Source: Giardia intestinalis (taxonomy: Eukaryota). Taken from it: DNA of 64,000 nucleotides. A program made the position numbers and the translations under genes. The notes below the pieces were generated by a model, which was given only the letters and a program-made list of their open reading frames with translations, ran no database searches and had not been told where the DNA came from. Positions 1 to 64,000 of this stretch are shown one piece after another. Location of the stretch: assembly GCA_000002435.2 (NCBI GenBank), contig CM018790.1; one strand, written 5' to 3'. How positions within the stretch are numbered: the first letter of the stretch is position 1; each line of letters begins with the position of its first letter.

Positions 1-1
1 T

Positions 2-1060
2 AAGATAAGACGCCCTGCTGAGCTGGAGCTTATATTCAGACGTGTAATACTTTCCTAAAGATGCACTAGTGTTGATAAGGAGCATGCCCAATCTGGCAAT
101 GCCAAAGTAGGGCCCAAGCGCCCCTAAAACAATCCCCAGAAACAGCTTCCAATTAAAAACAAAAGGGTCAGGCTTCTTATAGCAACAGGGATACTTGTAA
201 AAGACACCTAAATTGAGCTTAAGTACTCCCTTGAGAGGCATATCCAAGATGCTTTTGCGAAACATTATAAACAGCATCCAAACAGCTACCAGAGAGTGTG
301 CAGTGACAAAGCTCCATGCAGAGGCGTGTAAGATAAAGGTTCCTTCGGGATATACCATCTTGAAATAGAAGTAGTAAAGCTGGTCAAAGAGCACAAAGAG
401 GATGGAGAGGGCGAGAGAGCGCATGATGTTCAGAAAGCAGCGATTCTCCGCAGCAAGGAAATTTCCAAACCCGATGCTAAAAGGAGTTAAGAAGACGCCC
501 AGGCCGAACATTATCTTGTAATATGAACCAAATTCCGTTCCCCAGGTCAAGTCCACCCCTGAGAGTAATCGATGTCCTAACGGGACCATGATAGCGCAAA
601 TCAGGACGGCCCAGAACATAGATGCAAGAACGTAGTGGCTGAAAATCACATTGGCCATGATGACTTTGTTGGCAGCCAAGGCAGGACTCAGCATGTTAAC
701 TGCGACGCCTGCAAAGGCCTGGCACGGTACAATAACAAAGAGAAGGTCACTTCCATAGAGAATAGCCTGAGCACGGAGGCCTTCGAGTCCCGTATAAAAA
801 ATGGCTATATTGTAGTCTGAAAAGTAGGCAACAGCGTTCAGAAGATTGGTGATAAGGTACGGTATGGATGTCCCCCAAAGAAGTGAACTTATTGGCTGAG
901 TCCCAAGCCGCTCTATTGTGCTCTCGGTGGCAGACTTGACAGATCCCTCCTGCACAGTTTTACTACCACCTCCTGAGTCGTTCCGAGGATCAGCTGTACC
1001 AGGCGCCATAGGACCAGCCGAGCACTGGTCCTTCTGACCCGGTTGGCTTCTCTTAGACAT
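2..1060 (-). CDS. Polytopic membrane protein (transporter-like), N-terminal 353 codons. ATG at 1060 reads leftward and runs off the window start with no stop.
   Basis: Manual translation of the minus strand from ATG 1058-1060 gives an unbroken frame to position 2 (MSKRSQPGQKDQCSAGPMAPGTADP...). A hydrophilic N-terminus is followed by at least 9 hydrophobic segments (e.g. LITNLLNAVAYF, LLFVIVPCQAFAGVAVNMLSPALAA, FWAVLICAIMVPLG, MFGLGVFLTPFSIGFGNFLAA, LSILFVLFDQLYYFYF, WSFVTAHSLVAVWMLFIMF). An AT-rich stretch (ggattaaaaaaccgc) sits directly 5' of the ATG. Family not assignable by eye. Confidence 0.55.
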   Translation of the reverse strand, partial: MSKRSQPGQKDQCSAGPMAPGTADPRNDSGGGSKTVQEGSVKSATESTIERLGTQPISSLLWGTSIPYLITNLLNAVAYFSDYNIAIFYTGLEGLRAQAILYGSDLLFVIVPCQAFAGVAVNMLSPALAANKVIMANVIFSHYVLASMFWAVLICAIMVPLGHRLLSGVDLTWGTEFGSYYKIMFGLGVFLTPFSIGFGNFLAAENRCFLNIMRSLALSILFVLFDQLYYFYFKMVYPEGTFILHASAWSFVTAHSLVAVWMLFIMFRKSILDMPLKGVLKLNLGVFYKYPCCYKKPDPFVFNWKLFLGIVLGALGPYFGIARLGMLLINTSASLGKYYTSEYKLQLSRASYL

Positions 1061-1512
1061 GCGGTTTTTTAATCCTTTGTGGTGTTCGCTCTGTATCAGC
1101 TTGCAGCATCGTTCTGTTAGAATGTCTTCTTGTAGACACTGGTTAGACTGTTGAACACTTTGACAGTTGGTGGATAATAGCCAGAGGTATAACTCAGGAA
1201 GCACTGCATCGTTCTAAATTGTGGGGTGATGCATCTGTTGACAGAATAGTATAAAACAATCCGCTTTGCATCGACTTACTCTTGTTCCACTAGGGTTGGT
1301 TCGCCAACTTTTGCCCGAGTAAATCCCTCACGCAGGCGTCACGCTAAGAACTTCCTCGCTTGTTCACCATCCGAAGCCAGGGAATCGAGGTTCGGACGTC
1401 ATACCATTCTGATGACAAAAGAAGAACCTCATGCTTCCTCCTCCAAGATGAGTGTAGGTGCAACGGAGAGCTTGAAGCCAGTGATGGCACTAATTCCTCG
1501 CCACGCTGGGCC

Positions 1513-1769
1513 GACGCTGGCCAGGATAATCGCCCGCTTGTCGAGATGGACCCACACGTGACCTATGTGAATCCCTCGACGGGTGGGTCGGAGAGGCCCT
1601 TGAGGGAATGCTTGGTTCGGATAAAAGTGGGTAGCGCTTCTGCCTGCCCATAACTGGTTGGAGGAAGGAACCCTAGAGGCACCGCGAGGAGCGGCAGCTT
1701 CCAGGGGAGGCGGGCATAGGAGTTCTTCCGCCGGAATCGAGGGCATCCGATCTTCGGATTCTGGACTCT
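1513..1769. repeat. Element A, copy 1: a 257-bp GC-rich sequence with an identical inverted partner at 8196-8444.
   Basis: Direct alignment: 1513-1753 is the exact reverse complement of 8203-8444. A then carries a 7-bp insertion (cggattc) followed by 8 more matching bases. Both copies are open in the same frame (shared 80-aa peptide MPSIPAEELLCPPPLEAAAP...), which is expected for identical GC-rich DNA and is not taken as coding evidence. Confidence 0.8.
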
Positions 1770-2157
1770 GCCTGGGAGCAAGGGGCCTGCCCTCGCTTGC
1801 CTCAACTGCCATTAAACTCTGATCTTACCCAGTGTACCGAAGCAAAATAAGGATGTCTGAGCAATTCCCACAAGCCACCAAACGTCCTCAGAAGCAAACA
1901 AGCCACGGAAACACGTTTTCTCTATATGGTTGGTTCTGGTGGCGCACTACCTGGACTGCTCTCCTCGCATCGATGCAGCTCGTCAAGAGCGAACACGGAA
2001 TATCGGGTGCGCCGTCCCCGGCCATGACGGTGTCAACGGCACTGTGCAGAGCACGCTCGGGGGCAGGGGAGCGGCCACCCCTGCTCCCGGTTGCAGGCTG
2101 GCTGGCGAAGTATACGAGGCGCACCCGCTTGTCAGGCAGCTGCACCACTAGTGACGC

Positions 2158-2172
2158 GTTTACTATCTAAGT
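2158..2172 (-). terminator. VSP-type extended polyadenylation signal (ACTTAGATAGTAAAC on the minus strand), 3-17 nt past the stop codon.
   Basis: Matches the consensus ACTYAGRTAGTRAAY described 3' of Giardia vsp genes. It contains the general Giardia poly(A) signal AGTRAAY. Confidence 0.7.
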
Positions 2173-2174
2173 AC

Positions 2175-4085
2175 CTACGCCTTTCCTCTACAAATAAACC
2201 ACCAGCAGAGGAAGCCGACGAGGCCCCCTACAACAACAATCACAGCAACGGAGATGCCTGCAATGGCGCCAGTGGAGAGCCCGCTCTTGTTCGTGCTTCC
2301 ACCAGTGCCACTGCCACTGCTGTCATCGTTCTTGACATAGCAAGTAACAGAGCCGCCATTGCCACCAGTTGGAGGGGCACAGCTTATGCAGTTCTCTACA
2401 CCAGTGATTGCGTTGGCACTAGCTCCGTCGCCTGCTGTGCACCTAAAGCACTTATTAGTAGAAAGATAATATCCAGAAAGGCAGGAAGAACAGGTCTGAG
2501 AACCGACGTTACCAGTACACTTCAAACAACCATCAGGGCATGTAGGACAGGCTTGTCCTTTGGGATCTGCTCCACTTGCTACGCACATAGTACACTTTCC
2601 GCCTACGGATAACGTGCATACAGAGTTGCCGGGGACCTTATTTGTATTATAGCATCCGCCCGATAACAGAGCGTAGTTTGCCCCACACTCAGTGCATTTC
2701 CCGCCACTTGCCTTACATCCGGAGGCATCCCTCGCTGTGCTGGCCACCTTAGTGCAAACGCCGTCGACTGGGGCGTACCCATCCTCGCACTGATCGCAGT
2801 ACTTCGAGCCTCCGACGTTCAGTGAGCAGCCGTCGGCCTTGCAGTGGGCCATAAAGTCTCCCGTGCACTCTTTTATGCACGTTCCTGCGTCACCAGACGA
2901 CCGACTCAGCACATACCCCGGATAGCAGGCCGTGCACGACGTTTCTGCGTTAGTACTACAGCTTGCGCATGTATTGTGACAGGAAGCGCAAATGCCGGTA
3001 CTGTCACGATTATCGGGATATGTGCCGGCAGGGCACTCCTCCAGACATGCATCATTAAGGGGGCTCAGTCTTTTGGTCTCACACCCAGAGCACGTAACCA
3101 TTGGACCTGCTCTTGCAGACGTTGCCTTGAGAGAGCATTTTGCACAATCCTCTATGCCACCATTGGCAGTATCGCTGCACTTAGCACACACCTTCTTGCC
3201 TTGTGCATCGGCTGTGGGGAAGAATCCATCCTTACACTCCTCTGCACTGACACAAGAGGCTGTCCCCGATTCTGTCTTCAGATACTTATCTGCCTGGCAC
3301 TCAGTGCACGTTGCAGGGCCGGCACTCTGTGGCTTAGTACACTTGGCGCATCCAGCGACGCCCTTCCAAGCACCAGATCCCTGAGTAGCATCTCCGCACG
3401 ATATGCAAGGGCCCTCGCTCCCCTCTGTTGCTAAGAAGTACGTCTCTGCCGTGCACGACTTGCACTTGCTGACTGTCCCGTCGGTGCAGGTCAGGCAGTT
3501 ATCTGCACATGCTGTACATGTCTTTCCTTTACTATTATCTACAAAGTATCCGCTCTCGCATGCTGTGCACGTGGCAGCCTTGGCGTTAGCATCGGCTGCT
3601 ACGTCAGGCGTGTCACACTGAGTGCAATGCGGCACGCCCTTATACTTGTGGTTGTTTTTAGCTGGTACTTCCTCCTCACTTCCGCACGGTATAGCAGACT
3701 GATGTGCATTATCTCTATCAGCATCGGGTGGCAGGAAGTATCCTTGCGCGGCTTGTGTGCACACTCCAGCAGCTGCTTGTGTACACGCTGCATTGCCAGG
3801 TTTAGTATCCTTTGAATAGCATCCTCCTTTGTACATGAAGGAGCTTCCCGTACACGTGGTGCACTTTCCTTCTGCCTTTGCATTACACACAGCGTTGTCT
3901 GTTGTGCACTTGCCGTCCGTCGGGGCAGACTCCGACCCACTATCATTGCATTGCGAGCAGTAGCTCACTCCCCCAATGGTGGCCCCGCATGTCTTGCAGG
4001 TCTCGGGACCGCCACCGGAGACGGGTGTGCACTCCTCTGTCGCCAGTTGAAGCGTGAGGCCGATCAGCAAAAATGCGTAGAACAT
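2175..4085 (-). CDS. vsp: Variant-specific surface protein (VSP), copy L. 636 aa from the first ATG (MFYAFLLIGLTLQLA signal peptide) to the CRGKA tail.
   Basis: Signal peptide. About 11% Cys arranged as CXXC/CXC pairs throughout. GGCY motifs (KGGCYSKDT, SGGCYNTNK). A Gly/Ser-rich stalk. A single C-terminal TM helix (GAIAGISVAVIVVVGGLVGFLCWWFI) followed by the VSP-invariant CRGKA, then the stop. The track ORF 2175-4313 begins at a TTG 76 codons upstream; the first ATG is at 4083-4085. Confidence 0.9.
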   Translation of the reverse strand: MFYAFLLIGLTLQLATEECTPVSGGGPETCKTCGATIGGVSYCSQCNDSGSESAPTDGKCTTDNAVCNAKAEGKCTTCTGSSFMYKGGCYSKDTKPGNAACTQAAAGVCTQAAQGYFLPPDADRDNAHQSAIPCGSEEEVPAKNNHKYKGVPHCTQCDTPDVAADANAKAATCTACESGYFVDNSKGKTCTACADNCLTCTDGTVSKCKSCTAETYFLATEGSEGPCISCGDATQGSGAWKGVAGCAKCTKPQSAGPATCTECQADKYLKTESGTASCVSAEECKDGFFPTADAQGKKVCAKCSDTANGGIEDCAKCSLKATSARAGPMVTCSGCETKRLSPLNDACLEECPAGTYPDNRDSTGICASCHNTCASCSTNAETSCTACYPGYVLSRSSGDAGTCIKECTGDFMAHCKADGCSLNVGGSKYCDQCEDGYAPVDGVCTKVASTARDASGCKASGGKCTECGANYALLSGGCYNTNKVPGNSVCTLSVGGKCTMCVASGADPKGQACPTCPDGCLKCTGNVGSQTCSSCLSGYYLSTNKCFRCTAGDGASANAITGVENCISCAPPTGGNGGSVTCYVKNDDSSGSGTGGSTNKSGLSTGAIAGISVAVIVVVGGLVGFLCWWFICRGKA

Positions 4086-7000
4086 TGTGGCTCGACGCTC
4101 TGTCACACAGAGATATAGCAGCTCCGTTCGCCAGTCCGCCCCTTCATGGCATCTGTCTGTGCTGCATGACGCACTGGCAGGGAAGGCCCTCCACAGGCCT
4201 GCGGAGAAGTGGAGTCGTACCGATTCCACTCTTATGACCTGCCGCTCCGAGCTTCTGTGACTGGCCGGCTGTGAGATGGATTGATCAGTATAGGTCTCCC
4301 CCTTATGCTGCAAGGCGTACCATAGTAGTGGCTACACGGCGGCCATGCTTCGCTCTTCGCTGTGATGTGAGGGTTTCCTGGCGACCAACTCCCCTGCTGT
4401 GCCAGTCACAATGTCTGCCAAGGAACTGCCTAGGGATCTCCTGAATGCTTGAACAGACCCAATGGAGGCCGGGCCATGAGACGTCCAGCAGCCCCGAGCC
4501 ACGGGTCACCAGCGCATGCCTCGAACACTGTTCCCCCGAGATTCCACTGTTGAAGCCCGGCAGGAGCGATGCCCCGTGGAGGATGGCTGCGTTCTATCGC
4601 GACCCACTGCGACTGTCCCCCTGCTCAGGGGCGCCGTCTGTCATACGACTCAACCCGCTTGCACCATAGACTATTGATGAGCCTGTCCCCTGTCGACTCC
4701 CACGCACTGAAGGGCCCTACTGACCACTTTAGAGACCGTCCCTCGCCGGCCGCAGACCCATCTAGGAGCCAGTGCCTGTCCATCCCCATCTGGGATAGTC
4801 CCACTGGAGTGGACAGCCTTCGGGCACGCAATGGTGTCCCAGCACCCTCAGAGCGGTGGTCCCGCCCACTTGACCGGCTCCAGCCAACCATACCATAGCG
4901 TCTCTCACATAAGGAGTATCCCGCACACTGGAGAAAAGGCAACGTCGAGGCGGCCAGCGCTGTCGGGCCGCCCGCTCCCTGCTGGCAAAGAATAGCGGGA
5001 CCGTAAACAACCTGGGCTATCACTACTCGGCTCAGAGTGCTCAGCTCCTGGAATCGTGGCCGAGAGTGATCATTTGGGCAAGGCACGCAGCGTTGCTATC
5101 GGAGGCACTCTTGTGTTCGAGAGCCTTCCAATAAGACCGGTCCTGCCTGGTGCCAAAGAATGGGCTGTATGCTGGTCAACTGAACTGAAGATTGATGGTA
5201 GTGTTTATGGACAGCAAGCTAGGAAAGTCAGTGGCCTCTAGATTTCATGTCACATTGAGCAACCCACTATACGAAAGCTTGATATCTCAAATAATCAGCT
5301 GACGTTACGAAGTGCTTGGTAGTTTGATAACCATGTGGAGGTGAGACAGTGAGAGAGTCGTAAAGCAGCTTGCAGGCAGAGACGCTGAGGTGCGCAGCGA
5401 TCTGGTCTATCAAGTCTCTGTTGAGTGCACAAGGAATGCTCGAATGTAGTAAACTGGCCGGCCCTCTTTATAGCAGGCAAGGGCTTCTATCTGCACTGTA
5501 CAGTTATGGGATATACCCTTGCAGAATTAGTAAAAACACCCATATAAACAGCACTGAGTGCTTGGGATTTACGCCGGTGAGCAAGAGCTGATTGTGCCAC
5601 CTTGGTTGGCAAGTACTTCAAACTGTGCAACGCATACACCAATCCTTTGGTCAAAGTGAAGGCGACAGTCCTCATGGCACTATAAAATCAACCATGTGAA
5701 TCGTGGGAGCCTCATCTGGTGGCTCGTCTATTGCGGAAAGACGCAATTGAGGAACTGCTGGATAGCAAACATGCTGCCTGTTATCAGGTTACACAGTATA
5801 CCTCTACGACAGAGTCTTTATGCACACGTCGACAAATAGCCGAACACCTTTAAGATTCATAACAAGCAAACACTCAAGAAAGCCTGTGGTATTTCAAATG
5901 CACAAACTCAAAAATCAACCTCCAACCTATCTGTAGACACAATGCTTCAGAGTCGGAGGCCAAAAAGACACCGTGTGCGTCCTTGCTGCAATTCGGATCT
6001 GTAATTAGCATCTCTAGCGCTAGCCTTGCCCCACTAATCTGCTGGTCATTCCTACCTTCTCTGTGCGAACCAGCTCTCCAGGAACCACCGTGCACGGATA
6101 GCCTCCTGTACGCCCAAATAGCATCATTCTTTGTTGAGGTGTGTCACGAAGGGCTAGGTGTTATAAGGTGAGTGCGACTAGAGGCAAAGCCTTCCTGCAG
6201 GCCCGTCTAACACCAGCAATGGGCATCCAAACATGTGCACGGGCCCTTGGCGAGTGCACTGTAATCTAGGCCGGTCAGCACACTAGGCTTGTGACACTTG
6301 GTGCATAGATTTCTGTTTTTAGTTATAAGTCTGGGGATTGTGTCTTACCTTGAAAGGCAGTAGAGTGCTTTGCAGGGCCTTTCTGGGTATACAGCTATCG
6401 CTATAGCTAATGGATGAACAGCAATAAAGACTCTATGCTTAAACAGAGGCATTTCTGATGCAACCAAGTGCTGTCTTCCATCAATAGCAGACAGCTCAAA
6501 CAGGCGGTGTCCACTCTATCATCAGACCTTATGCGGCGTGTGTGCATTATTAGAGAAGCTTCTGTAATCTCTGCTCAGTCTGTTGGGCAGGTACAGCCCA
6601 AGTGTAACGAAGACGGTGGTGGAGGCAGTCACCGGCGCAAGGCAATGAGGCGTATGGCTCAGCACAACAATTCGTTTTTAGAAGCCCTAGGCCTCCAAGA
6701 CGAGCATAGCATACTGTCTGCACATGCAATTCCTCTTTCACGCTGCTTACTCCTATGAGCAGTTGCGATACATCGCATGCCAGAAAACGGCGTAGAGGGT
6801 TCCCAGACTATTGGACCAGTAGACCGAACTGACAAGGGTAGCTAGCCATGCATGCAGAAGCTCTGTCCTGGGGGCAGTGGGTGCGACGGCTGCCTCAAGT
6901 TTTTTAGTATCCAGACACAGGCTAATTACGTGTATATCGAGGGGTCGTTCTGGCTGATCTGGCTATGGCTGCACAGACGATGCAGAGCAATAACCCGGTC

Positions 7001-7609
7001 ACCACCTCAGTTCCCTGTCTGTTCTGAGCTCCAAGTCACGACCAACCAGCGAAGAATGATCTTCTTCGCCCTACATAGAGCTCTCCTAGACAGATATGCT
7101 CCCAGGTGTGGCTAGCCAACATTAGGGGCTACTCGTAGCCGGCGTTCCTCAATACTTGCCCAGTCTCACTTACATCTGCATTCACTTTGGACGCCAGAGG
7201 ATGCTGGGCTAAACATGTATTTACAAAGGGCACATATGATGACAGAAGGACGTAGTCATCTCCTGAACTTCCCTAACTTAGTTGGGCAACGTGCCCTTCA
7301 GAATGCACGATGGAGCTCACTGGTAGATGCATCGTCACAGCTTCGATGTCTTAGAATGCTTGATTGGCCGACAGTGATAACGCTCCTCTTCTGCCATATA
7401 ATCTGCCGCTTCCTGTCTAAGGGTATTGATCACTAACTATGTATAGCACTTTTCTTGGTTGCCATTATAGGTGTACCTCTTGATACTTGGGTTACCTGTT
7501 CTTCGCTGCACTGTTCTATTATCCCCTGCGGCAGGAGCTATATCGAAATCCTTGGTCGGCATATCTTGGGATCACCTCCCGCGCTCATATCGTCGTAGAG
7601 CACTGGTCC

Positions 7610-10600
7610 TCAGGTCGTCCCCAGCCATTGTGAGAGCCACACTATATGACCAAATGCGGGGCTTATTCCGCTCCGGATGCCTTGCCTGCCGGCGTGCCCT
7701 CTGGCTTGCCGACGCCTGTGGATGGAGACGCGTCGCTGCAGCCACACAGTTATTTACGCATCTTAGAAGCGCCCGTACTGGACAGCGTAGGGTTTTGCTT
7801 ATTTAGTACAGCTCCGTGATGCAGAAGACTCTAAAAGGAGGCCTGGGAACCCAGTCCAGTCCGGAGGGGAGGCATGCCGCGGAGTTATCCATTTCTCATT
7901 GAGGTCTAAAACGTCAGCGGACCACGGGAGGTCTCTCGCCACAGCAGCCGGCTGGCATTCTGTCACCTTATTACGGATATGAAGGCTGCCCACATGAGTC
8001 AACGCCGAAGCAAGACGTCTGGTCTGACAGAACTGCTGGGCAGAGCAGGTGGCAGAGCTGATATATTGAGAGATTTACTCTCCGTTTCACCGGGGCGGGG
8101 TTGCTACCTGCTATCTGAGTGGTCTCCCATGCGAGCCACCGCCTCCCTGGGCAAGCGGGTATCTCTCGCCCTTGCATCGGCTGAGATCCGAACCTAGAGT
8201 CCAAGATCGGATGCCCTCGATTCCGGCGGAAGAACTCCTATGCCCGCCTCCCCTGGAAGCTGCCGCTCCTCGCGGTGCCTCTAGGGTTCCTTCCTCCAAC
8301 CAGTTATGGGCAGGCAGAAGCGCTACCCACTTTTATCCGAACCAAGCATTCCCTCAAGGGCCTCTCCGACCCACCCGTCGAGGGATTCACATAGGTCACG
8401 TGTGGGTCCATCTCGACAAGCGGGCGATTATCCTGGCCAGCGTCAGCTTAGCATGATGAGAGGTTGGCGCCATCACCAGCTACATGCCTTCAGTCGCCTT
8501 CTCTATCGCCTTGAGAGAAGAAGCATCCTCCTTTGTCGTCAAAATGGGACAACATCCGAACCTCGATTCCCAGACTTCGGATGGTGAACAGGCGAAGGAG
8601 CGCCCAATATGGCACCTGCGTGAGGGATTTACTCGGATAGCAGCTACGGCGTCTGGCTGCTTGTTTCTCCTACAAGCCTAGTAATTGACCAGGGTTGCTT
8701 TACAGTCGTGGAGACACTGCTGCGTCTCTCTAAGTCTTTTAGAGAGACGATCCAGTTTAGTGTAGAAGGAATGAGCGCGACCCAGCCCGTGCCTACGTGT
8801 TGCTCTACGGTTTGCTGCTCCTGCTTGCTGTCTTCGTTTCCCTGAAAGCAGCCACGGTGGCTCTCTGGAGCAATCGCTTGCATCCATCCACAACCCTAGG
8901 CGTTACGACTTGGAAGGCCATGTCATCGCATAAGCTCTATGGAAGGCATTTACTAGCCATGGTAGATGGAGGTCGCTGCCTCTGAGGCCCTGATGCATGC
9001 TGAGCCTAAAAGACGCTGACTCCACTGGCTGCAGGAGCCGCCACTTACTGTGACAGCTTGAAGTAGCACCACTTCGAGGACAGAGGATATCCACAGCTCG
9101 AGAGGACGCGGCGGCAGAGAACAGACTCAGGCATAGCCACAAACAGACCCACCAATCCGGATGGATGAGGGCGGACACCTAATTGGCAAGCCGTTGGCTA
9201 GTCTATGTAGAGGCGCATCCTCTAACAGCAGGGTCTGGCACACGAAGTCTAAGGGCGACCATGGGTACACAGCAGACGGGCAGAAGCCTGCTTCGTAGTG
9301 TGTGGAGGCTTTGATGAGGCAATCCTAAGTTTAATGAAGGCCGGGACCGGTAGCTCTAACAGACAGTTCCCCAGCTTTGGAATACTTGCGTCACCATAGA
9401 GTCAATACAGTGAGTTGTCTGTAGTAACAAGTCTGTGGAGATAAGAGCAGACTCCTATCAAACTAACTAGATACTAATGGATCCTAGCGTGAACTCGCAG
9501 TATAGGGACTTGCAGAAGGCACCGCGTTCTACTCATCTGAGTAAGACAGCCAACTGAGTGAACCCATAATGCAAAGACCACGAGGCCAAGGGCTCCTCCA
9601 TAGCCTAAAAGCTAACATCACAAGAGTCACACTGGCCGCGGAGTGCTTTCCGATCCCCTGAGGCTTAGCGGCATGGCTTCGTTCCCTAGTACGGCCAGAC
9701 AGACTTGAGACACGAGATACTCTGTCTGCTGCAAAGCACACCTTCTGGCAGCGACTCAGGTCTATCGGGTAACTCTCGCATAGAGGAGGCAGATGGGTCC
9801 GAAGCGCCATCGCTCGCCTGATAACTCTGAGTCATGGAAGAGGAAGCTGTTTATGAGAATGCACCCCTAGTGTGTAGATCCGCGTTTTCATGCGAAGTGA
9901 GAAGACGCTCCTGGATTGATCTGTCATGCCTCCATCTGCTCTAGCAAAATGTAACGCAACGCATGCACTATTGATCTATGTCGCCATGACAGCCATAGTT
10001 AACTAGCCAACGAGACAATCGCTAGAGGAACCCTTGGACACTTATGAGCAGAGGCGCAGCCTGAGAGCAGTCATCTGGCCGCTAAGTGATGGAGGAGCAG
10101 ACACAGCGCTGCTCCGTGCAATCACACTCTCTCACTTTAGTGGCTATGTGGGCAGCCCCGGTCTTGTGAGGTCTGCGGATAAGCTGCTTCATCCCATAAA
10201 GCATCCAGAATTACTACAGGTGACCCCTGCAAAGTCTTACTGCGGGAGGTCATGCTTCACTAAAGACGTGGCTCTGGAAACACATTGACTGATGGGAGCT
10301 CCCCTCTGGCGTTCTTAGGGGCGGTGTCTGTCTACAATAGCTCCTACACCCACTGCCTGTCTATGGCCCAACTCTGCCGTATTAGACCCCTGTCTCCACT
10401 GAATGGCTGATTCGAGGGTGATGCTGGTTACCAGGATGATACCTTACATTGACTGCTAAGAGCTGTCTTTGCATATATTACGCTGCTTAGTGTTGCACTC
10501 AAACGAAGCTTGCTATTGCTCCGCAACTATTGTGGATTGGAAGAACAGTTAGCATTCTCAGTAGTTCATGTGGTAATTGGAAGCCAGGGAAGTCTAAGTT

Positions 10601-13001
10601 GAGTGGGAAAGCTTGAAGAGGGAGTAGCAGCTCTTGTACTCCTCTGCTGAGTGATGCAGAGAACTGGCTCGTTTCTTAGCGTCGATAGTTCTTCAGAATG
10701 CACGTTTCTTTGTTTAAGACTTGCATGCTTCGGATTGCCCTCTGTTGCCAGCAGAGCAGCCACCGCCCTGTGTGTCTCCTTCAGACATATGCCCATCTAT
10801 AGTGGCGTCTCCTGTCTTTTCTCTGGAGAGGCATAACAGTCCCAATCCAGACACCTTGCTCTCAGCACACACCTCGTATCTATCAGAGGTCAAGTGTTCG
10901 TCAGCCATATCCCATAAGCATCAGTACTGTGCCACTATGTTACTTCCTGTCCCTCTTGAGGGGCGCGCTCTGACCATCCCAGTGTCTCTATGATAGGAGA
11001 GCTGTGGATCCAGAGGCGGTCATGGCTTTCTGGCCCTCTCTGCTGTCCAGTAGACTGCAAGAGTGCCCTTCGGGGGTCGGTCCCCTAACCTTCTGTTCTC
11101 TCGAGGAAGTGGTCCTTGGATAGCGCCACTTGGATGATTCCCGAAGCCTCACTGCACGGGTGCTGCTTTACAAACACTCCTGGCTGAAGCTGGACCCGAA
11201 TCCTCCTAGAGTTACCTGCTGGCCCAGTCCTTGATTGCTATCAGCAGAGGTCTCAACCTTCCAAGGACATCTCGGGGACAATACGTTTGGCCCACGTCAG
11301 CGCCACTTCCTGGCAGGGGCATGCAGAAGATCTGCTCCCTCTTGTAGATCCATCATTGGTATCGAGAGTACTGCGCCTGTCACTCTCGCTGGAAGTGTCG
11401 ATAGATGGTGCCCCGTATCTATCCCATTGAAGAGTTGGAGGTCCGCCAGGACAGCGAAGATGATCCCATCAGGGCTGTGATCATATACCCGCCATTATAG
11501 CAACCATAGTGTAGATAAGACAACTGTCTGGGCCCTGCAACTCCCGGCGTAGGACGCCAGGAGGCATAGCTAATTCAAGCTAATAAAGGCCACCCCTGTC
11601 ATAGCAGGCTCAGAAAGTAGAGAATGAGTGACGTACCTGGTGTCCATCCACGCACGCATGCAGCCTGGAAGCCCTGCTCAAAGCACCGAGGCCTGCAGGG
11701 GTGTGGCATCCGAACAGGCCCGACAGTTATGGTTGTTTCTGAAAACAGCCAACATGACTGGATGAGGACATAAGAACTCACGGAGACCCTCACAGTCTTG
11801 ATGTCTGGGAGAACGTGGGGGCTGACCACTCCAAGATTGTCCATCTCATGAGCTGGCTTTCGACAGTAGGCATAACAAAAAAGTGACCTCCAGTCATACA
11901 CAATCTCATGCCAGCCCATCGCAGGATAGACCATCATTGCCTGACCTACCAATCCGTCCATTTCTGTGATAGATGTAACAGTACTTCATCATCGGCCACC
12001 TTGCGGCTACACAGTCAGGGTATTATCCGTGACATTGCTTGCTGATGCTCTGCATAGGGCCCTGTCCTCGTAGAGTGACAGATGAGCCTCTCTGTATATG
12101 TGGATCTAATGATATGGCTCCTCTGGGACTTTCCACCTCTGCTTCTGTCTAGTATCTCACATCAATATGAAGTGGCCAGTGGCTGTTATTGGATCTTGCA
12201 GCATAACTATTACACATTTGTGTGCCCATCAAGACTACCATATAGGGTCACACAAGCCGAGAGCTCTGTCAGGCAGTTATTGGACTCGATGTCAAGATGG
12301 CAGGAGGACAACACTCCCAAGGGTCGCTGAAGCATGAAGCGTTATATAGATCGTATAGCACACCAGCTGCAGCACAACGGCAGAGGGCATACCTAGATGT
12401 AGATAGCGCCTACAGCAAGCGGCATGCTGTCGTTGTCGGTACAACGGGCATAGTGGCTACTGGACCCACGCTTTAGTAGCCTCGATTGGAGCAATTGCAC
12501 AGCGAAGGAGCAGGGCGTAGGGGCATGGGCACCAACCGGTCGAGCAACGTGTACATGTACGAGCACAGTTATGAGTCTCGCCTACACTGTTGGGTGGTGC
12601 TCTGCTTTGATGCTGACTCAGCGGACCAACCCTCACATCTGTGACAGAAGGTAGGACATCGTGCTGATCATGCGGTGAGAGGCCTTCATGCGGGCCTTTA
12701 ACTAGCCTAGGCAGCACTTAGAAGCGGCCAACCCTCTCGTACCACGTCTCCTCTCTAAATAGGACTGAATGCATCCATGGTACCCTTCTAGGGTCTTAGT
12801 ATCATGGAGCCCGTGCCAGGCAGGAAGGTTCTATATTACATGGCATGCGAGCTGCTAGGATGTGTAAACACTTGCGTGGTTGTAGCGACGCGTCCTCATC
12901 AGCAAGTGTCAGAGTACATCGGTGGACAGGTGCATATTAAGTCAGGCACTCTGTGTGCGATCATGCATCACAGCTCTCGTAACGGGCCACAGGCAGCCTG
13001 G
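7610..13001. other. Unique 5.4-kb spacer between the inverted-repeat arms. No ORF longer than 120 aa in any frame.
   Basis: The six-frame track shows only short, unrecognisable ORFs with no mirror-image copies. It contains element A' (8196-8444). No recognisable RT, endonuclease, rRNA or telomeric (TAGGG)n signatures were seen by eye. Confidence 0.6.
8196..8444. repeat. Element A', the inverted copy of element A (1513-1769), lying 587 bp inside the spacer from the inner end of the left arm.
   Basis: Exact reverse complement of A apart from one 7-bp indel. With A it brackets a 6.9-kb segment (1513-8444) that holds VSP copy L and its whole arm. No corresponding copy flanks the right arm. Confidence 0.8.
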
Positions 13002-16000
13002 GGACCAGTGCTCTACGACGATATGAGCGCGGGAGGTGATCCCAAGATATGCCGACCAAGGATTTCGATATAGCTCCTGCCGCAGGGGATAATAGAACAG
13101 TGCAGCGAAGAACAGGTAACCCAAGTATCAAGAGGTACACCTATAATGGCAACCAAGAAAAGTGCTATACATAGTTAGTGATCAATACCCTTAGACAGGA
13201 AGCGGCAGATTATATGGCAGAAGAGGAGCGTTATCACTGTCGGCCAATCAAGCATTCTAAGACATCGAAGCTGTGACGATGCATCTACCAGTGAGCTCCA
13301 TCGTGCATTCTGAAGGGCACGTTGCCCAACTAAGTTAGGGAAGTTCAGGAGATGACTACGTCCTTCTGTCATCATATGTGCCCTTTGTAAATACATGTTT
13401 AGCCCAGCATCCTCTGGCGTCCAAAGTGAATGCAGATGTAAGTGAGACTGGGCAAGTATTGAGGAACGCCGGCTACGAGTAGCCCCTAATGTTGGCTAGC
13501 CACACCTGGGAGCATATCTGTCTAGGAGAGCTCTATGTAGGGCGAAGAAGATCATTCTTCGCTGGTTGGTCGTGACTTGGAGCTCAGAACAGACAGGGAA
13601 CTGAGGTGGTGACCGGGTTATTGCTCTGCATCGTCTGTGCAGCCATAGCCAGATCAGCCAGAACGACCCCTCGATATACACGTAATTAGCCTGTGTCTGG
13701 ATACTAAAAAACTTGAGGCAGCCGTCGCACCCACTGCCCCCAGGACAGAGCTTCTGCATGCATGGCTAGCTACCCTTGTCAGTTCGGTCTACTGGTCCAA
13801 TAGTCTGGGAACCCTCTACGCCGTTTTCTGGCATGCGATGTATCGCAACTGCTCATAGGAGTAAGCAGCGTGAAAGAGGAATTGCATGTGCAGACAGTAT
13901 GCTATGCTCGTCTTGGAGGCCTAGGGCTTCTAAAAACGAATTGTTGTGCTGAGCCATACGCCTCATTGCCTTGCGCCGGTGACTGCCTCCACCACCGTCT
14001 TCGTTACACTTGGGCTGTACCTGCCCAACAGACTGAGCAGAGATTACAGAAGCTTCTCTAATAATGCACACACGCCGCATAAGGTCTGATGATAGAGTGG
14101 ACACCGCCTGTTTGAGCTGTCTGCTATTGATGGAAGACAGCACTTGGTTGCATCAGAAATGCCTCTGTTTAAGCATAGAGTCTTTATTGCTGTTCATCCA
14201 TTAGCTATAGCGATAGCTGTATACCCAGAAAGGCCCTGCAAAGCACTCTACTGCCTTTCAAGGTAAGACACAATCCCCAGACTTATAACTAAAAACAGAA
14301 ATCTATGCACCAAGTGTCACAAGCCTAGTGTGCTGACCGGCCTAGATTACAGTGCACTCGCCAAGGGCCCGTGCACATGTTTGGATGCCCATTGCTGGTG
14401 TTAGACGGGCCTGCAGGAAGGCTTTGCCTCTAGTCGCACTCACCTTATAACACCTAGCCCTTCGTGACACACCTCAACAAAGAATGATGCTATTTGGGCG
14501 TACAGGAGGCTATCCGTGCACGGTGGTTCCTGGAGAGCTGGTTCGCACAGAGAAGGTAGGAATGACCAGCAGATTAGTGGGGCAAGGCTAGCGCTAGAGA
14601 TGCTAATTACAGATCCGAATTGCAGCAAGGACGCACACGGTGTCTTTTTGGCCTCCGACTCTGAAGCATTGTGTCTACAGATAGGTTGGAGGTTGATTTT
14701 TGAGTTTGTGCATTTGAAATACCACAGGCTTTCTTGAGTGTTTGCTTGTTATGAATCTTAAAGGTGTTCGGCTATTTGTCGACGTGTGCATAAAGACTCT
14801 GTCGTAGAGGTATACTGTGTAACCTGATAACAGGCAGCATGTTTGCTATCCAGCAGTTCCTCAATTGCGTCTTTCCGCAATAGACGAGCCACCAGATGAG
14901 GCTCCCACGATTCACATGGTTGATTTTATAGTGCCATGAGGACTGTCGCCTTCACTTTGACCAAAGGATTGGTGTATGCGTTGCACAGTTTGAAGTACTT
15001 GCCAACCAAGGTGGCACAATCAGCTCTTGCTCACCGGCGTAAATCCCAAGCACTCAGTGCTGTTTATATGGGTGTTTTTACTAATTCTGCAAGGGTATAT
15101 CCCATAACTGTACAGTGCAGATAGAAGCCCTTGCCTGCTATAAAGAGGGCCGGCCAGTTTACTACATTCGAGCATTCCTTGTGCACTCAACAGAGACTTG
15201 ATAGACCAGATCGCTGCGCACCTCAGCGTCTCTGCCTGCAAGCTGCTTTACGACTCTCTCACTGTCTCACCTCCACATGGTTATCAAACTACCAAGCACT
15301 TCGTAACGTCAGCTGATTATTTGAGATATCAAGCTTTCGTATAGTGGGTTGCTCAATGTGACATGAAATCTAGAGGCCACTGACTTTCCTAGCTTGCTGT
15401 CCATAAACACTACCATCAATCTTCAGTTCAGTTGACCAGCATACAGCCCATTCTTTGGCACCAGGCAGGACCGGTCTTATTGGAAGGCTCTCGAACACAA
15501 GAGTGCCTCCGATAGCAACGCTGCGTGCCTTGCCCAAATGATCACTCTCGGCCACGATTCCAGGAGCTGAGCACTCTGAGCCGAGTAGTGATAGCCCAGG
15601 TTGTTTACGGTCCCGCTATTCTTTGCCAGCAGGGAGCGGGCGGCCCGACAGCGCTGGCCGCCTCGACGTTGCCTTTTCTCCAGTGTGCGGGATACTCCTT
15701 ATGTGAGAGACGCTATGGTATGGTTGGCTGGAGCCGGTCAAGTGGGCGGGACCACCGCTCTGAGGGTGCTGGGACACCATTGCGTGCCCGAAGGCTGTCC
15801 ACTCCAGTGGGACTATCCCAGATGGGGATGGACAGGCACTGGCTCCTAGATGGGTCTGCGGCCGGCGAGGGACGGTCTCTAAAGTGGTCAGTAGGGCCCT
15901 TCAGTGCGTGGGAGTCGACAGGGGACAGGCTCATCAATAGTCTATGGTGCAAGCGGGTTGAGTCGTATGACAGACGGCGCCCCTGAGCAGGGGGACAGTC

Positions 16001-16525
16001 GCAGTGGGTCGCGATAGAACGCAGCCATCCTCCACGGGGCATCGCTCCTGCCGGGCTTCAACAGTGGAATCTCGGGGGAACAGTGTTCGAGGCATGCGCT
16101 GGTGACCCGTGGCTCGGGGCTGCTGGACGTCTCATGGCCCGGCCTCCATTGGGTCTGTTCAAGCATTCAGGAGATCCCTAGGCAGTTCCTTGGCAGACAT
16201 TGTGACTGGCACAGCAGGGGAGTTGGTCGCCAGGAAACCCTCACATCACAGCGAAGAGCGAAGCATGGCCGCCGTGTAGCCACTACTATGGTACGCCTTG
16301 CAGCATAAGGGGGAGACCTATACTGATCAATCCATCTCACAGCCGGCCAGTCACAGAAGCTCGGAGCGGCAGGTCATAAGAGTGGAATCGGTACGACTCC
16401 ACTTCTCCGCAGGCCTGTGGAGGGCCTTCCCTGCCAGTGCGTCATGCAGCACAGACAGATGCCATGAAGGGGCGGACTGGCGAACGGAGCTGCTATATCT
16501 CTGTGTGACAGAGCGTCGAGCCACA

Positions 16526-18436
16526 ATGTTCTACGCATTTTTGCTGATCGGCCTCACGCTTCAACTGGCGACAGAGGAGTGCACACCCGTCTCCGGTGGC
16601 GGTCCCGAGACCTGCAAGACATGCGGGGCCACCATTGGGGGAGTGAGCTACTGCTCGCAATGCAATGATAGTGGGTCGGAGTCTGCCCCGACGGACGGCA
16701 AGTGCACAACAGACAACGCTGTGTGTAATGCAAAGGCAGAAGGAAAGTGCACCACGTGTACGGGAAGCTCCTTCATGTACAAAGGAGGATGCTATTCAAA
16801 GGATACTAAACCTGGCAATGCAGCGTGTACACAAGCAGCTGCTGGAGTGTGCACACAAGCCGCGCAAGGATACTTCCTGCCACCCGATGCTGATAGAGAT
16901 AATGCACATCAGTCTGCTATACCGTGCGGAAGTGAGGAGGAAGTACCAGCTAAAAACAACCACAAGTATAAGGGCGTGCCGCATTGCACTCAGTGTGACA
17001 CGCCTGACGTAGCAGCCGATGCTAACGCCAAGGCTGCCACGTGCACAGCATGCGAGAGCGGATACTTTGTAGATAATAGTAAAGGAAAGACATGTACAGC
17101 ATGTGCAGATAACTGCCTGACCTGCACCGACGGGACAGTCAGCAAGTGCAAGTCGTGCACGGCAGAGACGTACTTCTTAGCAACAGAGGGGAGCGAGGGC
17201 CCTTGCATATCGTGCGGAGATGCTACTCAGGGATCTGGTGCTTGGAAGGGCGTCGCTGGATGCGCCAAGTGTACTAAGCCACAGAGTGCCGGCCCTGCAA
17301 CGTGCACTGAGTGCCAGGCAGATAAGTATCTGAAGACAGAATCGGGGACAGCCTCTTGTGTCAGTGCAGAGGAGTGTAAGGATGGATTCTTCCCCACAGC
17401 CGATGCACAAGGCAAGAAGGTGTGTGCTAAGTGCAGCGATACTGCCAATGGTGGCATAGAGGATTGTGCAAAATGCTCTCTCAAGGCAACGTCTGCAAGA
17501 GCAGGTCCAATGGTTACGTGCTCTGGGTGTGAGACCAAAAGACTGAGCCCCCTTAATGATGCATGTCTGGAGGAGTGCCCTGCCGGCACATATCCCGATA
17601 ATCGTGACAGTACCGGCATTTGCGCTTCCTGTCACAATACATGCGCAAGCTGTAGTACTAACGCAGAAACGTCGTGCACGGCCTGCTATCCGGGGTATGT
17701 GCTGAGTCGGTCGTCTGGTGACGCAGGAACGTGCATAAAAGAGTGCACGGGAGACTTTATGGCCCACTGCAAGGCCGACGGCTGCTCACTGAACGTCGGA
17801 GGCTCGAAGTACTGCGATCAGTGCGAGGATGGGTACGCCCCAGTCGACGGCGTTTGCACTAAGGTGGCCAGCACAGCGAGGGATGCCTCCGGATGTAAGG
17901 CAAGTGGCGGGAAATGCACTGAGTGTGGGGCAAACTACGCTCTGTTATCGGGCGGATGCTATAATACAAATAAGGTCCCCGGCAACTCTGTATGCACGTT
18001 ATCCGTAGGCGGAAAGTGTACTATGTGCGTAGCAAGTGGAGCAGATCCCAAAGGACAAGCCTGTCCTACATGCCCTGATGGTTGTTTGAAGTGTACTGGT
18101 AACGTCGGTTCTCAGACCTGTTCTTCCTGCCTTTCTGGATATTATCTTTCTACTAATAAGTGCTTTAGGTGCACAGCAGGCGACGGAGCTAGTGCCAACG
18201 CAATCACTGGTGTAGAGAACTGCATAAGCTGTGCCCCTCCAACTGGTGGCAATGGCGGCTCTGTTACTTGCTATGTCAAGAACGATGACAGCAGTGGCAG
18301 TGGCACTGGTGGAAGCACGAACAAGAGCGGGCTCTCCACTGGCGCCATTGCAGGCATCTCCGTTGCTGTGATTGTTGTTGTAGGGGGCCTCGTCGGCTTC
18401 CTCTGCTGGTGGTTTATTTGTAGAGGAAAGGCGTAG
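16526..18436 (+). CDS. vsp: Variant-specific surface protein (VSP), copy R. Identical 636-aa product to copy L.
   Basis: ATG at 16526 (ccacaATGttctacgcattt). Ends ...FICRGKA, then TAG at 18434-18436. Protein identical to copy L. Confidence 0.9.
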   Translation: MFYAFLLIGLTLQLATEECTPVSGGGPETCKTCGATIGGVSYCSQCNDSGSESAPTDGKCTTDNAVCNAKAEGKCTTCTGSSFMYKGGCYSKDTKPGNAACTQAAAGVCTQAAQGYFLPPDADRDNAHQSAIPCGSEEEVPAKNNHKYKGVPHCTQCDTPDVAADANAKAATCTACESGYFVDNSKGKTCTACADNCLTCTDGTVSKCKSCTAETYFLATEGSEGPCISCGDATQGSGAWKGVAGCAKCTKPQSAGPATCTECQADKYLKTESGTASCVSAEECKDGFFPTADAQGKKVCAKCSDTANGGIEDCAKCSLKATSARAGPMVTCSGCETKRLSPLNDACLEECPAGTYPDNRDSTGICASCHNTCASCSTNAETSCTACYPGYVLSRSSGDAGTCIKECTGDFMAHCKADGCSLNVGGSKYCDQCEDGYAPVDGVCTKVASTARDASGCKASGGKCTECGANYALLSGGCYNTNKVPGNSVCTLSVGGKCTMCVASGADPKGQACPTCPDGCLKCTGNVGSQTCSSCLSGYYLSTNKCFRCTAGDGASANAITGVENCISCAPPTGGNGGSVTCYVKNDDSSGSGTGGSTNKSGLSTGAIAGISVAVIVVVGGLVGFLCWWFICRGKA

Positions 18437-18438
18437 GT

Positions 18439-18453
18439 ACTTAGATAGTAAAC
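18439..18453 (+). terminator. VSP extended polyadenylation signal ACTTAGATAGTAAAC.
   Basis: Begins 3 nt after the stop codon and contains AGTAAAC (AGTRAAY). Confidence 0.7.
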
Positions 18454-19031
18454 GCGTCACTAGTGGTGCAGCTGCCTGACAAGCGGGTGCGCCTCGTATA
18501 CTTCGCCAGCCAGCCTGCAACCGGGAGCAGGGGTGGCCGCTCCCCTGCCCCCGAGCGTGCTCTGCACAGTGCCGTTGACACCGTCATGGCCGGGGACGGC
18601 GCACCCGATATTCCGTGTTCGCTCTTGACGAGCTGCATCGATGCGAGGAGGGGTGCTTGATGTGGGCAGCTTTGGTACTGTCCATGTGATAGGTGGCTAT
18701 CCAAGACTCAGAGTGGGAAGCTCACGGAGGCCACTGGGTCGCGCTGGCCACCATTTCCAGACGCTCACACCTAGATGTCATTAGGCACTACCGGGTGCTC
18801 AGAGACGCTCACTCCATCTTCATCATCATGGACCGCTGAGATCGGTGCCTCAAGATGTGATTGCCGATTGAGCAAGAACCGGTAACCCTACCGATACAGT
18901 GCTCTCCATCATGGAGCAGTGAGTGTCTACAATTATATATTGACCACTACTGTGATAGCGCGGAGCTTCCGGGGTCAACCACAAGTAAAGGGTAAGCTTT
19001 CTTAATGGAATTGCCACTCACAAGACAGAGA

Positions 19032-20747
19032 TCATTTTCCGCGCCCCTGCTTTTTACAAATCTGCAAGAACTCCAACGTAACAATTGTTACAGTCACAAT
19101 TACACTAATCAACGCCAAAACCAAAGAAGTTATGAGAAGGCCCCTGTTATCAAGAAAATAGACATTGTCGGGGACCTCTACAATATCGCCTATCTCGACG
19201 GTGATGTAGGAGTGCAGCTTCTTATATTGTGACTTGATAAAGGAGAGCTGCGAGCTGCAGTACTTGCCATTGAAATACTTGTCGTTTGGAACCCAATTGT
19301 TGGAGCATGTAAAGCATAGTAAGTTTGCGAAGACACCGGTATATTTGAATTCACCGGCTAAACTGACACTAGCAGACTCTATTCCGGAGCCGGCAGTGTA
19401 CCAGAGCTTGACTTTAAACGTTGTGGTGGATGGGAGCTCCAGGATATTGCAATGGTCTTCGTTCGGCGGCAAGGTAGCATGTATGCAGAGGGTGTCATCC
19501 ATCACCTCGGCATACATGTCGGCAAAGCAAGTAACATTGGGGGGATGAGCGGTGAAGAGCAAGCGCTTCACTTCCTGACCAGCCAAGTTTGTCATGTAGA
19601 CGCCGTACTTGGCGACAGAGGTGTTGCGGTGGTCGATTATGGACGCGAACGTATCCTTGCACGTCTTATCTTTACAAGTATACCAGTACCGGCTCCTAAC
19701 GGATGTGTCAAACGTGAAATCAGGATCCAGTCGTGTATAGTAGCACTTCACGCTAGCGTAGAACGGATCGACATTGTCTGATAAGCTAAAGTAAAAGTAG
19801 GTGCTTTTTACGTCTCCAGCCAACGTGCACGCTGAGGACTCCGCGGTGGGCGCTCCAAGTTCCATGCAGATCTTGTCTCTGTAGAGCCGCACAGATGCGG
19901 TGCTGAAACAAAGAGCTGTTGAGTTGTCGCGCAGATTTGTGGAGGGTTGCATCACCACAACACCGCCCGTGGAGCTTGAATTGGTGAAGCTGAAGGAGGC
20001 GCCCAGGCGTGCCAGGTGATAGGGATAGCTAATAAAGGTGCGGAAGATCCGAGTGCATTCAGCAGTTGTCATTTTCTGCTTAGACGCAGGGGACGAAGAG
20101 ATGGTGCTGCAATTTATCTTAAAAGTTTGTGCCTTGGTGTGTATGTATTCTGAGGCTAGAGGAGCATATCCACCTGCCCTCGTGCTCTGAGGCTCCAATG
20201 GAAATGTGGCTGTTTCGACTTCGGAGATACGGAAAATGGCATAGAGCTTGGCTTCTGCTGGAATATCACAATACAGCGGCTTGACATTAATGTCCATGGC
20301 GCCATCATCTTCATAAACGCTTTGCAGGATGTCTATTTCGGCCCAGCAGTTATTGTAATCGAATCTAGAGACAATAATGGTAGGGACGACTGCCGAGTAC
20401 TGAAAGGCGCTGCCTGAAGTGGTACTCGTGACACTAAACTCTGCACTGGACATAGATGAAATGGCAGGGATGCAATCTGTAATTGCATTATTCATGTCCG
20501 GGCACGGAAGGACAATTGATTTGGGTCCATTGACATTAAAGTTCCATCCTGGCTTCGTCGTAAACGTTAACGTTCCAGTTTTAAGCTGTATCTGTGGCGT
20601 GTTTGGAAGGGCACTACAAGCAATATCAAGTGTTTTATTGACCGTAAATGTCAGCTGAATCTGTGCCTTAGCCGGATTAGAAGTGATGACGAGGTCTGTA
20701 AAACAGGCGAAAATCTCCTGTGTGAGAAGACAGAGAGGAACCCACAT
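19032..20747 (-). CDS. Type I membrane protein (signal peptide, large extracellular domain, one C-terminal TM, short basic tail). Function unknown.
   Basis: ATG verified at 20745-20747. N-terminal hydrophobic signal (MWVPLCLLTQEIFACF). Many N-x-S/T sites and about 24 Cys. C-terminal TM LITSLVLALISVIVTVTIVTL followed by KKQGRGK. Cys content is too low for the VSP/HCMP classes. Confidence 0.6.
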   Translation of the reverse strand: MWVPLCLLTQEIFACFTDLVITSNPAKAQIQLTFTVNKTLDIACSALPNTPQIQLKTGTLTFTTKPGWNFNVNGPKSIVLPCPDMNNAITDCIPAISSMSSAEFSVTSTTSGSAFQYSAVVPTIIVSRFDYNNCWAEIDILQSVYEDDGAMDINVKPLYCDIPAEAKLYAIFRISEVETATFPLEPQSTRAGGYAPLASEYIHTKAQTFKINCSTISSSPASKQKMTTAECTRIFRTFISYPYHLARLGASFSFTNSSSTGGVVVMQPSTNLRDNSTALCFSTASVRLYRDKICMELGAPTAESSACTLAGDVKSTYFYFSLSDNVDPFYASVKCYYTRLDPDFTFDTSVRSRYWYTCKDKTCKDTFASIIDHRNTSVAKYGVYMTNLAGQEVKRLLFTAHPPNVTCFADMYAEVMDDTLCIHATLPPNEDHCNILELPSTTTFKVKLWYTAGSGIESASVSLAGEFKYTGVFANLLCFTCSNNWVPNDKYFNGKYCSSQLSFIKSQYKKLHSYITVEIGDIVEVPDNVYFLDNRGLLITSLVLALISVIVTVTIVTLEFLQICKKQGRGK

Positions 20748-20800
20748 AGAAAGATGAGTTTCTTTATAAAATTCTATCGAGTTGTCGTGAGTCAGATCTC
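20748..20800. promoter_or_regulatory. 53-bp bidirectional intergenic region shared by divergent genes 19032-20747(-) and 20801-25189(+).
   Basis: AT-rich core gaattttataaagaaa lies between two verified ATGs. Giardia promoters are typically short AT-rich initiators within about 50 bp of the ATG. Confidence 0.4.
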
Positions 20801-23800
20801 ATGGCCAGCGACTCTCTGATTGCCTCTTATGAACTTATGGACCACCTGGGCGCAGGGCCCCATGGATCTGTTTTTATAGCTCATAGCAAAGTATCGGATA
20901 AGCTTCGAGCAGTGAAAGTTTTCTCTCTTGCCAAGCTGGATGAGGACCAGAGAGAACGGCTCAAAGACGAGCTTTCTTGTGCTCACAGGATTGAGAATGA
21001 GCGTCTTGTCCGTTATTATAATGTCTATGAAGACCAAGATTGTCAGACGTTGTCTGTGGTTATGGATTATCTTCCCCTCGGAAGCCTCGCTGCAGAGATG
21101 GATAGGCGCACTATTCACCACAGTCCGTACACAGAGCAACAGATTTGGGCAATTATCGGCCAACTTTGCCTTGCGTTGAAGGCCGTCTACACTGCTCTGG
21201 GGAGCCTTCAGACAAGCGCTAATAAGCTTACGGAGATATCCCATGGCAACCTTAAACCTACAAATATTCTTCTAGCAGATTCTGGGTTACTCTCACTGAC
21301 TGACTATGGGCTCACACACCAGGCCATAACAGAAGAGACTATCATGGACACCATAGACGCTGTGCCGGAGGCTGTCTTAACAAACGATATTTCAAACACT
21401 CAACGAGGGGATGTTTGGTGCTTAGGTCGGATTGCCTTTGAGTTGTGCTGTGTGGGGTTTCCTGGATTTGTTGGTTCTGGGTGCCCTACACCAGGACTGC
21501 TTACCGCAGCAGGTGTATCTGTGCCTTCCCCACTAAGGCCCCCGTCATCGTCGAATGTTCTAGTCTCTTCTTCCCCTTCATTACCTCCTACACCCTCTGA
21601 GCGCCCACAAACAAGTAAGCTGCGCATCAAGGAGGTGAATAAGCGAAATTCACGGACACCCATATCACAGAGAGGTCGAGATCAAGAGCAGAAAGAACGC
21701 GAGGAGCGTGAAAGGGAAGAACGAGAGCGGGAAGAGCGCGAACGCCTAGAGACGGAAGAAAGTGCTGCACCTGCATCGCAATCGGCTAAGACAAAGGCCA
21801 AGACGGTACTTAATCCCAAGCTTCTTAATCATGTTGCAGGCCATCTCTCACCAACTCTTCGTCAGCTAATAATGTCGTGTCTTTCTGTTGGCAAGACCGA
21901 TAGCGAGAACGGTAATTTACCTATCACTCTGGATACAATTCTTTCTTATTCGGAAGTTATATGTGCTCTTGCCAAACTAAAGGCAGGAGATCTCGAGACG
22001 CCGGTCTCTCGAAGTGTCTCTCGAAGTGATGATAGGCGCCCACAAGCAAAGGATAAACAGGGCAATACTCCACTGCATCGTGCAGTTCTAGAACGTAACG
22101 TTCAAGAGCTGTCAAAGCATCTTGGGTATGCAGGTGAATATAACGCCAATGGGGTTACTGCACTCATACTCTGTGCTCAGACCAACTTTATCGAGGGAGC
22201 TAAGATTCTGGCACCTAAGGAGTCTCGGAAGCTGTGTAGTGCAAACAAGCTAGCATTATACTATGCTCTTGTGGAAGGAAATCTAGAAATAGCTGAAATA
22301 CTTACCCAGTGGGAATCTTTTACCGATCAAGAGCCGTACATTGATAACCATAGGACAAACCTCATGCGGTCCGTTATGGAGCGGAATATTCTAGCCGTTT
22401 GGTATTGGAAGATGCACCAAGCTGGGATGCAGGATACAGAGGGTCGGACTGCCTTGATAATCGCAGCCGAAGTTGACTTCTTCAATGCTGTGCGCATACT
22501 TGCTCCACACGAGGCTGGAGTGAGAATGACAAATGGTAAAGCAGCTATAGACATAGCACTGGATCACAACCATTTAAAAATCGCAACTTTTCTTATTCCA
22601 TATGAGGGCTTCAAAGAGCAAGAAGCAGATTTCAATGGGCACACAAATCTTATGCGGGCTGCCATCAAGAACAATCGTCTGGGGGTGTTTTGTTTTCTGA
22701 AGGAGGCGGGCTCCACTGAAAATGAAGAGGGGATGACCGCGCTAATGCTAGCGGCAAGGCATGGCTCTTGTGACGTCCTTAAATACCTTATACCTCTCGA
22801 GAAGCATATGCGATCTTCTACAAATAAAACGGCCCTAATGTATGCTGCAGAGGCCAATATGCTTAACGTTATTGTTGAGCTCGTCGCTCACGAATACTGC
22901 CCTGATCCCAAAGAATATTCTGCACTCAACATTGCTATCGAGAAAGATTTTGCAGAGGCAGCGGATCTTCTGTCAGCCTATGAAGGAGTGGAATGTGAGT
23001 GGCGTTACACATTTAAAAACGCTAAGCAGCACATAGTCACCCAACAGACCGCCCTCATGGCTGCAGCAGAGAAGGCGAGTGCCAAGTTCGCCTATTGCAA
23101 CCTTCATCAGCTGTCAATGCAGACCCCAGACGGGATGACTGCACTGATGTACGCTTGCCAAGCAAAAAGCAAGGATTGTGTTGATCTTCTAGTTTCTGAA
23201 AAGGATCTCCAAGCATCAGATGGAAAGACTGCTTGGTTAATTGCATTTGATGGGGGATTTAAAGAGGTTCTTGACCAGATCCAACCCACGTCCAAGTGTG
23301 ATGAGAATGGCAATACGGATTTACACAAGGCAGCTTTGATTGGAGAGGTCAGTAATATTCGAACACTTATGAGGCTTGTAAAGAGAATTAACAATAACGA
23401 TATGTCAGCATTGATGATTGCATCCACTATTTGTTCAAATGATGATACTGTTGATTCAGTTTTAATAGAAGTAGAATCAACCATAACTAACAGCAAAGGC
23501 CAGTTCGCTGCCAAATTCGCAATGTTGGCAGGGAACTATAAGCTTGCAAAAATACTTATAGGATACGAAAAGGACCTCTTGAAGGCAGACGGATTCACAG
23601 ATCTTATGATTGCAGCGGTACTAAATAGGGTGGAAGATGTATTTAGATACTCTGGACGGACATTCGGTCAGAAAAAGCCCTATGCCTCCCAATTACGGAT
23701 GCAGACAGTAGATGGATACACCGCATTGATGCTCGCAGCGCGTGCAGGACATGACTCCATTGTTAGCCTGCTGCTGGCGGAGGTCGGTCTACAAGACAAG

Positions 23801-25189
23801 GAAGGTCTATATGCAGCAGACTATGCCATCCGAGGAGATAACTATGCAATTATACGGTCTCTAGCCAGCCAGGAACTTGTCATTTTTGAAAAGAACTATG
23901 CCTTGGCCTCTTTCTTGAATATAATCAAAGACTTTGATACCAAAACAGCCCTGAAGTACATTAAATCCTTCTACTACAATGATTTTCGGTCTCTTCAGTC
24001 TGAAGAAGATCAGGGAGTAGCACATCTTTATTACGAGACGGCCCATTTGGCTACAGCTAGCCCTTTGGAAGAGAGGGTCATCATTCAAGATCTATTGCGT
24101 AACGAACTTGGGGAGACGCCTCTGCATACCGCTGTTCGCAACGATGACCTACTCTCTATACGGAAGTATCTTTATCGTAGCGGAGAGGTTAACACTGAGG
24201 GAGTGTCTGCTGCAGAGCTTGCATTAGACTTGGGACGAATTCAGATTGCTAAGATCCTCCTAAAGGTTGAACTCCCTTTACTAAGAGAAGCTGGTTTCAC
24301 CGACCTTATGTTAGCATCCTTTTTTGGAAATAAGGATGAGTTTGAGAGACACATTGAGGAGAAAAATGCAATCACAAGCCGAGGGCACACCGCCTTCATG
24401 CTTGCGGCAAACCAAGGACATTACGATCTAGCAGATCGTCTTGCCGAGGAAAAGGATATGGTGGACAATGATGGTCGTCCTGTACATCTAATTTGTCCGA
24501 AGGAAGATGGCTCTTACAGAGTTCTTAGTACACGTTATCCAAACACTATTGAAGGGTTGCACCTGGCTGTAAAAGACCGGAGCATAGATGGAGTTCGCGC
24601 GCTACTCGTTCATGCGGGCGCTCGCTATGCCGGCTGGACGGCGTTAGCGCGGGCGGCAGAAAATGGGTTTGCAGAGGCCGTTCCATTGCTGATTGAAAAG
24701 GAGGCAAAAATGACTATTGACGTTACGTTTAAATGCATGTCTGCAAACCTCAGAGGTCTCTTGGCAATTCACATCGCTGCGCTCAAGGGTCATGCAACCG
24801 TAGTGCGACTTCTACTCGACACTGAGGGGGGCTCTGTGGAGCGTGCAATTGGATTCACTTCTCTTATGATATCTGCTTATATGGGACACGCACTTTGCGT
24901 TAAGGAGCTCATTGCTCGAGAGGCAAAGATGTTTGAACGAACAGGAAGTGCTACTGCTTTGTGGTATGCTGCATACTGTGGTCATCTGGATTGCGTAGAG
25001 CTTTTAGCACCTTTGGAGGCAAATCTTAAACGTCGAGAAGGTAATACAATTGGGATGTATGCTTGTTCATACGCATGTAGTGTTAGCAATGGTGAGGCTA
25101 AACAGGAAGTCCTTGCAGAGCTGCGAAAGCATATGATCACTAATAATATAGAAACAATAATGTCTCCAGGTCCATACCATCATAATTAA
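20801..25189 (+). CDS. Nek-family protein kinase domain fused to a very long ankyrin-repeat array (1462 aa). Likely a catalytically inactive pseudokinase.
   Basis: N-terminus carries GxGxxG (LGAGPHGSVF), the VAIK lysine (LRAVKVF) and the catalytic loop. The canonical HRDLKPxN reads HGNLKPTN (Arg to Gly, catalytic Asp to Asn) and DFG reads DYG. This is followed by a Pro/Ser-rich linker, a polyampholyte run (QEQKEREEREREEREREERERLE) and about 1000 aa of 33-residue ankyrin repeats (TALMLAAR.GH...LL). Confidence 0.85.
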   Translation: MASDSLIASYELMDHLGAGPHGSVFIAHSKVSDKLRAVKVFSLAKLDEDQRERLKDELSCAHRIENERLVRYYNVYEDQDCQTLSVVMDYLPLGSLAAEMDRRTIHHSPYTEQQIWAIIGQLCLALKAVYTALGSLQTSANKLTEISHGNLKPTNILLADSGLLSLTDYGLTHQAITEETIMDTIDAVPEAVLTNDISNTQRGDVWCLGRIAFELCCVGFPGFVGSGCPTPGLLTAAGVSVPSPLRPPSSSNVLVSSSPSLPPTPSERPQTSKLRIKEVNKRNSRTPISQRGRDQEQKEREEREREEREREERERLETEESAAPASQSAKTKAKTVLNPKLLNHVAGHLSPTLRQLIMSCLSVGKTDSENGNLPITLDTILSYSEVICALAKLKAGDLETPVSRSVSRSDDRRPQAKDKQGNTPLHRAVLERNVQELSKHLGYAGEYNANGVTALILCAQTNFIEGAKILAPKESRKLCSANKLALYYALVEGNLEIAEILTQWESFTDQEPYIDNHRTNLMRSVMERNILAVWYWKMHQAGMQDTEGRTALIIAAEVDFFNAVRILAPHEAGVRMTNGKAAIDIALDHNHLKIATFLIPYEGFKEQEADFNGHTNLMRAAIKNNRLGVFCFLKEAGSTENEEGMTALMLAARHGSCDVLKYLIPLEKHMRSSTNKTALMYAAEANMLNVIVELVAHEYCPDPKEYSALNIAIEKDFAEAADLLSAYEGVECEWRYTFKNAKQHIVTQQTALMAAAEKASAKFAYCNLHQLSMQTPDGMTALMYACQAKSKDCVDLLVSEKDLQASDGKTAWLIAFDGGFKEVLDQIQPTSKCDENGNTDLHKAALIGEVSNIRTLMRLVKRINNNDMSALMIASTICSNDDTVDSVLIEVESTITNSKGQFAAKFAMLAGNYKLAKILIGYEKDLLKADGFTDLMIAAVLNRVEDVFRYSGRTFGQKKPYASQLRMQTVDGYTALMLAARAGHDSIVSLLLAEVGLQDKEGLYAADYAIRGDNYAIIRSLASQELVIFEKNYALASFLNIIKDFDTKTALKYIKSFYYNDFRSLQSEEDQGVAHLYYETAHLATASPLEERVIIQDLLRNELGETPLHTAVRNDDLLSIRKYLYRSGEVNTEGVSAAELALDLGRIQIAKILLKVELPLLREAGFTDLMLASFFGNKDEFERHIEEKNAITSRGHTAFMLAANQGHYDLADRLAEEKDMVDNDGRPVHLICPKEDGSYRVLSTRYPNTIEGLHLAVKDRSIDGVRALLVHAGARYAGWTALARAAENGFAEAVPLLIEKEAKMTIDVTFKCMSANLRGLLAIHIAALKGHATVVRLLLDTEGGSVERAIGFTSLMISAYMGHALCVKELIAREAKMFERTGSATALWYAAYCGHLDCVELLAPLEANLKRREGNTIGMYACSYACSVSNGEAKQEVLAELRKHMITNNIETIMSPGPYHHN

Positions 25190-27114
25190 AAAGGTATGTA
25201 GACCTGAGGATTTTTTAGCTCGCTGACGCACTTGTCAACATAAGCTTTGATGATTTCGTCTCCGGGATAAGTATCCAGAGTTTCGTAGCAGAGCTGGAGA
25301 CAATCGAAGACCTTCCCTGCTTCATACAGAAGCTGTACTTGCATCGTTATATCCACAAGTGCCTGATATTCTGGGGACGCTTCGACTATTTCATAAAGGT
25401 TTAGGGGCTCTGCTTTTCCCTTCGCCTCGATTTGCCCCATGAACCTCGCCTTTATCTTTGGACCAAGATACTGAACACAGTGACTATGAATGAGCACCTT
25501 GCTGTTGAAGATTCGTGTAGCAGTTTCTATGCGACTAGCCACATTGACTGTGTCGGAGATTGCAGTGTAATTAAGCTTCTTTGAACACCCGAAGACACCA
25601 ACCATGCAGTCACCGGCATTGATGCCAAATCGGCAGTCTAGTTTTCTCAAGTCTGCTGAGCCTGATTGTTGGATTCGTCGTAATATGGCAAAAGCTGCCA
25701 AGCACGCGCTATTGATAGAGTTTCGAACGTGCTCTACTCTGACAAGAGACGAGTCAAAGAACTGGCCGCTAGGCGTTGATGAGAATGCAAGCGATCTGTG
25801 AGCTGACGAGCCAATGGCACTATTGATGTCGGAAATCCCTGAGGAATGATCCAGCGTGCTTATGCACCTGGCTTGATTGACACTTCTTGATGAGCTGATG
25901 TATGGTCCTTTTAAGCCTGTCTCTTTGAGGCCAGAGTGCGTGCTGGCTTCCCATATACACATCGCTCCGTCTCCCAGGTATGTGCCGAGCTTACCGCTGT
26001 GCTTCTCCGTCTCATCGCAGACGATTTCAAAGAACTGCTCAAGTAGCTTGAGTAGGTGCGTGAGTGGCATCTTATCACTGAGAGACGTGAACCCTTTGAT
26101 ATCGCAAAACATGATAGTTGCAAACCGTACAGTCGCATGGGATTTCAGGGCTTCATTACTAGATAGAAGGGAATTTGTCCGATGTATCTTGAGCTGCTCT
26201 AGTGCATTGAAATCGTAGGATTGCAGTCTTCGTCCAGGGCGCACATCTTCTCTCTGACGTAAGTCCCTGATGATGCTCTTTAATGAATTATCCAGAGAAC
26301 GGTCGATCTCTTGAATTACCTCAGGAACGGTGTAACAAAACAGGGCTTCTTTGTAAAGCATAGTCTTCTCTGTTAGCATCTGTATTGCTATTTCCTCGAG
26401 TGTTGGGGCCGCAGACTTAACGCTAAAAGAAGTTGCCTTTTCTATCATCTGAGCTATGTTGAAGAGGGCATTGTCAAACATGCTTTCCGTGAACGTAGCT
26501 CTATTTGCTTCTGAGTCATTGATCAGAAGCGGATGACCTTGTGTTCTATGTTCATCAGAGTTATCCATTACTGTCTCGGAAAGAGCCGGATATCTATAGG
26601 ATGCTAACTCGCTTTCTTTGGCTTCAGTAGAGATCGGGTGACTATTGCATATGTTCTGATCGCTAGATGTCTTGCCCGCGTTCCATCGTGTACTCTGAGC
26701 AAGCATAATTCGAATGGCTGCGGCAACCCCTCGGACAATGGGCACGCTAGATTTTATTGTAGCATAGCGTAATGTCAGATACACAGCCACAAAGGCCCCG
26801 ATTAAGAATAGGTCAACCAGGTTCAAGATGTGGTAGGCTTTTGGAGAGGGCTGAACATGGAGTTCAGGCTCATGACCGTGGCCGAAGCACTGAACAGTGA
26901 ACATGCCCACATTTGCATGGGTAGTCATGCATGATGTCGTTCTATTGCAGAATGACCATATCTCCTCTACATTTTGGGAAAATATGAGTATCAATCGGCG
27001 GTACATGCTCCGCAAAATCATTATGACCACCGCCACAGGAGGGATCGTGTAGAAATATGCTGATTGTGTTATGAATTCAGTGAACTGTGTTAGCTGCAGA
27101 ATCCGAAGAAGCAT
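25186..27114 (-). CDS. Membrane-anchored class III nucleotidyl (adenylyl/guanylyl) cyclase homolog.
   Basis: N-terminal TM segments. Catalytic-domain signatures FATIMFCDIKGFTSL (F-x-D-I-x-GFT), KLGTYLGDGAMCIW (K-x-GD-x-YM-like) and GINAGDCMVGVFG...NYTAISDTVNVASRIE (GDTVNxASRxE). First ATG is at 27112-27114; the track start at 27120 is a GTG. The stop overlaps the stop of the Nek gene within TTAA at 25186-25189. Confidence 0.75.
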   Translation of the reverse strand: MLLRILQLTQFTEFITQSAYFYTIPPVAVVIMILRSMYRRLILIFSQNVEEIWSFCNRTTSCMTTHANVGMFTVQCFGHGHEPELHVQPSPKAYHILNLVDLFLIGAFVAVYLTLRYATIKSSVPIVRGVAAAIRIMLAQSTRWNAGKTSSDQNICNSHPISTEAKESELASYRYPALSETVMDNSDEHRTQGHPLLINDSEANRATFTESMFDNALFNIAQMIEKATSFSVKSAAPTLEEIAIQMLTEKTMLYKEALFCYTVPEVIQEIDRSLDNSLKSIIRDLRQREDVRPGRRLQSYDFNALEQLKIHRTNSLLSSNEALKSHATVRFATIMFCDIKGFTSLSDKMPLTHLLKLLEQFFEIVCDETEKHSGKLGTYLGDGAMCIWEASTHSGLKETGLKGPYISSSRSVNQARCISTLDHSSGISDINSAIGSSAHRSLAFSSTPSGQFFDSSLVRVEHVRNSINSACLAAFAILRRIQQSGSADLRKLDCRFGINAGDCMVGVFGCSKKLNYTAISDTVNVASRIETATRIFNSKVLIHSHCVQYLGPKIKARFMGQIEAKGKAEPLNLYEIVEASPEYQALVDITMQVQLLYEAGKVFDCLQLCYETLDTYPGDEIIKAYVDKCVSELKNPQVYIPF

Positions 27115-27214
27115 GCCCACAATTGAAACTTTTCAAAGCACCCAACAATGAGCGCTACAGTGTCTACGGCACAGCTACAGCAAACCGTTTACATTACACC
27201 ACGCAGATACCTCT

Positions 27215-28489
27215 TTATATGCTCTGCTTTTGCTTGACTACGTCTGCTGAGCCCTTCAGAAGAGTGTCCCTACTAATGATAGAAAGACAATGAGTCTTGT
27301 CACTCCCAACAAACACATTTGAAAGGGATCCTTGTCTGTAGCCAGGGTCAGCTAACACATTCATTCTCGAATAAGACCCGATCCATGAATAATCTCTAAG
27401 ATACTCCTTACTACACAGTGATTGATCTTTCTTCTTTTGCCTGAAATAGAAAGCATCCTCATTTGTATAGGGCAGATACTCAGACCCCATATACCTTGCC
27501 ATAGCAAGACCTACCTCATCTGCAAAAGCTCGGGGGTCTTTTCGCTCTCCCGTAGGAGTTCTGCTGCTAATTGGATCCAAGTAGACAACCTTCACAAAGC
27601 AGAATGGATTAGTAAGGTAGGAGTATAAGGTATACAGGGCACTTTGGCTGACATATGCAGGGTTGTTGTAGGACCGGTAGATGAGGCAGATAGGCTGAAT
27701 ATCTGTGTCCAAGCGGAAAACAGACGTTCTAAAACGCAGAAGACCCCGTTCAGTAGTCGTGGTCCCCTCAGGGAATATGTGTATGGGCCTCCAATCGGCG
27801 TCCTCCTTCATCAGCAAGACGCGCTCTCTGAGTAGATCGGTCGATGAGCGAATACTGTCCGTGCTAGAGGAGCCGTGGAGATTAGTGTCTTCAGTTGTGC
27901 ATGTGGAGCTGCTAAGATCCCTTGAGTCTACCTTTGAGTCTTGTGTCGTCTTCTTCGTTCGTACATAGATAACACGAAGTGCCTCCATCGGTTTCCGAAG
28001 CAAATAGATGCTTGACACGCCAATCTTCGAGACAAACGCCGGCCCCTCGGCCATAATTAGGATGAAGATGTCCAGAAGACCAACGTGGTTGCTAACGCAG
28101 ATGATTGGGCGTGGGCTCCTTCTGCGAGCATCAATACGATAGAAGGTAAACCACGAGCATTGCATAAGAAAGTATACAGGGTATGCAACGCACTTGTAGA
28201 GATTAATCCGCCAACCACGAAGAGGTTGGTCTCGTGGATATCCGGCAAGAATGACGATAGAACATATCCAAACGATTGTTTGAAGTACGAGAAAGGAGAG
28301 GAGCCGGAAGATTGCGACAAAAGGACCGATGATCACAAAGAGGGGTGTGATGAAGTACCTGCCAAAAGGCCTGCTATTAAAGGGAGTCGCGCTCGTTGTA
28401 TACACAAAGGGAAAGCAAGGTTTGTATGAAAATGTGCCATCGACCGTGTTGACCCGCTCGTTGGAATCTTGATCAAGATAGGAGGCCAT
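27215..28489 (-). CDS. Lysophospholipid / 1-acyl-glycerol-3-phosphate acyltransferase (PlsC/LPLAT family) membrane protein.
   Basis: HX4D acyltransferase motif NHVGLLD and the FPEGTTT motif, plus N-terminal TM helices. ATG verified at 28487-28489. Confidence 0.7.
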   Translation of the reverse strand: MASYLDQDSNERVNTVDGTFSYKPCFPFVYTTSATPFNSRPFGRYFITPLFVIIGPFVAIFRLLSFLVLQTIVWICSIVILAGYPRDQPLRGWRINLYKCVAYPVYFLMQCSWFTFYRIDARRRSPRPIICVSNHVGLLDIFILIMAEGPAFVSKIGVSSIYLLRKPMEALRVIYVRTKKTTQDSKVDSRDLSSSTCTTEDTNLHGSSSTDSIRSSTDLLRERVLLMKEDADWRPIHIFPEGTTTTERGLLRFRTSVFRLDTDIQPICLIYRSYNNPAYVSQSALYTLYSYLTNPFCFVKVVYLDPISSRTPTGERKDPRAFADEVGLAMARYMGSEYLPYTNEDAFYFRQKKKDQSLCSKEYLRDYSWIGSYSRMNVLADPGYRQGSLSNVFVGSDKTHCLSIISRDTLLKGSADVVKQKQSI

Positions 28490-28598
28490 TTACAACCAAA
28501 TTTTGAGAGTTAGTGTTATTGACATACACTTTCTGCTACACTAAAGTGCTTCTAAGTACAGGAAAAGGCAGATGGATAAAGGTGGGCTCAAGCCTCCC

Positions 28599-29903
28599 TC
28601 AGATTGCCATGCAGATGTAGTAGAGTGCAGGGACAGCTAAGAACATAGTTAAGCACTGGATGATTGCAGCAGCACCGGTGCTTAAACCATTGTAACGGTA
28701 GGTGTCGCACATAACGAAGCAGAAAACTCCAGTGGGGGTAGCCGCAAGGATAGTGTTGATGGCGATGAGCTCCTTATCCAACTTCATGCCAAACATTATC
28801 CCCATCATGATGAGAGGGAAAATGAACTGCCGCAAGAGGGTCATAATGCAAAACCGCAACGTCTCTATCCACATGTATCTATTATATTCTTTGAGGCAAC
28901 CTTGTGCCTTGCTCATCCGATACTTCTCTATGCACTCCTCAACCTTGTGGTATCCGTACATACCCATCATGATATTAGCAACGGGAGTGGTTGTGTTACT
29001 AAGATTGACAAAGAATAAACGGATTGGCGTCGGGAGGGTCTTAATCTGTGGGGCATAGCTTCCAGCGATGAGATAGACGAGCGTAATAAGTAGGCAGAGG
29101 ATGATTGGAACCTTGAAAGTGTTACGCATTGAGATGCAGATTACCTTTCGGTAGTTAATGTTTAGTTTAGGTGCTTTAACCTTGGCTTTGGTTCTGGACG
29201 CCTCGTGGTTCGCTGATAGAGGAAATTCTCCTGAGGTAGGTGGGATGGTTGTGTCTATTTGCACATTATCCAGACACATATCACTTTGACATTGCATGGA
29301 AGACCGTGCCTGGGGAATATATGATCCATCGGAATCATCAGACCCCCTGCCTCTACTACAGCCTTGACCACGACCGTGTGGTGAAGCGTCCTGCGTTGGT
29401 TGGCGCAGCTTTTTCTGTTGCTGGATGGTTGTCCAAAGCTCGTACATGAAATAATAAAAGACGAGACAGCCGCCCCATGGATACATGTGAATGAAGCAGT
29501 AACGCTCATACTTGGATCCAAAGAGGCCGGCAATGATGGGGACGCCCATGGCAACGCAATTACTTAAGGTTGATCCGCACCACATATGAACTGTTGATGC
29601 AATAAAGTTTTCATGCTTGTCCAAAAACAGGGCCAGAAACATACACAGGAAGAACATGATCAAGATTGTTGCAAAATAAGCTGCGATTATCAAAAGATCT
29701 TCATATACAATTGTGACTCTGGCTCCGAGAGTATAGATTAACGAAATAGGAAATGTAAACTTGAACACAAGAGCTGAAAAGTAGCGGAACTCCGATGCTT
29801 TGAAAAGTTTTGTGGGAGGTATGAGGGCTCCAGCGGCAACAAGCAGGACAACGGGGAGGATTCCCGATAATGCTCCGCTCATTAGTTCTCCAAACGATAG
29901 CAT
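28599..29903 (-). CDS. Polytopic membrane transporter, possibly auxin-efflux-carrier (AEC/PF03547-like) family.
   Basis: Two hydrophobic bundles of 4-5 helices are separated by a central hydrophilic loop (QQQKKLRQPTQDASPHGRGQGCSRGRGSDDSDG...), the AEC-family topology. The family call is a topology guess only. First ATG is at 29901-29903; the track start is a GTG. Confidence 0.45.
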   Translation of the reverse strand: MLSFGELMSGALSGILPVVLLVAAGALIPPTKLFKASEFRYFSALVFKFTFPISLIYTLGARVTIVYEDLLIIAAYFATILIMFFLCMFLALFLDKHENFIASTVHMWCGSTLSNCVAMGVPIIAGLFGSKYERYCFIHMYPWGGCLVFYYFMYELWTTIQQQKKLRQPTQDASPHGRGQGCSRGRGSDDSDGSYIPQARSSMQCQSDMCLDNVQIDTTIPPTSGEFPLSANHEASRTKAKVKAPKLNINYRKVICISMRNTFKVPIILCLLITLVYLIAGSYAPQIKTLPTPIRLFFVNLSNTTTPVANIMMGMYGYHKVEECIEKYRMSKAQGCLKEYNRYMWIETLRFCIMTLLRQFIFPLIMMGIMFGMKLDKELIAINTILAATPTGVFCFVMCDTYRYNGLSTGAAAIIQCLTMFLAVPALYYICMAI

Positions 29904-30080
29904 GATAGACAGCACTGGGCTGAAATTATATTTTTGATCTGGAGGTAAGCATAGACAGGACTTGATTTTTTATTAAACAATTTTATTACAAATCTATAGG
30001 CGAGACCCCACTTGTAGGTCGTCTAGGAAGATTGTGGACAGCACAACAATGCAAAGGGAAAGAAAAGCGTTGATAGGTGT

Positions 30081-31208
30081 TCACATACACTTACGGTTTG
30101 CAATGGAAGCGCCATTCTCTTGATATTCTTGAGAGCTTACCCACATAGACTCGAAGGTTGCCAGGCTCCCCAATACGCTTCCACCAACCCAGGCAGAGTA
30201 CTTTCTGTCCTCGGGACTACTTATGCGCACACGCTTCCCGGCTGGAATGAGGTCAAGAAGCTCCTTCTCCAGTCTCTCGGGGAGGCCTGCAAACATGCTG
30301 CTCCCGCCGCTCAGGACCACGTTACTATAAAGCTCTGACCTAATATCAATGTCACACTTCTGAATGGTCTTGTAACATAGCTGGTGAATGCCGTCCATGT
30401 CGCTATTGTTGAGCTCCGGCCTGAAGAGGAGCTCAGGGGTCTTGAAGCGGGCCTGGTTCACGGTAATGACGACCCCATCTGGCAGCTCATATGTTTTTGT
30501 GTAGTTGGCACTCTCCATGGAGGCAGCCAAAACGGACTCATAATCAAGGGCAACGAAGCAGAGCTTCTCTTTTATATCACGCACTATCTCAAACTCTGCG
30601 CTCGTGGTAAACGATGCGCCGTTCTCCTGTAGGTTGATTTGGCAGAAGTCTGTAAGCTCCTTGCCCGCAATCTCAGAACGGAGAACTGCATGTGGTAGAG
30701 AATATCCTTCGTACACAGGAACAGTATGCGTCACCCCGTCGCCTGTATCGATAACAATCCCGGTGGTGCGCCCGGAACTGTAGAGAGCCAGGACTGCCTG
30801 TACCTGGACATAGAAGGCAGGTACGGCAAATGTCTCGAACATGATCTGGCAAATCTTTTCTCGGTTAGCCTTTGGGTTCTTTGGAGCCTCGGTAAGGAGT
30901 ACGGCATGGTCCGAAGGCTGTGCTCGCAGCTCATTGAAGTAGCAATGGTGCCACACCTTCTCCATCATGTCCCAGTCCTTTATCTGTCCATGCTCTATCG
31001 GGTAGGAGAGCTTCAGCACCCCACGCTTTGCTAGGGCCTCGTCTCCTATGTACTCCTCCTTGTGGGTGGAGCCCACAAGCACAGTCTCACGTTTCGGGCG
31101 ACCGACTACTGTGGGGAACACAGCACGTGGCGCATCGTCCCCAGCAAAGCCTGCCTTGCACATTCCGGAGCCGTTATCAATGACTATGGCAGGGTTGTCG
31201 TCTGTCAT
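30081..31208 (-). CDS. act: Actin (the divergent Giardia actin), 375 aa.
   Basis: [41 protein letters not shown]...[21 protein letters not shown]...[34 protein letters not shown]. Actin-fold motifs are conserved and the sequence matches Giardia actin rather than conventional actin. ATG is at 31206-31208, preceded by ttaaatttatttgcaaagtaaa; the track start is a TTG 4 codons upstream. Confidence 0.95.
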
Positions 31209-31343
31209 TTTACTTTGCAAATAAATTTAAAAAGATTGAGAAAATCAAATTCCAGAAACCATGCCTAAGAGCCATAAACTTATAGGATACTAACGGGTAC
31301 TTCAAGATGCACGCTTCTACACAGGCTCATCGGCAAGGAGTTC

Positions 31344-34300
31344 TCAGTGCACATTTCTGCGATCTTTAAATATAGCACATGTACTATCGTACAGAATTAG
31401 ATAATATAAAGCACACATTGCTGCAGAAAAAGCACGAATGTGTTCTTTTAGCTTGACAACAACAATAATTAACGTTTGGGCCGTGAAAAGAGGGGTGTAG
31501 CGTATCCCATTGAGGAGTTGCCAATCAAAGTCTAGACCATAGTCCCACACGACTTGTGGATAAGCATCGACAGTCAGTTGGGTCTCTTTTATACCGGCTG
31601 AGATCATGCTCGCAAGCCTATTTATAGAGGCCTGAGTAAGGACTCTGAACTCTGGGAGGGACGTAGCTCCTGTTAAAACAGAAGAATTTGCAAACAGAGA
31701 CAAGAATTCGTCTGTCTGATATGCTAGCATGTTTCTGAAGTCCTTGTTGCGTCGTGTTTCATACCCTAACTCTGGCCGTTGATACAAAAGGTGCCCCTTT
31801 ACGTAGTTGAAAAGATAGTTCATTGCAGGTAGTCTATAGTGGAGCTGAACGTTAAGGAATGCGTTATCTAACTCTAGTAAGTATTGGTGTATGTCTTGCT
31901 CCGTGAATTCAGTCAGCTGCCTTTTGCTAGGACTCTTATCATAAATATCCATTAATGCAGACGCAGACTCCGATGATATTATTGATGTGAGCTGGAGGCA
32001 ATAGGGGAGGTCCTTTAAGTGCTCGTCTAGAAGCTCTTGGACCCCAGTGAATGCCCCGTGGTGTGCTAACAAGTAGGGAATCATGTAGCAGCTGTCAAGG
32101 AGGCGAGCAAAGTCACTAGAGCTCTGAGGAACCGTTGCCATTCCCCTATGGGTGCTGCCATAGTTTCCTCCCAGTATGTGCCCTTGAACAGTGAGCGGCT
32201 CGTCATCTGCATCCAGGATCCGTGCTCTTAGGTCTAAATCGAGTGAAGAATCCCCGTTCTTCGTACTACCTATTAACATATACACTGCAACAGCAATTCT
32301 GCGTACAGCAGTAATACTGGAAGATAAACTTTTTCGCATAGAGTTGACAACGGTGCCTATTGGTTCGAGAGCTTTCATGTACAAAAGAGATGCAGTCATA
32401 TCCAATATTCGAAGCGATCGCTTGATCAGATTGTTCTCTATTAACCTTAAAAGTATGTCTAGATACGCGCAGATAAATCCTATCGTATTATAGATGTAAG
32501 AGACAACCAGAGTGATAATGTTCGTTGTGTTAACACCCATCATATGCTTGTATGGTTCTTTTGGGGTAGAATAATACTTTATCAATCTGTTGTGGATCTC
32601 CTTGGCCTTACAGAGAAGGCACCGGGAGTGTGCATTAGCAAGTTCCTGCGTGTACCTCACAAGCCCAATATCTCTGAGCAATGTAGTGTTGCGATATTTG
32701 GGGCTCGCTGCTCCAAGTCTGTGTTTCAAATAGTACTGCATGAAAGTTCCATTCGCGGAGATTAGACTGTAAAGTGCATTGCCGATTGTTTTAACGTCGT
32801 TAACCTGTAGGTCTATCTTGAATAATGCATCCATTGCAGCGGCTGCATCCAGTTTAATGGCCTTTGCCATTAAGATGGCACACCCAGGATCCTCAACCCT
32901 ACAGAAATTAGCCAGCAGGGTAGCTGCAAGGTAAATGTGAGCTTGCTTCTTCACATATTTAGTATCTGTATTTCCATACATGGTGAGATTTGGGAGGAGG
33001 CACTTGTCTCTTCGTACGCTCCAAGCTCTAAGGCTAGATTCATTATGAACTGCATTGTGAGTACAGCTATGCTTTGCTGCTTCCAGTATCATCTTCACCG
33101 CGTTCTTCAGGCTTGTGTGGCAGCCGAGCATTCCGTTGGCCAAGTAGGCACTTAAAAGTTGCCTCTTCTTTGAAGCCTTGCCAGTGGTCAAACACTTAAC
33201 ATATTGTGAGATGTAATCTCTTGCTACAATTCTGCGAGCAGCAACGTTCCAGACGTTGTTTCCATGGGTAGAGTTGGCGAAGTGACTGCCCTGACCGGTG
33301 TATAAGTAGTAGCCTGATGCAATCTGTCCTCCCAGGTGGCCCACATTAGCAGAGTGGTTTGCTAAGTAATTGGCAAATTGTGTGTTAATGGGTGCACCAC
33401 CATACAAATCTAAGCTGTTAGTAGAGCAGTTCCGATAGATTGATGCATTCAATTGCTTGAAGCGGTGCTCAATCAATGCAGCCATTGACGGGCTCCAGAG
33501 ATAATTAAGCCCAAATGAGCGAACGCTAAACTCAGTGACCTTTCTGGAGAGAATAAGACTCAGATAGAAGGATGACTCGAAGCTGCCAGAGATTGACGCT
33601 ATGTCTAATGCCATGATTGCTTCGAGGGTCCTCGGAAGAGCTGCGTCGAGAGTGCTGATTCTTTTTATGGTCGTAAACCCAATGAGCCTTGCAGGTATAA
33701 AGGAACGTGTGCCAATGCTGTGCAAAGTCGATGAACTAAGATTCAAATAATGTGTAACAGGGTAGATGTGTGCCTCAGGGTTGCCATAGTGTATGTAATC
33801 CTCAGTAGGCATGCGGAAGCCCATTAGTGTCTGGTAGGCCAGGCCGGCCAAGCCCATATGGCAGCCCTCGTGCACTGCCATAAGGTAAAGAATGCGGGTT
33901 GCTTGCAATATGAAGGTGCTTGACATATATTCGTCGGGAACGGAGTGTCCACTAAAGAGAGAGGATGCAATTATTCCGAACGCTTGGCCACGTCGTGTGC
34001 ATGTTTCCTGGGGAGATCGCATAAACCACGGGCTATGCATAAGTGTCTCTGCATACTCTTCATATGAGACGTTGACACGTTTCTCCAGTTCCTGGTGGAT
34101 GGTGTGCACAAACGGGACAAAGTGTCTGCTTTGGCGCAAGTAGATTGTGATTGCTTCTCGTATGAGCGTGCTATTAGATGTTTTAAGATTGTATTCTGGG
34201 TGAGATAAGTATTCAGAATATGTAATATTTGCGGGAAACCCAAAGACTTCTGGATATTCTGCAATAAGAAGGGCCTCTGATGCGCGGACAATCTGAACTA

Positions 34301-35159
34301 TCGCCTCTATATATGCATGGTTACTGAGAGCAAGATTTGCCTTGTATTTGTAGAGGTCTAAGTTAGGGATTGTGTCTATTACTCGATAAAATCCATCCGG
34401 ATGGCTGTTAGAATTGGAGGGATTGAGATATTTTTGCAACCTTGTATTAACTAGTGTCAGATCAAAAAGATCGGGCTCTTCGTTCTGCCCTGTCCCATCA
34501 ACAATGGCGGCTATAGCTGCAAAGCGAGCCAAGAACAAACTGCTCTTTGGGAATCCATAGTCACCTGTCAAGAAGCACGAAAGCACTAGTAGCGCTTGTC
34601 CAGATTCCGGATTTAAGCCTGCTTCGTCTAACATGAACTCCCTTTCCGCTGAGGACATGGTTTCAGATTCGTGCTTAGAGCCGTACTTAGCTATCTGCAG
34701 TGGATCTACATTAGTATATTCATAAGGGTATGCATGCTCGGCCCCAGAGGCCCATGCGTCTATGAGATTATGATAAAGAAAGTGTGCTACCGTATCGGTC
34801 TTGGGATATCCAAGAACTCCACGATGATATGCATGTGCAAGCAACCCAGTAGCAAGGTTATTGTTTCCCCTGGATGCAAGCGCAAGGTGTAGTTGACCCA
34901 GTGCTGTATCTTGTGGCTCATTGAGGCCTAGTAGCTTGGCGACGGCACTGATGAAATATTGGATAGAGCGGGTCTCTATCAGAGCATTATCCCTCTTATC
35001 TACCATATTGAATGCAAGCTCATTCCCAAGAACTGCCGCAAGCGAGTGGAGGGTACGCGTGGTCACGGATGGAGGTGTAGTGTTGTCTCCTGTGAGTTTA
35101 GACTCATTTTCGCCACCAGCGATCGCCACAGCAACCAGGACCAAGGGGAGAAGCAGCAT
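31344..35159 (-). CDS. Large (1271 aa) hypothetical protein with N-terminal signal peptide.
   Basis: ATG verified at 35157-35159. MLLLPLVLVAVAIAGG signal. Long uninterrupted ORF with Giardia-like codon usage. No recognisable domain by eye. Confidence 0.6.
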   Translation of the reverse strand: MLLLPLVLVAVAIAGGENESKLTGDNTTPPSVTTRTLHSLAAVLGNELAFNMVDKRDNALIETRSIQYFISAVAKLLGLNEPQDTALGQLHLALASRGNNNLATGLLAHAYHRGVLGYPKTDTVAHFLYHNLIDAWASGAEHAYPYEYTNVDPLQIAKYGSKHESETMSSAEREFMLDEAGLNPESGQALLVLSCFLTGDYGFPKSSLFLARFAAIAAIVDGTGQNEEPDLFDLTLVNTRLQKYLNPSNSNSHPDGFYRVIDTIPNLDLYKYKANLALSNHAYIEAIVQIVRASEALLIAEYPEVFGFPANITYSEYLSHPEYNLKTSNSTLIREAITIYLRQSRHFVPFVHTIHQELEKRVNVSYEEYAETLMHSPWFMRSPQETCTRRGQAFGIIASSLFSGHSVPDEYMSSTFILQATRILYLMAVHEGCHMGLAGLAYQTLMGFRMPTEDYIHYGNPEAHIYPVTHYLNLSSSTLHSIGTRSFIPARLIGFTTIKRISTLDAALPRTLEAIMALDIASISGSFESSFYLSLILSRKVTEFSVRSFGLNYLWSPSMAALIEHRFKQLNASIYRNCSTNSLDLYGGAPINTQFANYLANHSANVGHLGGQIASGYYLYTGQGSHFANSTHGNNVWNVAARRIVARDYISQYVKCLTTGKASKKRQLLSAYLANGMLGCHTSLKNAVKMILEAAKHSCTHNAVHNESSLRAWSVRRDKCLLPNLTMYGNTDTKYVKKQAHIYLAATLLANFCRVEDPGCAILMAKAIKLDAAAAMDALFKIDLQVNDVKTIGNALYSLISANGTFMQYYLKHRLGAASPKYRNTTLLRDIGLVRYTQELANAHSRCLLCKAKEIHNRLIKYYSTPKEPYKHMMGVNTTNIITLVVSYIYNTIGFICAYLDILLRLIENNLIKRSLRILDMTASLLYMKALEPIGTVVNSMRKSLSSSITAVRRIAVAVYMLIGSTKNGDSSLDLDLRARILDADDEPLTVQGHILGGNYGSTHRGMATVPQSSSDFARLLDSCYMIPYLLAHHGAFTGVQELLDEHLKDLPYCLQLTSIISSESASALMDIYDKSPSKRQLTEFTEQDIHQYLLELDNAFLNVQLHYRLPAMNYLFNYVKGHLLYQRPELGYETRRNKDFRNMLAYQTDEFLSLFANSSVLTGATSLPEFRVLTQASINRLASMISAGIKETQLTVDAYPQVVWDYGLDFDWQLLNGIRYTPLFTAQTLIIVVVKLKEHIRAFSAAMCALYYLILYDSTCAIFKDRRNVH

Positions 35160-35258
35160 GAATGTCCTGTGGCTTCAGAAGGCTTCTCTTTTTTAACTAT
35201 TTTTAAGAAATTAAGGAGAGAGGGGAGATTGTCAGTTTCAGAGCTAAAGATCGACTCG

Positions 35259-36911
35259 ATGAGTAAGAAATTTCGCATTATGGACCCATCAGAGTCTCGG
35301 GAGGTTATTATGACCCAGAGAAAACCAGAGGATGACCCTGGAAGACAAACTTTTCATGTAACGAAAGCATCTTTGAGTACCCCCGCTTCCTTGCCATTGG
35401 ATGCTGCAGAGGCGGCCAGATCTAAGAGTAATAAGTACATCCTTTCTACGCAGACATTCTCTACCGAAACCCCGTTAATTGCACGCAAAACCGTCATTCA
35501 GCAACAGCAAGACACACCCCATGATACAAAGAGCAAGAAATACAGACTCTTGACGACGGAAGAGCGCCAGGTTATTGCAAACACACCAAAACGAGACTCC
35601 AGTGTCAAATTTAGGCCGGCATCTGCACGCACACAATCTTTATACAAAACAGCTTATAGCCTGGTTGGAAACATAGAGACCATTGCTACACAGGATCTTC
35701 AGAGCCCTAAAGGCAGCAGCAGTGGTGCTACTCGAACTCCACGAACTGCCGGAGTCATTGTTGAACACTCGACACCTCTAAACTACCACGTGGCAGCGGA
35801 GCAACAGGAGCCCCAATATTTCCGTGGTCTTTCTATTCCCTACGGCAGTCGGACGACTGCACTGACAGCAGGATGCACCGTCGAGCCAGTAAGTCACATC
35901 TGTTCAGTCAGTCCTGCAGTCATTGAGAACAATACACTGCACTTGACATCTCACCTGTATCGACAGAACTCTACTAACAGAGCACTGGGGGATGCTACTG
36001 CAACATATGTGGGCAACCTGTCCGGTAGCACTGCTCTAGCCAAGGGTGCTGCACCGGCAGGTGATTACGCACTCTCCTTTCAGCGGTCGAAGCACTCTGT
36101 CTCTACGCAGAGATCTACATCTACAAAGAGTCAGCCAGACAAATCTGATGCAGGAGTTCCTGGAGCTGCTTCAAACAACTCTGCTGGCCCCTTTGGCAGC
36201 TCGAGCGGCGGGGCTAGTGGACCAGGCTCTGCTGTGGTATCTCTGAAAGCAGCCTCACGGCCTCAGTCAGGTTCTGTAAAGGCAAAACCAGTCGCACCCA
36301 TGAGCCTGACAACCAGTCTCACCTTGGGAGATGGCGCTATTGCATCTTCTACTTTAGCAGCTTCTCAGCGTGGAGCTATACCTGAATCTGATGACGCACC
36401 GATTACTACGATAAGCTACCAGACCAAACTCCAAAATCCGTATGCTCCACAACAGCGTACTGCCGGCCAGACTGGTGAGCTTCTCAACATGGCCAATGGC
36501 ACCGTGATAGCTACCTATACAGAGACAGGAGACGCCATAGAGAACTTCAGTTCTGACTCACGAAGCCCTGCTTTGGTAAAGAAGCGATGCCTGCCAACAT
36601 ACAACTATGTGGAGCTGCTCAAGAGCCAGCGTACCCTAGAGTTTGTGCCGTCTCCACCAGATTCTCCTAAGCCTGGGGAAGCAAACCCACGAGAAGTTAC
36701 CGACATTATTTACACAGGCCCCTCTTTATACTCACAGTACTTGGCGTCACAGGTAGGAAGCGGTGGAATAAGGGCGGGCGCCAGGGAAAAGTCTCTTCTG
36801 CAGAACCTCAAAGTTCAAGCCGATGTACTTAGACGTCTCAAGAAGAAGAATGCTGACATACGCAAGAATACAAATGACTTGGCCATTAGCCTGAATTTCT
36901 TCAATGACTGA
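35259..36911 (+). CDS. Hypothetical Ser/Thr/Ala/Gly-rich low-complexity protein (550 aa).
   Basis: The first ATG that does not overlap the upstream divergent gene is at 35259, verified. The track ORF begins at 34959 inside gene 31344-35159. Compositionally biased (SSSGGASGPGSAVVSLKAASRPQSGS...). A 99-bp divergent intergenic with the AT-rich run tttttaactatttttaagaaattaagg. Confidence 0.5.
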   Translation: MSKKFRIMDPSESREVIMTQRKPEDDPGRQTFHVTKASLSTPASLPLDAAEAARSKSNKYILSTQTFSTETPLIARKTVIQQQQDTPHDTKSKKYRLLTTEERQVIANTPKRDSSVKFRPASARTQSLYKTAYSLVGNIETIATQDLQSPKGSSSGATRTPRTAGVIVEHSTPLNYHVAAEQQEPQYFRGLSIPYGSRTTALTAGCTVEPVSHICSVSPAVIENNTLHLTSHLYRQNSTNRALGDATATYVGNLSGSTALAKGAAPAGDYALSFQRSKHSVSTQRSTSTKSQPDKSDAGVPGAASNNSAGPFGSSSGGASGPGSAVVSLKAASRPQSGSVKAKPVAPMSLTTSLTLGDGAIASSTLAASQRGAIPESDDAPITTISYQTKLQNPYAPQQRTAGQTGELLNMANGTVIATYTETGDAIENFSSDSRSPALVKKRCLPTYNYVELLKSQRTLEFVPSPPDSPKPGEANPREVTDIIYTGPSLYSQYLASQVGSGGIRAGAREKSLLQNLKVQADVLRRLKKKNADIRKNTNDLAISLNFFND

Positions 36912-37006
36912 TCCCAATTCCTAATGTAAATATGTACGTGCATATTGCCTTATTAATATTTGTATAAAAGCATGGTTAGAACGCAGAAATGCATTTGTGC
37001 GAGAAG

Positions 37007-40000
37007 CTATATGACTTCGCTAATTACCAACTCATTATTATCATCCTTCTCGTCACATGTGCCAGTATCTTGAGTGTGTGCACCCTTCTCTACGCTACTC
37101 TGACTCTTAGAGTTGAAGAGGGACGACCCGGGTGCATCGCCGTCCAGATTCGGGGCGATATCACTCATATTGCTTGGGCCAGGCTCCTTTACTTCGCTGT
37201 CCACGTCGGCCTCGTGATCCACAGCTTCAGTACCCTTGTGAAGCATACCCACAGACGTCTCGTGGAACGTGTCTGCATCGGGTACAACATGCTCCCTTCT
37301 GGATGGAGTTTGGACAAGTGTGTGAATGCGTGAGATGTCAAGAGAAGCGTTACTGACTAGTGTGCCAATGTTGAGTCCCCCAGCCGCATTGAATTTCTGA
37401 CTCACCTTAGAATCTCCATCAGTGCGAACGACGCTCTTCTGGAGCGGAAGTTGCTGGATTTTATCAGGCGTGTCTCCAAGAATTCGTGCAATCATTTGCT
37501 GAGTGACGCTGGACAGCACACCCGTAGAGAATGTCCTATGGTGTACATCTTTGGCATGATCTCGAGGGGCTCCCTCTGTCCTTGCCTTGTGGTGCATCCG
37601 TGCAGCGAGCATGTCTGATGACACTTGGTTGGCCTGGTATAAGAACGAAGACTGTCGTTGCTTATTGCGCCGAAGACCCGCTCCCATCGGCGGTTCTGTG
37701 AAGAGGACGGATGCTGTGGCGTTGGCTCGTAGATTCTGTTTGTGTGACAGCGTATGACCTGTCTCCCTATCTCGAAATGAATCTAGCCCTGAGCGCCCCA
37801 TTACCCCACTAGGAAGCAAATTCATCAGAATGTCAGATGGAAGATCCTGCTTATTACAAACCTTAAATAAAACACTTGGGTCATTGTGATCTTGGATTGA
37901 TAAAGAGTCAAAGAAATTCCTTGTCCCGGTCTGGTAGGCGTAGATAGATGGTTGGTGAGAGAGCTCAGTGTCGACAAACGTGTTGATAATTTGAGAGTCG
38001 GTAAGGCCAGATTGCTGCTGGTCCCCCGCAAAGGTACTTGTGAACAGCTTCTCAAAGGTATTATTGTCCAGCAAATTCTGACGATTGACAGCCTTTCCTG
38101 ATTGGATCTCATCCTTTTTTTGAGTTTTGTAAAGAGGACTTGCAAATGTGACCTTATCTTGCCGATCGAGTTTCACAGCGGCACTAGGTGCCTTAACGTT
38201 TAAGACAGAGGAGATTCTAGCAAAGCCAAAATCGCTGCTGAAGCCACTTGCAGGACAGGGGAGTCCCTCTATAGCATCCTGAGTGTCAGCTAGACCAGGT
38301 GCAGTATCTAACAGGGGATCGAGGGCAGCGGGGTTAAGATCGGTGCAGCCGTCAGTGTCTTCATACACCGACTGCTGGGGCTTCTCTTTAGATGCACTCA
38401 TCAAAAGGACATTAATGGCCCGAGATTCGCTAGCACTAAGGGCAGGCATGCCCGTCGAAAAGGATCTATCATCTCCTTTGTCGATACGAACCTCTGCATC
38501 GTCGCTAAGCTGTGCCTGTCGCTGGGTTAGATAAACCACCTCGGGGCCTTTGTTTATTACTGTAGATAGAAGCATTGCTGAGGGTTGATGCTCTCCGTCT
38601 CCGACGGACACATTGAGGGCCGAGCTTCCAGAAAGTAGACTGGGTGGAATTGGGCCGTTACTATTTGTAAGTAAGTACTCATAAATGCCTGCCACAGTTT
38701 TACCTTCCATAGCCAACAGAGCTGAGATTTTGCGGAGCTCATATATCTTTGCGTCGAACACAGAGGACCCATGTGCTGTAGGCCCTCGGGCCTCAAAAAG
38801 CATGGACGATGCGTCTCTGCGTGCCTGAAGATCTATCGGAGGTAGTTGGTTATTGGGTTGCTGTGTAGAGACGCTCTCTTGGCTGATATTCTCTGAACGA
38901 TCAATTGGACACACAAGATCATTTGCTGCTTCGCTGATAGGAGGGGCGCACCGGCTCGCCATGAGTTCAGAATCCTCAGCACTCTTTATGAGATTTTTTT
39001 TGAGATTTTTGAAATCTCGCGGAGAGTTTTCCTGACTAGAAGAGAGGCGTTCGGGGACATGTTGAAGGCTAGAATGTGTGTAATTAGAAGCTCTGTTTGT
39101 AGAAGCGCGAAGAGACAGCGATGTAGTCGCTGTTGAAGGGGCTGGCGTGCATAGTGACCCCTTGATGGATCTTAGATGGGGTGTCACACGGATGCTACTT
39201 CCCACAGACGAACTTCGACGAGAATCCATGCTGTACATACGCTCTCCGTCGAAGAGTCGACAGCATATAGAAATGGGAAGAGCAAGGGACGGATGCATGG
39301 GACAGAGCTTGCCCAAGCCTGGTAGGGTAACATTAAAGAGGCTCATGGCCGCGAGAGAGAAGAACGTGTGGTACTCATCAGGGTAGTTTTCTGGCCTGTC
39401 TGCAACACCGGACACCTTTGGGTTAATACAAACGGTAATGAAGCGTAACAGCGCGTCGATGTTGAAGATCATCTTTGCCTTTATATTATCAACGCACTTC
39501 TCATCCCACTCAGCAGCACGACTGTTATTTGCGTTAAGAAGGTAGTCGAGGAGGATGTAAGCAGGAGACCCTATCCACCAAGAATAGCATGTGTCCGGCT
39601 CCTTATCAGGTCTACCACAGAGACCCCCGTTAGCACATTGCCTATTAGATAATAGAAAGAGGCTTCTCTGGATATTTGGTATCAAGTGCAGACTGTCCAG
39701 CAGGTGCATAGTTGCCACGCAGCAAAATGTTTGTCCACCGTGTGACTCGTCCCCGGGGGTAGTTCCGAAGCCACCATCTGAATTCAAACACCGAAGAAGG
39801 TAGGAGCGAAGGGCATCTACATCTATCAAGTTATTCAAATGAAGCCCAATTAGAGAGGGCACCCGTTTGAGTAAGATTGTGAGACTGAGAACTGCACAGT
39901 AGCAGAACCGTGTATCTCTCTCCTTAGTGTAATCTCCATAAAAGCCTCCATCTTCTGCCTGTAGATCGATAATGGTGTTGGCCAAGGTAACACCAAGTTC

Positions 40001-40399
40001 TGGGGAAACGGTTTCTGAAAATTTGTTTAACAGGAGCAGACACTGCAGTCCTGAAGTTGTATGCACCAGGTGCATGTCATGACCCGGGCTGCCGCTGAAT
40101 CCTGCTATTTCACTCTGATTTCCCTTTGTGGGTTGCACAACCAGACAATCCTTGACAAATTGATGCAGGCGATCAATAGTAATCACTGTGCCAGGAACCA
40201 GTTGCTGCAGAAATACGTCCGTAGGCTGTCGTCCATGTAATATAAAGATAGAGCAAAGGACCCAGTAAAGACCGGAAAGCTTGGTGTGAGAAAGACCTAC
40301 TAACTCCATTAGCGTAGGATTCTGTATCTCCTCCATCTGGCCTATTAGGAAGCGCAGCATGAGGGTCTTCAGACCGTCCTTAGTCATTCCCTCAGTCAT
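37007..40399 (-). CDS. Rab geranylgeranyltransferase (protein prenyltransferase) beta-subunit-like domain fused to an approximately 750-aa low-complexity C-terminal extension.
   Basis: The N-terminal 370 aa carry the prenyltransferase alpha-alpha toroid repeats (EDGGFYGD..RDTRFCYCAVLSL; NSDGGFGTTPGDESHGGQTFCCVATMHLL; QCANGGLCGRPDKEPDTCYSWWIGS; GVADRPENYPDEYHTFFSLAAMSLFN). The frame stays open for another 750 residues rich in S/T/Q/D. ATG verified at 40397-40399. Confidence 0.7.
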   Translation of the reverse strand: MTEGMTKDGLKTLMLRFLIGQMEEIQNPTLMELVGLSHTKLSGLYWVLCSIFILHGRQPTDVFLQQLVPGTVITIDRLHQFVKDCLVVQPTKGNQSEIAGFSGSPGHDMHLVHTTSGLQCLLLLNKFSETVSPELGVTLANTIIDLQAEDGGFYGDYTKERDTRFCYCAVLSLTILLKRVPSLIGLHLNNLIDVDALRSYLLRCLNSDGGFGTTPGDESHGGQTFCCVATMHLLDSLHLIPNIQRSLFLLSNRQCANGGLCGRPDKEPDTCYSWWIGSPAYILLDYLLNANNSRAAEWDEKCVDNIKAKMIFNIDALLRFITVCINPKVSGVADRPENYPDEYHTFFSLAAMSLFNVTLPGLGKLCPMHPSLALPISICCRLFDGERMYSMDSRRSSSVGSSIRVTPHLRSIKGSLCTPAPSTATTSLSLRASTNRASNYTHSSLQHVPERLSSSQENSPRDFKNLKKNLIKSAEDSELMASRCAPPISEAANDLVCPIDRSENISQESVSTQQPNNQLPPIDLQARRDASSMLFEARGPTAHGSSVFDAKIYELRKISALLAMEGKTVAGIYEYLLTNSNGPIPPSLLSGSSALNVSVGDGEHQPSAMLLSTVINKGPEVVYLTQRQAQLSDDAEVRIDKGDDRSFSTGMPALSASESRAINVLLMSASKEKPQQSVYEDTDGCTDLNPAALDPLLDTAPGLADTQDAIEGLPCPASGFSSDFGFARISSVLNVKAPSAAVKLDRQDKVTFASPLYKTQKKDEIQSGKAVNRQNLLDNNTFEKLFTSTFAGDQQQSGLTDSQIINTFVDTELSHQPSIYAYQTGTRNFFDSLSIQDHNDPSVLFKVCNKQDLPSDILMNLLPSGVMGRSGLDSFRDRETGHTLSHKQNLRANATASVLFTEPPMGAGLRRNKQRQSSFLYQANQVSSDMLAARMHHKARTEGAPRDHAKDVHHRTFSTGVLSSVTQQMIARILGDTPDKIQQLPLQKSVVRTDGDSKVSQKFNAAGGLNIGTLVSNASLDISRIHTLVQTPSRREHVVPDADTFHETSVGMLHKGTEAVDHEADVDSEVKEPGPSNMSDIAPNLDGDAPGSSLFNSKSQSSVEKGAHTQDTGTCDEKDDNNELVISEVI

Positions 40400-40749
40400 T
40401 CCAATTGCAAAAAACGGAGTAAATTTTTCATTAGATATGACCAGTGTCTGGTGCTTAGACGGCTTCCTGATATTCGCGGTTCTATTCGTTTGTTGCTGCA
40501 GTTACATCGCCAGGATGCCCCGGTTTAAATCGATTGTCTTCCAGGAGAAAACTGGCTTTCGGGGGACCTTGTACAAGAGCGCAGTTATTGGCCTGCGGTT
40601 GCATTACGCCATTAGTATCATCTGTCTTCTTCTGGGCCTGTATCGCCTATTCTTTTGAGTCTTTTTAGGTACACATGAGTAAATTGTCTCTATGGCATTT
40701 CAAACACTTCATTAGGAATGCACGCTGAGCGCTACCGTTTACTACAAAT

Positions 40750-41655
40750 CTAGACACCTAGCTCGAAGAGCATCACCCTTCCATCGTCCCCGCCCGTTGC
40801 GAAGACGCTTCCGTCCGGGCAGAAAGATATACAGTTCACCCCACCTTCGTGTCCACGGACGGTATACAGAGAACGACCCTGCACAAGGTCGAGGATGCGG
40901 GCTGTGCCGTCACTGCCAGTAGATATCATGTATTTGCCGTTGGGGTGGAAGTCCAGGCATGTCACTTGATTGGTGTGACAGGAGTAGTGCTGCAAAAGGG
41001 TACTAGACCGCACATCCCAAAGCTGTACGTCTTGGGTACAGCCAGTAGCCACTGTTGTGCCATCTGGAGACCACCGTATGACGCGAGGATTCAATGAGAG
41101 TCCGTTGTCGTTGGTGATGGCTTGAACGCAGCTCAGAGTACGCGTATCCCAGATGCGCAAAGAAAGGTCGTCAGAAACAGAAGCTATCAGACGGCCATCT
41201 GGGCTGAGCCGAGCACTGTAAACCCAGTTTGTATGTCCACTGAGGCAGACTCTAAACTGTACATTAGTTGTATCGAAAAGCTTGATAGATTTATCGTCTG
41301 AGCAGGTGACAATAGTTCTCCCATCGATAGAGAAGCTGACATCTCGGATACGTGCTGTATGAACCTTGCGAAAGATGCTATTACCATGTATATTAGGGGT
41401 CCATAGTCTAACGGACTTATCAAAGGAAGCAGTGGCCAAAAGACTCTGTGTGGGACAGTATGCGGAGCCCACTACAGTATCGTTGTGCCCTACAAACTTA
41501 AAGGCTCTGATTGGTGGAGTGAGATTCCATATCATGATTGTGCGATCATCACCTGCGCTGCTCAGCTGCCGCGACTCTGCCTCAAAAGAGCAGGTACGCA
41601 CAGGCTTTGACGAGCCCTTGAAGCACTCGATGAGCGTTGGTGGTTCCACAACCAT
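40750..41655 (-). CDS. WD40-repeat beta-propeller protein (301 aa).
   Basis: Seven WD-like units (GHNDTVVGSAYCP, LATASFDKSVRLW, SGHTNWVYSARLSPDG, ATGGDDGRVMLFEL etc.). First ATG is at 41653-41655 (the track start is a TTG), with an AT-rich initiator gtaaaaattgatcttttg. Confidence 0.75.
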   Translation of the reverse strand: MVVEPPTLIECFKGSSKPVRTCSFEAESRQLSSAGDDRTIMIWNLTPPIRAFKFVGHNDTVVGSAYCPTQSLLATASFDKSVRLWTPNIHGNSIFRKVHTARIRDVSFSIDGRTIVTCSDDKSIKLFDTTNVQFRVCLSGHTNWVYSARLSPDGRLIASVSDDLSLRIWDTRTLSCVQAITNDNGLSLNPRVIRWSPDGTTVATGCTQDVQLWDVRSSTLLQHYSCHTNQVTCLDFHPNGKYMISTGSDGTARILDLVQGRSLYTVRGHEGGVNCISFCPDGSVFATGGDDGRVMLFELGV

Positions 41656-41687
41656 CGTAGAATGGAAGAGCAAAAGATCAATTTTTA

Positions 41688-41722
41688 CTCTTGACTCCTG
41701 GCTCTTGACTCTTGACTCTTGA
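41688..41722. repeat. Imperfect heptanucleotide tandem repeat (CTCTTGA), 5 units.
   Basis: ctcttga ctcctgg ctcttga ctcttga ctcttga, read directly from the sequence. It sits in the 5' flank of the WD40 gene. Confidence 0.8.
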
Positions 41723-41732
41723 GATCAAACCG

Positions 41733-41774
41733 GGCCAAGGCCAAGGCCGAGGTCAAGGCCAAGGCCAAGGCCAA
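41733..41774. repeat. Hexanucleotide microsatellite (GGCCAA), 7 units.
   Basis: ggccaa ggccaa ggccga ggtcaa ggccaa ggccaa ggccaa. It ends 12 nt from the UBC9 stop codon, so it lies in the UBC9 3' UTR as (UUGGCC)n. Confidence 0.8.
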
Positions 41775-41785
41775 AATCTATCCAC

Positions 41786-42364
41786 TCAATCTATGGCTAT
41801 GTCGTCATTCTTTGGTGGTGGCCGGGGGCAAGTTCTAAACTCCCCGGACATAACTATATTCTTCACACGTCTCTCAAATTCTGAGCTGGGATTTTCTTCA
41901 ACAATGGCACGGATGCGTTTATTGTATGCCGTGAGGTCTTCCCTGCGAAGTTGGAAGGCCTCGTGTTGAGCTGGAGATTGAAGATTTGGCTCATCAAGGA
42001 GCACCTGCAGACCCAAAAGGATCTCCTTGATCGTGATCGAGGGCTTCCACTCATAGGACAGGATGGAAAGACAAACGCTCCCGGAGGGGTAGACATTAGG
42101 GTGGAAGAGGGTGGGGTCAAACTGCACCTTAGGCGGTGCAATTGGGTAGTCTTCCGGAAAGAACATATATACACGTAAAGTGCAACCTTCCCATATGGTA
42201 CCCTTCTTGCCCGGAACCCCACAAATCCATCGGAAAAGGTCCAGCTCGTTGGGTAAAACAGTAGTCCCCGTCTTCTTGGGCAGTGGCTTTGAGAAAAAAC
42301 CTGGCGGAAGCTCCCTTTTTATGTGTTTTCTTTCTTCGTTTAGACGTTCTATCGCTCTAGACAT
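41786..42364 (-). CDS. UBC9: SUMO-conjugating enzyme E2 (UBC9 homolog), 192 aa.
   Basis: The UBC fold has an active-site block FHPNVYPSGSVCLSIL (HPN...C). It matches the UBC9-specific N-terminus (ERLNEERKHIKRELPPGF vs RLAQERKAWRKDHPFGF), GKKGT.WEG, and ITIKEILLGLQVLLDEPNLQSPAQ (UBC9: [24 protein letters not shown]). Confidence 0.85.
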   Translation of the reverse strand: MSRAIERLNEERKHIKRELPPGFFSKPLPKKTGTTVLPNELDLFRWICGVPGKKGTIWEGCTLRVYMFFPEDYPIAPPKVQFDPTLFHPNVYPSGSVCLSILSYEWKPSITIKEILLGLQVLLDEPNLQSPAQHEAFQLRREDLTAYNKRIRAIVEENPSSEFERRVKNIVMSGEFRTCPRPPPKNDDIAID

Positions 42365-42411
42365 AAAGGAAAGGGGATAGTAATGTACAGGTGTGCTCTT
42401 TTTTAACTAGT

Positions 42412-42438
42412 ACAAGAATCACAAGAATCACAAGAATC
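42412..42438. repeat. Nonamer tandem repeat (ACAAGAATC), 3 units, inside the 100-bp divergent UBC9 / EF-hand promoter region.
   Basis: acaagaatc acaagaatc acaagaatc, read directly. Confidence 0.75.
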
Positions 42439-42464
42439 CAAACAAAAAGTCAGCTGGGTGCCCC

Positions 42465-43007
42465 ATGAACTACCTTTCTTCTAAGTATCGTGATAAGGCC
42501 ACCCCCAAAGAGATAGAAGAGCTCCGCTACCGCTTCAGTCTTCTGGACGCAGACAAGTCGGGGAGCATTACATTTGACGAGCTGGTTGCGGCCTTCTCTA
42601 CGTCTTCGTTCCGCTTCCCAATTGCGGCTGCCAAGTCCCTTATTCGATGTGTTTCTTCCAAGCCAAGCATTACGTTCGAAGGATTCGTCTACGTTGACCG
42701 CTTTGTTCTGCACTGCAACCAGGTGTTCCAGCAGTTCGATAGGGATAATAGCGGGGCATTGAGCGCCAGCGAGCTTCCAAACGCACTCAACCAAATTGGA
42801 TTTAGTGTAACGCCCCAGACAGCAGTGGCTCTCATAGGAGCGTTTGATAGTGGCAATCGCGGGGCGCTAGAATACCCTCAGTTCCTGGCTGCAGCGTCAT
42901 TGTGTTGCTTAAATTATTCAATCTTGCAGAAATTCGACCCCTCGCAGACAGGCCGCGTTACTCTCGGATACAACGAACTGTGCATTCTTAGCCTGTGGTT
43001 TGTATAA
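42465..43007 (+). CDS. Penta-EF-hand (ALG-2/sorcin-like) calcium-binding protein, 180 aa.
   Basis: EF loops DADKSGSITFDE and DRDNSGALSASE, with the F..D.D.SG.I...EL spacing typical of PEF proteins (ALG-2: FRTYDRDNSGMIDKNEL). ATG verified at 42465. Confidence 0.75.
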   Translation: MNYLSSKYRDKATPKEIEELRYRFSLLDADKSGSITFDELVAAFSTSSFRFPIAAAKSLIRCVSSKPSITFEGFVYVDRFVLHCNQVFQQFDRDNSGALSASELPNALNQIGFSVTPQTAVALIGAFDSGNRGALEYPQFLAAASLCCLNYSILQKFDPSQTGRVTLGYNELCILSLWFV

Positions 43008-43067
43008 TTCTTGGTGTCCCCTGAGTCCCTGAGAGATGCGTCGACTTCAGGTTGTCTTTGATAACTA

Positions 43068-44486
43068 TCACATTATAACGAACTTGCGGTCTTCATTGAG
43101 CATAAAGCTCTTGTGGGCACTTAGATCACGAAGTATGTCATATGTCCCTGGGCCTGGTGTTTCAGTGGAAGATGTAGCCTTAAACCGCTCCGAGGCACTA
43201 TGTAATGCAGGTATGCTTTCTGAACGACGCCTAGTAAACGAGTCCTGGACAGTATACTCTCCTGGCCCGTGGAGTGTCTTCTCTTCTCTTTTTATCTTGT
43301 CATGGTTGTAAGATATCCTGTGCTCACGTAATATTGTGTCCTGGTTTGCTGTGGCCAATCCGAATGCAGGCCTGTATTGTCCAGGGGGCGGAATACCGAC
43401 ATTCTCCTTCATGCTGCTCGGAGCGTCCTCAATGAGCTTCTCGTATGTCTCTAGCTTCTTTCTTTGTTCCTTACTTATGTTAGCCCCTATCTGGGTCTGC
43501 TCGTCAGGCTTGTCTAGTAAGTACGCCAAGCCCATGGACCCCGCGATTGTGACAGGCTTCTTTATGTAAGTTGTAGAAGAGCCGGCAATCCTGCCAGTCA
43601 AAGTTTTGCCTTTGAAGCCACGGACTACGCGCGTAGATGATCCCGGGTCTATGGTGCCTTTTGATTTCGAGGTACTGGCCGGCAACGGGGCAGAAGCCGC
43701 TGATGTACGCTTGTTCCGGATGTGTGCATAAGTTGGAGACTCAGCAAGGTCAGCGTTGATCTCGTTCTGAATGAACTCACGAGAACTAGGGAGGTCAATG
43801 TTAAAGTGCTGGGCTATTTCCTTCAGATATGCTCGATACTGGACGTGTGGGGAAATGAGGTTGGATGCACGCTTCTCAAGCTCCTTGTCTCGGTTCTCTG
43901 GATTGAAGCGTTCCTCTGCCGTCAGAGCATTCTCCTGCAGACGCTCTGGAAGAGGGTTATAGAGAGGATCGTTCTCTATAACATACTGTGAAACGGATTT
44001 ATTCTGCTTACGTGCCGCGTCCTTAAGCCTTTTATATTCGGAAGGAATGGTACCCTCTGGACGACACGTGTTTGTGTAAATAATGTTGTAAGATTGGAGG
44101 CCTGTGGTCACAGCCCCATATGCTTGCGTATTATATTGGCCCGGCGCAGGGGTCTCCTCGACAGCTTGATTACCAAAAGGGTGGTCACGCCCAACAGCCA
44201 GAAAGCTTGCAGAGGGGTGTCTAGGGTCGGCTTTAATGGACGGGTAGAAGAGGGGCTCCGCATTAGGGTTATAGTGTGAAGGCCCCGGCATGCCCCAGTG
44301 AGCATGTCTAAGTGGAAATCGCTTTGTTGTGCTTGCGAAGCTTGCAGAGCCCTTTTTGGAAGTAGATAAAGCCTGCTTGTGGTTTACGGGTGCTGCCGAG
44401 CTATAATAGTATCCAGGGCCTGGCGAGGCGGTTCCATCGTTAGTTCGTCCTGCAGCAAACGGATTCTGCGAAACTTTACCCTGCAT
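43068..44486 (-). CDS. Sperm-tail PG-rich repeat (STPGR, SHIPPO/ODF3-like) protein; likely an axoneme/flagellum-associated protein.
   Basis: Repeated PGPGxY-type units: SPGPGYYYS, MPGPSHYNP, APGQYNTQ, PPPGQYRP, HGPGEYTV, TPGPGTYD. First ATG is at 44484-44486 (MQGKVSQNPF...); the track start is 38 codons upstream. Confidence 0.65.
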   Translation of the reverse strand: MQGKVSQNPFAAGRTNDGTASPGPGYYYSSAAPVNHKQALSTSKKGSASFASTTKRFPLRHAHWGMPGPSHYNPNAEPLFYPSIKADPRHPSASFLAVGRDHPFGNQAVEETPAPGQYNTQAYGAVTTGLQSYNIIYTNTCRPEGTIPSEYKRLKDAARKQNKSVSQYVIENDPLYNPLPERLQENALTAEERFNPENRDKELEKRASNLISPHVQYRAYLKEIAQHFNIDLPSSREFIQNEINADLAESPTYAHIRNKRTSAASAPLPASTSKSKGTIDPGSSTRVVRGFKGKTLTGRIAGSSTTYIKKPVTIAGSMGLAYLLDKPDEQTQIGANISKEQRKKLETYEKLIEDAPSSMKENVGIPPPGQYRPAFGLATANQDTILREHRISYNHDKIKREEKTLHGPGEYTVQDSFTRRRSESIPALHSASERFKATSSTETPGPGTYDILRDLSAHKSFMLNEDRKFVIM

Positions 44487-44549
44487 GGCTGTAAATCGCA
44501 GCTCTCGCCGGCAAAAAATAAAATCTGGAAAACAACAAGCAAAGTGATT

Positions 44550-47500
44550 ATGGATAGAGAAGTGCACCAAACCTTTTATGATGGATATGAAAATGGACAT
44601 AAGGTATATTACTCATTGCGTTCACTAGAGGAAATAGAGCAGGACGAGGCCTTGAACGACGCGCGGGATGAAACCATGTTATCCATAGATTCTCATTTTA
44701 GAAACCTCTCTGACGAGGCTTTGGCTGTTCTTGAGGCCATCTTTGTTAGTGACGTCCCCATAGGTGAGTTTCTTTCATTCCACCGACCCCAAGTGGCAAA
44801 GATGAACCAACAAAGCGACCCAACGATCAGTCATATAGCTAGCAACTTAACAAAGGAAGCTATCAGTAGCGTAAAAACATATCGCAGAAAGTATGTTAAT
44901 CCGAGCTCTGTTCAAATCCCGCGATCACGGACTATTACGCGCATACTATCACAAGGACAGAACAATTATCAGGCAGTAGAGAGAACATCACCCACGGATA
45001 AGGAAGATAGAAGCCTGTCCTATTCGAACTTTGTCAATACTATGAAGATTGCTATGAACCTTTCCCCACACGTTTCTACGGAAATATTTAATCTTCTATG
45101 CAAGGGTACACCAAACAAAACCCACTACCTTTACGATGATCTTATCTCCTCCTTCTCAGATATTCGGAGTCCTTTGCGAACGGATTTTCCTCTGGATGCG
45201 GCATGTGCCATTTACGCACAGTGCACCATCCATTGGCTAGACCTTCTCAACTATCTGAATGCGCGTGCAGGGTCTATCTCTGAACAACAGCTAGGGATTC
45301 GGCTCGAGCCTGTGCCCACCCCGGACTCTTTCTGCCACAGGTTAACAATAGACACCTGTCTCTATGTTGAAGGGCTCGATATCTACATGACTTGTTCTCG
45401 CGATAACTTAGCTCAGTTTTGGCTGCCACCACACCTGAACCTGTCTTTGGGCCAGATGAAGCATTTAGAGTATATCTTAAAATTAGATGAGATTGCGACT
45501 CATCACTTCGGATTGAATCGAGATTTTTTTGAGAAGCTTTTGTATGACCTCACAGAGCTGAGCGATCCCGCTGGAAAAGCGTCTGCAGACGGACAGGACG
45601 CCAAGGGTGACCACCAAAGAGGTCACATTCTGACGGCAAAGCATAGAGCTGATTTCTCTAGTGATGGGCGAACAAAGCGGGCTATCGATACAATTTTAAA
45701 TCTCACAAAATTCCTTGATAGAATGTCTCTTTATGACCTTCATGCAGAAGATATTTCGTGGCTCATAAAGTTGAGCAACACAGATAATTCAATCAGCTCT
45801 TATCTAAAGGCGTCTGATGCCGACATACAATCAATAGGAGGCACAGAAGCACAAGAGCTAACCCATAATAAGGTGGACTTTTCCTTGATTAGGTCACTAA
45901 CCAATCCGGACACTGATAAAACTGTTCTTCCATTAAAGGACAATACCAACTTACCAAGGCTGATTGTGGAGGACAAAGAGTCGCGGCCAGAAGCCTACAA
46001 GGATAGCTTCACATATTCACTAGTCACAGCTATAAGGGAGACAGATAATGCTCTTGTTTCACTCAGGCCACGCGGGACTAAGATCAAGAGAACCCTGAAA
46101 CCAGAGGTGCTGGCGCACTATGGACCAAAATTCGTTCAAGACCTCATCGAGGAAGAGGAGCAGGACCGTCAGAAGGAGCTCGAACTGCAGAAAAATATCG
46201 AGCAAGCCAGGACAAAGTACTCCAATAAGACACTACTTATTGGCAACTCTAGAGTTATTAAAAGGATCAAGGAAGAATTTGGGCTTAGTGGGGCCAGCGC
46301 AGCCAATGAAGACGCCGCTGATGTACCTGGAGCAAATCTAGGGACAGATCCTTTAGCTTCTGGCCGGACACATCAGCGGGTCCACAAGGACTGGGCAGAC
46401 TCTGTAGTCACAAGCGAACCACCATACGAGACAGCAGATATGAGCATTCCTGACTATCGTGATGGATTCGGTGGGAGCAAGTATGTTGGCCGCACTATCA
46501 GTGGCACGGCCAGAGCGGTAAGCGGTACAGGATCCTCTCAACAAGGAAGAGCATTCTCGGCTCTCCAGCGGCCGAGCTCAAATAGAGCAATGCATTCAAG
46601 CATGTATATTGCCCAGCATCTCTCAAATTCAGCGGTATTGGGGGACTCATCCAGAAAGCAGCAGCGGGATGTCAGTGCCCGACCCAATCAGAGGCTACCA
46701 CGACTTAATGATACAGACGAAGATCAGCAATATCTAAATGCTACTTCTTCCAAAGAGGGAACGCTTGCCGCACGGATGAAGATGCTTTCCCGCCCGGCAT
46801 CTCTCTCAGCTCAAGCCCCACCACCCCCCAGTAAGCAGAATACCTCATCTTATCAACGTACGCGATTTAATAAGCACGAGTTTGATAACGAAGCTCACGC
46901 GGTGGAGCATCCACTGTCTAAGCTGAAGGCACAGTACCTACAGGCCTCGCAAGGAGACACAAAGGCTGAGCAAAATCTTGAGCGGACCAGGCAAATAGTC
47001 AAATTGTCAGATGCCGCCATTCTTCGGCAGGTTCGAGCATCAACAAACATCGCAGTTACAGAGTATGTCAATCCTCTTTATGAGCGATTAGAGCGACACA
47101 AAGTCATGGCTGAGATGGAGAAGTCTACCAAGTCAAATGTCGTCAGGGACGTTCAGGCTACTAACCCTGCTTATGTCGCATCTTGGGCGAGTGCTGCTGT
47201 GTACGATAAAGACAACGACTGTCTTGTTATTTCCTGTGAGGGAGGGTGTGTTCGGCTCTACCGTATCAGCAAAGACTTTGACCTGATCAAGAAGGTACAG
47301 GTAGCCGACACGTCTCTCAATACACTCTGCTCTGTGTCCAGAACAGTGTCGATGCTTTCTATAAACGAATACGCGGACACGCTGAAAATGCTGTTTATTC
47401 AACTGCCTACTAACACAGCCAACGACTTATTAGACAAGTTCAATCTACAGCCCATCAAGGCAAGACTCTGGTCTGCCATTACGAACGATCACTACATTTA

Positions 47501-50500
47501 TACTAGCGAAGGATTCGGTATTTATGACGACTATCTATTCAATAATACATTCACCATAGATCTAGGGCATAAGTCACTTGATCTAAGTGCGTTAAATATT
47601 GATTCCTCACCTGCGATATTCCGATCAACAGACGAGCGAGAGATCAAGCAGCACTACATTAACGGGTTAGACTTCGCCATTTCTCTGACCATTCCAGGGT
47701 ATCTTTCTCCAAGTATTGCACCTCGTAACGGCGAACGCCCGTGCAAGTCAAAGCTATTTGTGTCCACAACCTCGAACGCCATATACTTTCAGCTGGGGAA
47801 GGAGGACATCCTCAAGCCAGCTGCCGTCGTGACAAACTACTTGGGCGATCCCTTCCTTATTGGTACTACCAACAAGGCTGATGCAATTCTACTGGGTGGC
47901 GAAAGAAACAAGTTCGAGGCTCTTCTGCCAGATGGGCCGCCAACCATAAATTACAGGACACTGAATGAGTATACTAACTTTGGACCGAATACGCGGAGAG
48001 TTTTCCACAGCATTAGTGTTTACAATTTCTACGTACTATATAATTTAGAGTTATTATTTAACTACGTCCATGTCAAGATAGGGGAGATTGCAAAGGTCTG
48101 CCAAACGAATAATAAGGATCTCATAAAAGCATTTTTCAAGAGAGATCTCAGTATAAAGGTAAGGGGCGAAGAGGGCTATTTAGACTTTGCCTCAACGAAG
48201 AGGCAGCTCAACAAGCAATCAGCAGCCCGTAATTTTTCAGAAGATGTCGGTAATGCAGAGGGCACAACAATAGATGACATTGTGCAAGGAATAGTGGAGC
48301 AGATAATCTCCTCCATCGAACCTATTGGTTCTGACTCTGCAATCTCCCCTATCTGGAAGGGAGCCGTCAAGGGAATCGCAAGCTTCATGAACAGCAAGAA
48401 GAGCTTATGGATTACATGCAACCAGCGGTGGCACAGTACTCATGATAATGCAGATGTTTTAGTAACAGGGCTGAGTAACGGAGATGTTGTCCTCTGGAAC
48501 CTTGTGACGCTGCGTCCACGCATCATACTGCATGCATTTCATGGCTTTGACGTCACAGCGCTGGCTTTTGACCCAGACAGCAACATACTGTTCTGCTCAT
48601 CTGTCACCGGTCTCATCAGAATATATAATTACGATGTTACCCCGATACCGATTGCTGAGTTTAAGGAGTCTGCTTCTGTCTTAAAACTCTTTTATTCCCA
48701 GTCATCAGATCTTATTATTATTGTTCTGGTGAACGGTGCTGTGTCCCTTTGGAGCAACCGGCTTTATCAGCAGATCAGTCGAATAAGCACTCATATGACC
48801 CCAACTACCGCCGAATGGGATGAGCGGAACTCTCTTCTCCTAGTGTGCAGCAGAGAAATCAAGGTATTTCAGCTTATTGGTGCCGAGGTGAACCAGGAGG
48901 CAAAGCGCGTCGAGAGAACTCGAGAGGATAAACTGCGACGCCATAGACAACGAGAGGAAGAGAAGCAGACTCAGTCGCTTTATAGCGCACTTGAGGACCC
49001 GAAAGACTCACTGAAAAAAGAGGTTGCTGCAGAAGACCCACTAGACCACGCTGAGGTAGTGTGCAATATGGGGCCTCATAAGAGCGAAGTTCAGCTTGGA
49101 CAGAAGAGCAGTGCAGTCGTTAATCTGCCCATGGGAAGTCTTGGCTTGCCCAAGTCGACAACTGGCTATCAGTTAGTTCCCGTTACAGCGCTTGACGATG
49201 TTCCTAACCTGATTAACAATCCAATATATACCTCTCAAAATCCCAGTACTAAACTTGTACAGAGCAACACCGACTCAACTTCCCTGAACACATCTTTTCA
49301 ATCAACTGGCCAATTTAGTTTCGATTCAGCCAGTAGGAACGTATCTGTTAACCCTACCCTACAATCTACCAACCCCTCTAACATTCAAACAGCTCAAGAG
49401 AATACTATATCACCAAACTACATATCAACTATTGTACCCGATTTACCCGATGTAGCTCTCTCATCTGCAGCTCCCCTCAGACTCACTAATATGCCACTTC
49501 AGACTACACTGGTCCGCCGCGAATATCCAGTTTCAACTCTTGCATATAAGCGAGAGGGAGGCGATAGACCGGACAATCATATTGACATAGCGATGATTCG
49601 ACAGGTGGGACTTGATGGCCGAATAGAGCCCAGCAAGTACAATGTGCATGATCCATGCAACGCAATAAAACCAGTTGATTTAGATCGTGATCTCCTTCGT
49701 GCTCACTGGGCCAATATCGTATCCATCATCGATGTGAGCTATTACACCACTCTGAGCTTTAATGAAGTTGAGCTTTTGACGCTGGATCTGTTTAAGGGGC
49801 TAGATGACAATCTAATTACGTTTCAATCTGCATGTGCATTTGGACCAAAAGGAACATTCACTGGACTTAGCAACATAACTATGGCGCCAAAGCCAGGAGT
49901 CACTGCATTTGCATTTAACATGGGAGAAGATAGAAACAGCCCGGCCTATCACAGACTGTCTAAATTGGCATCTTCAGCTACAATAGCCTCCGTCCAACCA
50001 GCAGTTCACGGTGATAATCCTGACGAAACAAATAGCAATGACTTCACCCACTCCCCCACCGCAACAGCACAAGACCCAGAAGTTAGCAATGCACCTACAG
50101 AGGCGGATGACCAGCCAGGCAGAAGGCTCCCGCTGGGCCTTGGTGAGGATCGCGAGACATTCACTACTATGCCTCGCCGCACTTACACCGTATCTAGCGC
50201 TGCGCGTAATAGGGGGTACAATTTTGCTTTGGCTAGAGTCTTTAATAGCGTTGTTCAGGATATAATGATGGGTGTTTCTCGTAATGTAGGCGCACCACCC
50301 ACCAAACCACGGCGGCCACCATCCTTCTACAATCCTCCGTCTGAGGTTTTTATCCCTCAAGTTGCGCAGAAAGCCCTTGAAAAGGACTACACGCCAGGAG
50401 ATATGCGCACATCTTATTCAACATATGAGCCAAAGACAGATAACAAGTATCAGTTATTGCCTGAAGAGTTCCTCGTTCATATGAAGCTATTTGCACGTCC

Positions 50501-53500
50501 GTATCGCAGTATGGCCTATCGTCCGACACCTAACAGCACAAGCTACATGACCAAAACAAATTCTCAACTGAGAAAGGAGCTTTATAACGAGTTACACAGG
50601 CGGAAATCTTTGGTTCGAATCAAATTTGTACGGATCGTCAATGACATATATTTTAGCAATCTGGATTTCAAGACTTATGAGGCACGAGTTAATTTGGAGT
50701 CCCAAGCGCTTCGAGACGAGTCAAACGGGCCCAAGCATTCAAAGGATACAAGTGTAGAATTAGAAGCCGAGAAGTTGTTCCGCTCTCTAGTCTATAAAGT
50801 AGACCATTCCAAAAGGCTTCAAGACAAAACGTCCTCACTCAGAAGCTCCAAATTTCATCCCCACTTTAGTGGGAGAATAGTGTCCAAGGGGTTGTATGGA
50901 AATAATAAGTTTTCCCTGCTTCGTAAAAGCTCTGTGGATGGCATGCCGGATCTTTCTGCAGCAAATACTAAAACAGTAATTACCTACAGAATAGGGGGTG
51001 GTTCAGAGGGCGGCAGCCCAATTAACTCCCTTATCAATGAGATGGCACTCCCTGTACAACCACCTTCTGCACAAGGTATCTTCAGGCGCAAAGTACCAAT
51101 AACAGCAGCTGACACAAGGAACTTAATAACCTTTTCTGCGAGTGACCTTGGGAGCATCGTTGAACGAACCCATTTGGAGCGGGAGCAGAGCATTGAGACG
51201 CTAATCGCACGCAACAAAGCGCTAGCAATTGAAGAGGAGGATGAGCACGCGGGGACATCTACCTCTGAGACAGATAAGACAGAAAGCATTCTTGCTGACG
51301 TTCCCATAAGTGTGAGGGATTCGTCACAGTCAACCCAAAGCAAGAAGAAGCCTCGGAGTACAGTGCCAAACACAAATGTGAGTATAACAAGCGGCCATGA
51401 CCTGACGGTGGATGAACGTGATTCCACCATTCACACCATGCACACAACAATTTTGACTGGGGAAGACCGTGACTTGACTACAATGGTTCCAGAAGATGAT
51501 AGGCATGACAGTCCAAGCTCTCGCATGTCAAGTAGCGACGAAGAAGGTGACCTATACCAGGACGACTTCGAATTCAATTTGTTCCAGGGTTTGAATGAAG
51601 AGGTAGAGAAGAACACGCTACAAATAGAGAAAGAGCTCAATGAAAAGATTGCCGAACAGCGCATGTCTGCAGGAAAACAAGCGTCGAAAAGAAAGCTCCA
51701 GTTGGAGGCAGAAGCTACTCCCATAACCATCCCCTTCAAACCTATGAAGCCTGCATATACCCGATTAGCTGCTCGTCAAGCCATGCACATGCGGAAGAAG
51801 ATAGGTGGAAGAACGAGTAACATAACAGGGATAGATATAGTGAGTCAAATAGCCCCTAACGTCGTTAAGAAGCTTGACTTTCTACGAGATATACTTGATA
51901 CCGAACTGATGCCGGTGCCAACATCTACTCTAGAAGGTGAGCCGCCTAAACCAGTTGTCGCTCGCAGGAAAGAAAATATCCTTTATGAGACCTCCATTTC
52001 TGTGACTGCAAGTACGAAAGAGGAAGCAGAAAACTTTATACTTAAGACAGAGCAAGAGCGGGCTGCACGCTACAAAACAAAACTCTATACAATAGACAGC
52101 AACGGAAACATCTCCCTCTGGCTTTTAGAGCAACAGTTCGAGCGGGTATATGATTCCAGCAAATATGATGTACAAAGTCTGAAGGATGACAGCGATGAAG
52201 AGAGCTCTGGCGATATCTTGCCGGGACAACCAAGCCTGTCCTCGGTGCAGAAGAGGCCTAGTTCTGTGTCAGCTGGTGCACTTCATGGCCACACAAACTC
52301 TCGACTCAAAAGGATTGCCGCACTTACTATTGATACTACTTCTAGTCCACACTCTGAGCAAGCACAGGCTAGAGCATCCAGCGCTGCTAACGTAACCACT
52401 CGACACACAGGCCAGTCCAAATTGGTGAAGGGCCTAACTAAAGAGGCCGATGTGTCTATATTCAAGCGTAAGGACAAGATCGTGGAGAAGCCAACCTTTA
52501 TCACCACATACAAGGTAGAGTTGCCAAATAATGTGCAAATAACATCTGCAAGCTTTGACCACGCACAGTCTATCATTCTCTGTGGGCTGTCGAACGGAAA
52601 TGCTCTTGTCTATAGCATAGATTTAACAGAGGTCATCAGCTCTTACAATGTTAGTAATTGTGCAAAAGCTGCTGTCAACTTCTATCACTCATGCTCGCCT
52701 AGTACAAACAAAGACCAAGTATGGCGTAAAGAGTTATTGGATTTCGGATCAGTCCTCACCACCGGGTACTTCCAGACAAAGTTCACGGAGGGATATTTAC
52801 GTGACTACATCTTCACGTCTGGCCGCTTAGCCCTGTGCTATTGTGAGAGCAACACAGAAAAGCTCAGTAGGAAGTTTGTTAACGAGAAGCTCAACGAATA
52901 CATGATCAGCCAAGATATGGAAGGGTTGAATTGTCCGCCCAGAGCAATCCTAACGGGTCACACAGGAGGTGTCATTTGTATTGCAAATTCAAGGAATTAT
53001 TCATACTTGATTACTGCAGATGACGAGGGTCTCTTAATATATTGGCAGTCGATAGGGGTGGCTAAGGCGAAGCTCTACTTCTCTGACCAGCGTATTCTTT
53101 CTGTTGTTTTTGCAGAAGAGGAGATAGTGCCTGGAGCGGCATTTTTGGCGCTGAGCGATGGATCTATCTGGATAATCACCCCCAACTGCCGCTATAGAAT
53201 ATTCACAATCGGTCTTCCTGTCGAAAACATCGGTCACAACACAATCAAACTTGCGACGACTGTTGTCCAAGTTAGAGAGCTGGAGGACTCAACGCCTGTG
53301 CGGCAGATGCTACTGGCCATTTGCATCAACAACGTTATCCTTGTGTACCGCATCTATGCCAATCTGAAGCTTGTAGAGGTACTCCGACCAGATGGTACTC
53401 CGAGCGCCGTTCCAAGCGAAAATGCAACAGCTTTAGCAAATGACCTTAACCGGAGAGGATCTATCGGCAATTTATCGGCGAGAAAAGATAGCCCTCCCAT

Positions 53501-54065
53501 TGATGTGGAACTCAATAGCCCTGGATCCCGAGTAACGCCGCATATAGCCGCGGAAATGGCTGTTCTTTCGTCGATCATAATCAAGCCCTTGATCTGCTAC
53601 GGTCCTCAGTGTGCATGCTGCAACGGATCCAGCATGCAGTTCATGACAAACAACCTCGGAATCCTTCTGGGAGGAACGGCAGGGCATGCCTTTTACCTTC
53701 CAATCTCGCATGACCTGGGTATCTTTTCAAAATTCTATAGCTATAGACATGAGACGCGCACATATGCGTTTGTCGGCTTTTCAAATATTGATAGATCAAT
53801 CCTTTTATCTTACAACAAGTACAGAAAGGTCCTCTCTCCCATCCCCACGCGGGAGGTAGAAGTGAAAAAGAAGAACGAGTTTACTCTAAAGCTTTTCGAG
53901 CGCCTTGATGATGCGGATGCGTCTGTCAAGAAGCTCTTTAATTGTCAGATCAATGACAGTGTAAAGGATATCGTGAGGCCAGTCGAAACTGGCCACGTCC
54001 AAATGTCTAATCAGATAATTCGACAGAATATCCTGAAGGCGTATATGCTAGAGCTCATGGCATGA
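44550..54065 (+). CDS. Giant (3171 aa) hypothetical protein containing WD40-like beta-propeller segments.
   Basis: First ATG is at 44550 (MDREVHQTFYDG...); the track ORF begins further upstream and overlaps the divergent STPGR gene. WD-like blocks include LVTGLSNGDVVLWNL...TALAFDPDSNILFCSSVTGLIRIYN and ILTGHTGGVICIANS...TADDEGLLIYWQ. Long S/T/N-rich linkers. The frame is uninterrupted. Confidence 0.7.
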   Translation: MDREVHQTFYDGYENGHKVYYSLRSLEEIEQDEALNDARDETMLSIDSHFRNLSDEALAVLEAIFVSDVPIGEFLSFHRPQVAKMNQQSDPTISHIASNLTKEAISSVKTYRRKYVNPSSVQIPRSRTITRILSQGQNNYQAVERTSPTDKEDRSLSYSNFVNTMKIAMNLSPHVSTEIFNLLCKGTPNKTHYLYDDLISSFSDIRSPLRTDFPLDAACAIYAQCTIHWLDLLNYLNARAGSISEQQLGIRLEPVPTPDSFCHRLTIDTCLYVEGLDIYMTCSRDNLAQFWLPPHLNLSLGQMKHLEYILKLDEIATHHFGLNRDFFEKLLYDLTELSDPAGKASADGQDAKGDHQRGHILTAKHRADFSSDGRTKRAIDTILNLTKFLDRMSLYDLHAEDISWLIKLSNTDNSISSYLKASDADIQSIGGTEAQELTHNKVDFSLIRSLTNPDTDKTVLPLKDNTNLPRLIVEDKESRPEAYKDSFTYSLVTAIRETDNALVSLRPRGTKIKRTLKPEVLAHYGPKFVQDLIEEEEQDRQKELELQKNIEQARTKYSNKTLLIGNSRVIKRIKEEFGLSGASAANEDAADVPGANLGTDPLASGRTHQRVHKDWADSVVTSEPPYETADMSIPDYRDGFGGSKYVGRTISGTARAVSGTGSSQQGRAFSALQRPSSNRAMHSSMYIAQHLSNSAVLGDSSRKQQRDVSARPNQRLPRLNDTDEDQQYLNATSSKEGTLAARMKMLSRPASLSAQAPPPPSKQNTSSYQRTRFNKHEFDNEAHAVEHPLSKLKAQYLQASQGDTKAEQNLERTRQIVKLSDAAILRQVRASTNIAVTEYVNPLYERLERHKVMAEMEKSTKSNVVRDVQATNPAYVASWASAAVYDKDNDCLVISCEGGCVRLYRISKDFDLIKKVQVADTSLNTLCSVSRTVSMLSINEYADTLKMLFIQLPTNTANDLLDKFNLQPIKARLWSAITNDHYIYTSEGFGIYDDYLFNNTFTIDLGHKSLDLSALNIDSSPAIFRSTDEREIKQHYINGLDFAISLTIPGYLSPSIAPRNGERPCKSKLFVSTTSNAIYFQLGKEDILKPAAVVTNYLGDPFLIGTTNKADAILLGGERNKFEALLPDGPPTINYRTLNEYTNFGPNTRRVFHSISVYNFYVLYNLELLFNYVHVKIGEIAKVCQTNNKDLIKAFFKRDLSIKVRGEEGYLDFASTKRQLNKQSAARNFSEDVGNAEGTTIDDIVQGIVEQIISSIEPIGSDSAISPIWKGAVKGIASFMNSKKSLWITCNQRWHSTHDNADVLVTGLSNGDVVLWNLVTLRPRIILHAFHGFDVTALAFDPDSNILFCSSVTGLIRIYNYDVTPIPIAEFKESASVLKLFYSQSSDLIIIVLVNGAVSLWSNRLYQQISRISTHMTPTTAEWDERNSLLLVCSREIKVFQLIGAEVNQEAKRVERTREDKLRRHRQREEEKQTQSLYSALEDPKDSLKKEVAAEDPLDHAEVVCNMGPHKSEVQLGQKSSAVVNLPMGSLGLPKSTTGYQLVPVTALDDVPNLINNPIYTSQNPSTKLVQSNTDSTSLNTSFQSTGQFSFDSASRNVSVNPTLQSTNPSNIQTAQENTISPNYISTIVPDLPDVALSSAAPLRLTNMPLQTTLVRREYPVSTLAYKREGGDRPDNHIDIAMIRQVGLDGRIEPSKYNVHDPCNAIKPVDLDRDLLRAHWANIVSIIDVSYYTTLSFNEVELLTLDLFKGLDDNLITFQSACAFGPKGTFTGLSNITMAPKPGVTAFAFNMGEDRNSPAYHRLSKLASSATIASVQPAVHGDNPDETNSNDFTHSPTATAQDPEVSNAPTEADDQPGRRLPLGLGEDRETFTTMPRRTYTVSSAARNRGYNFALARVFNSVVQDIMMGVSRNVGAPPTKPRRPPSFYNPPSEVFIPQVAQKALEKDYTPGDMRTSYSTYEPKTDNKYQLLPEEFLVHMKLFARPYRSMAYRPTPNSTSYMTKTNSQLRKELYNELHRRKSLVRIKFVRIVNDIYFSNLDFKTYEARVNLESQALRDESNGPKHSKDTSVELEAEKLFRSLVYKVDHSKRLQDKTSSLRSSKFHPHFSGRIVSKGLYGNNKFSLLRKSSVDGMPDLSAANTKTVITYRIGGGSEGGSPINSLINEMALPVQPPSAQGIFRRKVPITAADTRNLITFSASDLGSIVERTHLEREQSIETLIARNKALAIEEEDEHAGTSTSETDKTESILADVPISVRDSSQSTQSKKKPRSTVPNTNVSITSGHDLTVDERDSTIHTMHTTILTGEDRDLTTMVPEDDRHDSPSSRMSSSDEEGDLYQDDFEFNLFQGLNEEVEKNTLQIEKELNEKIAEQRMSAGKQASKRKLQLEAEATPITIPFKPMKPAYTRLAARQAMHMRKKIGGRTSNITGIDIVSQIAPNVVKKLDFLRDILDTELMPVPTSTLEGEPPKPVVARRKENILYETSISVTASTKEEAENFILKTEQERAARYKTKLYTIDSNGNISLWLLEQQFERVYDSSKYDVQSLKDDSDEESSGDILPGQPSLSSVQKRPSSVSAGALHGHTNSRLKRIAALTIDTTSSPHSEQAQARASSAANVTTRHTGQSKLVKGLTKEADVSIFKRKDKIVEKPTFITTYKVELPNNVQITSASFDHAQSIILCGLSNGNALVYSIDLTEVISSYNVSNCAKAAVNFYHSCSPSTNKDQVWRKELLDFGSVLTTGYFQTKFTEGYLRDYIFTSGRLALCYCESNTEKLSRKFVNEKLNEYMISQDMEGLNCPPRAILTGHTGGVICIANSRNYSYLITADDEGLLIYWQSIGVAKAKLYFSDQRILSVVFAEEEIVPGAAFLALSDGSIWIITPNCRYRIFTIGLPVENIGHNTIKLATTVVQVRELEDSTPVRQMLLAICINNVILVYRIYANLKLVEVLRPDGTPSAVPSENATALANDLNRRGSIGNLSARKDSPPIDVELNSPGSRVTPHIAAEMAVLSSIIIKPLICYGPQCACCNGSSMQFMTNNLGILLGGTAGHAFYLPISHDLGIFSKFYSYRHETRTYAFVGFSNIDRSILLSYNKYRKVLSPIPTREVEVKKKNEFTLKLFERLDDADASVKKLFNCQINDSVKDIVRPVETGHVQMSNQIIRQNILKAYMLELMA

Positions 54066-54171
54066 GACTAGCAGACACAGGGAAAAACTTGGTGTCTGTT
54101 TCACCTTCCTCTCTTGGTTAATAATTGCTAGTATAAGTAGATAAAATTTTACGGCGACGTAACATTTGCAC

Positions 54172-55446
54172 ATGATTGGCCAGGCTCACGGGAGTTACTT
54201 TGCGCCTGCGCCAGCCGAAACCAGGGTGTCTATTCAGCGCGCTGTAAAGCAGACGAATACCGTTCAGCGGCCACGGCTGGCAGACGTCATTTTAGCTTCG
54301 GACCACTGGTGTTCAATGCTGACAGGCTTCACCCCCGATCAGGTGCGCCTGCTGCATGCAATTGGAACCGCTGACCCAGAACAAATCGTGCTGTCTCTGC
54401 GTCCGCGGGTTCAGTGGAGCATCAGCTTACTTAAGCGCAAAAATCAAGAGCCAGATCACCAAGACGCCGCCGCGTTTAGTAAGAAACGTGCCCGCCGTCG
54501 AAAGCGCATGTTTGAGGCTGATGACAGTCTTATCGTCCTTCTCACATATCTACACCAAGGCTGTGCTTTAATGGAGGTGTATGATAAGCTCAACCTGGAC
54601 CGTCACTGCAGCGCGGCGACGGAGCAGCGCAGACAGCAAACGTATACGGATATTAACAGTATCAAGAGCGATCTAGATCACAATCTTCATGATATGTCTG
54701 CCATGCTCCGCAAGGTACAGCAAAATAAGGTTGCACGTACAAGCATGCTAATAAAGGACGCCATCACAAACATGAAGGCATCATTTGTGCGCGCCTTTAT
54801 TGAGCTTCCGCGGGAATTCCGTGACGAGCTATTTCCACCATTTCCAGAAACAGACTTCCCAGAGCTGAATGCTTGTCCCCTTATGATAGACTTGCGGACA
54901 CAGAGCACTCCACGCCAATCTAGGCTAGGCGTTGATACAGAGGACCAGCTGAGTGGCCAGCGATTGCGATCAGAAGTCTGGATTGGTAGAACGGGTCTCG
55001 CTGCGTTCGTGTTCAGTAACTCTACATCCTCGGACAGATTGTGCTTTGTTTCCAGAGAAGCCAGCGAGAGCACGGAGCTTCTTTCTTTCATTGGGGTAGA
55101 TCCTGTATTGTTGAATTTGGGAAACCAGGTTGACATAACCATGTCCGTACAAGTCTGTGCAGCCCGGGAGGCTGTGCTAGAGGAAAGAAGAGCAATTGTG
55201 TCCCGGCATTATAACCGTGCTGCTGCCCTGTTTCAGTCTGTTACGAGCTGTTACCGAAGAGACCCCTCGACGTACTCTGACTTCATTGTACTAATTCACG
55301 CGTTGACGAATTATCACATTCTAGAGAACATGTTTGTGGAGAACACTATAGCAGATAAGTTACAGTGGGGTAAGGATGAGGGTCGTGTTCACGAGAACGA
55401 CACACAGCACCCTTCCGAACCACACGAAATTGACGTTGCACTATAG
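54172..55446 (+). CDS. Hypothetical protein (424 aa) with a basic KKRARRRKR stretch (NLS-like).
   Basis: ATG at 54172 (the track start is a TTG two codons upstream), preceded by the AT-rich run gtataagtagataaaatttt. No recognisable domain by eye. Confidence 0.5.
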   Translation: MIGQAHGSYFAPAPAETRVSIQRAVKQTNTVQRPRLADVILASDHWCSMLTGFTPDQVRLLHAIGTADPEQIVLSLRPRVQWSISLLKRKNQEPDHQDAAAFSKKRARRRKRMFEADDSLIVLLTYLHQGCALMEVYDKLNLDRHCSAATEQRRQQTYTDINSIKSDLDHNLHDMSAMLRKVQQNKVARTSMLIKDAITNMKASFVRAFIELPREFRDELFPPFPETDFPELNACPLMIDLRTQSTPRQSRLGVDTEDQLSGQRLRSEVWIGRTGLAAFVFSNSTSSDRLCFVSREASESTELLSFIGVDPVLLNLGNQVDITMSVQVCAAREAVLEERRAIVSRHYNRAAALFQSVTSCYRRDPSTYSDFIVLIHALTNYHILENMFVENTIADKLQWGKDEGRVHENDTQHPSEPHEIDVAL

Positions 55447-58269
55447 AAGCACAGAGACAAGGTTACGTCTATTTTCCTCGCGAGCTATATCGATTGCTTT
55501 CCGCCCGTCCCTTGTCTTAATATCTCTTTCTCTGCTGCAGAGGACCTGCACACAGCCAAGATGGTTGTGCCTTATTGCGATTATGAGGGCAGTCACACCA
55601 ATACCACTCTTGTAGCATTCATTTGTCACCATTCCTCCCTCATACTCCAGCAGCAGTTTGGCACAACTGGTATGCCCGTACTGCGCAGCAAACATAAGCG
55701 CCGTCCAGCCCCCTTCGCTGTAGCTCCGAATGCCATGATTCAGCTTGATGAGCTGCTCCACAGCTGTGGCATTTCCCAGTGCAGCATATGCCATGAGATA
55801 CGTTCCTCCCCATAGGTGAACCTCTGCCAGGAGAAGGTTCGCACAACTTACGTTCTGCCCTCTAATTGCGTAGTAGAGCGCAGGCTTGCGCGGTGAAAGC
55901 TGTATACATAGCTCACGAAGCAACGGGCAAACAGACTCTGTGTCACTACCGGAAGCAGCTAACGCAAGAGCGGACATTAGCCCGCGTCTAAGCGCCGATA
56001 CCTTGCAGCAGTCATCAAGGTACTCTCCAGGTATATGCTCTGCATGAAGGCCACGTTCCTCAATTACCTTCATGAGCTCAGTTTGCTCAGAGCCATAGAG
56101 GCCGTTTCTTTTGCTGCATGGGAGGCTACGCAGAAATATTGTGGGATTGGCAGCGTAGTATGCACAAATTGTAGGAAGAACGATATATGCCCCGATATCG
56201 AGTGCATAGTCTATGATGTTTGAACTTACTATCTCCTCATCCTCCGATTGCAAACCGTTTCTCTTACGTTTGTATGGCATGGACGCTTCGATAGCAAGAA
56301 GAGAGCTTATCAATGTTGCATTGTGTGTTTCAATAGCGTACATGAGCGCACATCGGCCCAGACAATCTGTCTTACTGACCTGTTCCGAAATCACTGGGTC
56401 ATGGACGTCAATGTGGGTAATTGAGCCCCGAAGCGTATTATAGATAATGTCTGTGACGCAGCAATTGGCTAAAAAGTAATCTGCCACTGCATTAAGACAC
56501 GCAACAGATCCCGGGCCATAGCTTGTCGAGCCGGCAGCGTAGGATACAACTGTTTGGCCATACCTGTCACAGAGGTCAAATTCGTACGGCAACATCACTG
56601 TCACCAAGGCATCATATCCCTTTGCGGCTGCGAACATCAGTGCCGTTTGCCCCATCATGTTCTGGTATCTGGCTATTGAGGGTACCCGGAACAGTAAAAC
56701 TTGAACTGATTCTGGGTGACCGGTGAGGATGGCAAGCATGGAGATGTTAAGGTATCCTGTTTCCTTGTTGGTGATAGAAAAGAGCTCCAAAGGGAGCTTG
56801 TGTTCTTGACAATCTAAATTGGTAGAGACGGAGGGGATATCGGGTACAAGCGCAGACAGTATTATTTCAAGACACTTGACGTTCCCATAAAGGGCAGCAA
56901 GCATAGCTGCTGTAATCCTCTCGCACTGACAATTAAGATACTGAAGGGACTGCATTACAAGATTTGAGTCCCCAGATACCGCAGCGGCCATTAGAGGCGT
57001 AAACCCTGCAAGCCCAACTTCATACTGAGCCAATTGTTTAACGCACGACCAGTGTCCTGCCTTCAGGGCAAGTGACAGGGCACAAAAAAGGTCGGTTGTC
57101 TGTCCTAGCTCCATAAGTGCCGCAAGCTTCTCCTCTGTAACAGGGCGATACCCTCGGCACTGAACAAGGAATTGATGCCTCTGTTCAGACCACCTGTCTA
57201 AATGCATGATGATTCTAGTCTCTTCAGCGCAATTAGCAGGCGCATTAGTGAATTTCTGGGGAGTACACTTGAAATTCAAGAGCTCCCTAACGATCTCTTC
57301 GGACCCCATTTCTGCGGCAATCATTAAAGCTGTCTTGCCGGTCTCTACATCATACTGCCGTAGATGCTGGTATATGCGCCCAGTCTCGATTAGTCTTTTA
57401 AGCTGTTTGAGATCGGCCTCACGTACAGCCTCAATGAGCAGTGATCGCGCTCCCACTGCGAGGGGTGTTGCTTCACGGGGCTCACTGCAGCCTACTGGAA
57501 ATACATATGGATTGTCACGTATGGTCAGGCCTGAAGAAATGTTTATGCATGCATCTTTCAACGGTGGAGGGTCGCTTGAAGTATCAATCTGATTAGTAAG
57601 TAACTTCTGCTTGGGGGGAGTGAGGAAAAGACCCACCCTTTTCTCCGCTGCAAGAACCTGCATGGCCCTATTCCGCAAGGTCGCTGCCGAAATCCGTTCC
57701 TGTGGATTTGCTGCAAGGCAGCGCCGGATGAGCTCCTGGGTGTTTGTAATGGGATTGCTATTATAATACTCCTTCAGTAAGGCTGCGGATACTTGTTGAA
57801 GAAAGGAAAGTTCATAGGAGACACAGCCCAATGCCCAAACCCCCAGTAATGGAGGATCGCTATGATAGGTAGTGAGGTCTGGAGGACGGAAGCGGCGATC
57901 AGCCCTGCGGAAGAGTTGCACAGCAGAGCTCATTGGTCTCCTATTATTACAATAGTCGAAGTCAAGGACCACGTCGCATGCAGCTATCAGAAATTCCAAA
58001 ACAGTTACTTCGGACAGGAGACTGGTCTTTGAAGATGGAGCATCTTGCCATTCAGAATGAATGCGCTTGCAAGATCCCAAAAATTGCAAAAACGTATCTG
58101 TGTTGATGTCTTCGTGCGGAGTATTCAGCCGGGGCAGAACAACCCGTAAAACCACGGGCATCAGCTCACTGAGAAGATCCCAATAAACTCCCGGTTGAAG
58201 AAGATGTCCCTCTCTCCTTCCATTCCCAGAGTCGCCTTCTGAAGAATGTAAGTCTCCATGTGAGGTCAT
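55441..58269 (-). CDS. Ankyrin-repeat-only protein (Giardia Protein 21.1 class), 942 aa.
   Basis: ATG verified at 58267-58269. Ankyrin units throughout (GWTALMFAAQYGHTSCAKLLLE; VTALIIAIRHNHLGCVQVL; KTALMIAAEMGSEEIVRELL). The stop overlaps the stop of the preceding gene in the palindrome CTATAG (55441-55446). Confidence 0.8.
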   Translation of the reverse strand: MTSHGDLHSSEGDSGNGRREGHLLQPGVYWDLLSELMPVVLRVVLPRLNTPHEDINTDTFLQFLGSCKRIHSEWQDAPSSKTSLLSEVTVLEFLIAACDVVLDFDYCNNRRPMSSAVQLFRRADRRFRPPDLTTYHSDPPLLGVWALGCVSYELSFLQQVSAALLKEYYNSNPITNTQELIRRCLAANPQERISAATLRNRAMQVLAAEKRVGLFLTPPKQKLLTNQIDTSSDPPPLKDACINISSGLTIRDNPYVFPVGCSEPREATPLAVGARSLLIEAVREADLKQLKRLIETGRIYQHLRQYDVETGKTALMIAAEMGSEEIVRELLNFKCTPQKFTNAPANCAEETRIIMHLDRWSEQRHQFLVQCRGYRPVTEEKLAALMELGQTTDLFCALSLALKAGHWSCVKQLAQYEVGLAGFTPLMAAAVSGDSNLVMQSLQYLNCQCERITAAMLAALYGNVKCLEIILSALVPDIPSVSTNLDCQEHKLPLELFSITNKETGYLNISMLAILTGHPESVQVLLFRVPSIARYQNMMGQTALMFAAAKGYDALVTVMLPYEFDLCDRYGQTVVSYAAGSTSYGPGSVACLNAVADYFLANCCVTDIIYNTLRGSITHIDVHDPVISEQVSKTDCLGRCALMYAIETHNATLISSLLAIEASMPYKRKRNGLQSEDEEIVSSNIIDYALDIGAYIVLPTICAYYAANPTIFLRSLPCSKRNGLYGSEQTELMKVIEERGLHAEHIPGEYLDDCCKVSALRRGLMSALALAASGSDTESVCPLLRELCIQLSPRKPALYYAIRGQNVSCANLLLAEVHLWGGTYLMAYAALGNATAVEQLIKLNHGIRSYSEGGWTALMFAAQYGHTSCAKLLLEYEGGMVTNECYKSGIGVTALIIAIRHNHLGCVQVLCSRERDIKTRDGRKAIDIAREENRRNLVSVLL

Positions 58270-58527
58270 TAATTATGACAATCATTTATTACACTATGGC
58301 ATATTAAATAATGATTGAAGTCTTAGCCAAAGTTAATTAAAATACTGAACAGCAGTTTACCCCACCAGCAACCACTTGATGTAAGAGCTACAGAAGCAGG
58401 TTACATACTGCGCAAGAGGCTTCCACCAGAAAAAGCGCTAATCTTTCTCAAAGTAATTATCATCTCAACAAGCAATCAAAGCTATTTTGTACGTCTGAAG
58501 ACGTTATACATTTTAAAAATCTGTGGA

Positions 58528-61500
58528 ATGAGCTCCGGGGCTCAGGATAGCGGGCGCACCCATTCTGGAAGTCCGTACAACTATACAGGCCACAGGGTTA
58601 GCCTGACAGGGACTCGTGGAGAGCCATCACTCCCCAATGCTGCGGGGTCGGGAGTTCTCGGAACAGGCAGAAAGGTATCCATTGACCTCGTTACCTACGT
58701 GAAACAGCTTGAGCAGAGGGGCACTTTTGAGATGAAGCATCAGGAAGCAACCCTTGAAAGGGCCGGAAACCACGACTTTACTCGTCTCTCTATGGCACAG
58801 CGTCGTAGCCTCGTTGGGATCCGTGATCCGGCAGATGCTACAGCGGATGATCCACGGAAGCTAGAAATCAAAAAGGAGACGGAGAAAGCGGTCGATCTCC
58901 TCGCTTTTGACTACCATATGAAGACGGTCAAGCAGGTCCAGGCGCGGCTCGGTGTGGACCCCGAAAAGGGGCTTACGCAGGAACAACGTGAGCTTCTTCT
59001 CAAGCAGAATGGTCCAAACAAGGTCCCCGAACCAAAGAAGCCCAATGGCTGCGTCCTTTTCCTGAAGACGCAACGCGACTTCTTTGCCATACTGCTCTGG
59101 GTGGCGGCGATAGTATCAATAATAAGTTTCCTAATTCAAAAGTATGTTCAGGGTCACGAGGAAATGCATAACATTTATCTAGGAATAGCCCTTATTTTGA
59201 TCAATATAATGAGCGGGCTTATCACCTACTTCCAAGAAGCCAAAACGACAAGCATCATGAGCTCTTTTGCCAACCTTACGCCAAATAGAGCATGGGTGTT
59301 GATAGATGGTAAGGAGGTTGAAGTGGACTCAGAAACGCTGGTCAGGGGCGATGTAGTGATTCTCCGCAACGGGAGCAAGATACCAGCAGATGTCAGGATA
59401 TTCCAAGCAAACTCTTTGAAGGTTGACATGTCCAGCTTCACGGGAGAAAGCGAGCCTCAGACCCGCAAGACAGAGCCCAGTCCCGAGAACGTGCATCCAC
59501 TAGAAGCGGCTAACATAGGGTTCTTCACTACCCTTATTCTCAACGGTGAAGGGCGGGGCATTGTTGTTGAGACAGGGGCAAACACTATGATGGGTAAACT
59601 GGCTCACTCCATTAACTCACAGAAACAGGAATTGACGCCCATTCAGGTGGAGATAAACCGCTTTGTTAAGCTTATCTCTATAATCGCCATCTGTATTGGA
59701 GTGTTGTTCTTCATCTTGAGCTTGTCGCTGGGGATCGAATGGCTGGAATCCTTCTTGTTTGGAGTAGGAATTATCGTGGCCAACGTCCCTGAGGGGCTGT
59801 CTTTGACAATCGCTGTCTCCCTAACGTTGGCTGCCAAGCGTATGAAGAATAAGAATATCCTTGTAAAGCAGCTCTCTTCTGTCGAGACATTGGGCTCTTG
59901 CTCTGTAATATGTAGCGATAAAACAGGGACAATTACGGCCAACCAGATGAACGTCTCCCATCTTTGGGCGCCGCGTAAGGAGTTCTTTGATACTGAGCCT
60001 CAACTGTGTGATTGCAATCCGAACTTTGCTAAGGGTTCTTTTAGTATCAGTAGACCTGAGTACCATCTTTCCAACCAAGACCTGTCCGAAGTTCCCCCAC
60101 AATGCAGGCCAGGCAGCTCATTCAGCTACACAACTACGCTCTCGTGGAGAATGTATTACATCATTGCCAAACTGTGTTCTCGCTCTAGCTTCATTGACAC
60201 TCCTGAAAATCAATCTAGCAATCTGTTCCACAAAGCAGTGAAGGGGGATGCCTCAGAGGCAGGTATCCTCCGATTCACGACTGCCACAGCGGAGTATTCG
60301 TCGCTTGGAATCTCATTTACACCGGAGGACATCGCGCCCAAAATTGCGGAGTTACCTTTCAACAGCACGAACAAGTTTCAGTCTTCTATACACGCTCTTT
60401 CCGAAGATTTTCTTCGTCGAGCCTTTGTATCTAGCAATCATAAAAATCTTTTTGGAGAAGATGTGAGCAAATACTATAGAGACGAGTGTGGACTAGCCAA
60501 GGGCGTTCATCTGGCCGTTATGAAGGGGGCTCCTGAGCGCATTATCGAGCGCTGTACCTACTACCTCAATGACGACTTTGAAGGCAGCATCAGCTGTATA
60601 GACCCGAATACAGAGCAAGGTATTGCGGAGCGGAACAAGTTCATGATATCGTACTCTGCTGCTTACGAAAGAATCGCAGGATTTGGGGAAAGAGTACTCG
60701 GTCTTGCATTTCGGATAATACCAGACGGGAAGCGTAGCACTACGCCAATCGACGGCCTTGAGGGTAAGATATTTTATGATGCAGAGTCAGTAGACTTCCC
60801 TGGGATTCATGAAATGGTTTTCGTAGGGCTTATTTCCCTCCACGATCCTCCAAAGGATGGGGTTCTTGCATCGGTGCAGCAGTGTTCTAAAGCACATATC
60901 TCTGTGGCAATGGTTACAGGCGACCACTATCTGACAGCGCAAGCCATTGCAGCCCAGGTGAGCATCATCAAGGATGTTGACGACGTCGATATGTATACGA
61001 CCCCACAATCTTTGAATCTGCAGAAGAATGATCCATTTGTTACACGTTTCAGCTCTGCAGCTGAGCAGTTCCAAAAGCTGGCAGATAACAAAGCCGCTAC
61101 CAGCAATGGCAATCAGGGTGATGCAGAGATTGACGCAACGGCGAAGAAAACAAAGAAATCCTGGTGTAAGAAAAAGGGTGGATACAAGGAGGATCTCAAC
61201 AAATTCTCGCGCAACAACCGCGCCCAGTTCTCTCCCTTTCCACCCAGTGACCTCCTCAAGACGTCTGCTGTTATGACAGGAGATGTTTTGATAAACCTTT
61301 CACCCTTACATCTTCAGGAGTTTGTAGCCATATACTCTTCAATTGTTTTCGCACGTACAACCCCGGACCAGAAGCTTGCCATTGTTGACGCCTACAAGAA
61401 CAACGGGAAGGTGGTAGCGGTGTCTGGAGACGGCTCCAACGACGCCCCAGCCCTGAAGTGCGCAGACATCGGAGTAGCCATGGCTAGTGGATCCGATGTT

Positions 61501-62535
61501 GCTAGAGATGCTGGAAATATTATTCTTCTAGACAATAGCTTCAATAGCATTGTCACGGGAGTCATGGAGGGTCGCCTGATTTTCGAGAACCTCCGCAAGT
61601 CTCTAGCCTACACCATTACGTCAGCGGTTCCCCAACTGCTGCCCTTCCTACTCTTTGTCCTCTTCGGCTTCCCTAACGCCATGTCTAGCATAATGATCTT
61701 GCTTGTGGACGTCTTCAGCGACATCTGGCCAGCCTTTGCCATGGCCTATGAAGGCGAAGAAACCGATATAATGATAAGGCCTCCGCGTGATCTGAAGAAA
61801 GATACTCTTATCGATGGACGTTTGCTTGGTTTCGCCTACGGGCAGATGGGAATTATACAAGCCCTTGCACTCATATGTACGTTTATGTTAACGATCCTCT
61901 CTGAGATACGTGCCAGATTTATTTTCCAAGATGATACTAAAGTTGATCTTCTTAACACTACAAAACTGTTTGTTGATATCAAACACAGTGTGTTTCCTGA
62001 GCGGCTTGCAGGCTATATTAAGGACTTTCTGAGCAAGAACGGATCCACAATAGCAGACTCTTACAGAGGCTCTATTCCAATTAAAGACGCAAACGACCTA
62101 GATGCCATACGCAAAGTTGCTGACGATATATTTTATTACGGCCAAACCGCATCTTTCATCAGTGTTATAGAATCACAATTCTTTGATGCAATTGTGTCTA
62201 GGACGCGCCTAAACTCCATATTCAAGCAGAAAATGAACTGGATGATGCTAGGTGGGCTGTTCCTTCAGATAGGTCTTGCTGCTGCATTTGCGTACATCCC
62301 CATCTTCCACGTCGCGTTTCTAACTCGCTCCATATCTGGTATGTCCTGGGTATGGACACTTCCGTTCTGTGCCTTCATGTTCTTCTATGATGAAATGCGC
62401 AAGCTCGTTCTCCGTCTATGCAATCCAAACCGTATTTTCGATCCATCAAAGCCCAACGAGAGACGTCCCACTGGAAAGAGCGCTAAAGGAATTAATAAGC
62501 TTCGTGATAGGACGTGGAGATACTGGTCTTGGTAA
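58528..62535 (+). CDS. P-type cation-transporting ATPase, type IIC/IID-like (Na,K/H,K/ENA family), 1335 aa with lineage-specific insertions.
   Basis: [23 protein letters not shown] (Na,K-ATPase [23 protein letters not shown]), phosphorylation site [24 protein letters not shown], and the hinge [24 protein letters not shown]. About 10 TM helices. ATG verified at 58528 after cattttaaaaatctgtggaATG. Confidence 0.9.
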   Translation: [1335 protein letters not shown]

Positions 62536-62593
62536 TGCGTTGTCTGGCTTCATGACTATCCTTCTATTGTTGTAAATTGATTCACGACTTAAG

Positions 62594-63637
62594 CTACACA
62601 ATTGTGCTTGACTTTGCGCCACAATTAAGTGAGAAAGACACCTTGATGATGCAATCAGAGTCAGTATTAGCAGAGCCTATCACGTCTCTTGTGTGTATGC
62701 AGATGGAACCATACTGCTGGTGCTTTAACTCTATTTGCATGCATAGCTCCTCGAGGTCTTTTTCAGATGGCCGGCTGTTGCTGTGAATGGTTAAAATGAC
62801 TGCACAGTGCATTCTCTGAAAGGGTCCTTTTAGATCTATTGTGCCCCGGCTAATTGATATTTCACGGAGATCCAGCATCCCAACTGCCAATGAGCCGAAG
62901 ATTAACGTTCCGTGTTCATTGGAGACGCGTAAGTACGGTATCGTGGCCATATAGCCCTTGTTTTTGATTAGCTTCGCAAGGTATGCGTGACATGGATAGG
63001 TCCTAAGGGCCCGGTTAGGGTAATATGATTTAAGCTTATAGTCTGCATGGGATAGCTGAAGGGATCGGCGCATTTGCATGTGCTCTTCTTTAAGTATCTG
63101 CGAACACAGCTGGGAACTTTGCATAAGCTGGCTCTGGCTCATGCAATCAGTAACAGTATCTAGCAGCTGTGAAACTTGCATAGTAGTTATGTGCTGGGTT
63201 GAACTGTCCATCTGTCGTCTAGAGCTTAGACATTCTGCAGTTGAAACAATCGATGCTATGTCAGGTTGCGAGAGCTGATTGGGTTGTTGAGGCAGTGGAA
63301 CCATGGAGGGTGACAGAGTTGGTTGATGAGGTGGCAGGATGTGATTTTGCCGTGGTAGCTCGTGCCATGCCGGCACAGATAAGTCTGTCTGCAGCTGAAC
63401 CTGTCTGCTATCCAATACGTCTAGATCCACTTGCTGCTCCTGATATTCTCCAGATTGCCCCGTATATTTGATAAGAAAAAGTGCGGGGGAGACGCTTGGC
63501 TGTTGACATGACTGTTGATGCTGATGCTGCTGTTCGAGAACTACGGGTGCAGGTGTATGTGCGGAACACAGGTGTATGTGCTCAAGCTGTGCTTCTGTAA
63601 AGGCACCTGCCAGATTGAAACTGAAGCTGTGAATCAT
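62594..63637 (-). CDS. Hypothetical Gln-rich protein (347 aa).
   Basis: ATG verified at 63635-63637. Q-rich N-terminal half (EQQHQHQQSCQQP...). No recognisable domain by eye. Confidence 0.5.
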   Translation of the reverse strand: MIHSFSFNLAGAFTEAQLEHIHLCSAHTPAPVVLEQQHQHQQSCQQPSVSPALFLIKYTGQSGEYQEQQVDLDVLDSRQVQLQTDLSVPAWHELPRQNHILPPHQPTLSPSMVPLPQQPNQLSQPDIASIVSTAECLSSRRQMDSSTQHITTMQVSQLLDTVTDCMSQSQLMQSSQLCSQILKEEHMQMRRSLQLSHADYKLKSYYPNRALRTYPCHAYLAKLIKNKGYMATIPYLRVSNEHGTLIFGSLAVGMLDLREISISRGTIDLKGPFQRMHCAVILTIHSNSRPSEKDLEELCMQIELKHQQYGSICIHTRDVIGSANTDSDCIIKVSFSLNCGAKSSTIV

Positions 63638-63652
63638 TCGTAAAAAAGATAA

Positions 63653-64000
63653 ATGGAGCAGCTCAGTAATATTCTTTATGAGTACGCCACAAGTCCCAGC
63701 GAGCCCATAGCGTCAGTAGGAGAGTATCTAGCCAATCCTATTTCTTCTTCTGTATTAGAGAAAATCTTTTTGAATCTCGACACCTTTGCTGCTGAGTACA
63801 GCAACAAGGGGGAAGAGTTACTGGCGCGCGAAATTGTACTCTCGATCTTGCAGCGAGATGACTCATTTCTTAGCACCCCTGCCGGGATTGATAGACTAAG
63901 AGATTTATCTGGCAACTTGCTCTGCGAGATGTGCAGCCGGCTTCATCAGTGGGTAACGGAGGAGTCTGCGCTGACGGAAGAAGCACTTACGCTAGCCTCT
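63653..64000 (+). CDS. Hypothetical protein, N-terminal 116 codons. The ORF runs off the window end and is absent from the supplied track because it has no stop.
   Basis: Manual translation from ATG 63653 (preceded by an in-frame TAA and the AT-rich stretch aaaaaagataa) gives MEQLSNILYEYATSPSEPIASVGEYLANPISSSVLEKIFLNLDTFAAEYSNKGEELLAREIVLSILQRDDSF... with no stop to 64000. Confidence 0.45.
   Translation, partial: MEQLSNILYEYATSPSEPIASVGEYLANPISSSVLEKIFLNLDTFAAEYSNKGEELLAREIVLSILQRDDSFLSTPAGIDRLRDLSGNLLCEMCSRLHQWVTEESALTEEALTLAS

What the first reader, a model, noticed from the sequence alone, without database searches (positions are those of the whole stretch)
1961..18650. Two identical VSP genes sit head-to-head in a perfect 5.65-kb inverted repeat around a 5.4-kb spacer
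Arms 1961-7609 and 13002-18650 are exact reverse complements; every ORF has a mirror twin and both ends were checked base by base. Each arm holds a complete VSP gene (636 aa, CRGKA tail, extended poly(A) signal) plus about 3.5 kb of its upstream flank. The two start codons face each other across 12.4 kb. Zero divergence over 5.6 kb implies very recent duplication or ongoing gene conversion. Any transcript crossing the locus on either strand would contain antisense VSP, then the spacer, then sense VSP, so it could fold into a multi-kb hairpin. That is of interest because VSP antigenic switching in Giardia is proposed to be RNAi-dependent. The arms would also allow recombinational flip-flop of the spacer.
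Basis: partly seen in the sequence, partly recalled or inferred. Interest (0 to 1): 0.75.

Follow-up and report, generated by a model that had tools for sequence, protein, structure and literature searches.

The report
Known inverted VSP gene pair, Giardia
This is a real 5.65-kb perfect inverted duplication carrying two identical surface-antigen (VSP) genes on chromosome 2 of Giardia intestinalis WB; the pair is already listed in the reference-genome paper, and its arms look kept identical by gene conversion rather than built to make hairpin RNA.

Summary
Arms 1961-7609 and 13002-18650 are exact reverse complements (5,649 nt, 0 mismatches). Each holds a 636-aa VSP gene plus 3,524 nt of upstream DNA. 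The start codons are 12,440 nt apart.

The window is Giardia intestinalis WB chromosome 2. This pair (GL50803_0050359 / GL50803_00134710, '<- ->', 636 aa, 12,440 bp, nothing between) is already in Table 2 of Xu et al. 2020. It is also in a 2022 preprint's supplementary table, and identical inverted VSP pairs were described in 2010. It is the largest such pair.

What I can add:
- The 12.4 kb between the genes has no detectable coding or RNA-family content.
- The right junction is shared with assemblage E, so arm 2 is the original copy.
- The derived left junction is at the same base in the AII isolate DH. WB and DH arms differ by about 5% while the WB arms differ by 0, so the arms were homogenised by gene conversion.
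- A roughly 60% identical relic of the repeat continues into the spacer.

The hairpin-RNA idea is geometrically possible but has no support here. Spacer flip-flop is plausible but untested.

The parts
1961..7609 (.). Arm 1 of the perfect inverted repeat (derived copy)
   Evidence: Exact reverse complement of 13002-18650. Its outer junction at 1961 is absent from assemblage E (P15) but present at the same base in DH.
13002..18650 (.). Arm 2 of the perfect inverted repeat (original copy)
   Evidence: The P15 contig is colinear across the 18650 junction into the right flank.
2175..4085 (-). VSP gene copy GL50803_0050359 (KAE8302464.1 / XP_001708597.2), 636 aa
   Evidence: ORF and translation; Pfam VSP; accessions.
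16526..18436 (+). VSP gene copy GL50803_00134710 = vsp167 (KAE8302465.1 / XP_001704663.1), 636 aa
   Evidence: Initiator CAATGTT.
18439..18453 (+). Extended VSP poly(A) signal ACTTAGATAGTAAAC (mirror copy at 2172-2158 on the - strand)
   Evidence: The same motif is listed for both genes in the 2022 preprint supplement.
13002..16525 (.). 3,524-nt non-coding upstream region carried inside each arm (mirror copy 4086-7609)
   Evidence: No Pfam hit in any of six frames, no Rfam hit, and no VSP remnant by tblastn. ORF lengths are as in shuffled sequence.
7610..13001 (.). Unique 5,392-nt spacer with no recognisable gene
   Evidence: The preprint's supplementary table lists 'None / None' between the pair.
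7711..8012 (.). Diverged inverted-repeat relic, left half. It pairs with 12603-12910 at about 60% identity (first 60 nt about 80%), in register with the arms.
   Evidence: Smith-Waterman score 42 against 14.9 +/- 1.1 for shuffles.
12603..12910 (.). Diverged inverted-repeat relic, right half
1315..1762 (.). Repeat X, in the intergenic DNA between DinF and arm 1
   Evidence: 86.6% identical to the reverse complement of 8196-8636.
8196..8636 (.). Repeat X', an inverted copy of X inside the spacer. X and X' bracket arm 1.
10763..11117 (.). Spacer segment conserved with the DinF upstream region of P15, marking the right part of the spacer as ancestral DinF-VSP intergenic DNA
   Evidence: Smith-Waterman score 73 against 15.2 +/- 1.3 for shuffles, same orientation.
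1..1204 (-). 5' part of the left neighbour, the DinF/MATE transporter gene (KAE8302463.1), which runs off the window
   Evidence: tblastn at 99% to the DH orthologue; cluster look-up.
19032..20747 (-). Right neighbour, hypothetical protein GL50803_00112059, followed by a NEK kinase at 20801-25189 (+)

Best explanation
The locus is a large inverted segmental duplication (palindrome) on chromosome 2 of Giardia intestinalis WB. It carries the VSP gene vsp167 and 3.5 kb of its gene-free upstream DNA in both arms. It is the largest member of the known class of identical inverted VSP pairs.

Arm 2, next to GL50803_112059 and a NEK kinase, is the original gene. Arm 1, together with roughly 4 kb of other DNA, was inserted between the DinF transporter gene and the ancestral VSP upstream region. 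This happened after assemblage A split from assemblage E and before sub-assemblages AI and AII split.

Since then the arms have been kept identical by intrachromosomal arm-to-arm gene conversion (concerted evolution). The conversion tract ends abruptly at 7609/13002, and beyond it only a relic of about 60% identity survives.

The consequence is two identical, outward-facing copies of one surface antigen gene, each with the same upstream region.

Shown here: the structure, the gene content, the polarity of the two junctions, the shared derived junction in DH, and paralogue identity exceeding orthologue identity. Inferred: gene conversion as the homogenising mechanism, and the order of events. 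No special RNA-level function is needed to explain the structure.
For: - Perfect arms and VSP gene features.
- The organism and the two consecutive protein accessions.
- The pair is listed as chr 2, 50359/134710, '<- ->', 636 aa, 12,440 bp, nothing between, and as 'None/None' between. The class is described in Adam 2010 and also exists in G. muris.
- P15 is colinear with arm 2 plus the right flank across 18650, but not with the arm-1 flank.
- The P15 DinF upstream region has no VSP within 3.1 kb and instead matches spacer 10763-11117.
- DH contig AHGT01000078 runs from the VSP 3' end through the 1961 junction into the DinF flank. DH contig AHGT01000104 runs through the 18650 junction into the right flank. 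Both junctions are at the same base as in WB.
- In the last 770 nt of the arm there are 0 differences between the WB copies. Both DH copies share 39 differing alignment columns against WB. The two DH copies differ from each other at 17 columns, 10 of which are confirmed by an independent metagenome scaffold.
- A diverged relic of the inverted repeat lies in register inside the spacer.
- The X/X' inverted repeat in the same locus has drifted to 87% identity. DNA outside the arms therefore does diverge.
Against: - The DH assembly is short-read and both DH contigs end inside the VSP. Sequence far from the junctions could be a collapsed consensus. The physical palindrome is not shown in DH.
- The DH contig with the right-flank junction continues into the 111806/myotubularin locus rather than toward NEK. 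A 1.58-kb 99% duplicate makes its chromosomal assignment ambiguous.
- The relic (about 40% diverged) and X/X' (13% diverged) do not fit one event with one clock, so the history is more complex than a single duplication.
- Only 770 nt of the 5,649-nt arm could be compared between isolates.
- Short-read base correction in the WB assembly could in principle hide a few real arm differences, but not several percent.
Confidence: 0.8

Rival explanations
1. The duplication is very recent and specific to the WB lineage, so the arms are identical simply because there has been no time to diverge and no gene conversion is needed.
For: Zero differences over 5,649 nt. Adam et al. 2010 suggested that the identical pairs may be recent duplications.
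Against: The derived arm-1/DinF-side junction is at the identical nucleotide in DH (AII). There the arm is about 5% diverged from WB, or about 2.6% if the C-terminal patch is excluded. A diverged relic of the repeat extends into the spacer.
Confidence: 0.06
2. The palindrome is an assembly artefact, either a false duplication or a chimeric fold-back in the PacBio assembly.
For: Perfect identity and a palindromic shape are typical of some long-read artefacts. Duplicated VSPs were once questioned as assembly artefacts.
Against: - There is a 5.4-kb unique spacer, and the two outer flanks are different from each other.
- The 2007 Sanger assembly independently held a full copy next to 112059 (XP_001704663.1) and a 137-aa C-terminal fragment next to DinF (XP_001708597.1 beside XP_001708598.1).
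- DH contigs carry both junctions.
- The PacBio data were 200x with read N50 of 12.7 kb and 10% of reads over 20 kb. The assembly was checked against optical maps.
Confidence: 0.03
3. The locus is a functional hairpin-RNA source. A long transcript crosses both arms, folds into double-stranded RNA, and is diced into small RNAs that feed VSP silencing or switching.
For: Geometry only: a transcript spanning both arms on either strand would be self-complementary. Reviews cite Dicer/RdRP-dependent control of VSP expression. Antisense VSP RNA exists.
Against: - The two genes are divergent, so normal transcription runs outward.
- A hairpin containing VSP sequence needs an RNA longer than 12.4 kb, which must pass AGTRAAY motifs at 5448, 9557 and 13425 (+) or 15163, 8954, 8633, 8079 and 7186 (-). 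That count is close to the random expectation of 2.7 for the + strand and somewhat above it for the - strand, so the motifs are not depleted.
- Antisense RNA dominates for most VSP genes, paired or unpaired.
- The pair shows only low transcript levels (about 30-75 TPM with two-hit mapping), and only when reads mapping to both copies are counted.
- The loop would be 5.4 kb, plus 7 kb of non-VSP stem.
Confidence: 0.05
4. The arms act as an invertible switch, in which recombination flips the spacer and so regulates one or both VSP copies.
For: Perfect 5.6-kb inverted arms are good substrates for recombination. The arm-to-arm conversion inferred here implies that they interact. Many intra-isolate inversions are predicted in WB.
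Against: Flipping the spacer leaves each VSP with the same 3.5-kb upstream region. The spacer has no detectable gene, RNA family or coding remnant. The locus genes do not appear in the held text of the structural-variant supplements. Isomers may exist as a neutral by-product.
Confidence: 0.03

Closest known systems
Identical inverted VSP gene pairs of Giardia intestinalis WB (Adam et al. 2010, PMC2996952; Xu et al. 2020, PMC7000408, Table 2; 2022 bioRxiv preprint 10.1101/2022.03.07.483299)
   Same: Two identical VSP ORFs in inverted orientation on one chromosome, with flanks identical up to an abrupt divergence point. This exact pair (50359/134710, 636 aa, 12,440 bp apart) is an entry in Xu's Table 2 and in the preprint's supplementary table of pairs.
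   Different: It is the outlier of the class. The ORFs are 12.4 kb apart, against 2.5-6.3 kb for the others. The upstream identity runs 3,524 nt, against 158-729 nt. Unlike 4 of the 7 head-to-head pairs, it has no reverse-transcriptase remnant or other gene between the copies. In 2010 it was scored as a single gene, vsp167.
Identical VSP pairs in Giardia muris (Xu et al. 2020, PMC7641422)
   Same: Seven identical pairs, head-to-head or tail-to-tail, which shows the arrangement recurs across Giardia species.
   Different: The intervening DNA in G. muris carries NEK, ankyrin or zinc-finger genes or pseudogenes, whereas none is detectable here. The loci are not orthologous.
Large gene-bearing palindromes homogenised by arm-to-arm gene conversion, such as the human Y-chromosome palindromes P1-P8 (from my own knowledge, not looked up here)
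   Same: Kilobase-scale inverted arms at essentially 100% identity around a unique spacer. The paralogous arms within a genome are more alike than the orthologous arms between lineages.
   Different: Much smaller scale, a protist antigen gene rather than testis genes, and only 770 nt of the arm could be compared between lineages here.
Hairpin-RNA (endo-siRNA) loci formed by inverted repeats in animals and plants (from my own knowledge)
   Same: Inverted duplication of a gene sequence that could in principle form intramolecular double-stranded RNA.
   Different: Such loci are transcribed as one unit with a short loop. Here the genes face outward with a 12.4-kb gap, and no transcript or small-RNA evidence is available.

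Membership tests
Giardia variant-specific surface protein (VSP, PF03302) | Cys-rich ectodomain with many CXXC motifs and a match to the Pfam VSP model | tested here: met
   PF03302 E=5.6e-83. 72 Cys, 25 CXXC and 2 GGCY motifs, matching the published values for vsp167.
Giardia variant-specific surface protein (VSP, PF03302) | N-terminal signal peptide, a C-terminal TM segment and a CRGKA tail | tested here: met
   The sequence begins MFYAFLLIGLTLQLA and ends AIAGISVAVIVVVGGLVGFLCWWFICRGKA. The signal peptide was judged by eye, not with a predictor.
Giardia variant-specific surface protein (VSP, PF03302) | VSP initiator (YAATGTT) at the start codon and an extended poly(A) signal just after the stop | tested here: met
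   CAATGTT at the ATG. ACTTAGATAGTAAAC begins 3 nt after TAG on both copies.
Identical inverted VSP pairs (Adam 2010 / Xu 2020) | Two identical ORFs in head-to-head or tail-to-tail orientation, adjacent on one chromosome | tested here: met
   Listed as such.
Identical inverted VSP pairs (Adam 2010 / Xu 2020) | Flanks identical up to an abrupt point of divergence | tested here: met
   Identity drops from 100% to the random level at 1961/18650, and to about 55-60% at 7609/13002.
Identical inverted VSP pairs (Adam 2010 / Xu 2020) | Copies separated by 2-4 kb of non-coding DNA (2010 description) | tested here: not met
   The separation is 12,440 nt. The DNA is non-coding but 3-5 times longer than in any other pair. 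Xu 2020 nevertheless lists it in the class.
Palindromes maintained by arm-to-arm gene conversion | Paralogous arms within a genome are more similar than orthologous arms between lineages that share the duplication | tested here: met
   WB arm 1 vs arm 2 gives 0/771 differences. WB vs DH gives 40-45 differences in about 770 nt, and the derived junction is shared. Caveats: only the outer 770 nt could be compared, and DH is a short-read assembly.
Palindromes maintained by arm-to-arm gene conversion | Direct observation of conversion tracts or of spacer inversion isomers | not testable with these tools
   This needs long reads or population data.
Hairpin-RNA / endo-siRNA locus | A single transcript spanning both arms | not testable with these tools
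   No RNA data are available here. The sequence shows outward-facing genes and 3-5 AGTRAAY motifs per strand in between.
Hairpin-RNA / endo-siRNA locus | Dicer-sized small RNAs mapping across the arms, including their non-coding parts | not testable with these tools
   The endo-siRNA paper by Liao et al. 2014 is not held in the library.
Retrotransposon-associated head-to-head VSP pairs (4 of 7 in Xu 2020) | A reverse-transcriptase remnant between the two genes | tested here: not met
   A six-frame Pfam scan of 4086-13001 found 0 families at E<=1. 'None' is also listed.

The most novel reading that the evidence does not exclude
Read-through transcription across the whole 16.7-kb palindrome does occur. 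This could start, for example, from the bidirectional DinF promoter region about 1 kb from the 3' end of the arm-1 VSP. The resulting RNA folds into a multi-kilobase hairpin and is diced into small RNAs. The locus would then be a dedicated trigger of VSP silencing rather than a passive duplicate.
Probability: 0.05. Interest if true: 0.7.

Novelty: already known. Interest (0 to 1): 0.22.

Why it matters
Identical inverted VSP pairs recur in G. intestinalis and G. muris, but why they persist is unexplained. This pair is the largest, and it has comparative anchors on both sides.

The shared derived junction in an AII isolate, combined with zero divergence inside WB, indicates that these pairs can be old and actively homogenised rather than merely recent. 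That bears on three things:
- how the VSP repertoire evolves;
- how RNA-seq reads that map to both copies should be handled;
- how far short-read Giardia assemblies can be trusted at VSP loci.

It does not change the current picture of antigenic switching.

Tried and rejected
- **Short-read contigs around the NEK kinase and the 111806 paralogue.** All end at repeat boundaries (about 20,400 and 18,890), so they say nothing about the palindrome.
- **Exact look-up of the VSP.** The WB chromosome is not in that index.
- **Exact look-up of ten small ORFs from the interval.** Only trivial 1-kb contigs were returned.
- **Two metagenome scans with exact 25-29-mers from the inner arm edge and the arm-1 junction.** No hits.
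- **Homology search with the DinF N-terminus.** Nothing was found although orthologues exist. I reached them through the exact-sequence cluster look-up instead.
- **Liao et al. 2014 endo-siRNA paper.** Not held in the library.
- **Pollo et al. 2020 structural-variant supplements.** The held text contains no entry for these genes.
- **A single-event history for the relic, X/X' and the arms.** Rejected, because their divergences (about 40%, 13% and 0%) do not fit one clock.
Full report

Yes, exactly as described. The repeat finder reports one large inverted repeat in the window, with arms 1961-7614 and 12997-18650. A base-by-base check gives exact complementarity for 1961-7609 against 13002-18650 (5,649 nt).

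Ungapped complementarity outside the arms is 24-25%, which is the random level, and the window contains no N runs. All ORFs in one arm are mirrored in the other.

The VSP copies lie at 4085..2175 (-) and 16526..18436 (+). Each encodes 636 aa and matches Pfam PF03302 at E=5.6e-83. Each has 72 Cys, 25 CXXC motifs, a C-terminal TM segment and a CRGKA tail. The start-codon context is CAATGTT, and the extended poly(A) signal ACTTAGATAGTAAAC begins 3 nt after the stop.

Each arm holds 214 nt of 3' flank, the gene, and 3,524 nt of upstream DNA. The start codons are 12,440 nt apart and the spacer is 5,392 nt.

**2. Where is it from, and is it already known?**

Exact-sequence look-ups identify the window as Giardia intestinalis WB clone C6, in the PacBio chromosome-scale assembly. 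The VSP sequence carries two consecutive accessions, KAE8302464.1 and KAE8302465.1. The neighbours are GL50803_00112059 and a NEK kinase, on a 1,539,535-bp record.

Adam et al. 2010 described 14 identical inverted vsp pairs in WB (4 head-to-head, 10 tail-to-tail). These had 2.2-3.8 kb between ORFs and flanks identical up to an abrupt divergence point 139-729 nt from the coding region.

Xu et al. 2020 list 19 duplicated pairs in their Table 2. One row reads: chromosome 2, genes 50359 and 134710, '<- ->', 636 aa, distance 12,440 bp, nothing between. That is this locus, with exactly the distance I measured.

A 2022 preprint lists the same pair with 'None / None' for pseudogenes or retrotransposon remnants between the copies. 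It confirms that 134710 = XP_001704663.1 and 50359 = XP_001708597.2. It also reports only low transcript levels (about 30-75 TPM), and only when reads mapping to both copies are counted.

In 2010 the gene was scored as a single complete gene, vsp167 (clade II, 636 aa, 72 Cys, 25 CXXC). At that time the second copy was only a 137-aa C-terminal fragment at a contig end. G. muris also has seven identical inverted pairs.

So both the kind of structure and this particular instance are already catalogued. It stands out as the largest pair by a wide margin.

**3. Is it an assembly artefact?**

This is unlikely, for four reasons:
- The two outer flanks differ from each other, and there is a 5.4-kb unique spacer. 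A fold-back chimera would not produce that.
- The 2007 Sanger assembly independently contained a full copy next to 112059. It also contained a C-terminal fragment (XP_001708597.1) next to the DinF transporter (XP_001708598.1).
- Isolate DH has separate contigs carrying each junction.
- The PacBio data were 200x with read N50 of 12.7 kb and 10% of reads over 20 kb. The assembly was checked against optical maps.

**4. What lies between the genes?**

Nothing recognisable. I scanned all six frames of 4086-13001, the non-redundant part of the interval, with stop codons masked. This gave no Pfam family at E<=1.

Rfam, tRNA and tandem-repeat searches were also empty. tblastn with the VSP, the neighbouring proteins and a P15 kinase found no remnants. 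The longest open frame is 156 codons, against 164 +/- 28 in shuffled sequence; a coding control region of the same size reaches 856 codons.

The locus is GC-richer (52-54%) than the rest of the window (47%). Unlike four of the seven head-to-head pairs in WB, it has no reverse-transcriptase remnant.

**5. Internal anatomy not previously described**

- *A relic of the repeat inside the spacer.* About 100 nt beyond each perfect arm, the spacer carries a diverged inverted repeat in register with the arms. It spans 7711-8012 against 12603-12910, at about 60% identity overall and about 80% over the first 60 nt. The Smith-Waterman score is 42, against 14.9 +/- 1.1 for dinucleotide shuffles. The inverted repeat therefore once extended further, and the step from 100% to about 60% is abrupt.
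- *The X/X' repeat.* A 440-nt repeat X (1315-1762, between DinF and arm 1) has an inverted copy X' at 8196-8636 in the spacer, at 86.6% identity. The two copies bracket arm 1. I cannot fit the relic (about 40% diverged), X/X' (13%) and the arms (0%) into one event with one clock, so that part of the history remains unexplained.

**6. Which copy is the original?**

The assemblage E (P15) contig that carries the NEK kinase and the 112059 orthologue is colinear with WB through the right flank. It continues across position 18650 into the 3' end of the VSP. The arm-1 flank, by contrast, is unrelated to P15.

The P15 contig carrying DinF has 3.1 kb of upstream DNA with no VSP. In WB the VSP stop codon is only about 970 nt from DinF. 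The only significant match of that P15 upstream DNA is to spacer positions 10763-11117, in the same orientation (Smith-Waterman score 73 against 15 +/- 1.3).

So arm 2 and the right part of the spacer are ancestral. Window positions roughly 1262-10762 (X, arm 1, the left relic, X' and the left part of the spacer) are an insertion relative to assemblage E, or else were deleted in P15.

**7. Recent duplication or gene conversion?**

In DH (sub-assemblage AII), contig AHGT01000078 starts inside the VSP C-terminus. It runs through the arm-1 junction into the DinF flank, matching window 2768 to 1 at 97% identity. Contig AHGT01000104 starts inside the VSP C-terminus and runs through the arm-2 junction into the right flank, matching window 17882 to 20471 at 96%. 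Both junctions are at the same nucleotide as in WB.

The event that created arm 1 therefore predates the AI/AII split. Without homogenisation, the WB arms should differ by at least as much as WB differs from DH.

The counts over the last 770 nt of the arm are as follows:

| Comparison | Differences |
|---|---|
| WB arm 1 vs WB arm 2 | 0 |
| WB vs DH, shared by both DH copies | 39 alignment columns |
| DH copy 1 vs DH copy 2 | 17 alignment columns |

Of the 17 columns at which the DH copies differ, most lie in the 214-nt 3' flank. An independent metagenome scaffold carrying the arm-2 junction confirms 10 of them.

Of the 39 shared differences, 22 cluster in the 110 nt that encode the TM segment and tail. 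This looks like a patch copied from another VSP and then spread to both copies.

This pattern is the signature of concerted evolution. Gene conversion between arms is the simplest mechanism, but that step is inferred rather than observed.

*Caveats.* DH is a short-read assembly and both contigs end inside the repeat. Only 770 nt of the 5,649-nt arm could be compared. The physical palindrome is not shown in DH.

The right-flank contig in DH continues into the 111806/myotubularin locus rather than toward NEK. Window 18890-20471 is 99% identical to that other locus, and different assemblies join it both ways. The inference needs only the shared arm-1 junction, and this ambiguity does not affect that.

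**8. The hairpin-RNA and flip-flop ideas**

But the two genes face outward, so ordinary transcription leaves the locus.

An RNA containing any of both VSP sequences must exceed 12.4 kb. It must also pass AGTRAAY motifs at 5448, 9557 and 13425 on the + strand, or 15163, 8954, 8633, 8079 and 7186 on the - strand. The random expectation is 2.7 per strand, so these motifs are not depleted.

Antisense transcripts are reported for most VSP genes regardless of pairing; only 12-20% of VSP genes have more sense than antisense RNA. The published RNAi model invokes an RNA-dependent RNA polymerase rather than genomic hairpins. No small-RNA data were available to me. I rate a functional hairpin at about 5%.

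*Spacer flip-flop.* This is a plausible by-product of arm-to-arm recombination. However, it would leave each gene with the same 3.5-kb upstream region, and the spacer has no detectable functional content. A regulatory switch is therefore unlikely. The isomers could be detected with the existing PacBio reads.

**9. Verdict**

The structural observation is confirmed in full.

The feature is an already catalogued member, and the largest one, of the known class of identical inverted VSP pairs. The increments from this analysis are:
- the exact extent of the arms;
- the absence of any coding or RNA-family content in the 12.4-kb interval;
- the polarity of the duplication;
- its age relative to the assemblage splits;
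- evidence for concerted evolution;
- the diverged relic of the repeat inside the spacer.

Interest is modest.

Noticed in passing
window 18890-20471: The 3' 1.58 kb of GL50803_112059 and its flank is 99% identical to the GL50803_111806 locus, which appears to lie on a different chromosome record (1.97 Mb vs 1.54 Mb). Six short-read contigs from the 111806 side all stop at the 18890 equivalent. In AII-like assemblies both the myotubularin/111806 side (DH L015, metagenome L017) and the NEK/112059 side (metagenome L018) run on toward the VSP right flank. It is therefore unclear which chromosome carries that VSP copy in AII.
   Followed up: partly
window 1315-1762 and 8196-8636: A 440-nt inverted repeat (X/X', 86.6% identical) brackets arm 1. 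WB X against DH X is 95.8% identical, so the X/X' split is older than the AI/AII split and has not been homogenised. It could have mediated an inversion of arm 1. Its origin is unexplained.
   Followed up: partly
L013 12619-13524 (P15) vs window 18764-18851: Assemblage E has a 301-aa protein kinase gene between the 112059 orthologue and the VSP. WB keeps only a remnant of about 88 nt, so the gene was lost in A or gained in E.
   Followed up: partly
L015 (DH contig AHGT01000104), equivalent of window 18056: The DH VSP copy with the right-flank junction has CAA changed to TAA (an in-frame stop). The other DH copy and a metagenome scaffold do not, so this is a possible pseudogene or a sequencing error.
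   Followed up: no
window 18320-18429 (mirror copy 2182-2291): 22 of the 39 fixed WB/DH differences in the last 770 nt of the arm fall in the 110 nt encoding the TM segment and CRGKA tail. Most appear synonymous, since the encoded TM/tail peptide changes at only one residue. This suggests a patch copied from another VSP and then spread to both copies.
   Followed up: partly
L023 (GS, assemblage B, contig ACGJ01002372): The assemblage B contig carrying DinF ends only 302 nt upstream of the gene. This is consistent with a repeat boundary there, but gives no information about a VSP copy.
   Followed up: no
window 1-1204 (-): the search for homologous proteins returned nothing for the DinF/MATE N-terminus, although an 18-member cluster with WB, DH, P15 and GS orthologues exists in the same collection. 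This is a sensitivity gap in the tool, not a biological finding.
   Followed up: yes
window 1-21000 vs 21000-64000: The VSP locus, including its non-coding parts, is GC-richer (52-54%) than the ordinary gene-dense remainder of the window (47%). This matches published remarks that the surroundings of VSP genes are gene-poor and compositionally distinct.
   Followed up: no

What the first reader, a model, noticed from the sequence alone, without database searches (positions are those of the whole stretch)
4086..16525. A 12.4-kb tract without a credible protein-coding gene in an otherwise gene-dense genome
Between the two VSP start codons there is no ORF over 153 aa in any frame and nothing with a recognisable protein motif. 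The rest of the window has genes every 1-4 kb with intergenic spacers of 15-100 bp. The tract is 2 x 3.5 kb of duplicated VSP-upstream sequence plus the 5.4-kb unique spacer. It has GC-rich sub-blocks (e.g. 4300-5100, mirrored at 15500-16300) whose composition differs from coding DNA. Candidates are a degenerate non-LTR retroelement remnant (GilD-like), a long non-coding or structured RNA locus, or sequence held for VSP regulation or recombination.
Basis: seen in the sequence. Interest (0 to 1): 0.6.

Follow-up and report, generated by a model that had tools for sequence, protein, structure and literature searches.

The report
Gene-free interior of inverted VSP pair
The 12.4-kb gene-free stretch is the non-coding inside of a large, almost perfect inverted duplication of a Giardia surface-antigen (VSP) gene; the 2020 reference-genome paper already tabulates this pair, and nothing in the stretch looks like a gene, a dead retroelement or a structured RNA.

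Summary
The window is Giardia intestinalis WB chromosome 2. Positions 4086-16525 (12,440 nt) lie between the start codons of two identical, divergent 636-aa VSP genes. The longest ORF is 153 aa.

The tract is the interior of an inverted repeat. The arms are 1961-7614 and 12997-18650 (5,654 nt, one mismatch). The spacer is 5,382 nt.

Every coding test was negative: codon usage, period-3 signal, ORF lengths against a random model, and a six-frame Pfam scan. No reverse-transcriptase or VSP remnant was found. There were no Rfam or tRNA hits and no excess RNA structure.

The pair is already published. Xu et al. 2020, Table 2, lists 50359/134710, "<- ->", 636 aa, distance 12440 bp, nothing between. 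It is the largest of 19 such pairs.

Three small additions come from this work:
- The inverted symmetry continues about 400 nt into the spacer at about 64% identity.
- A second inverted repeat (1315-1762 / 8196-8636) has a 240-nt identical core.
- The WB arms are identical, while the copy at the same left junction in isolate DH differs by about 5%.

Together these suggest an older inverted duplication kept uniform by gene conversion. Function is untested. Interest is low.

The parts
1961..7614 (.). Left arm of the inverted repeat (5,654 nt). It holds the left VSP copy, 214 nt of its 3' flank and 3,529 nt of its 5' flank.
   Evidence: the repeat finder I1. BLAST gives 99.97% identity. The only mismatch is at 7610.
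12997..18650 (.). Right arm of the inverted repeat, the reverse complement of the left arm.
2175..4085 (-). Left VSP copy, 636 aa. Inferred to be GL50803_0050359.
   Evidence: Pfam VSP E=5.6e-83. The protein is identical to KAE8302464.1/KAE8302465.1. It matches vsp167 of Adam 2010: 636 aa, 72 Cys, 25 CXXC, 63.9 kDa. Which locus tag belongs to which copy is inferred from the order of accessions and from Table 2.
16526..18436 (+). Right VSP copy, 636 aa. Inferred to be GL50803_00134710. It sits at the position shared with assemblage E (P15).
   Evidence: The Inr CAATGTT and the 3' motif ACTTAGAT AGTAAAC were read directly from the sequence. P15 has a VSP 3' end convergent with the ortholog of the 571-aa gene.
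4086..7614 (.). Duplicated non-coding VSP 5' flank, left copy (3,529 nt). It includes the GC-rich block at about 4086-5100.
   Evidence: Codon-usage score about 0. Period-3 power 0.3-1.5. No Pfam hit in six frames. Independent short-read assemblies cover 4563-6056 at 100% (L018) and 4344-5746 at 98.7% (L017).
12997..16525 (.). Duplicated non-coding VSP 5' flank, right copy.
   Evidence: It mirrors 4086-7614. L011 covers 15991-16525 at 96-99%.
7615..12996 (.). Spacer between the arms (5,382 nt). It is non-coding and has no detectable homolog.
7711..8012 (.). Decayed continuation of the inverted repeat into the spacer, left side. It pairs with 12603-12910.
   Evidence: Local alignment gives 64% identity over 296 positions. 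The score is 42, against 14.3 +/- 1.0 (maximum 16) in 30 shuffles. The alignment is collinear with the arm ends.
12603..12910 (.). Decayed continuation of the inverted repeat into the spacer, right side.
8196..8636 (.). X', an inverted copy of 1315-1762. The partner X lies just outside the left arm.
   Evidence: 86% identity overall. A core of about 240 nt (1513-1754) is 100% identical and the remainder is about 70%.
1315..1762 (.). X, the partner of X'. It lies between the left flanking gene and the left arm.
   Evidence: It is present at the same place in isolate DH (L012).

Best explanation
The tract is plain non-coding DNA. It forms the interior of a large palindrome-like inverted duplication of a VSP gene on Giardia WB chromosome 2.

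Proposed history, all inferred. A VSP that sits tail-to-tail with gene GL50803_00112059 was copied, with several kb of its upstream DNA, in inverted orientation. Since then the two copies have repeatedly exchanged sequence by gene conversion between the arms. That would keep 5.65 kb identical while the innermost part of the old duplication decayed to about 64% identity, and the central 4.6 kb now shows no symmetry.

No protein, retroelement remnant or structured RNA is detectably encoded there. The stretch is long because DNA around VSP genes in this genome is gene-poor and not conserved in synteny, unlike the compact housekeeping regions.

Its likely effects are structural. It offers long perfect homology for conversion or inversion. 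If transcribed across both arms it could form double-stranded RNA. Neither effect has been shown.
For: Shown:
- Arms of 5,654 nt differ at one base, with a 5,382-nt spacer.
- Both VSP copies are complete and identical, with Inr, CRGKA and the VSP poly(A) motif.
- The pair and the 12,440-bp distance with nothing between are published. Nineteen such pairs are listed, and VSP surroundings are described as gene-poor.
- Codon-usage score averages -0.003 in the tract against 0.204 in the window's genes.
- Period-3 power is 0.89 in the tract, 3.97 in genes and 8-10 in the VSP.
- The ORF-length distribution equals a Markov null.
- There are no Pfam domains in any frame at E<=1.
- tblastn and tblastx with the window's own proteins and with VSP-flank loci of P15, assemblage B and DH found nothing in the tract.
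- There are no Rfam, tRNA or tandem-repeat hits.
- Fold z-scores average -0.05 +/- 1.10 against -0.08 +/- 1.14 in coding DNA.
- Decayed inverted homology continues beyond the perfect arms.
- The X/X' repeat has a 100%-identical core inside diverged flanks of about 70% identity, the pattern of a conversion tract.
- The left junction at 1961 is the same in isolate DH. There the flank is about 98% identical to WB but the arm only about 95%, while the WB arms are identical to each other.
- The right copy is at the position shared with P15.
- The sequence is real. A second run assembles 4563-6056 at 100% and another isolate has 4344-5746 at 98.7%. The first WB assembly already had a partial second copy, XP_001708597.1, 137 aa.
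Against: - No transcript or small-RNA data could be consulted, so a functional non-coding transcript is not excluded.
- The interior of the tract could not be retrieved from any other isolate beyond 1.97 kb upstream of the VSP. Its conservation and age are therefore unknown.
- The concerted-evolution argument rests on about 0.8 kb of DH sequence. The second DH copy used for comparison (L010) belongs to a paralogous locus on another chromosome.
- A very recent re-duplication would explain the identical arms equally well.
- The two chimeric protein searches missed an 88-aa ORF call that one search found. They are weak negatives for short ORFs.
- Direct DNA comparison with GilM/GilT/GilD was not possible.
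Confidence: 0.75

Rival explanations
1. The inverted repeat is a hairpin-RNA or endogenous siRNA source, or another regulatory non-coding transcript unit. Transcription through the spacer into both arms would give a perfect double-stranded RNA of up to 5.6 kb that includes the whole VSP. Giardia Dicer would process it, and the products would feed VSP silencing.
For: The geometry fits: perfect 5.65-kb complementary arms with a loop-like spacer. Literature read here states that RNAi components, bidirectional VSP transcription and VSP-related small RNAs exist in Giardia.
Against: No promoter, transcript or small-RNA evidence could be examined. The two VSP genes point away from the centre, so their own transcripts do not cross the spacer. 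Eighteen other pairs have the same geometry with much shorter interiors, so the extra length is not explained. Local structure is not enriched and there are no Rfam hits.
Confidence: 0.1
2. The tract is a heavily decayed non-LTR retrotransposon (GilD-like) or other mobile-element remnant, as found between four of the other six divergent VSP pairs.
For: Xu et al. 2020 report psiRT between four of seven divergent VSP pairs. The length of 3-6 kb per unit is in the right range.
Against: No RVT, endonuclease or any other Pfam domain in six frames at E<=1. No period-3 or codon signal anywhere. The published table lists pseudogenes but shows none for this pair. There are no terminal or tandem repeats.
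Confidence: 0.05
3. The perfect inverted duplication, or its 12.4-kb interior, is an assembly artefact of the long-read assembly.
For: The arms are essentially identical. Inverted VSP pairs are known to break or confuse assemblies. Raw reads could not be inspected.
Against: The older Sanger assembly already held one full copy and one partial copy of this VSP. Isolate DH has the left-flank junction at the same base. An independent short-read assembly reproduces 1.5 kb of the arm interior at 100%. The arms have a unique 5.4-kb spacer and decayed extensions, which chimeric palindromic reads do not produce. The published assembly was checked against optical maps.
Confidence: 0.04
4. The tract holds one or more short or fast-evolving lineage-specific protein genes that ordinary tests miss.
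For: ORFs of 100-153 aa exist. Gene callers on short Logan contigs did-132-aa ORFs at 4628-5095. There is a slight excess of stop-free stretches of at least 50 aa: 93 against 79.9 +/- 6.4.
Against: These ORFs lie in the 62%-GC block, where long ORFs arise by chance on both strands. Codon score and period-3 power there are at background. Outside Giardia the 156-aa stretch's only match was one low-complexity tandem-repeat protein at E=8e-7. The curated reannotation, which used RNA-seq and homology, kept none of them.
Confidence: 0.04

Closest known systems
Identical inverted VSP gene pairs of Giardia WB (Adam et al. 2010, PMC2996952; Xu et al. 2020, PMC7000408, Table 2)
   Same: Both have two identical complete VSP ORFs in inverted orientation and flanks identical up to a point of abrupt divergence. 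The intervening DNA is mostly non-coding. This very pair (50359/134710, 636 aa, 12440 bp) is a row of Xu's Table 2.
   Different: It is the size outlier. It spans 12,440 bp between ORFs, against 2,513-6,264 bp for the other 18 pairs. Identity reaches 3,529 nt upstream, against 158-729 nt for the head-to-head pairs measured in 2010. The 2010 study did not recognise it as a pair: vsp167 has no pair flag. Unlike four of the other six divergent pairs, it has no RT remnant.
Large palindromes kept uniform by arm-to-arm gene conversion (for example the human Y-chromosome palindromes; from general knowledge, not tested here)
   Same: Both have near-identical inverted arms around a unique spacer. Arm identity here (1 difference in 5,654 nt) is at the level of allelic variation (0.01-0.03%). 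There are signs that the arms evolve in concert.
   Different: The scale is a thousand-fold smaller. The cargo is a single antigen gene plus non-coding DNA. Conversion is inferred here from limited comparative data, not demonstrated.
Hairpin-RNA (hpRNA) endogenous siRNA loci of animals and plants (from general knowledge)
   Same: Both have long perfect inverted repeats with a loop-sized spacer, which could yield Dicer substrates.
   Different: There is no evidence of transcription across the repeat or of small RNAs. The resident genes are transcribed outward.

Membership tests
Giardia identical inverted VSP pair | Two VSP ORFs with identical coding sequence | tested here: met
   The 636-aa ORFs at 2175-4085 (-) and 16526-18436 (+) lie inside the arms, whose only mismatch (7610) is outside the ORFs. 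Both accessions KAE8302464.1 and KAE8302465.1 carry this sequence.
Giardia identical inverted VSP pair | Bona fide VSP hallmarks: Pfam VSP domain, C-terminal CRGKA, Inr at the ATG and the extended poly(A) signal | tested here: met
   Pfam PF03302 E=5.6e-83. CRGKA is present. CAATGTT at the start codon and ACTTAGAT AGTAAAC after the stop were read directly.
Giardia identical inverted VSP pair | Inverted (head-to-head or tail-to-tail) orientation, with flanks identical up to an abrupt divergence point | tested here: met
   The pair is head-to-head. Identity ends at 1961/18650 (214 nt past the stop) and at 7614/12997 (3,529 nt above the start). A weak 64% continuation follows on the inner side only.
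Giardia identical inverted VSP pair | About 2-4 kb of intervening non-coding DNA (2010 description) | tested here: not met
   The intervening DNA is 12,440 nt. It is non-coding, but 3-5 times longer than the range given in 2010. The 2020 table nevertheless lists it as a pair, so size is descriptive rather than defining.
Non-LTR retrotransposon remnant (GilM/GilT/GilD) | Recognisable reverse-transcriptase or endonuclease coding remnant | tested here: not met
   Six-frame translation of 4086-12996 against Pfam-A at E<=1 found 0 families in all frames.
Non-LTR retrotransposon remnant (GilM/GilT/GilD) | Nucleotide similarity to the Giardia Gil elements or to the psiRT segments between other VSP pairs | not testable with these tools
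   No Gil element sequence or WB chromosome sequence outside the window could be fetched.
Known structured RNA family (Rfam) | Covariance-model match | tested here: not met
   cmscan of 1-22000 on both strands at E<=1 gave no match. ARAGORN found no tRNA. A sliding fold z-score scan matched the coding control.
Hairpin-RNA / endo-siRNA locus | Long inverted repeat able to form double-stranded RNA | tested here: met
   5,654-nt arms with one mismatch.
Hairpin-RNA / endo-siRNA locus | A transcript spanning both arms, and Dicer-sized small RNAs mapping to them | not testable with these tools
Palindrome maintained by arm-to-arm gene conversion | Arms more alike within a lineage than orthologous arms are between lineages, with the same junctions | tested here: inconclusive
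   The WB arms are identical. The DH left-junction copy is about 95% identical to WB in the arm and about 98% in the adjacent flank, with the junction at the same base. Only 0.8 kb could be compared, and the second DH copy comes from a paralogous locus.

The most novel reading that the evidence does not exclude
The outlier size is functional. The 12.4-kb interior with its nested inverted repeats would act as a recombination or transcription device for this VSP. The perfect arms and the X/X' pair, with its 240-nt identical core flanking the left copy, could allow flip-flop inversion of the 6.4-kb X-X' segment. Alternatively the locus could be transcribed into a long hairpin that seeds siRNAs against VSPs of this clade. 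Either would make it a cis-acting element in antigenic variation rather than junk.
Probability: 0.07. Interest if true: 0.7.

Novelty: already known. Interest (0 to 1): 0.18.

Why it matters
As it stands this is a bookkeeping result. A suspicious gene desert in a compact genome is the published, largest member of the inverted VSP pair class, and it is truly non-coding.

It matters modestly for two reasons. First, it shows that the retroelement remnants seen between several other divergent pairs are not a necessary part of such pairs. Second, the identical arms next to decayed inner edges, together with the conversion-like core in X/X', give a concrete locus for measuring gene conversion and inversion between inverted repeats in an organism whose sexual cycle and homogenisation mechanisms are unresolved.

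If small-RNA data later showed the palindrome to be a hairpin source, it would bear directly on how one VSP among many is selected for expression.

Tried and rejected
- Pseudogene of a neighbouring family (VSP, NEK/ankyrin, others). tblastn of all 17 large window ORFs against the tract gave only E>0.08 noise. tblastx with VSP-flank loci of P15, assemblage B and DH gave only 21-24-bit passengers in the tract.
- An old head-to-head VSP copy between X and X'. This was rejected because no VSP similarity exists at 5873-7783, although X/X' are 86% alike.
- X core as a non-coding RNA. Fold z-scores are -1.1 and -0.8, there is no Rfam hit, and it is not unusually conserved in DH.
- Foreign origin. The spacer had no match in the phage collection and the arm's upstream block none in the plasmid collection.
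These returned nothing, but they missed P0032, an 88-aa Logan ORF% identical to 4628-4891(-) that the exhaustive HMMER search found. I treat them as weak.
- P0033, the only other hit of that search (E=8e-7). It is a low-complexity fourfold tandem-repeat protein from a JGI metagenome and matches one 35-residue stretch repeatedly. I judge it spurious.
- Exact look-ups of the window's own VSP and 571-aa protein. These returned no contig, so the WB chromosome outside the window was unavailable.
- Two metagenome scans with 25-mers from the spacer and the X core. Both were empty.
- Literature searches for this locus tag. These gave only a list of predicted miR2 targets.
Full report
**Identity of the window.** The 571-aa ORF at 19032-20747 (-) is 100% identical to KAE8302466.1, GL50803_00112059 of Giardia intestinalis WB. 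The next gene is the NEK kinase KAE8302467.1. The 636-aa ORFs at 2175-4085 (-) and 16526-18436 (+) are VSPs. They match Pfam PF03302 at E=5.6e-83, end in CRGKA, carry the Inr CAATGTT at the ATG, and have ACTTAGAT AGTAAAC after the stop. Their sequence is carried by two consecutive accessions, KAE8302464.1 and KAE8302465.1, on a 1.54-Mb chromosome.

**The observation.** The coordinates 4086-16525 are exactly the 12,440 nt between the two start codons. The longest ORF is 153 aa. The tract is the interior of an inverted repeat with arms 1961-7614 and 12997-18650. The arms are 5,654 nt long with a single mismatch at 7610. The spacer is 5,382 nt, so 2 x 3,529 + 5,382 = 12,440. GC is 56-65% from the VSP start to about 5100 and drops to 41-53% beyond. 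The remainder of the window is gene-dense. All factual parts of the finding are confirmed.

**Is anything encoded? Protein-level tests.**
- A codon-usage log-likelihood score trained on the window's own genes averages -0.003 across the tract (maximum 0.116). In the genes it averages 0.204.
- Period-3 spectral power is 0.89 in the tract, which is noise level. It is 3.97 in genes and 8-10 in the VSP.
- The longest stop-free stretch (156 aa) and the number of stretches of at least 100 aa (9) match first-order Markov simulations (155.9 +/- 26.5 and 8.1 +/- 2.5). Stretches of at least 50 aa are slightly in excess (93 against 79.9 +/- 6.4).
- All six reading frames of 4086-12996, with stops masked, gave no Pfam-A family at E<=1. 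That means no reverse transcriptase, endonuclease, VSP, kinase or ankyrin.
- tblastn with the window's 17 large ORFs found nothing in the tract. Neither did tblastx with the VSP-flank DNA of P15, assemblage B and DH.
- An exhaustive HMMER search of the 156-aa stretch against 1.84 billion representatives found two proteins. One is an 88-aa ORF call from a Logan assembly of the same DNA. The other is a low-complexity repeat protein that I regard as spurious.

**Is anything encoded? RNA-level tests.**
- Rfam at E<=1, ARAGORN and Tandem Repeats Finder found nothing in the tract (Rfam and TRF over 1-22000, ARAGORN over the whole window).
- A 150-nt sliding fold scan on both strands gave z = -0.05 +/- 1.10 (minimum -3.0). 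A coding control gave -0.08 +/- 1.14 (minimum -4.3).
- The spacer has no similarity in the phage collection, nor the arm's upstream block in the plasmid collection.

**What is already published.** Adam et al. 2010 described 14 identical inverted vsp pairs in WB, separated by 2-4 kb of non-coding DNA. Identity ended abruptly 158-729 nt above the start codon in the head-to-head pairs. Our VSP matches their vsp167 (GL50803_134710, chromosome 2, 636 aa, 72 Cys, 25 CXXC, 63.9 kDa), which carries no pair flag. The second copy was then only a 137-aa fragment, XP_001708597.1.

Xu et al. 2020 re-assembled WB and list 19 pairs in Table 2. One row reads "2 / 50359 / 134710 / <- -> / 636 / 12440" with the 'Genes between' column empty. 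The other pairs span 2,513-6,264 bp. Four of the seven divergent pairs contain a psiRT and one contains a NEK. The authors also note that regions around VSPs are gene-poor and that the mean intergenic length is 477 bp. So the tract, its exact length and its emptiness are on record. It is the extreme member of a known class.

(a) The inverted symmetry does not stop at the perfect arms.** Positions 7711-8012 align with the reverse complement of 12603-12910 at 64% identity. The local score is 42, against 14.3 +/- 1.0 in shuffles. The alignment is collinear with the arm ends. Nothing comparable exists outside the outer ends. A jump from 100% to about 64% fits two histories: an old inverted duplication whose outer 5.65 kb has been homogenised, or one that was re-copied recently.

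**(b) A second inverted repeat.** X (1315-1762) lies just outside the left arm. X' (8196-8636) lies in the spacer. Together they bracket the left VSP copy. They are 86% identical overall, made of a core of about 240 nt at 100% and a remainder at about 70%. This again looks like a conversion tract. The core shows no special RNA fold and no special conservation in isolate DH.

**(c) Comparative data.**
- In P15 and assemblage B, synteny runs up to the ortholog of the 571-aa gene. It then enters VSPs and contig ends.
- P15 has a VSP 3' end convergent with that gene, so the right copy sits at the shared position.
- In isolate DH (AII), contig L012 carries the left flank, X and the VSP 3' end, with the junction at the same base as in WB. 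The flank is about 98% identical to WB and the arm about 95%.
- The DH copy next to the paralogous 473-aa gene (L010) is 97.8% identical to L012 in the arm.
- The WB arms are identical while the orthologous junction copy has diverged about 5%. This points to concerted evolution, but the evidence is thin.

**(d) The arm interior is real and present elsewhere.** Logan contig L018 equals 4563-6056 at 100%. L017 equals 4344-5746 at 98.7% without indels. L011 covers the first 535 nt upstream at 96-99%.

**Explanation and its limits.** The best-supported reading is that the tract is the inert, non-coding interior of a VSP palindrome. An inverted segmental duplication would have produced it, and arm-to-arm gene conversion would keep it uniform.
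- Shown: the structure, the non-coding character, the decayed edges, the shared left junction in DH, and the ancestral position of the right copy.
- Inferred: the order of events, conversion as the homogenising process, and the absence of function.
- Not tested: transcription, small RNAs, DNA similarity to Gil elements, conservation of the spacer in other isolates, and read-level support.

The two chimeric protein searches are weak negatives, because they failed to report an 88-aa ORF call that is in the collection.

**Verdict.** Novelty: already known as an annotated feature, with minor new anatomical detail. Interest is low, with a small chance that the palindrome is a hairpin-RNA source or an inversion device relevant to antigenic variation.

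Noticed in passing
window 1315-1762 and 8196-8636: A second inverted repeat (X/X') brackets the left VSP copy and its upstream DNA. It is 86% identical overall, made of a 240-nt core (1513-1754) at 100% and a remainder at about 70%. The pattern suggests a gene-conversion tract, and the pair could in principle mediate inversion of the 6.4-kb segment between the copies.
   Followed up: partly
window 7711-8012 and 12603-12910: The 'unique' spacer is not wholly unique. Its outer 400 nt on each side are a decayed (64%) continuation of the inverted repeat. The truly asymmetric core is therefore about 4.6 kb.
   Followed up: yes
window 18890-20474; loci L004-L010: The 3' two-thirds of the 571-aa gene and its downstream DNA are duplicated on another chromosome. 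The paralog is the 473-aa GL50803_00111806, next to a myotubularin-related gene. Identity is 98.9% in WB-like assemblies. In isolate DH the paralogous copy continues into a VSP 3' end at 96%. The VSP unit is thus part of a wider segmental duplication between chromosomes.
   Followed up: partly
window 18646-18941; L001 12619-13735: P15 (assemblage E) has a 301-aa kinase gene between the ortholog of the 571-aa gene and the VSP. WB lacks that gene. It keeps only about 300 nt homologous to the DNA next to it (72% identity at DNA level).
   Followed up: no
window 2091-2612 (+) and 17999-18520 (-): A 173-aa ORF lies antisense to the VSP 3' half. It scores higher on the housekeeping-gene codon model (0.19-0.23) than the VSP sense frame (0.10-0.16). 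This is probably an artefact of VSP composition, because VSPs were left out of the training set.
   Followed up: no
window 1-1200 (-): A membrane-protein gene runs off the left end of the window. Its DH ortholog is 807 aa in L012. So the left side of the palindrome is also bounded by an ordinary conserved gene, with X lying about 115 nt upstream of its start.
   Followed up: partly
window 41674-43067: This is the only other sizeable stretch (1.4 kb) in the gene-dense part of the window without an ORF of at least 200 aa.
   Followed up: no
(tool behaviour): the search for homologous proteins with long chimeric queries returned no hit, although an 88-aa protein 99% identical to part of the query (P0032) is a cluster representative in the same collection. 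Negatives from that tool for short ORFs should not be relied on.
   Followed up: partly

What the first reader, a model, noticed from the sequence alone, without database searches (positions are those of the whole stretch)
37007..40399. Rab-GGTase beta-subunit domain carrying a 750-residue low-complexity C-terminal extension
Prenyltransferase beta subunits are normally about 330-450 aa. Here the conserved alpha-alpha toroid repeats occupy the first 370 aa and the frame then stays open for another 750 S/T/Q/D-rich residues. That is either a genuine lineage-specific fusion or tail, possibly regulatory or localisation-related, or two genes joined by a sequencing frameshift.
Basis: partly seen in the sequence, partly recalled or inferred. 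Interest (0 to 1): 0.5.

Follow-up and report, generated by a model that had tools for sequence, protein, structure and literature searches.

The report
Giardia Rab prenyltransferase with conserved long tail
This is a real, already-annotated Giardia gene in which a normal-looking Rab geranylgeranyltransferase beta subunit carries a 750-residue C-terminal tail that is found only in the genus Giardia, is kept by selection, matches no known domain, and has an unknown function.

Summary
The 1130-codon ORF at 37007-40399 (-) is real. It is the annotated Giardia intestinalis WB "Rab geranylgeranyltransferase" (XP_001704647.1). Residues 32-373 are a prenyltransferase alpha-alpha toroid that matches RabGGT-beta best. 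The Zn ligands D269, C271 and H344 are intact.

The 750-residue tail is not a frameshift artefact. The single ORF is intact in assemblages A and B and in a third G. duodenalis lineage. A fourth lineage's contig is simply cut at the domain boundary. G. muris (1062 aa) has a homologous tail. Tail dN/dS is about 0.05-0.08.

"Low-complexity" is an overstatement. Entropy is 4.05 bits against 4.14 for the enzyme domain, there are no repeats, and Ser is only moderately enriched (12.9%).

A syntenic metagenomic outgroup (350 aa) and the fornicates Chilomastix, Dysnectes and Kipferlia lack the tail. Among the 150 best RabGGT-beta representatives, only the two Giardia clusters extend more than 300 aa past the domain.

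Between G. duodenalis and G. muris the tail is short near-invariant islands plus one predicted helix, separated by indel-rich linkers. It matches nothing in Pfam or the PDB. My best reading is a mostly non-globular docking or regulatory arm. That function is inferred, not shown.

The parts
37007..40399 (-). Complete CDS including the stop codon (1130 aa). It is the Giardia intestinalis WB Rab geranylgeranyltransferase beta subunit with its long tail. A second in-frame ATG lies at 40387.
   Evidence: ORF list. The 90%-identity cluster contains XP_001704647.1 / A8BV59, 1130 aa. Start-codon context compared with assemblage B and lineage X.
39281..40306 (-). Prenyltransferase alpha-alpha toroid domain, residues 32-373, of the RabGGT-beta type.
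   Evidence: Pfam PF00432, E 5.7e-65. PDB best hits 3pz1_B and 1dce_B, E 4.4e-41. 86% identical to assemblage B and 50% to G. muris.
39368..39595 (-). Span holding the three Zn-ligand codons: D269 (39593-39595), C271 (39587-39589) and H344 (39368-39370). Nearby are the equivalents of the rat isoprenoid-binding residues: H220, R263, K266 and Y272.
   Evidence: Residue-by-residue alignment to rat RabGGT-beta 1dce_B, counted to D238/C240/H290. Coordinates checked by translation. All invariant in G. muris and the metagenomic outgroup.
37010..39259 (-). C-terminal extension, residues 381-1130 (750 aa). Non-repetitive, moderately Ser-rich, no Trp, no known domain.
   Evidence: No Pfam or PDB hit at E<=10. 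dN/dS 0.054 (A vs B) and 0.076 (A vs P0002). Homologous tail in G. muris.
38909..39229 (-). Most variable part of the tail, residues 391-497. Ser/Arg-rich linker that begins with the invariant SRRSSSVGSS. Largely absent or unalignable in G. muris.
   Evidence: A-B identity falls to 57% in the 425-484 window. G. muris has gaps here. R[RK]x[ST] site at residue 394.
38666..38764 (-). Predicted long helix, residues 546-578 (SVFDAKIYELRKISALLAMEGKTVAGIYEYLLT). Conserved in G. muris.
   Evidence: The only tail element with raised AF2 confidence (pLDDT about 58-66). D[AS]KI.ELRK..LL is conserved.
38441..38467 (-). Conserved island 1, residues 645-653 (RSFSTGMPA).
   Evidence: At least 6 of 8 residues identical across G. 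duodenalis A, B, X and G. muris.
38126..38164 (-). Conserved island 2, residues 746-758 (RQDKVTFASPLYK).
   Evidence: DKVTFASPL is invariant across the genus.
37700..37729 (-). Conserved island 3, residues 891-900 (RANATASVLF).
37298..37354 (-). Conserved island 4, residues 1016-1034 (SNASLDISRIHTLVQTPSR). The strongest island.
   Evidence: ASLDISRIHT[LI]VQTPS is identical in both species.
37088..37132 (-). Conserved island 5, residues 1090-1104 (PGSSLFNSKSQSSVE).
40400..40436 (.). 37-nt AT-rich spacer between the divergent start codons of the RabGGT-beta gene and the DUF1242/Kish-like gene (40437-40658, +). Presumed shared bidirectional promoter.
   Evidence: Sequence. The head-to-head pair is conserved in assemblage B, lineage X and the metagenomic outgroup. 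DUF1242 Pfam hit. Promoter function is inferred.

Best explanation
This is one genuine gene encoding a catalytically competent RabGGT (GGTase-II) beta subunit. A Giardia-genus-specific C-terminal extension of 700-750 aa is permanently fused to it. The extension appeared after Giardia split from its nearest sampled relative and before G. duodenalis and G. muris diverged, and purifying selection has kept it since. It is built from one amphipathic helix and roughly 5-12 short near-invariant peptide islands, separated by fast-evolving, indel-tolerant, Ser-rich linkers. I infer that it is a largely non-globular docking or regulatory arm. On this reading the islands bind partner proteins or membranes, or fold back on the enzyme, and the Ser-rich linkers may be phosphorylated. 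That would control where or when Rab prenylation happens in Giardia's reduced endomembrane system. Shown: gene integrity, enzyme-domain identity and ligand conservation, tail conservation, restriction to the genus, and absence of any known domain. Inferred: disorder, the motif-docking mechanism, and any link to Rab prenylation control.
For: Intact ORF and domain. Zn and isoprenoid-binding residues present. Full-length single ORFs in three G. duodenalis lineages with the same gene order. G. muris orthologue of 1062 aa whose tail aligns at 37% over 189 aa (E 3e-21) and 29% over 379 aa (E 2e-19). Tail dN/dS 0.054-0.076 against 0.044 for the domain. Island-and-linker pattern: the tail has 35 indel events (13 of 5 aa or more) against 9 in the domain, 33% vs 50% identity, and 5 strict islands. 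Composition depleted in W, C and aromatics and enriched in Ser, mean hydropathy -0.51 vs +0.13. In the same AF2 run the toroid helices were recovered but the tail was almost all coil apart from helix 546-578. No Pfam or PDB match even at E<=10. A syntenic outgroup orthologue stops 9 residues after the domain. The C-terminal extension is unique among the 150 best representatives: median 18.5 aa, 95th percentile 89 aa, Giardia 700 and 755 aa. No internal poly(A) signal or AT-rich initiator at the junction.
Against: Disorder is not demonstrated. Both AF2 runs had only 4-5 close sequences and gave pLDDT of about 28-32, low even for the known toroid, so they cannot separate 'disordered' from 'unpredictable'. 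Sequence entropy is near normal. By my own arithmetic from the values (hydropathy about 0.44 on a 0-1 scale, net charge about 0.02), the tail sits close to the folded/unfolded boundary of a charge-hydropathy plot. The tail's constraint within G. duodenalis is about as strong as on the enzyme domain, which would also fit folded domains. Synonymous sites are near saturation in the A-B and A-X comparisons (pS about 0.7), so those ratios are rough. No partner, localisation, expression or phosphorylation data were available. The presence of an alpha subunit and of REP in Giardia was not checked.
Confidence: 0.6

Rival explanations
1. Artefact: two adjacent genes were joined by a sequencing or assembly frameshift, or by a lost stop codon in this one assembly.
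For: One database gene call (P0002, 745 aa) starts at Met388, right at the domain boundary.
Against: That contig ends 32 nt upstream of the call, and the frame is open to the edge, reading the end of the enzyme domain. The single ORF is found in WB, DH and GS, in a second NCBI assemblage B record (KWX13467.1), in many independent Logan and ENA assemblies, in a third lineage and in G. muris. There is no poly(A) signal or initiator-like AT-rich element at the junction. Purifying selection runs continuously across the junction.
Confidence: 0.01
2. The tail consists of one or more novel globular domains rather than a disordered arm. It would be an orphan folded module with its own activity or binding surface.
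For: dN/dS 0.05-0.08, similar to the catalytic domain. Near-normal entropy and no repeats. Segments such as 605-664 are 95% identical between A and B, higher than any window of the enzyme domain. Several islands are hydrophobic. AF2 was uninformative, so a fold cannot be excluded.
Against: Between G. duodenalis and G. muris there are 35 indel events and about 280 lineage-specific residues. Only about 66 of 750 residues lie in strict islands. No Trp, 0.9% Cys and 4.5% aromatics. Almost no secondary structure was predicted, although the same run recovered the toroid helices. No PDB or Pfam similarity.
Confidence: 0.2
3. Rosetta-stone fusion: the tail descends from a once-separate gene whose product works with RabGGT. 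It would replace or supplement the alpha-subunit accessory domains or the Rab escort protein.
For: The domain boundary is sharp. The syntenic outgroup orthologue ends right after the domain. Mammalian RabGGT carries accessory Ig and LRR domains on its alpha subunit (general knowledge), so accessory modules on this enzyme have a precedent.
Against: No PPTA-repeat or GDI/REP similarity at E<=10. The absence of Trp does not fit the Trp-rich PPTA repeats (the Trp-richness is from my own knowledge). No free-standing homologue was found by the word-indexed search of 5.8 billion proteins or the JGI metagenome scan. The outgroup contig ends 178 nt after the stop, so what lies downstream is unknown. 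Weak tail-only hits could be hidden below the 150 listed.
Confidence: 0.12
4. Tolerated read-through: the tail arose when a stop codon was lost and translation ran into former 3' sequence. It would be largely functionless baggage on an essential enzyme.
For: No detectable homologue anywhere outside Giardia. A neighbouring orphan ORF (34959-36911) has a similar Ser-rich, hydrophilic composition.
Against: The frame has stayed open for 700-750 codons in every lineage, including G. muris. dN/dS is far below 1. Invariant islands persist across the genus. Functionless sequence would have picked up stop codons and frameshifts.
Confidence: 0.05

Closest known systems
Canonical RabGGT (GGTase-II) beta subunit, e.g. 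rat RABGGTB (PDB 1DCE chain B, 331 aa) or yeast Bet2
   Same: Same alpha-alpha toroid domain (E 4e-41). Same Zn ligands (D/C/H) and the conserved RPxKxPDxCYSWW and DxxHT motifs. Presumably the same chemistry: transfer of geranylgeranyl groups to Rab C-terminal cysteines.
   Different: Canonical proteins end about 10-20 residues after the domain (median extension 18.5 aa over 132 representatives). The Giardia proteins continue for 700-755 residues. G. duodenalis also has a loop insertion of about 23 residues inside the domain (around residues 287-312) relative to rat.
Giardia muris Rab geranylgeranyltransferase TNJ29829.1 (1062 aa)
   Same: Same two-part architecture. Enzyme domain 46-50% identical. 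The tail shares the helix and the islands SFSTG[ML]PA, YED..GC..LNP, FAR[IV]SS, DKVTFASPL, ANA.ASVL, QSSFL, ASLDISRIHT.VQTPS and SLFNSKS.SSV.
   Different: The linkers differ. About 60 residues of the G. duodenalis 420-490 region are missing. About 90 G. muris-only residues sit between FARVSS and DKVTFASPL. The C-terminus differs.
Syntenic metagenomic orthologue P0036 (JGI 3300010163, contig Ga0136175_10079670, 350 aa)
   Same: Same local gene order: UQ_con, WD40, DUF1242 on the opposite strand, then RabGGT-beta. Neighbouring genes are 62-69% identical to Giardia's. All catalytic motifs are present.
   Different: No tail. The protein stops 9 residues after the domain, stop codons follow in all frames, and tblastn finds no tail similarity. 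The contig is 62.6% GC.
Accessory modules on other protein prenyltransferases: the Ig-like and LRR domains of mammalian RabGGT-alpha, and the long insertions in protozoan farnesyltransferase subunits (from general knowledge, not tested here)
   Same: These are precedents for lineage-specific, non-catalytic additions to prenyltransferase subunits whose roles are poorly understood.
   Different: Those additions are folded domains on the alpha subunit, or insertions within the fold. Here a single long C-terminal extension sits on the beta subunit and has no recognisable domain.

Membership tests
RabGGT (GGTase-II) beta subunit | Prenyltransferase alpha-alpha toroid domain (Pfam PF00432) | tested here: met
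   Residues 32-373, E 5.7e-65, 220 bits against a cut-off of 26.5.
RabGGT (GGTase-II) beta subunit | Closer to RabGGT-beta than to FTase-beta or GGTase-I beta | tested here: met
   PDB phmmer: RabGGT-beta 4.4e-41 (144 bits), best FTase-beta 5.4e-24, GGTase-I beta 1.8e-20. No phylogeny was made.
RabGGT (GGTase-II) beta subunit | Zn2+ ligand triad Asp/Cys/His (rat D238, C240, H290) | tested here: met
   D269, C271 and H344 align to those positions (checked). Invariant in all Giardia sequences and the outgroup.
RabGGT (GGTase-II) beta subunit | Conserved isoprenoid-diphosphate-binding residues (rat H190, R232, K235, Y241; the assignment of these residues is from my own knowledge) | tested here: met
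   H220, R263, K266 and Y272 align to them.
RabGGT (GGTase-II) beta subunit | Works as a heterodimer with a PPTA-repeat alpha subunit and needs Rab escort protein | not testable with these tools
The literature searched did not settle it.
RabGGT (GGTase-II) beta subunit | Geranylgeranylation of Rab C-terminal cysteines | not testable with these tools
   Needs a biochemical assay.
Prenyltransferase alpha subunit (PPTA repeats) as the identity of the tail | PPTA repeats (Pfam PF01239) | tested here: not met
   No Pfam hit for the tail at E<=1 or at E<=10 for four tails. The tail has no Trp.
REP/GDI family as the identity of the tail | GDI/REP fold with the conserved SCR motifs (Pfam PF00996) | tested here: not met
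   No Pfam hit at E<=10. No PDB hit with the tail profile at E<=10.
Intrinsically disordered region bearing short linear motifs | Short conserved islands within fast-evolving, indel-rich linkers | tested here: met
   35 indel events against 9 in the domain. 5 strict islands (66 residues) are invariant from G. duodenalis to G. muris, and about 280 residues are lineage-specific.
Intrinsically disordered region bearing short linear motifs | Disorder-type composition (few aromatic and Cys residues, many polar and Ser residues) | tested here: met
   Aromatics 4.5% vs 8.0%, W 0, C 0.9%, S 12.9% vs 9.0%, hydropathy -0.51. The bias is moderate and entropy is near normal.
Intrinsically disordered region bearing short linear motifs | No stable tertiary structure | tested here: inconclusive
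   AF2 pLDDT of 21-36 across the tail apart from helix 546-578. But the known toroid scored only 30-47 with the same shallow alignment.
   Entropy 4.05 vs 4.14 bits. 40-residue windows score 3.3-3.9 in the tail and 3.6-4.0 in the domain. No self-similarity.

The most novel reading that the evidence does not exclude
The tail is a Giardia-specific adaptor that ties the Rab prenylation enzyme to particular partners or membranes through its conserved peptide islands. It would take over part of the escort or targeting role that REP or alpha-subunit accessory domains play in other eukaryotes. Rab lipidation in this reduced endomembrane system would then be spatially organised by the transferase itself.
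Probability: 0.12. Interest if true: 0.65.

Novelty: new variant of a known kind. Interest (0 to 1): 0.38.

Why it matters
RabGGT-beta is one of the most uniform eukaryotic enzymes in both length and fold. Among the 150 best representatives in a library of 1.84 billion proteins, only the two Giardia clusters carry a long C-terminal extension. By general reputation Giardia has a streamlined genome, which makes a selectively maintained 750-residue addition to a housekeeping enzyme notable. If the tail controls the localisation or partner choice of Rab prenylation, it would be a parasite-specific handle on membrane traffic, and a feature absent from the host enzyme. The conserved islands give precise targets for mutagenesis and pull-down experiments. 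The gene is already in public databases, however, and nothing here shows a new mechanism.

Tried and rejected
1. The N-domain search in the word-indexed protein database returned nothing at 1e-20. At the default threshold it returned only a Tritrichomonas protein, missing even the Giardia sequences. Both searches were wasted, so the exhaustive HMMER job was used instead.

2. AF2 on the full-length alignment and on a tail-only alignment with G. muris gave pLDDT of about 28-32. That is too poor for a fold search, so none was run.

3. The tail profile found nothing against the PDB or Pfam at E<=10.

4. The JGI metagenome scan with the tail alignment gave 377 pattern matches, none confirmed.

5. 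The JGI metagenome scan with the enzyme domain gave 80 loci, all generic eukaryotic RabGGT-beta at 30-40% identity. None was Giardia-like, so there are no intermediate forms.

6. I looked for a poly(A) signal (AGTRAAY) or an AT-rich initiator at the junction. There were 0 sites in the gene against about 1 expected by chance.

7. tblastn of the tail against the rest of the window found no paralogous segment.

8. Seven literature searches found no description of this tail or of Giardia's RabGGT subunits.

9. Considered and dropped:
- An FFAT-like NFFDSLS at residues 828-834, because it is not conserved in G. muris.
- R[ST]FSTG occurring twice, at 645-650 and 954-959. Only the first copy is conserved in G. 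muris.
- My early idea that the true start is the second ATG. The upstream context shows the first ATG is positionally equivalent to the B and X starts, and A carries a 12-nt near-duplication.

10. A Spironucleus orthologue could not be identified with the name look-ups available.
Full report
**Observation.** Pfam places a prenyltransferase alpha-alpha toroid domain (PF00432) at residues 32-373 (E 5.7e-65) and finds nothing in the remaining 750 residues. From base composition, a 750-codon open frame has a chance probability of about 3e-17. The window is clearly Giardia: it also carries VSP genes, an ankyrin-repeat kinase and actin. The 90%-identity cluster of this protein includes XP_001704647.1 / A8BV59, "Rab geranylgeranyltransferase", G. 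intestinalis ATCC 50803, 1130 aa. The gene is therefore already annotated at this length.

**The enzyme half.** The best solved-structure matches are RabGGT-beta chains (3pz1_B and 1dce_B, E 4.4e-41). They are well ahead of farnesyltransferase-beta (5.4e-24) and GGTase-I beta (1.8e-20). Counting along the printed alignment to rat 1dce_B, the Zn ligands D238, C240 and H290 correspond to D269, C271 and H344 here. H190, R232, K235 and Y241 correspond to H220, R263, K266 and Y272. All are present and invariant in G. muris and in a more distant relative. By sequence, the domain looks catalytically competent.

**Is the tail "low-complexity"?** Not in the usual sense.
- Its Shannon entropy is 4.05 bits, against 4.14 for the enzyme domain.
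- Self-BLAST finds no internal repeats.
- Ser is 12.9%, against 9.0% pooled over the window's other long ORFs.
- S+T+Q+D is 32.1%, against 24.8%.
- The clearer signals are depletion of aromatics (4.5% vs 8.0%), no Trp (P about 0.005), Cys at 0.9%, and mean hydropathy of -0.51 against +0.13 for the domain.

**Artefact or real?** A search with the tail alone found four clusters, all Giardia duodenalis:

| Cluster | Identity to this tail | Length |
|---|---|---|
| Assemblage A | 99% | 1126-1141 aa |
| P0002 | 90% | 745-aa gene call |
| Assemblage B (GS and others) | 78% | 1129 aa |
| Third lineage, Logan assemblies only | 73% | 1130 aa |

But its contig ends 32 nt upstream, and the frame is open to the contig edge, reading ...ICCRLFDGER, the end of the enzyme domain. 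It is a truncated contig, not a split gene. Gene order around the locus is identical in assemblages A and B and in the third lineage. The junction has no Giardia poly(A) signal (AGTRAAY) and no AT-rich initiator.

**Selection.** Nei-Gojobori estimates:

| Comparison | Region | dN/dS | Amino-acid identity |
|---|---|---|---|
| A vs B | Enzyme domain | 0.044 | 86% |
| A vs B | Tail | 0.054 | 78% |
| A vs P0002 (dS 0.61) | Tail | 0.076 | 91% |

A vs P0002 is the least saturated pair. Synonymous sites are near saturation in the A-B and A-X comparisons (pS about 0.7), so those ratios are rough. Even so, nonsynonymous change is clearly suppressed along the whole tail. One segment (605-664) is 95% identical between A and B, higher than any window in the enzyme domain. 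The tail is coding and constrained. It still evolves faster than the neighbouring UQ_con, WD40 and EF-hand genes, which are 95-99% identical.

**Phyletic range.** An exhaustive HMMER search with the full-length alignment against 1.84 billion representatives gave 2405 hits. After Giardia duodenalis itself, the top hit is P0035, the G. muris "Rab geranylgeranyltransferase" TNJ29829.1 (1062 aa). Its enzyme domain is 46% identical. Its tail is homologous in two blocks: 37% over 189 aa (E 3e-21) and 29% over 379 aa (E 2e-19).

Nearly all the other listed hits are about 300-450 aa. They include the fornicates Chilomastix cuspidata (339 aa), Dysnectes brevis (344 aa) and Kipferlia bialata (361 aa, partial). 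Measured over the 150 best representatives, the C-terminal extension past the domain has a median of 18.5 aa and a 95th percentile of 89 aa. The two Giardia clusters, at 700 and 755 aa, are the only large outliers. The next longest, 288 aa, is a Trichinella gene model whose cluster mates are named CDK9, so it is probably a merged gene model.

**A syntenic outgroup without the tail.** The third-best hit, P0036 (350 aa), lies on a JGI metagenome contig (L004, 62.6% GC) with the same local gene order as Giardia: UQ_con, WD40, DUF1242 on the opposite strand, then RabGGT-beta.
- Its neighbouring genes are 62-69% identical to the Giardia ones.
- Its enzyme domain is 37% identical to G. duodenalis and 39% to G. 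muris. Those two are 46% identical to each other by BLAST (50% in the MAFFT alignment), so P0036 branches outside both.
- Its protein ends 9 residues after the domain. Stop codons follow in all three frames, and tblastn finds no tail similarity on the contig.

The tail therefore arose, or was retained, only on the branch leading to Giardia, before G. muris and G. duodenalis diverged. The contig ends 178 nt past the stop, so I cannot see what lies downstream in that organism.

**Anatomy of the tail.** These figures come from a genus-wide alignment.
- The enzyme domain is 50% identical between G. duodenalis and G. muris, with 9 indel events.
- The tail is 33% identical over its alignable 583 columns, with 35 indel events, 13 of them 5 aa or longer.
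- About 280 residues are present in only one lineage. The G. duodenalis 420-490 region is largely missing in G. muris. About 90 G. muris-only residues sit between FARVSS and DKVTFASPL.
- Five strict islands are nearly invariant: RSFSTGMPA (645-653), RQDKVTFASPLYK (746-758), RANATASVLF (891-900), SNASLDISRIHTLVQTPSR (1016-1034) and PGSSLFNSKSQSSVE (1090-1104).
- Looser islands include YED..GC..LNP.A.D (679-694), FAR[IV]SS, the 797-818 block and QSSFL.
- A segment at 546-578 (DAKIYELRKISALL...IYEYLL) is conserved. It is the only tail element that AF2 predicts as a helix with raised confidence (pLDDT about 58-66).
- The first 110 residues of the tail are the most variable. They start with an invariant SRRSSSVGSS, a basophilic-kinase-type site.

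**Structure and homology searches.** Both AF2 runs were poor (mean pLDDT 28.0 and 31.6) because the alignments held only 4-5 close sequences. Even the toroid scored only 30-47. The one usable contrast is that the same run recovered the toroid's helices while leaving the tail almost entirely coil. That fits a non-globular tail but does not prove it. I ran no fold search on such models. The tail profile hits nothing in the PDB at E<=10. None of four tails hits any Pfam family at E<=10. In particular there are no PPTA repeats (alpha subunit) and no GDI/REP domain. A JGI metagenome scan with the tail alignment confirmed no homologue. A second scan with the enzyme domain returned only generic eukaryotic RabGGT-beta. 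Nothing else in the window resembles the tail.

**Interpretation.**
- Shown: this is a single real gene. Its N-terminal half is a RabGGT-beta with all catalytic ligands. Its C-terminal 750 residues are a conserved, selected, Giardia-genus-specific extension with no known domain. This architecture is unique among the RabGGT-beta representatives examined.
- Inferred: short invariant islands and one helix set in indel-tolerant, Ser-rich, aromatic-poor linkers suggest a flexible arm carrying linear docking motifs. That arm could recruit partners, tether the enzyme, or regulate it, perhaps through phosphorylation. I give about 0.6 to the combined statement.
- Rivals: novel folded domains (about 0.2); a fusion with a former partner gene that supplements alpha or REP functions (about 0.12); tolerated read-through baggage (about 0.05); sequencing artefact (about 0.01).

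**Literature and novelty.** Seven full-text searches found no paper describing this extension or the subunit composition of Giardia RabGGT. Reading the candidate papers added nothing. The protein is in the databases, so the gene is not new. The tail's restriction to the genus, its conservation pattern and the tail-less syntenic outgroup appear to be undescribed in the literature I could search. I rate it a new variant of a known kind, of moderate interest (0.38). It is unusual and testable, but there is no evidence yet for a new mechanism.

**Caveats.**
- dS saturation weakens the A-B and A-X ratios.
- Only the top 150 of 2405 HMMER hits could be inspected, so weak tail-only homologues could be hidden.
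- Spironucleus was not identified.
- Two of the three word-indexed searches misbehaved.
- The presence of alpha and REP genes in Giardia was not tested.

Noticed in passing
window 1961-7614 and 12997-18650: A perfect inverted repeat: arms of 5654 nt, 100% complementary, with a 5382-nt spacer. Each arm carries an identical 712-aa Cys-rich ORF (2175-4313 on the minus strand, 16298-18436 on the plus strand) that matches Pfam VSP (PF03302, E 1e-82). So this is an identical inverted pair of variant-specific surface protein genes. It is either a very recent duplication or gene conversion, or an assembly feature.
   Followed up: partly
window 40359-40658 (+), with the spacer at 40400-40436: A small DUF1242/Kish-like membrane-protein gene (73 aa from the ATG at 40437; Pfam E 1.6e-7) is transcribed divergently from the RabGGT-beta gene. 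Only 37 AT-rich nt separate the two start codons. The head-to-head pair is conserved in assemblage B, the third lineage and the metagenomic outgroup. The longer 99-aa reading of this ORF would overlap the first RabGGT-beta codons.
   Followed up: partly
window 40376-40399 (-): Assemblage A has a 12-nt near-duplication at the start of the gene (ATGACTGAGGGA|ATGACTAAGGAC), giving MTEGMTKDG where assemblage B has MAEDG and lineage X has MTRDD. The upstream context shows that the first ATG (40399) is the positional equivalent of the B and X starts. Many automatic gene calls on assemblage A assemblies use the second ATG instead, giving 1126 aa.
   Followed up: yes
window 34959-36911 (+): A Ser-rich ORF (12.2% Ser, hydropathy -0.52) with no Pfam hit converges on the 3' end of the RabGGT-beta gene. 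Orthologous gene calls of 550 and 545 aa exist in assemblage B and the third lineage. Its composition resembles that of the RabGGT-beta tail.
   Followed up: no
locus L004 (JGI metagenome 3300010163, contig Ga0136175_10079670), 1-3555: A 62.6%-GC metagenomic contig from an unnamed organism shares a four-gene order with Giardia, at 62-69% protein identity for the neighbouring genes. By RabGGT-beta identity it branches outside G. duodenalis plus G. muris. It may come from an unsequenced Giardia-related diplomonad.
   Followed up: partly
window 39464-39541 (-), residues about 287-312: The G. duodenalis enzyme domain has a loop insertion of about 23 residues (LLNANNSRAAEWDEKCVDNIKAKMIF) relative to rat RabGGT-beta. 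The loop is shorter in G. muris and absent in the metagenomic outgroup.
   Followed up: no
window 44379-54065 (+): A very long ORF of 3228 aa. I did not characterise it. Its listed GTG start overlaps the end of the neighbouring 510-aa ORF (43068-44600, minus strand).
   Followed up: no
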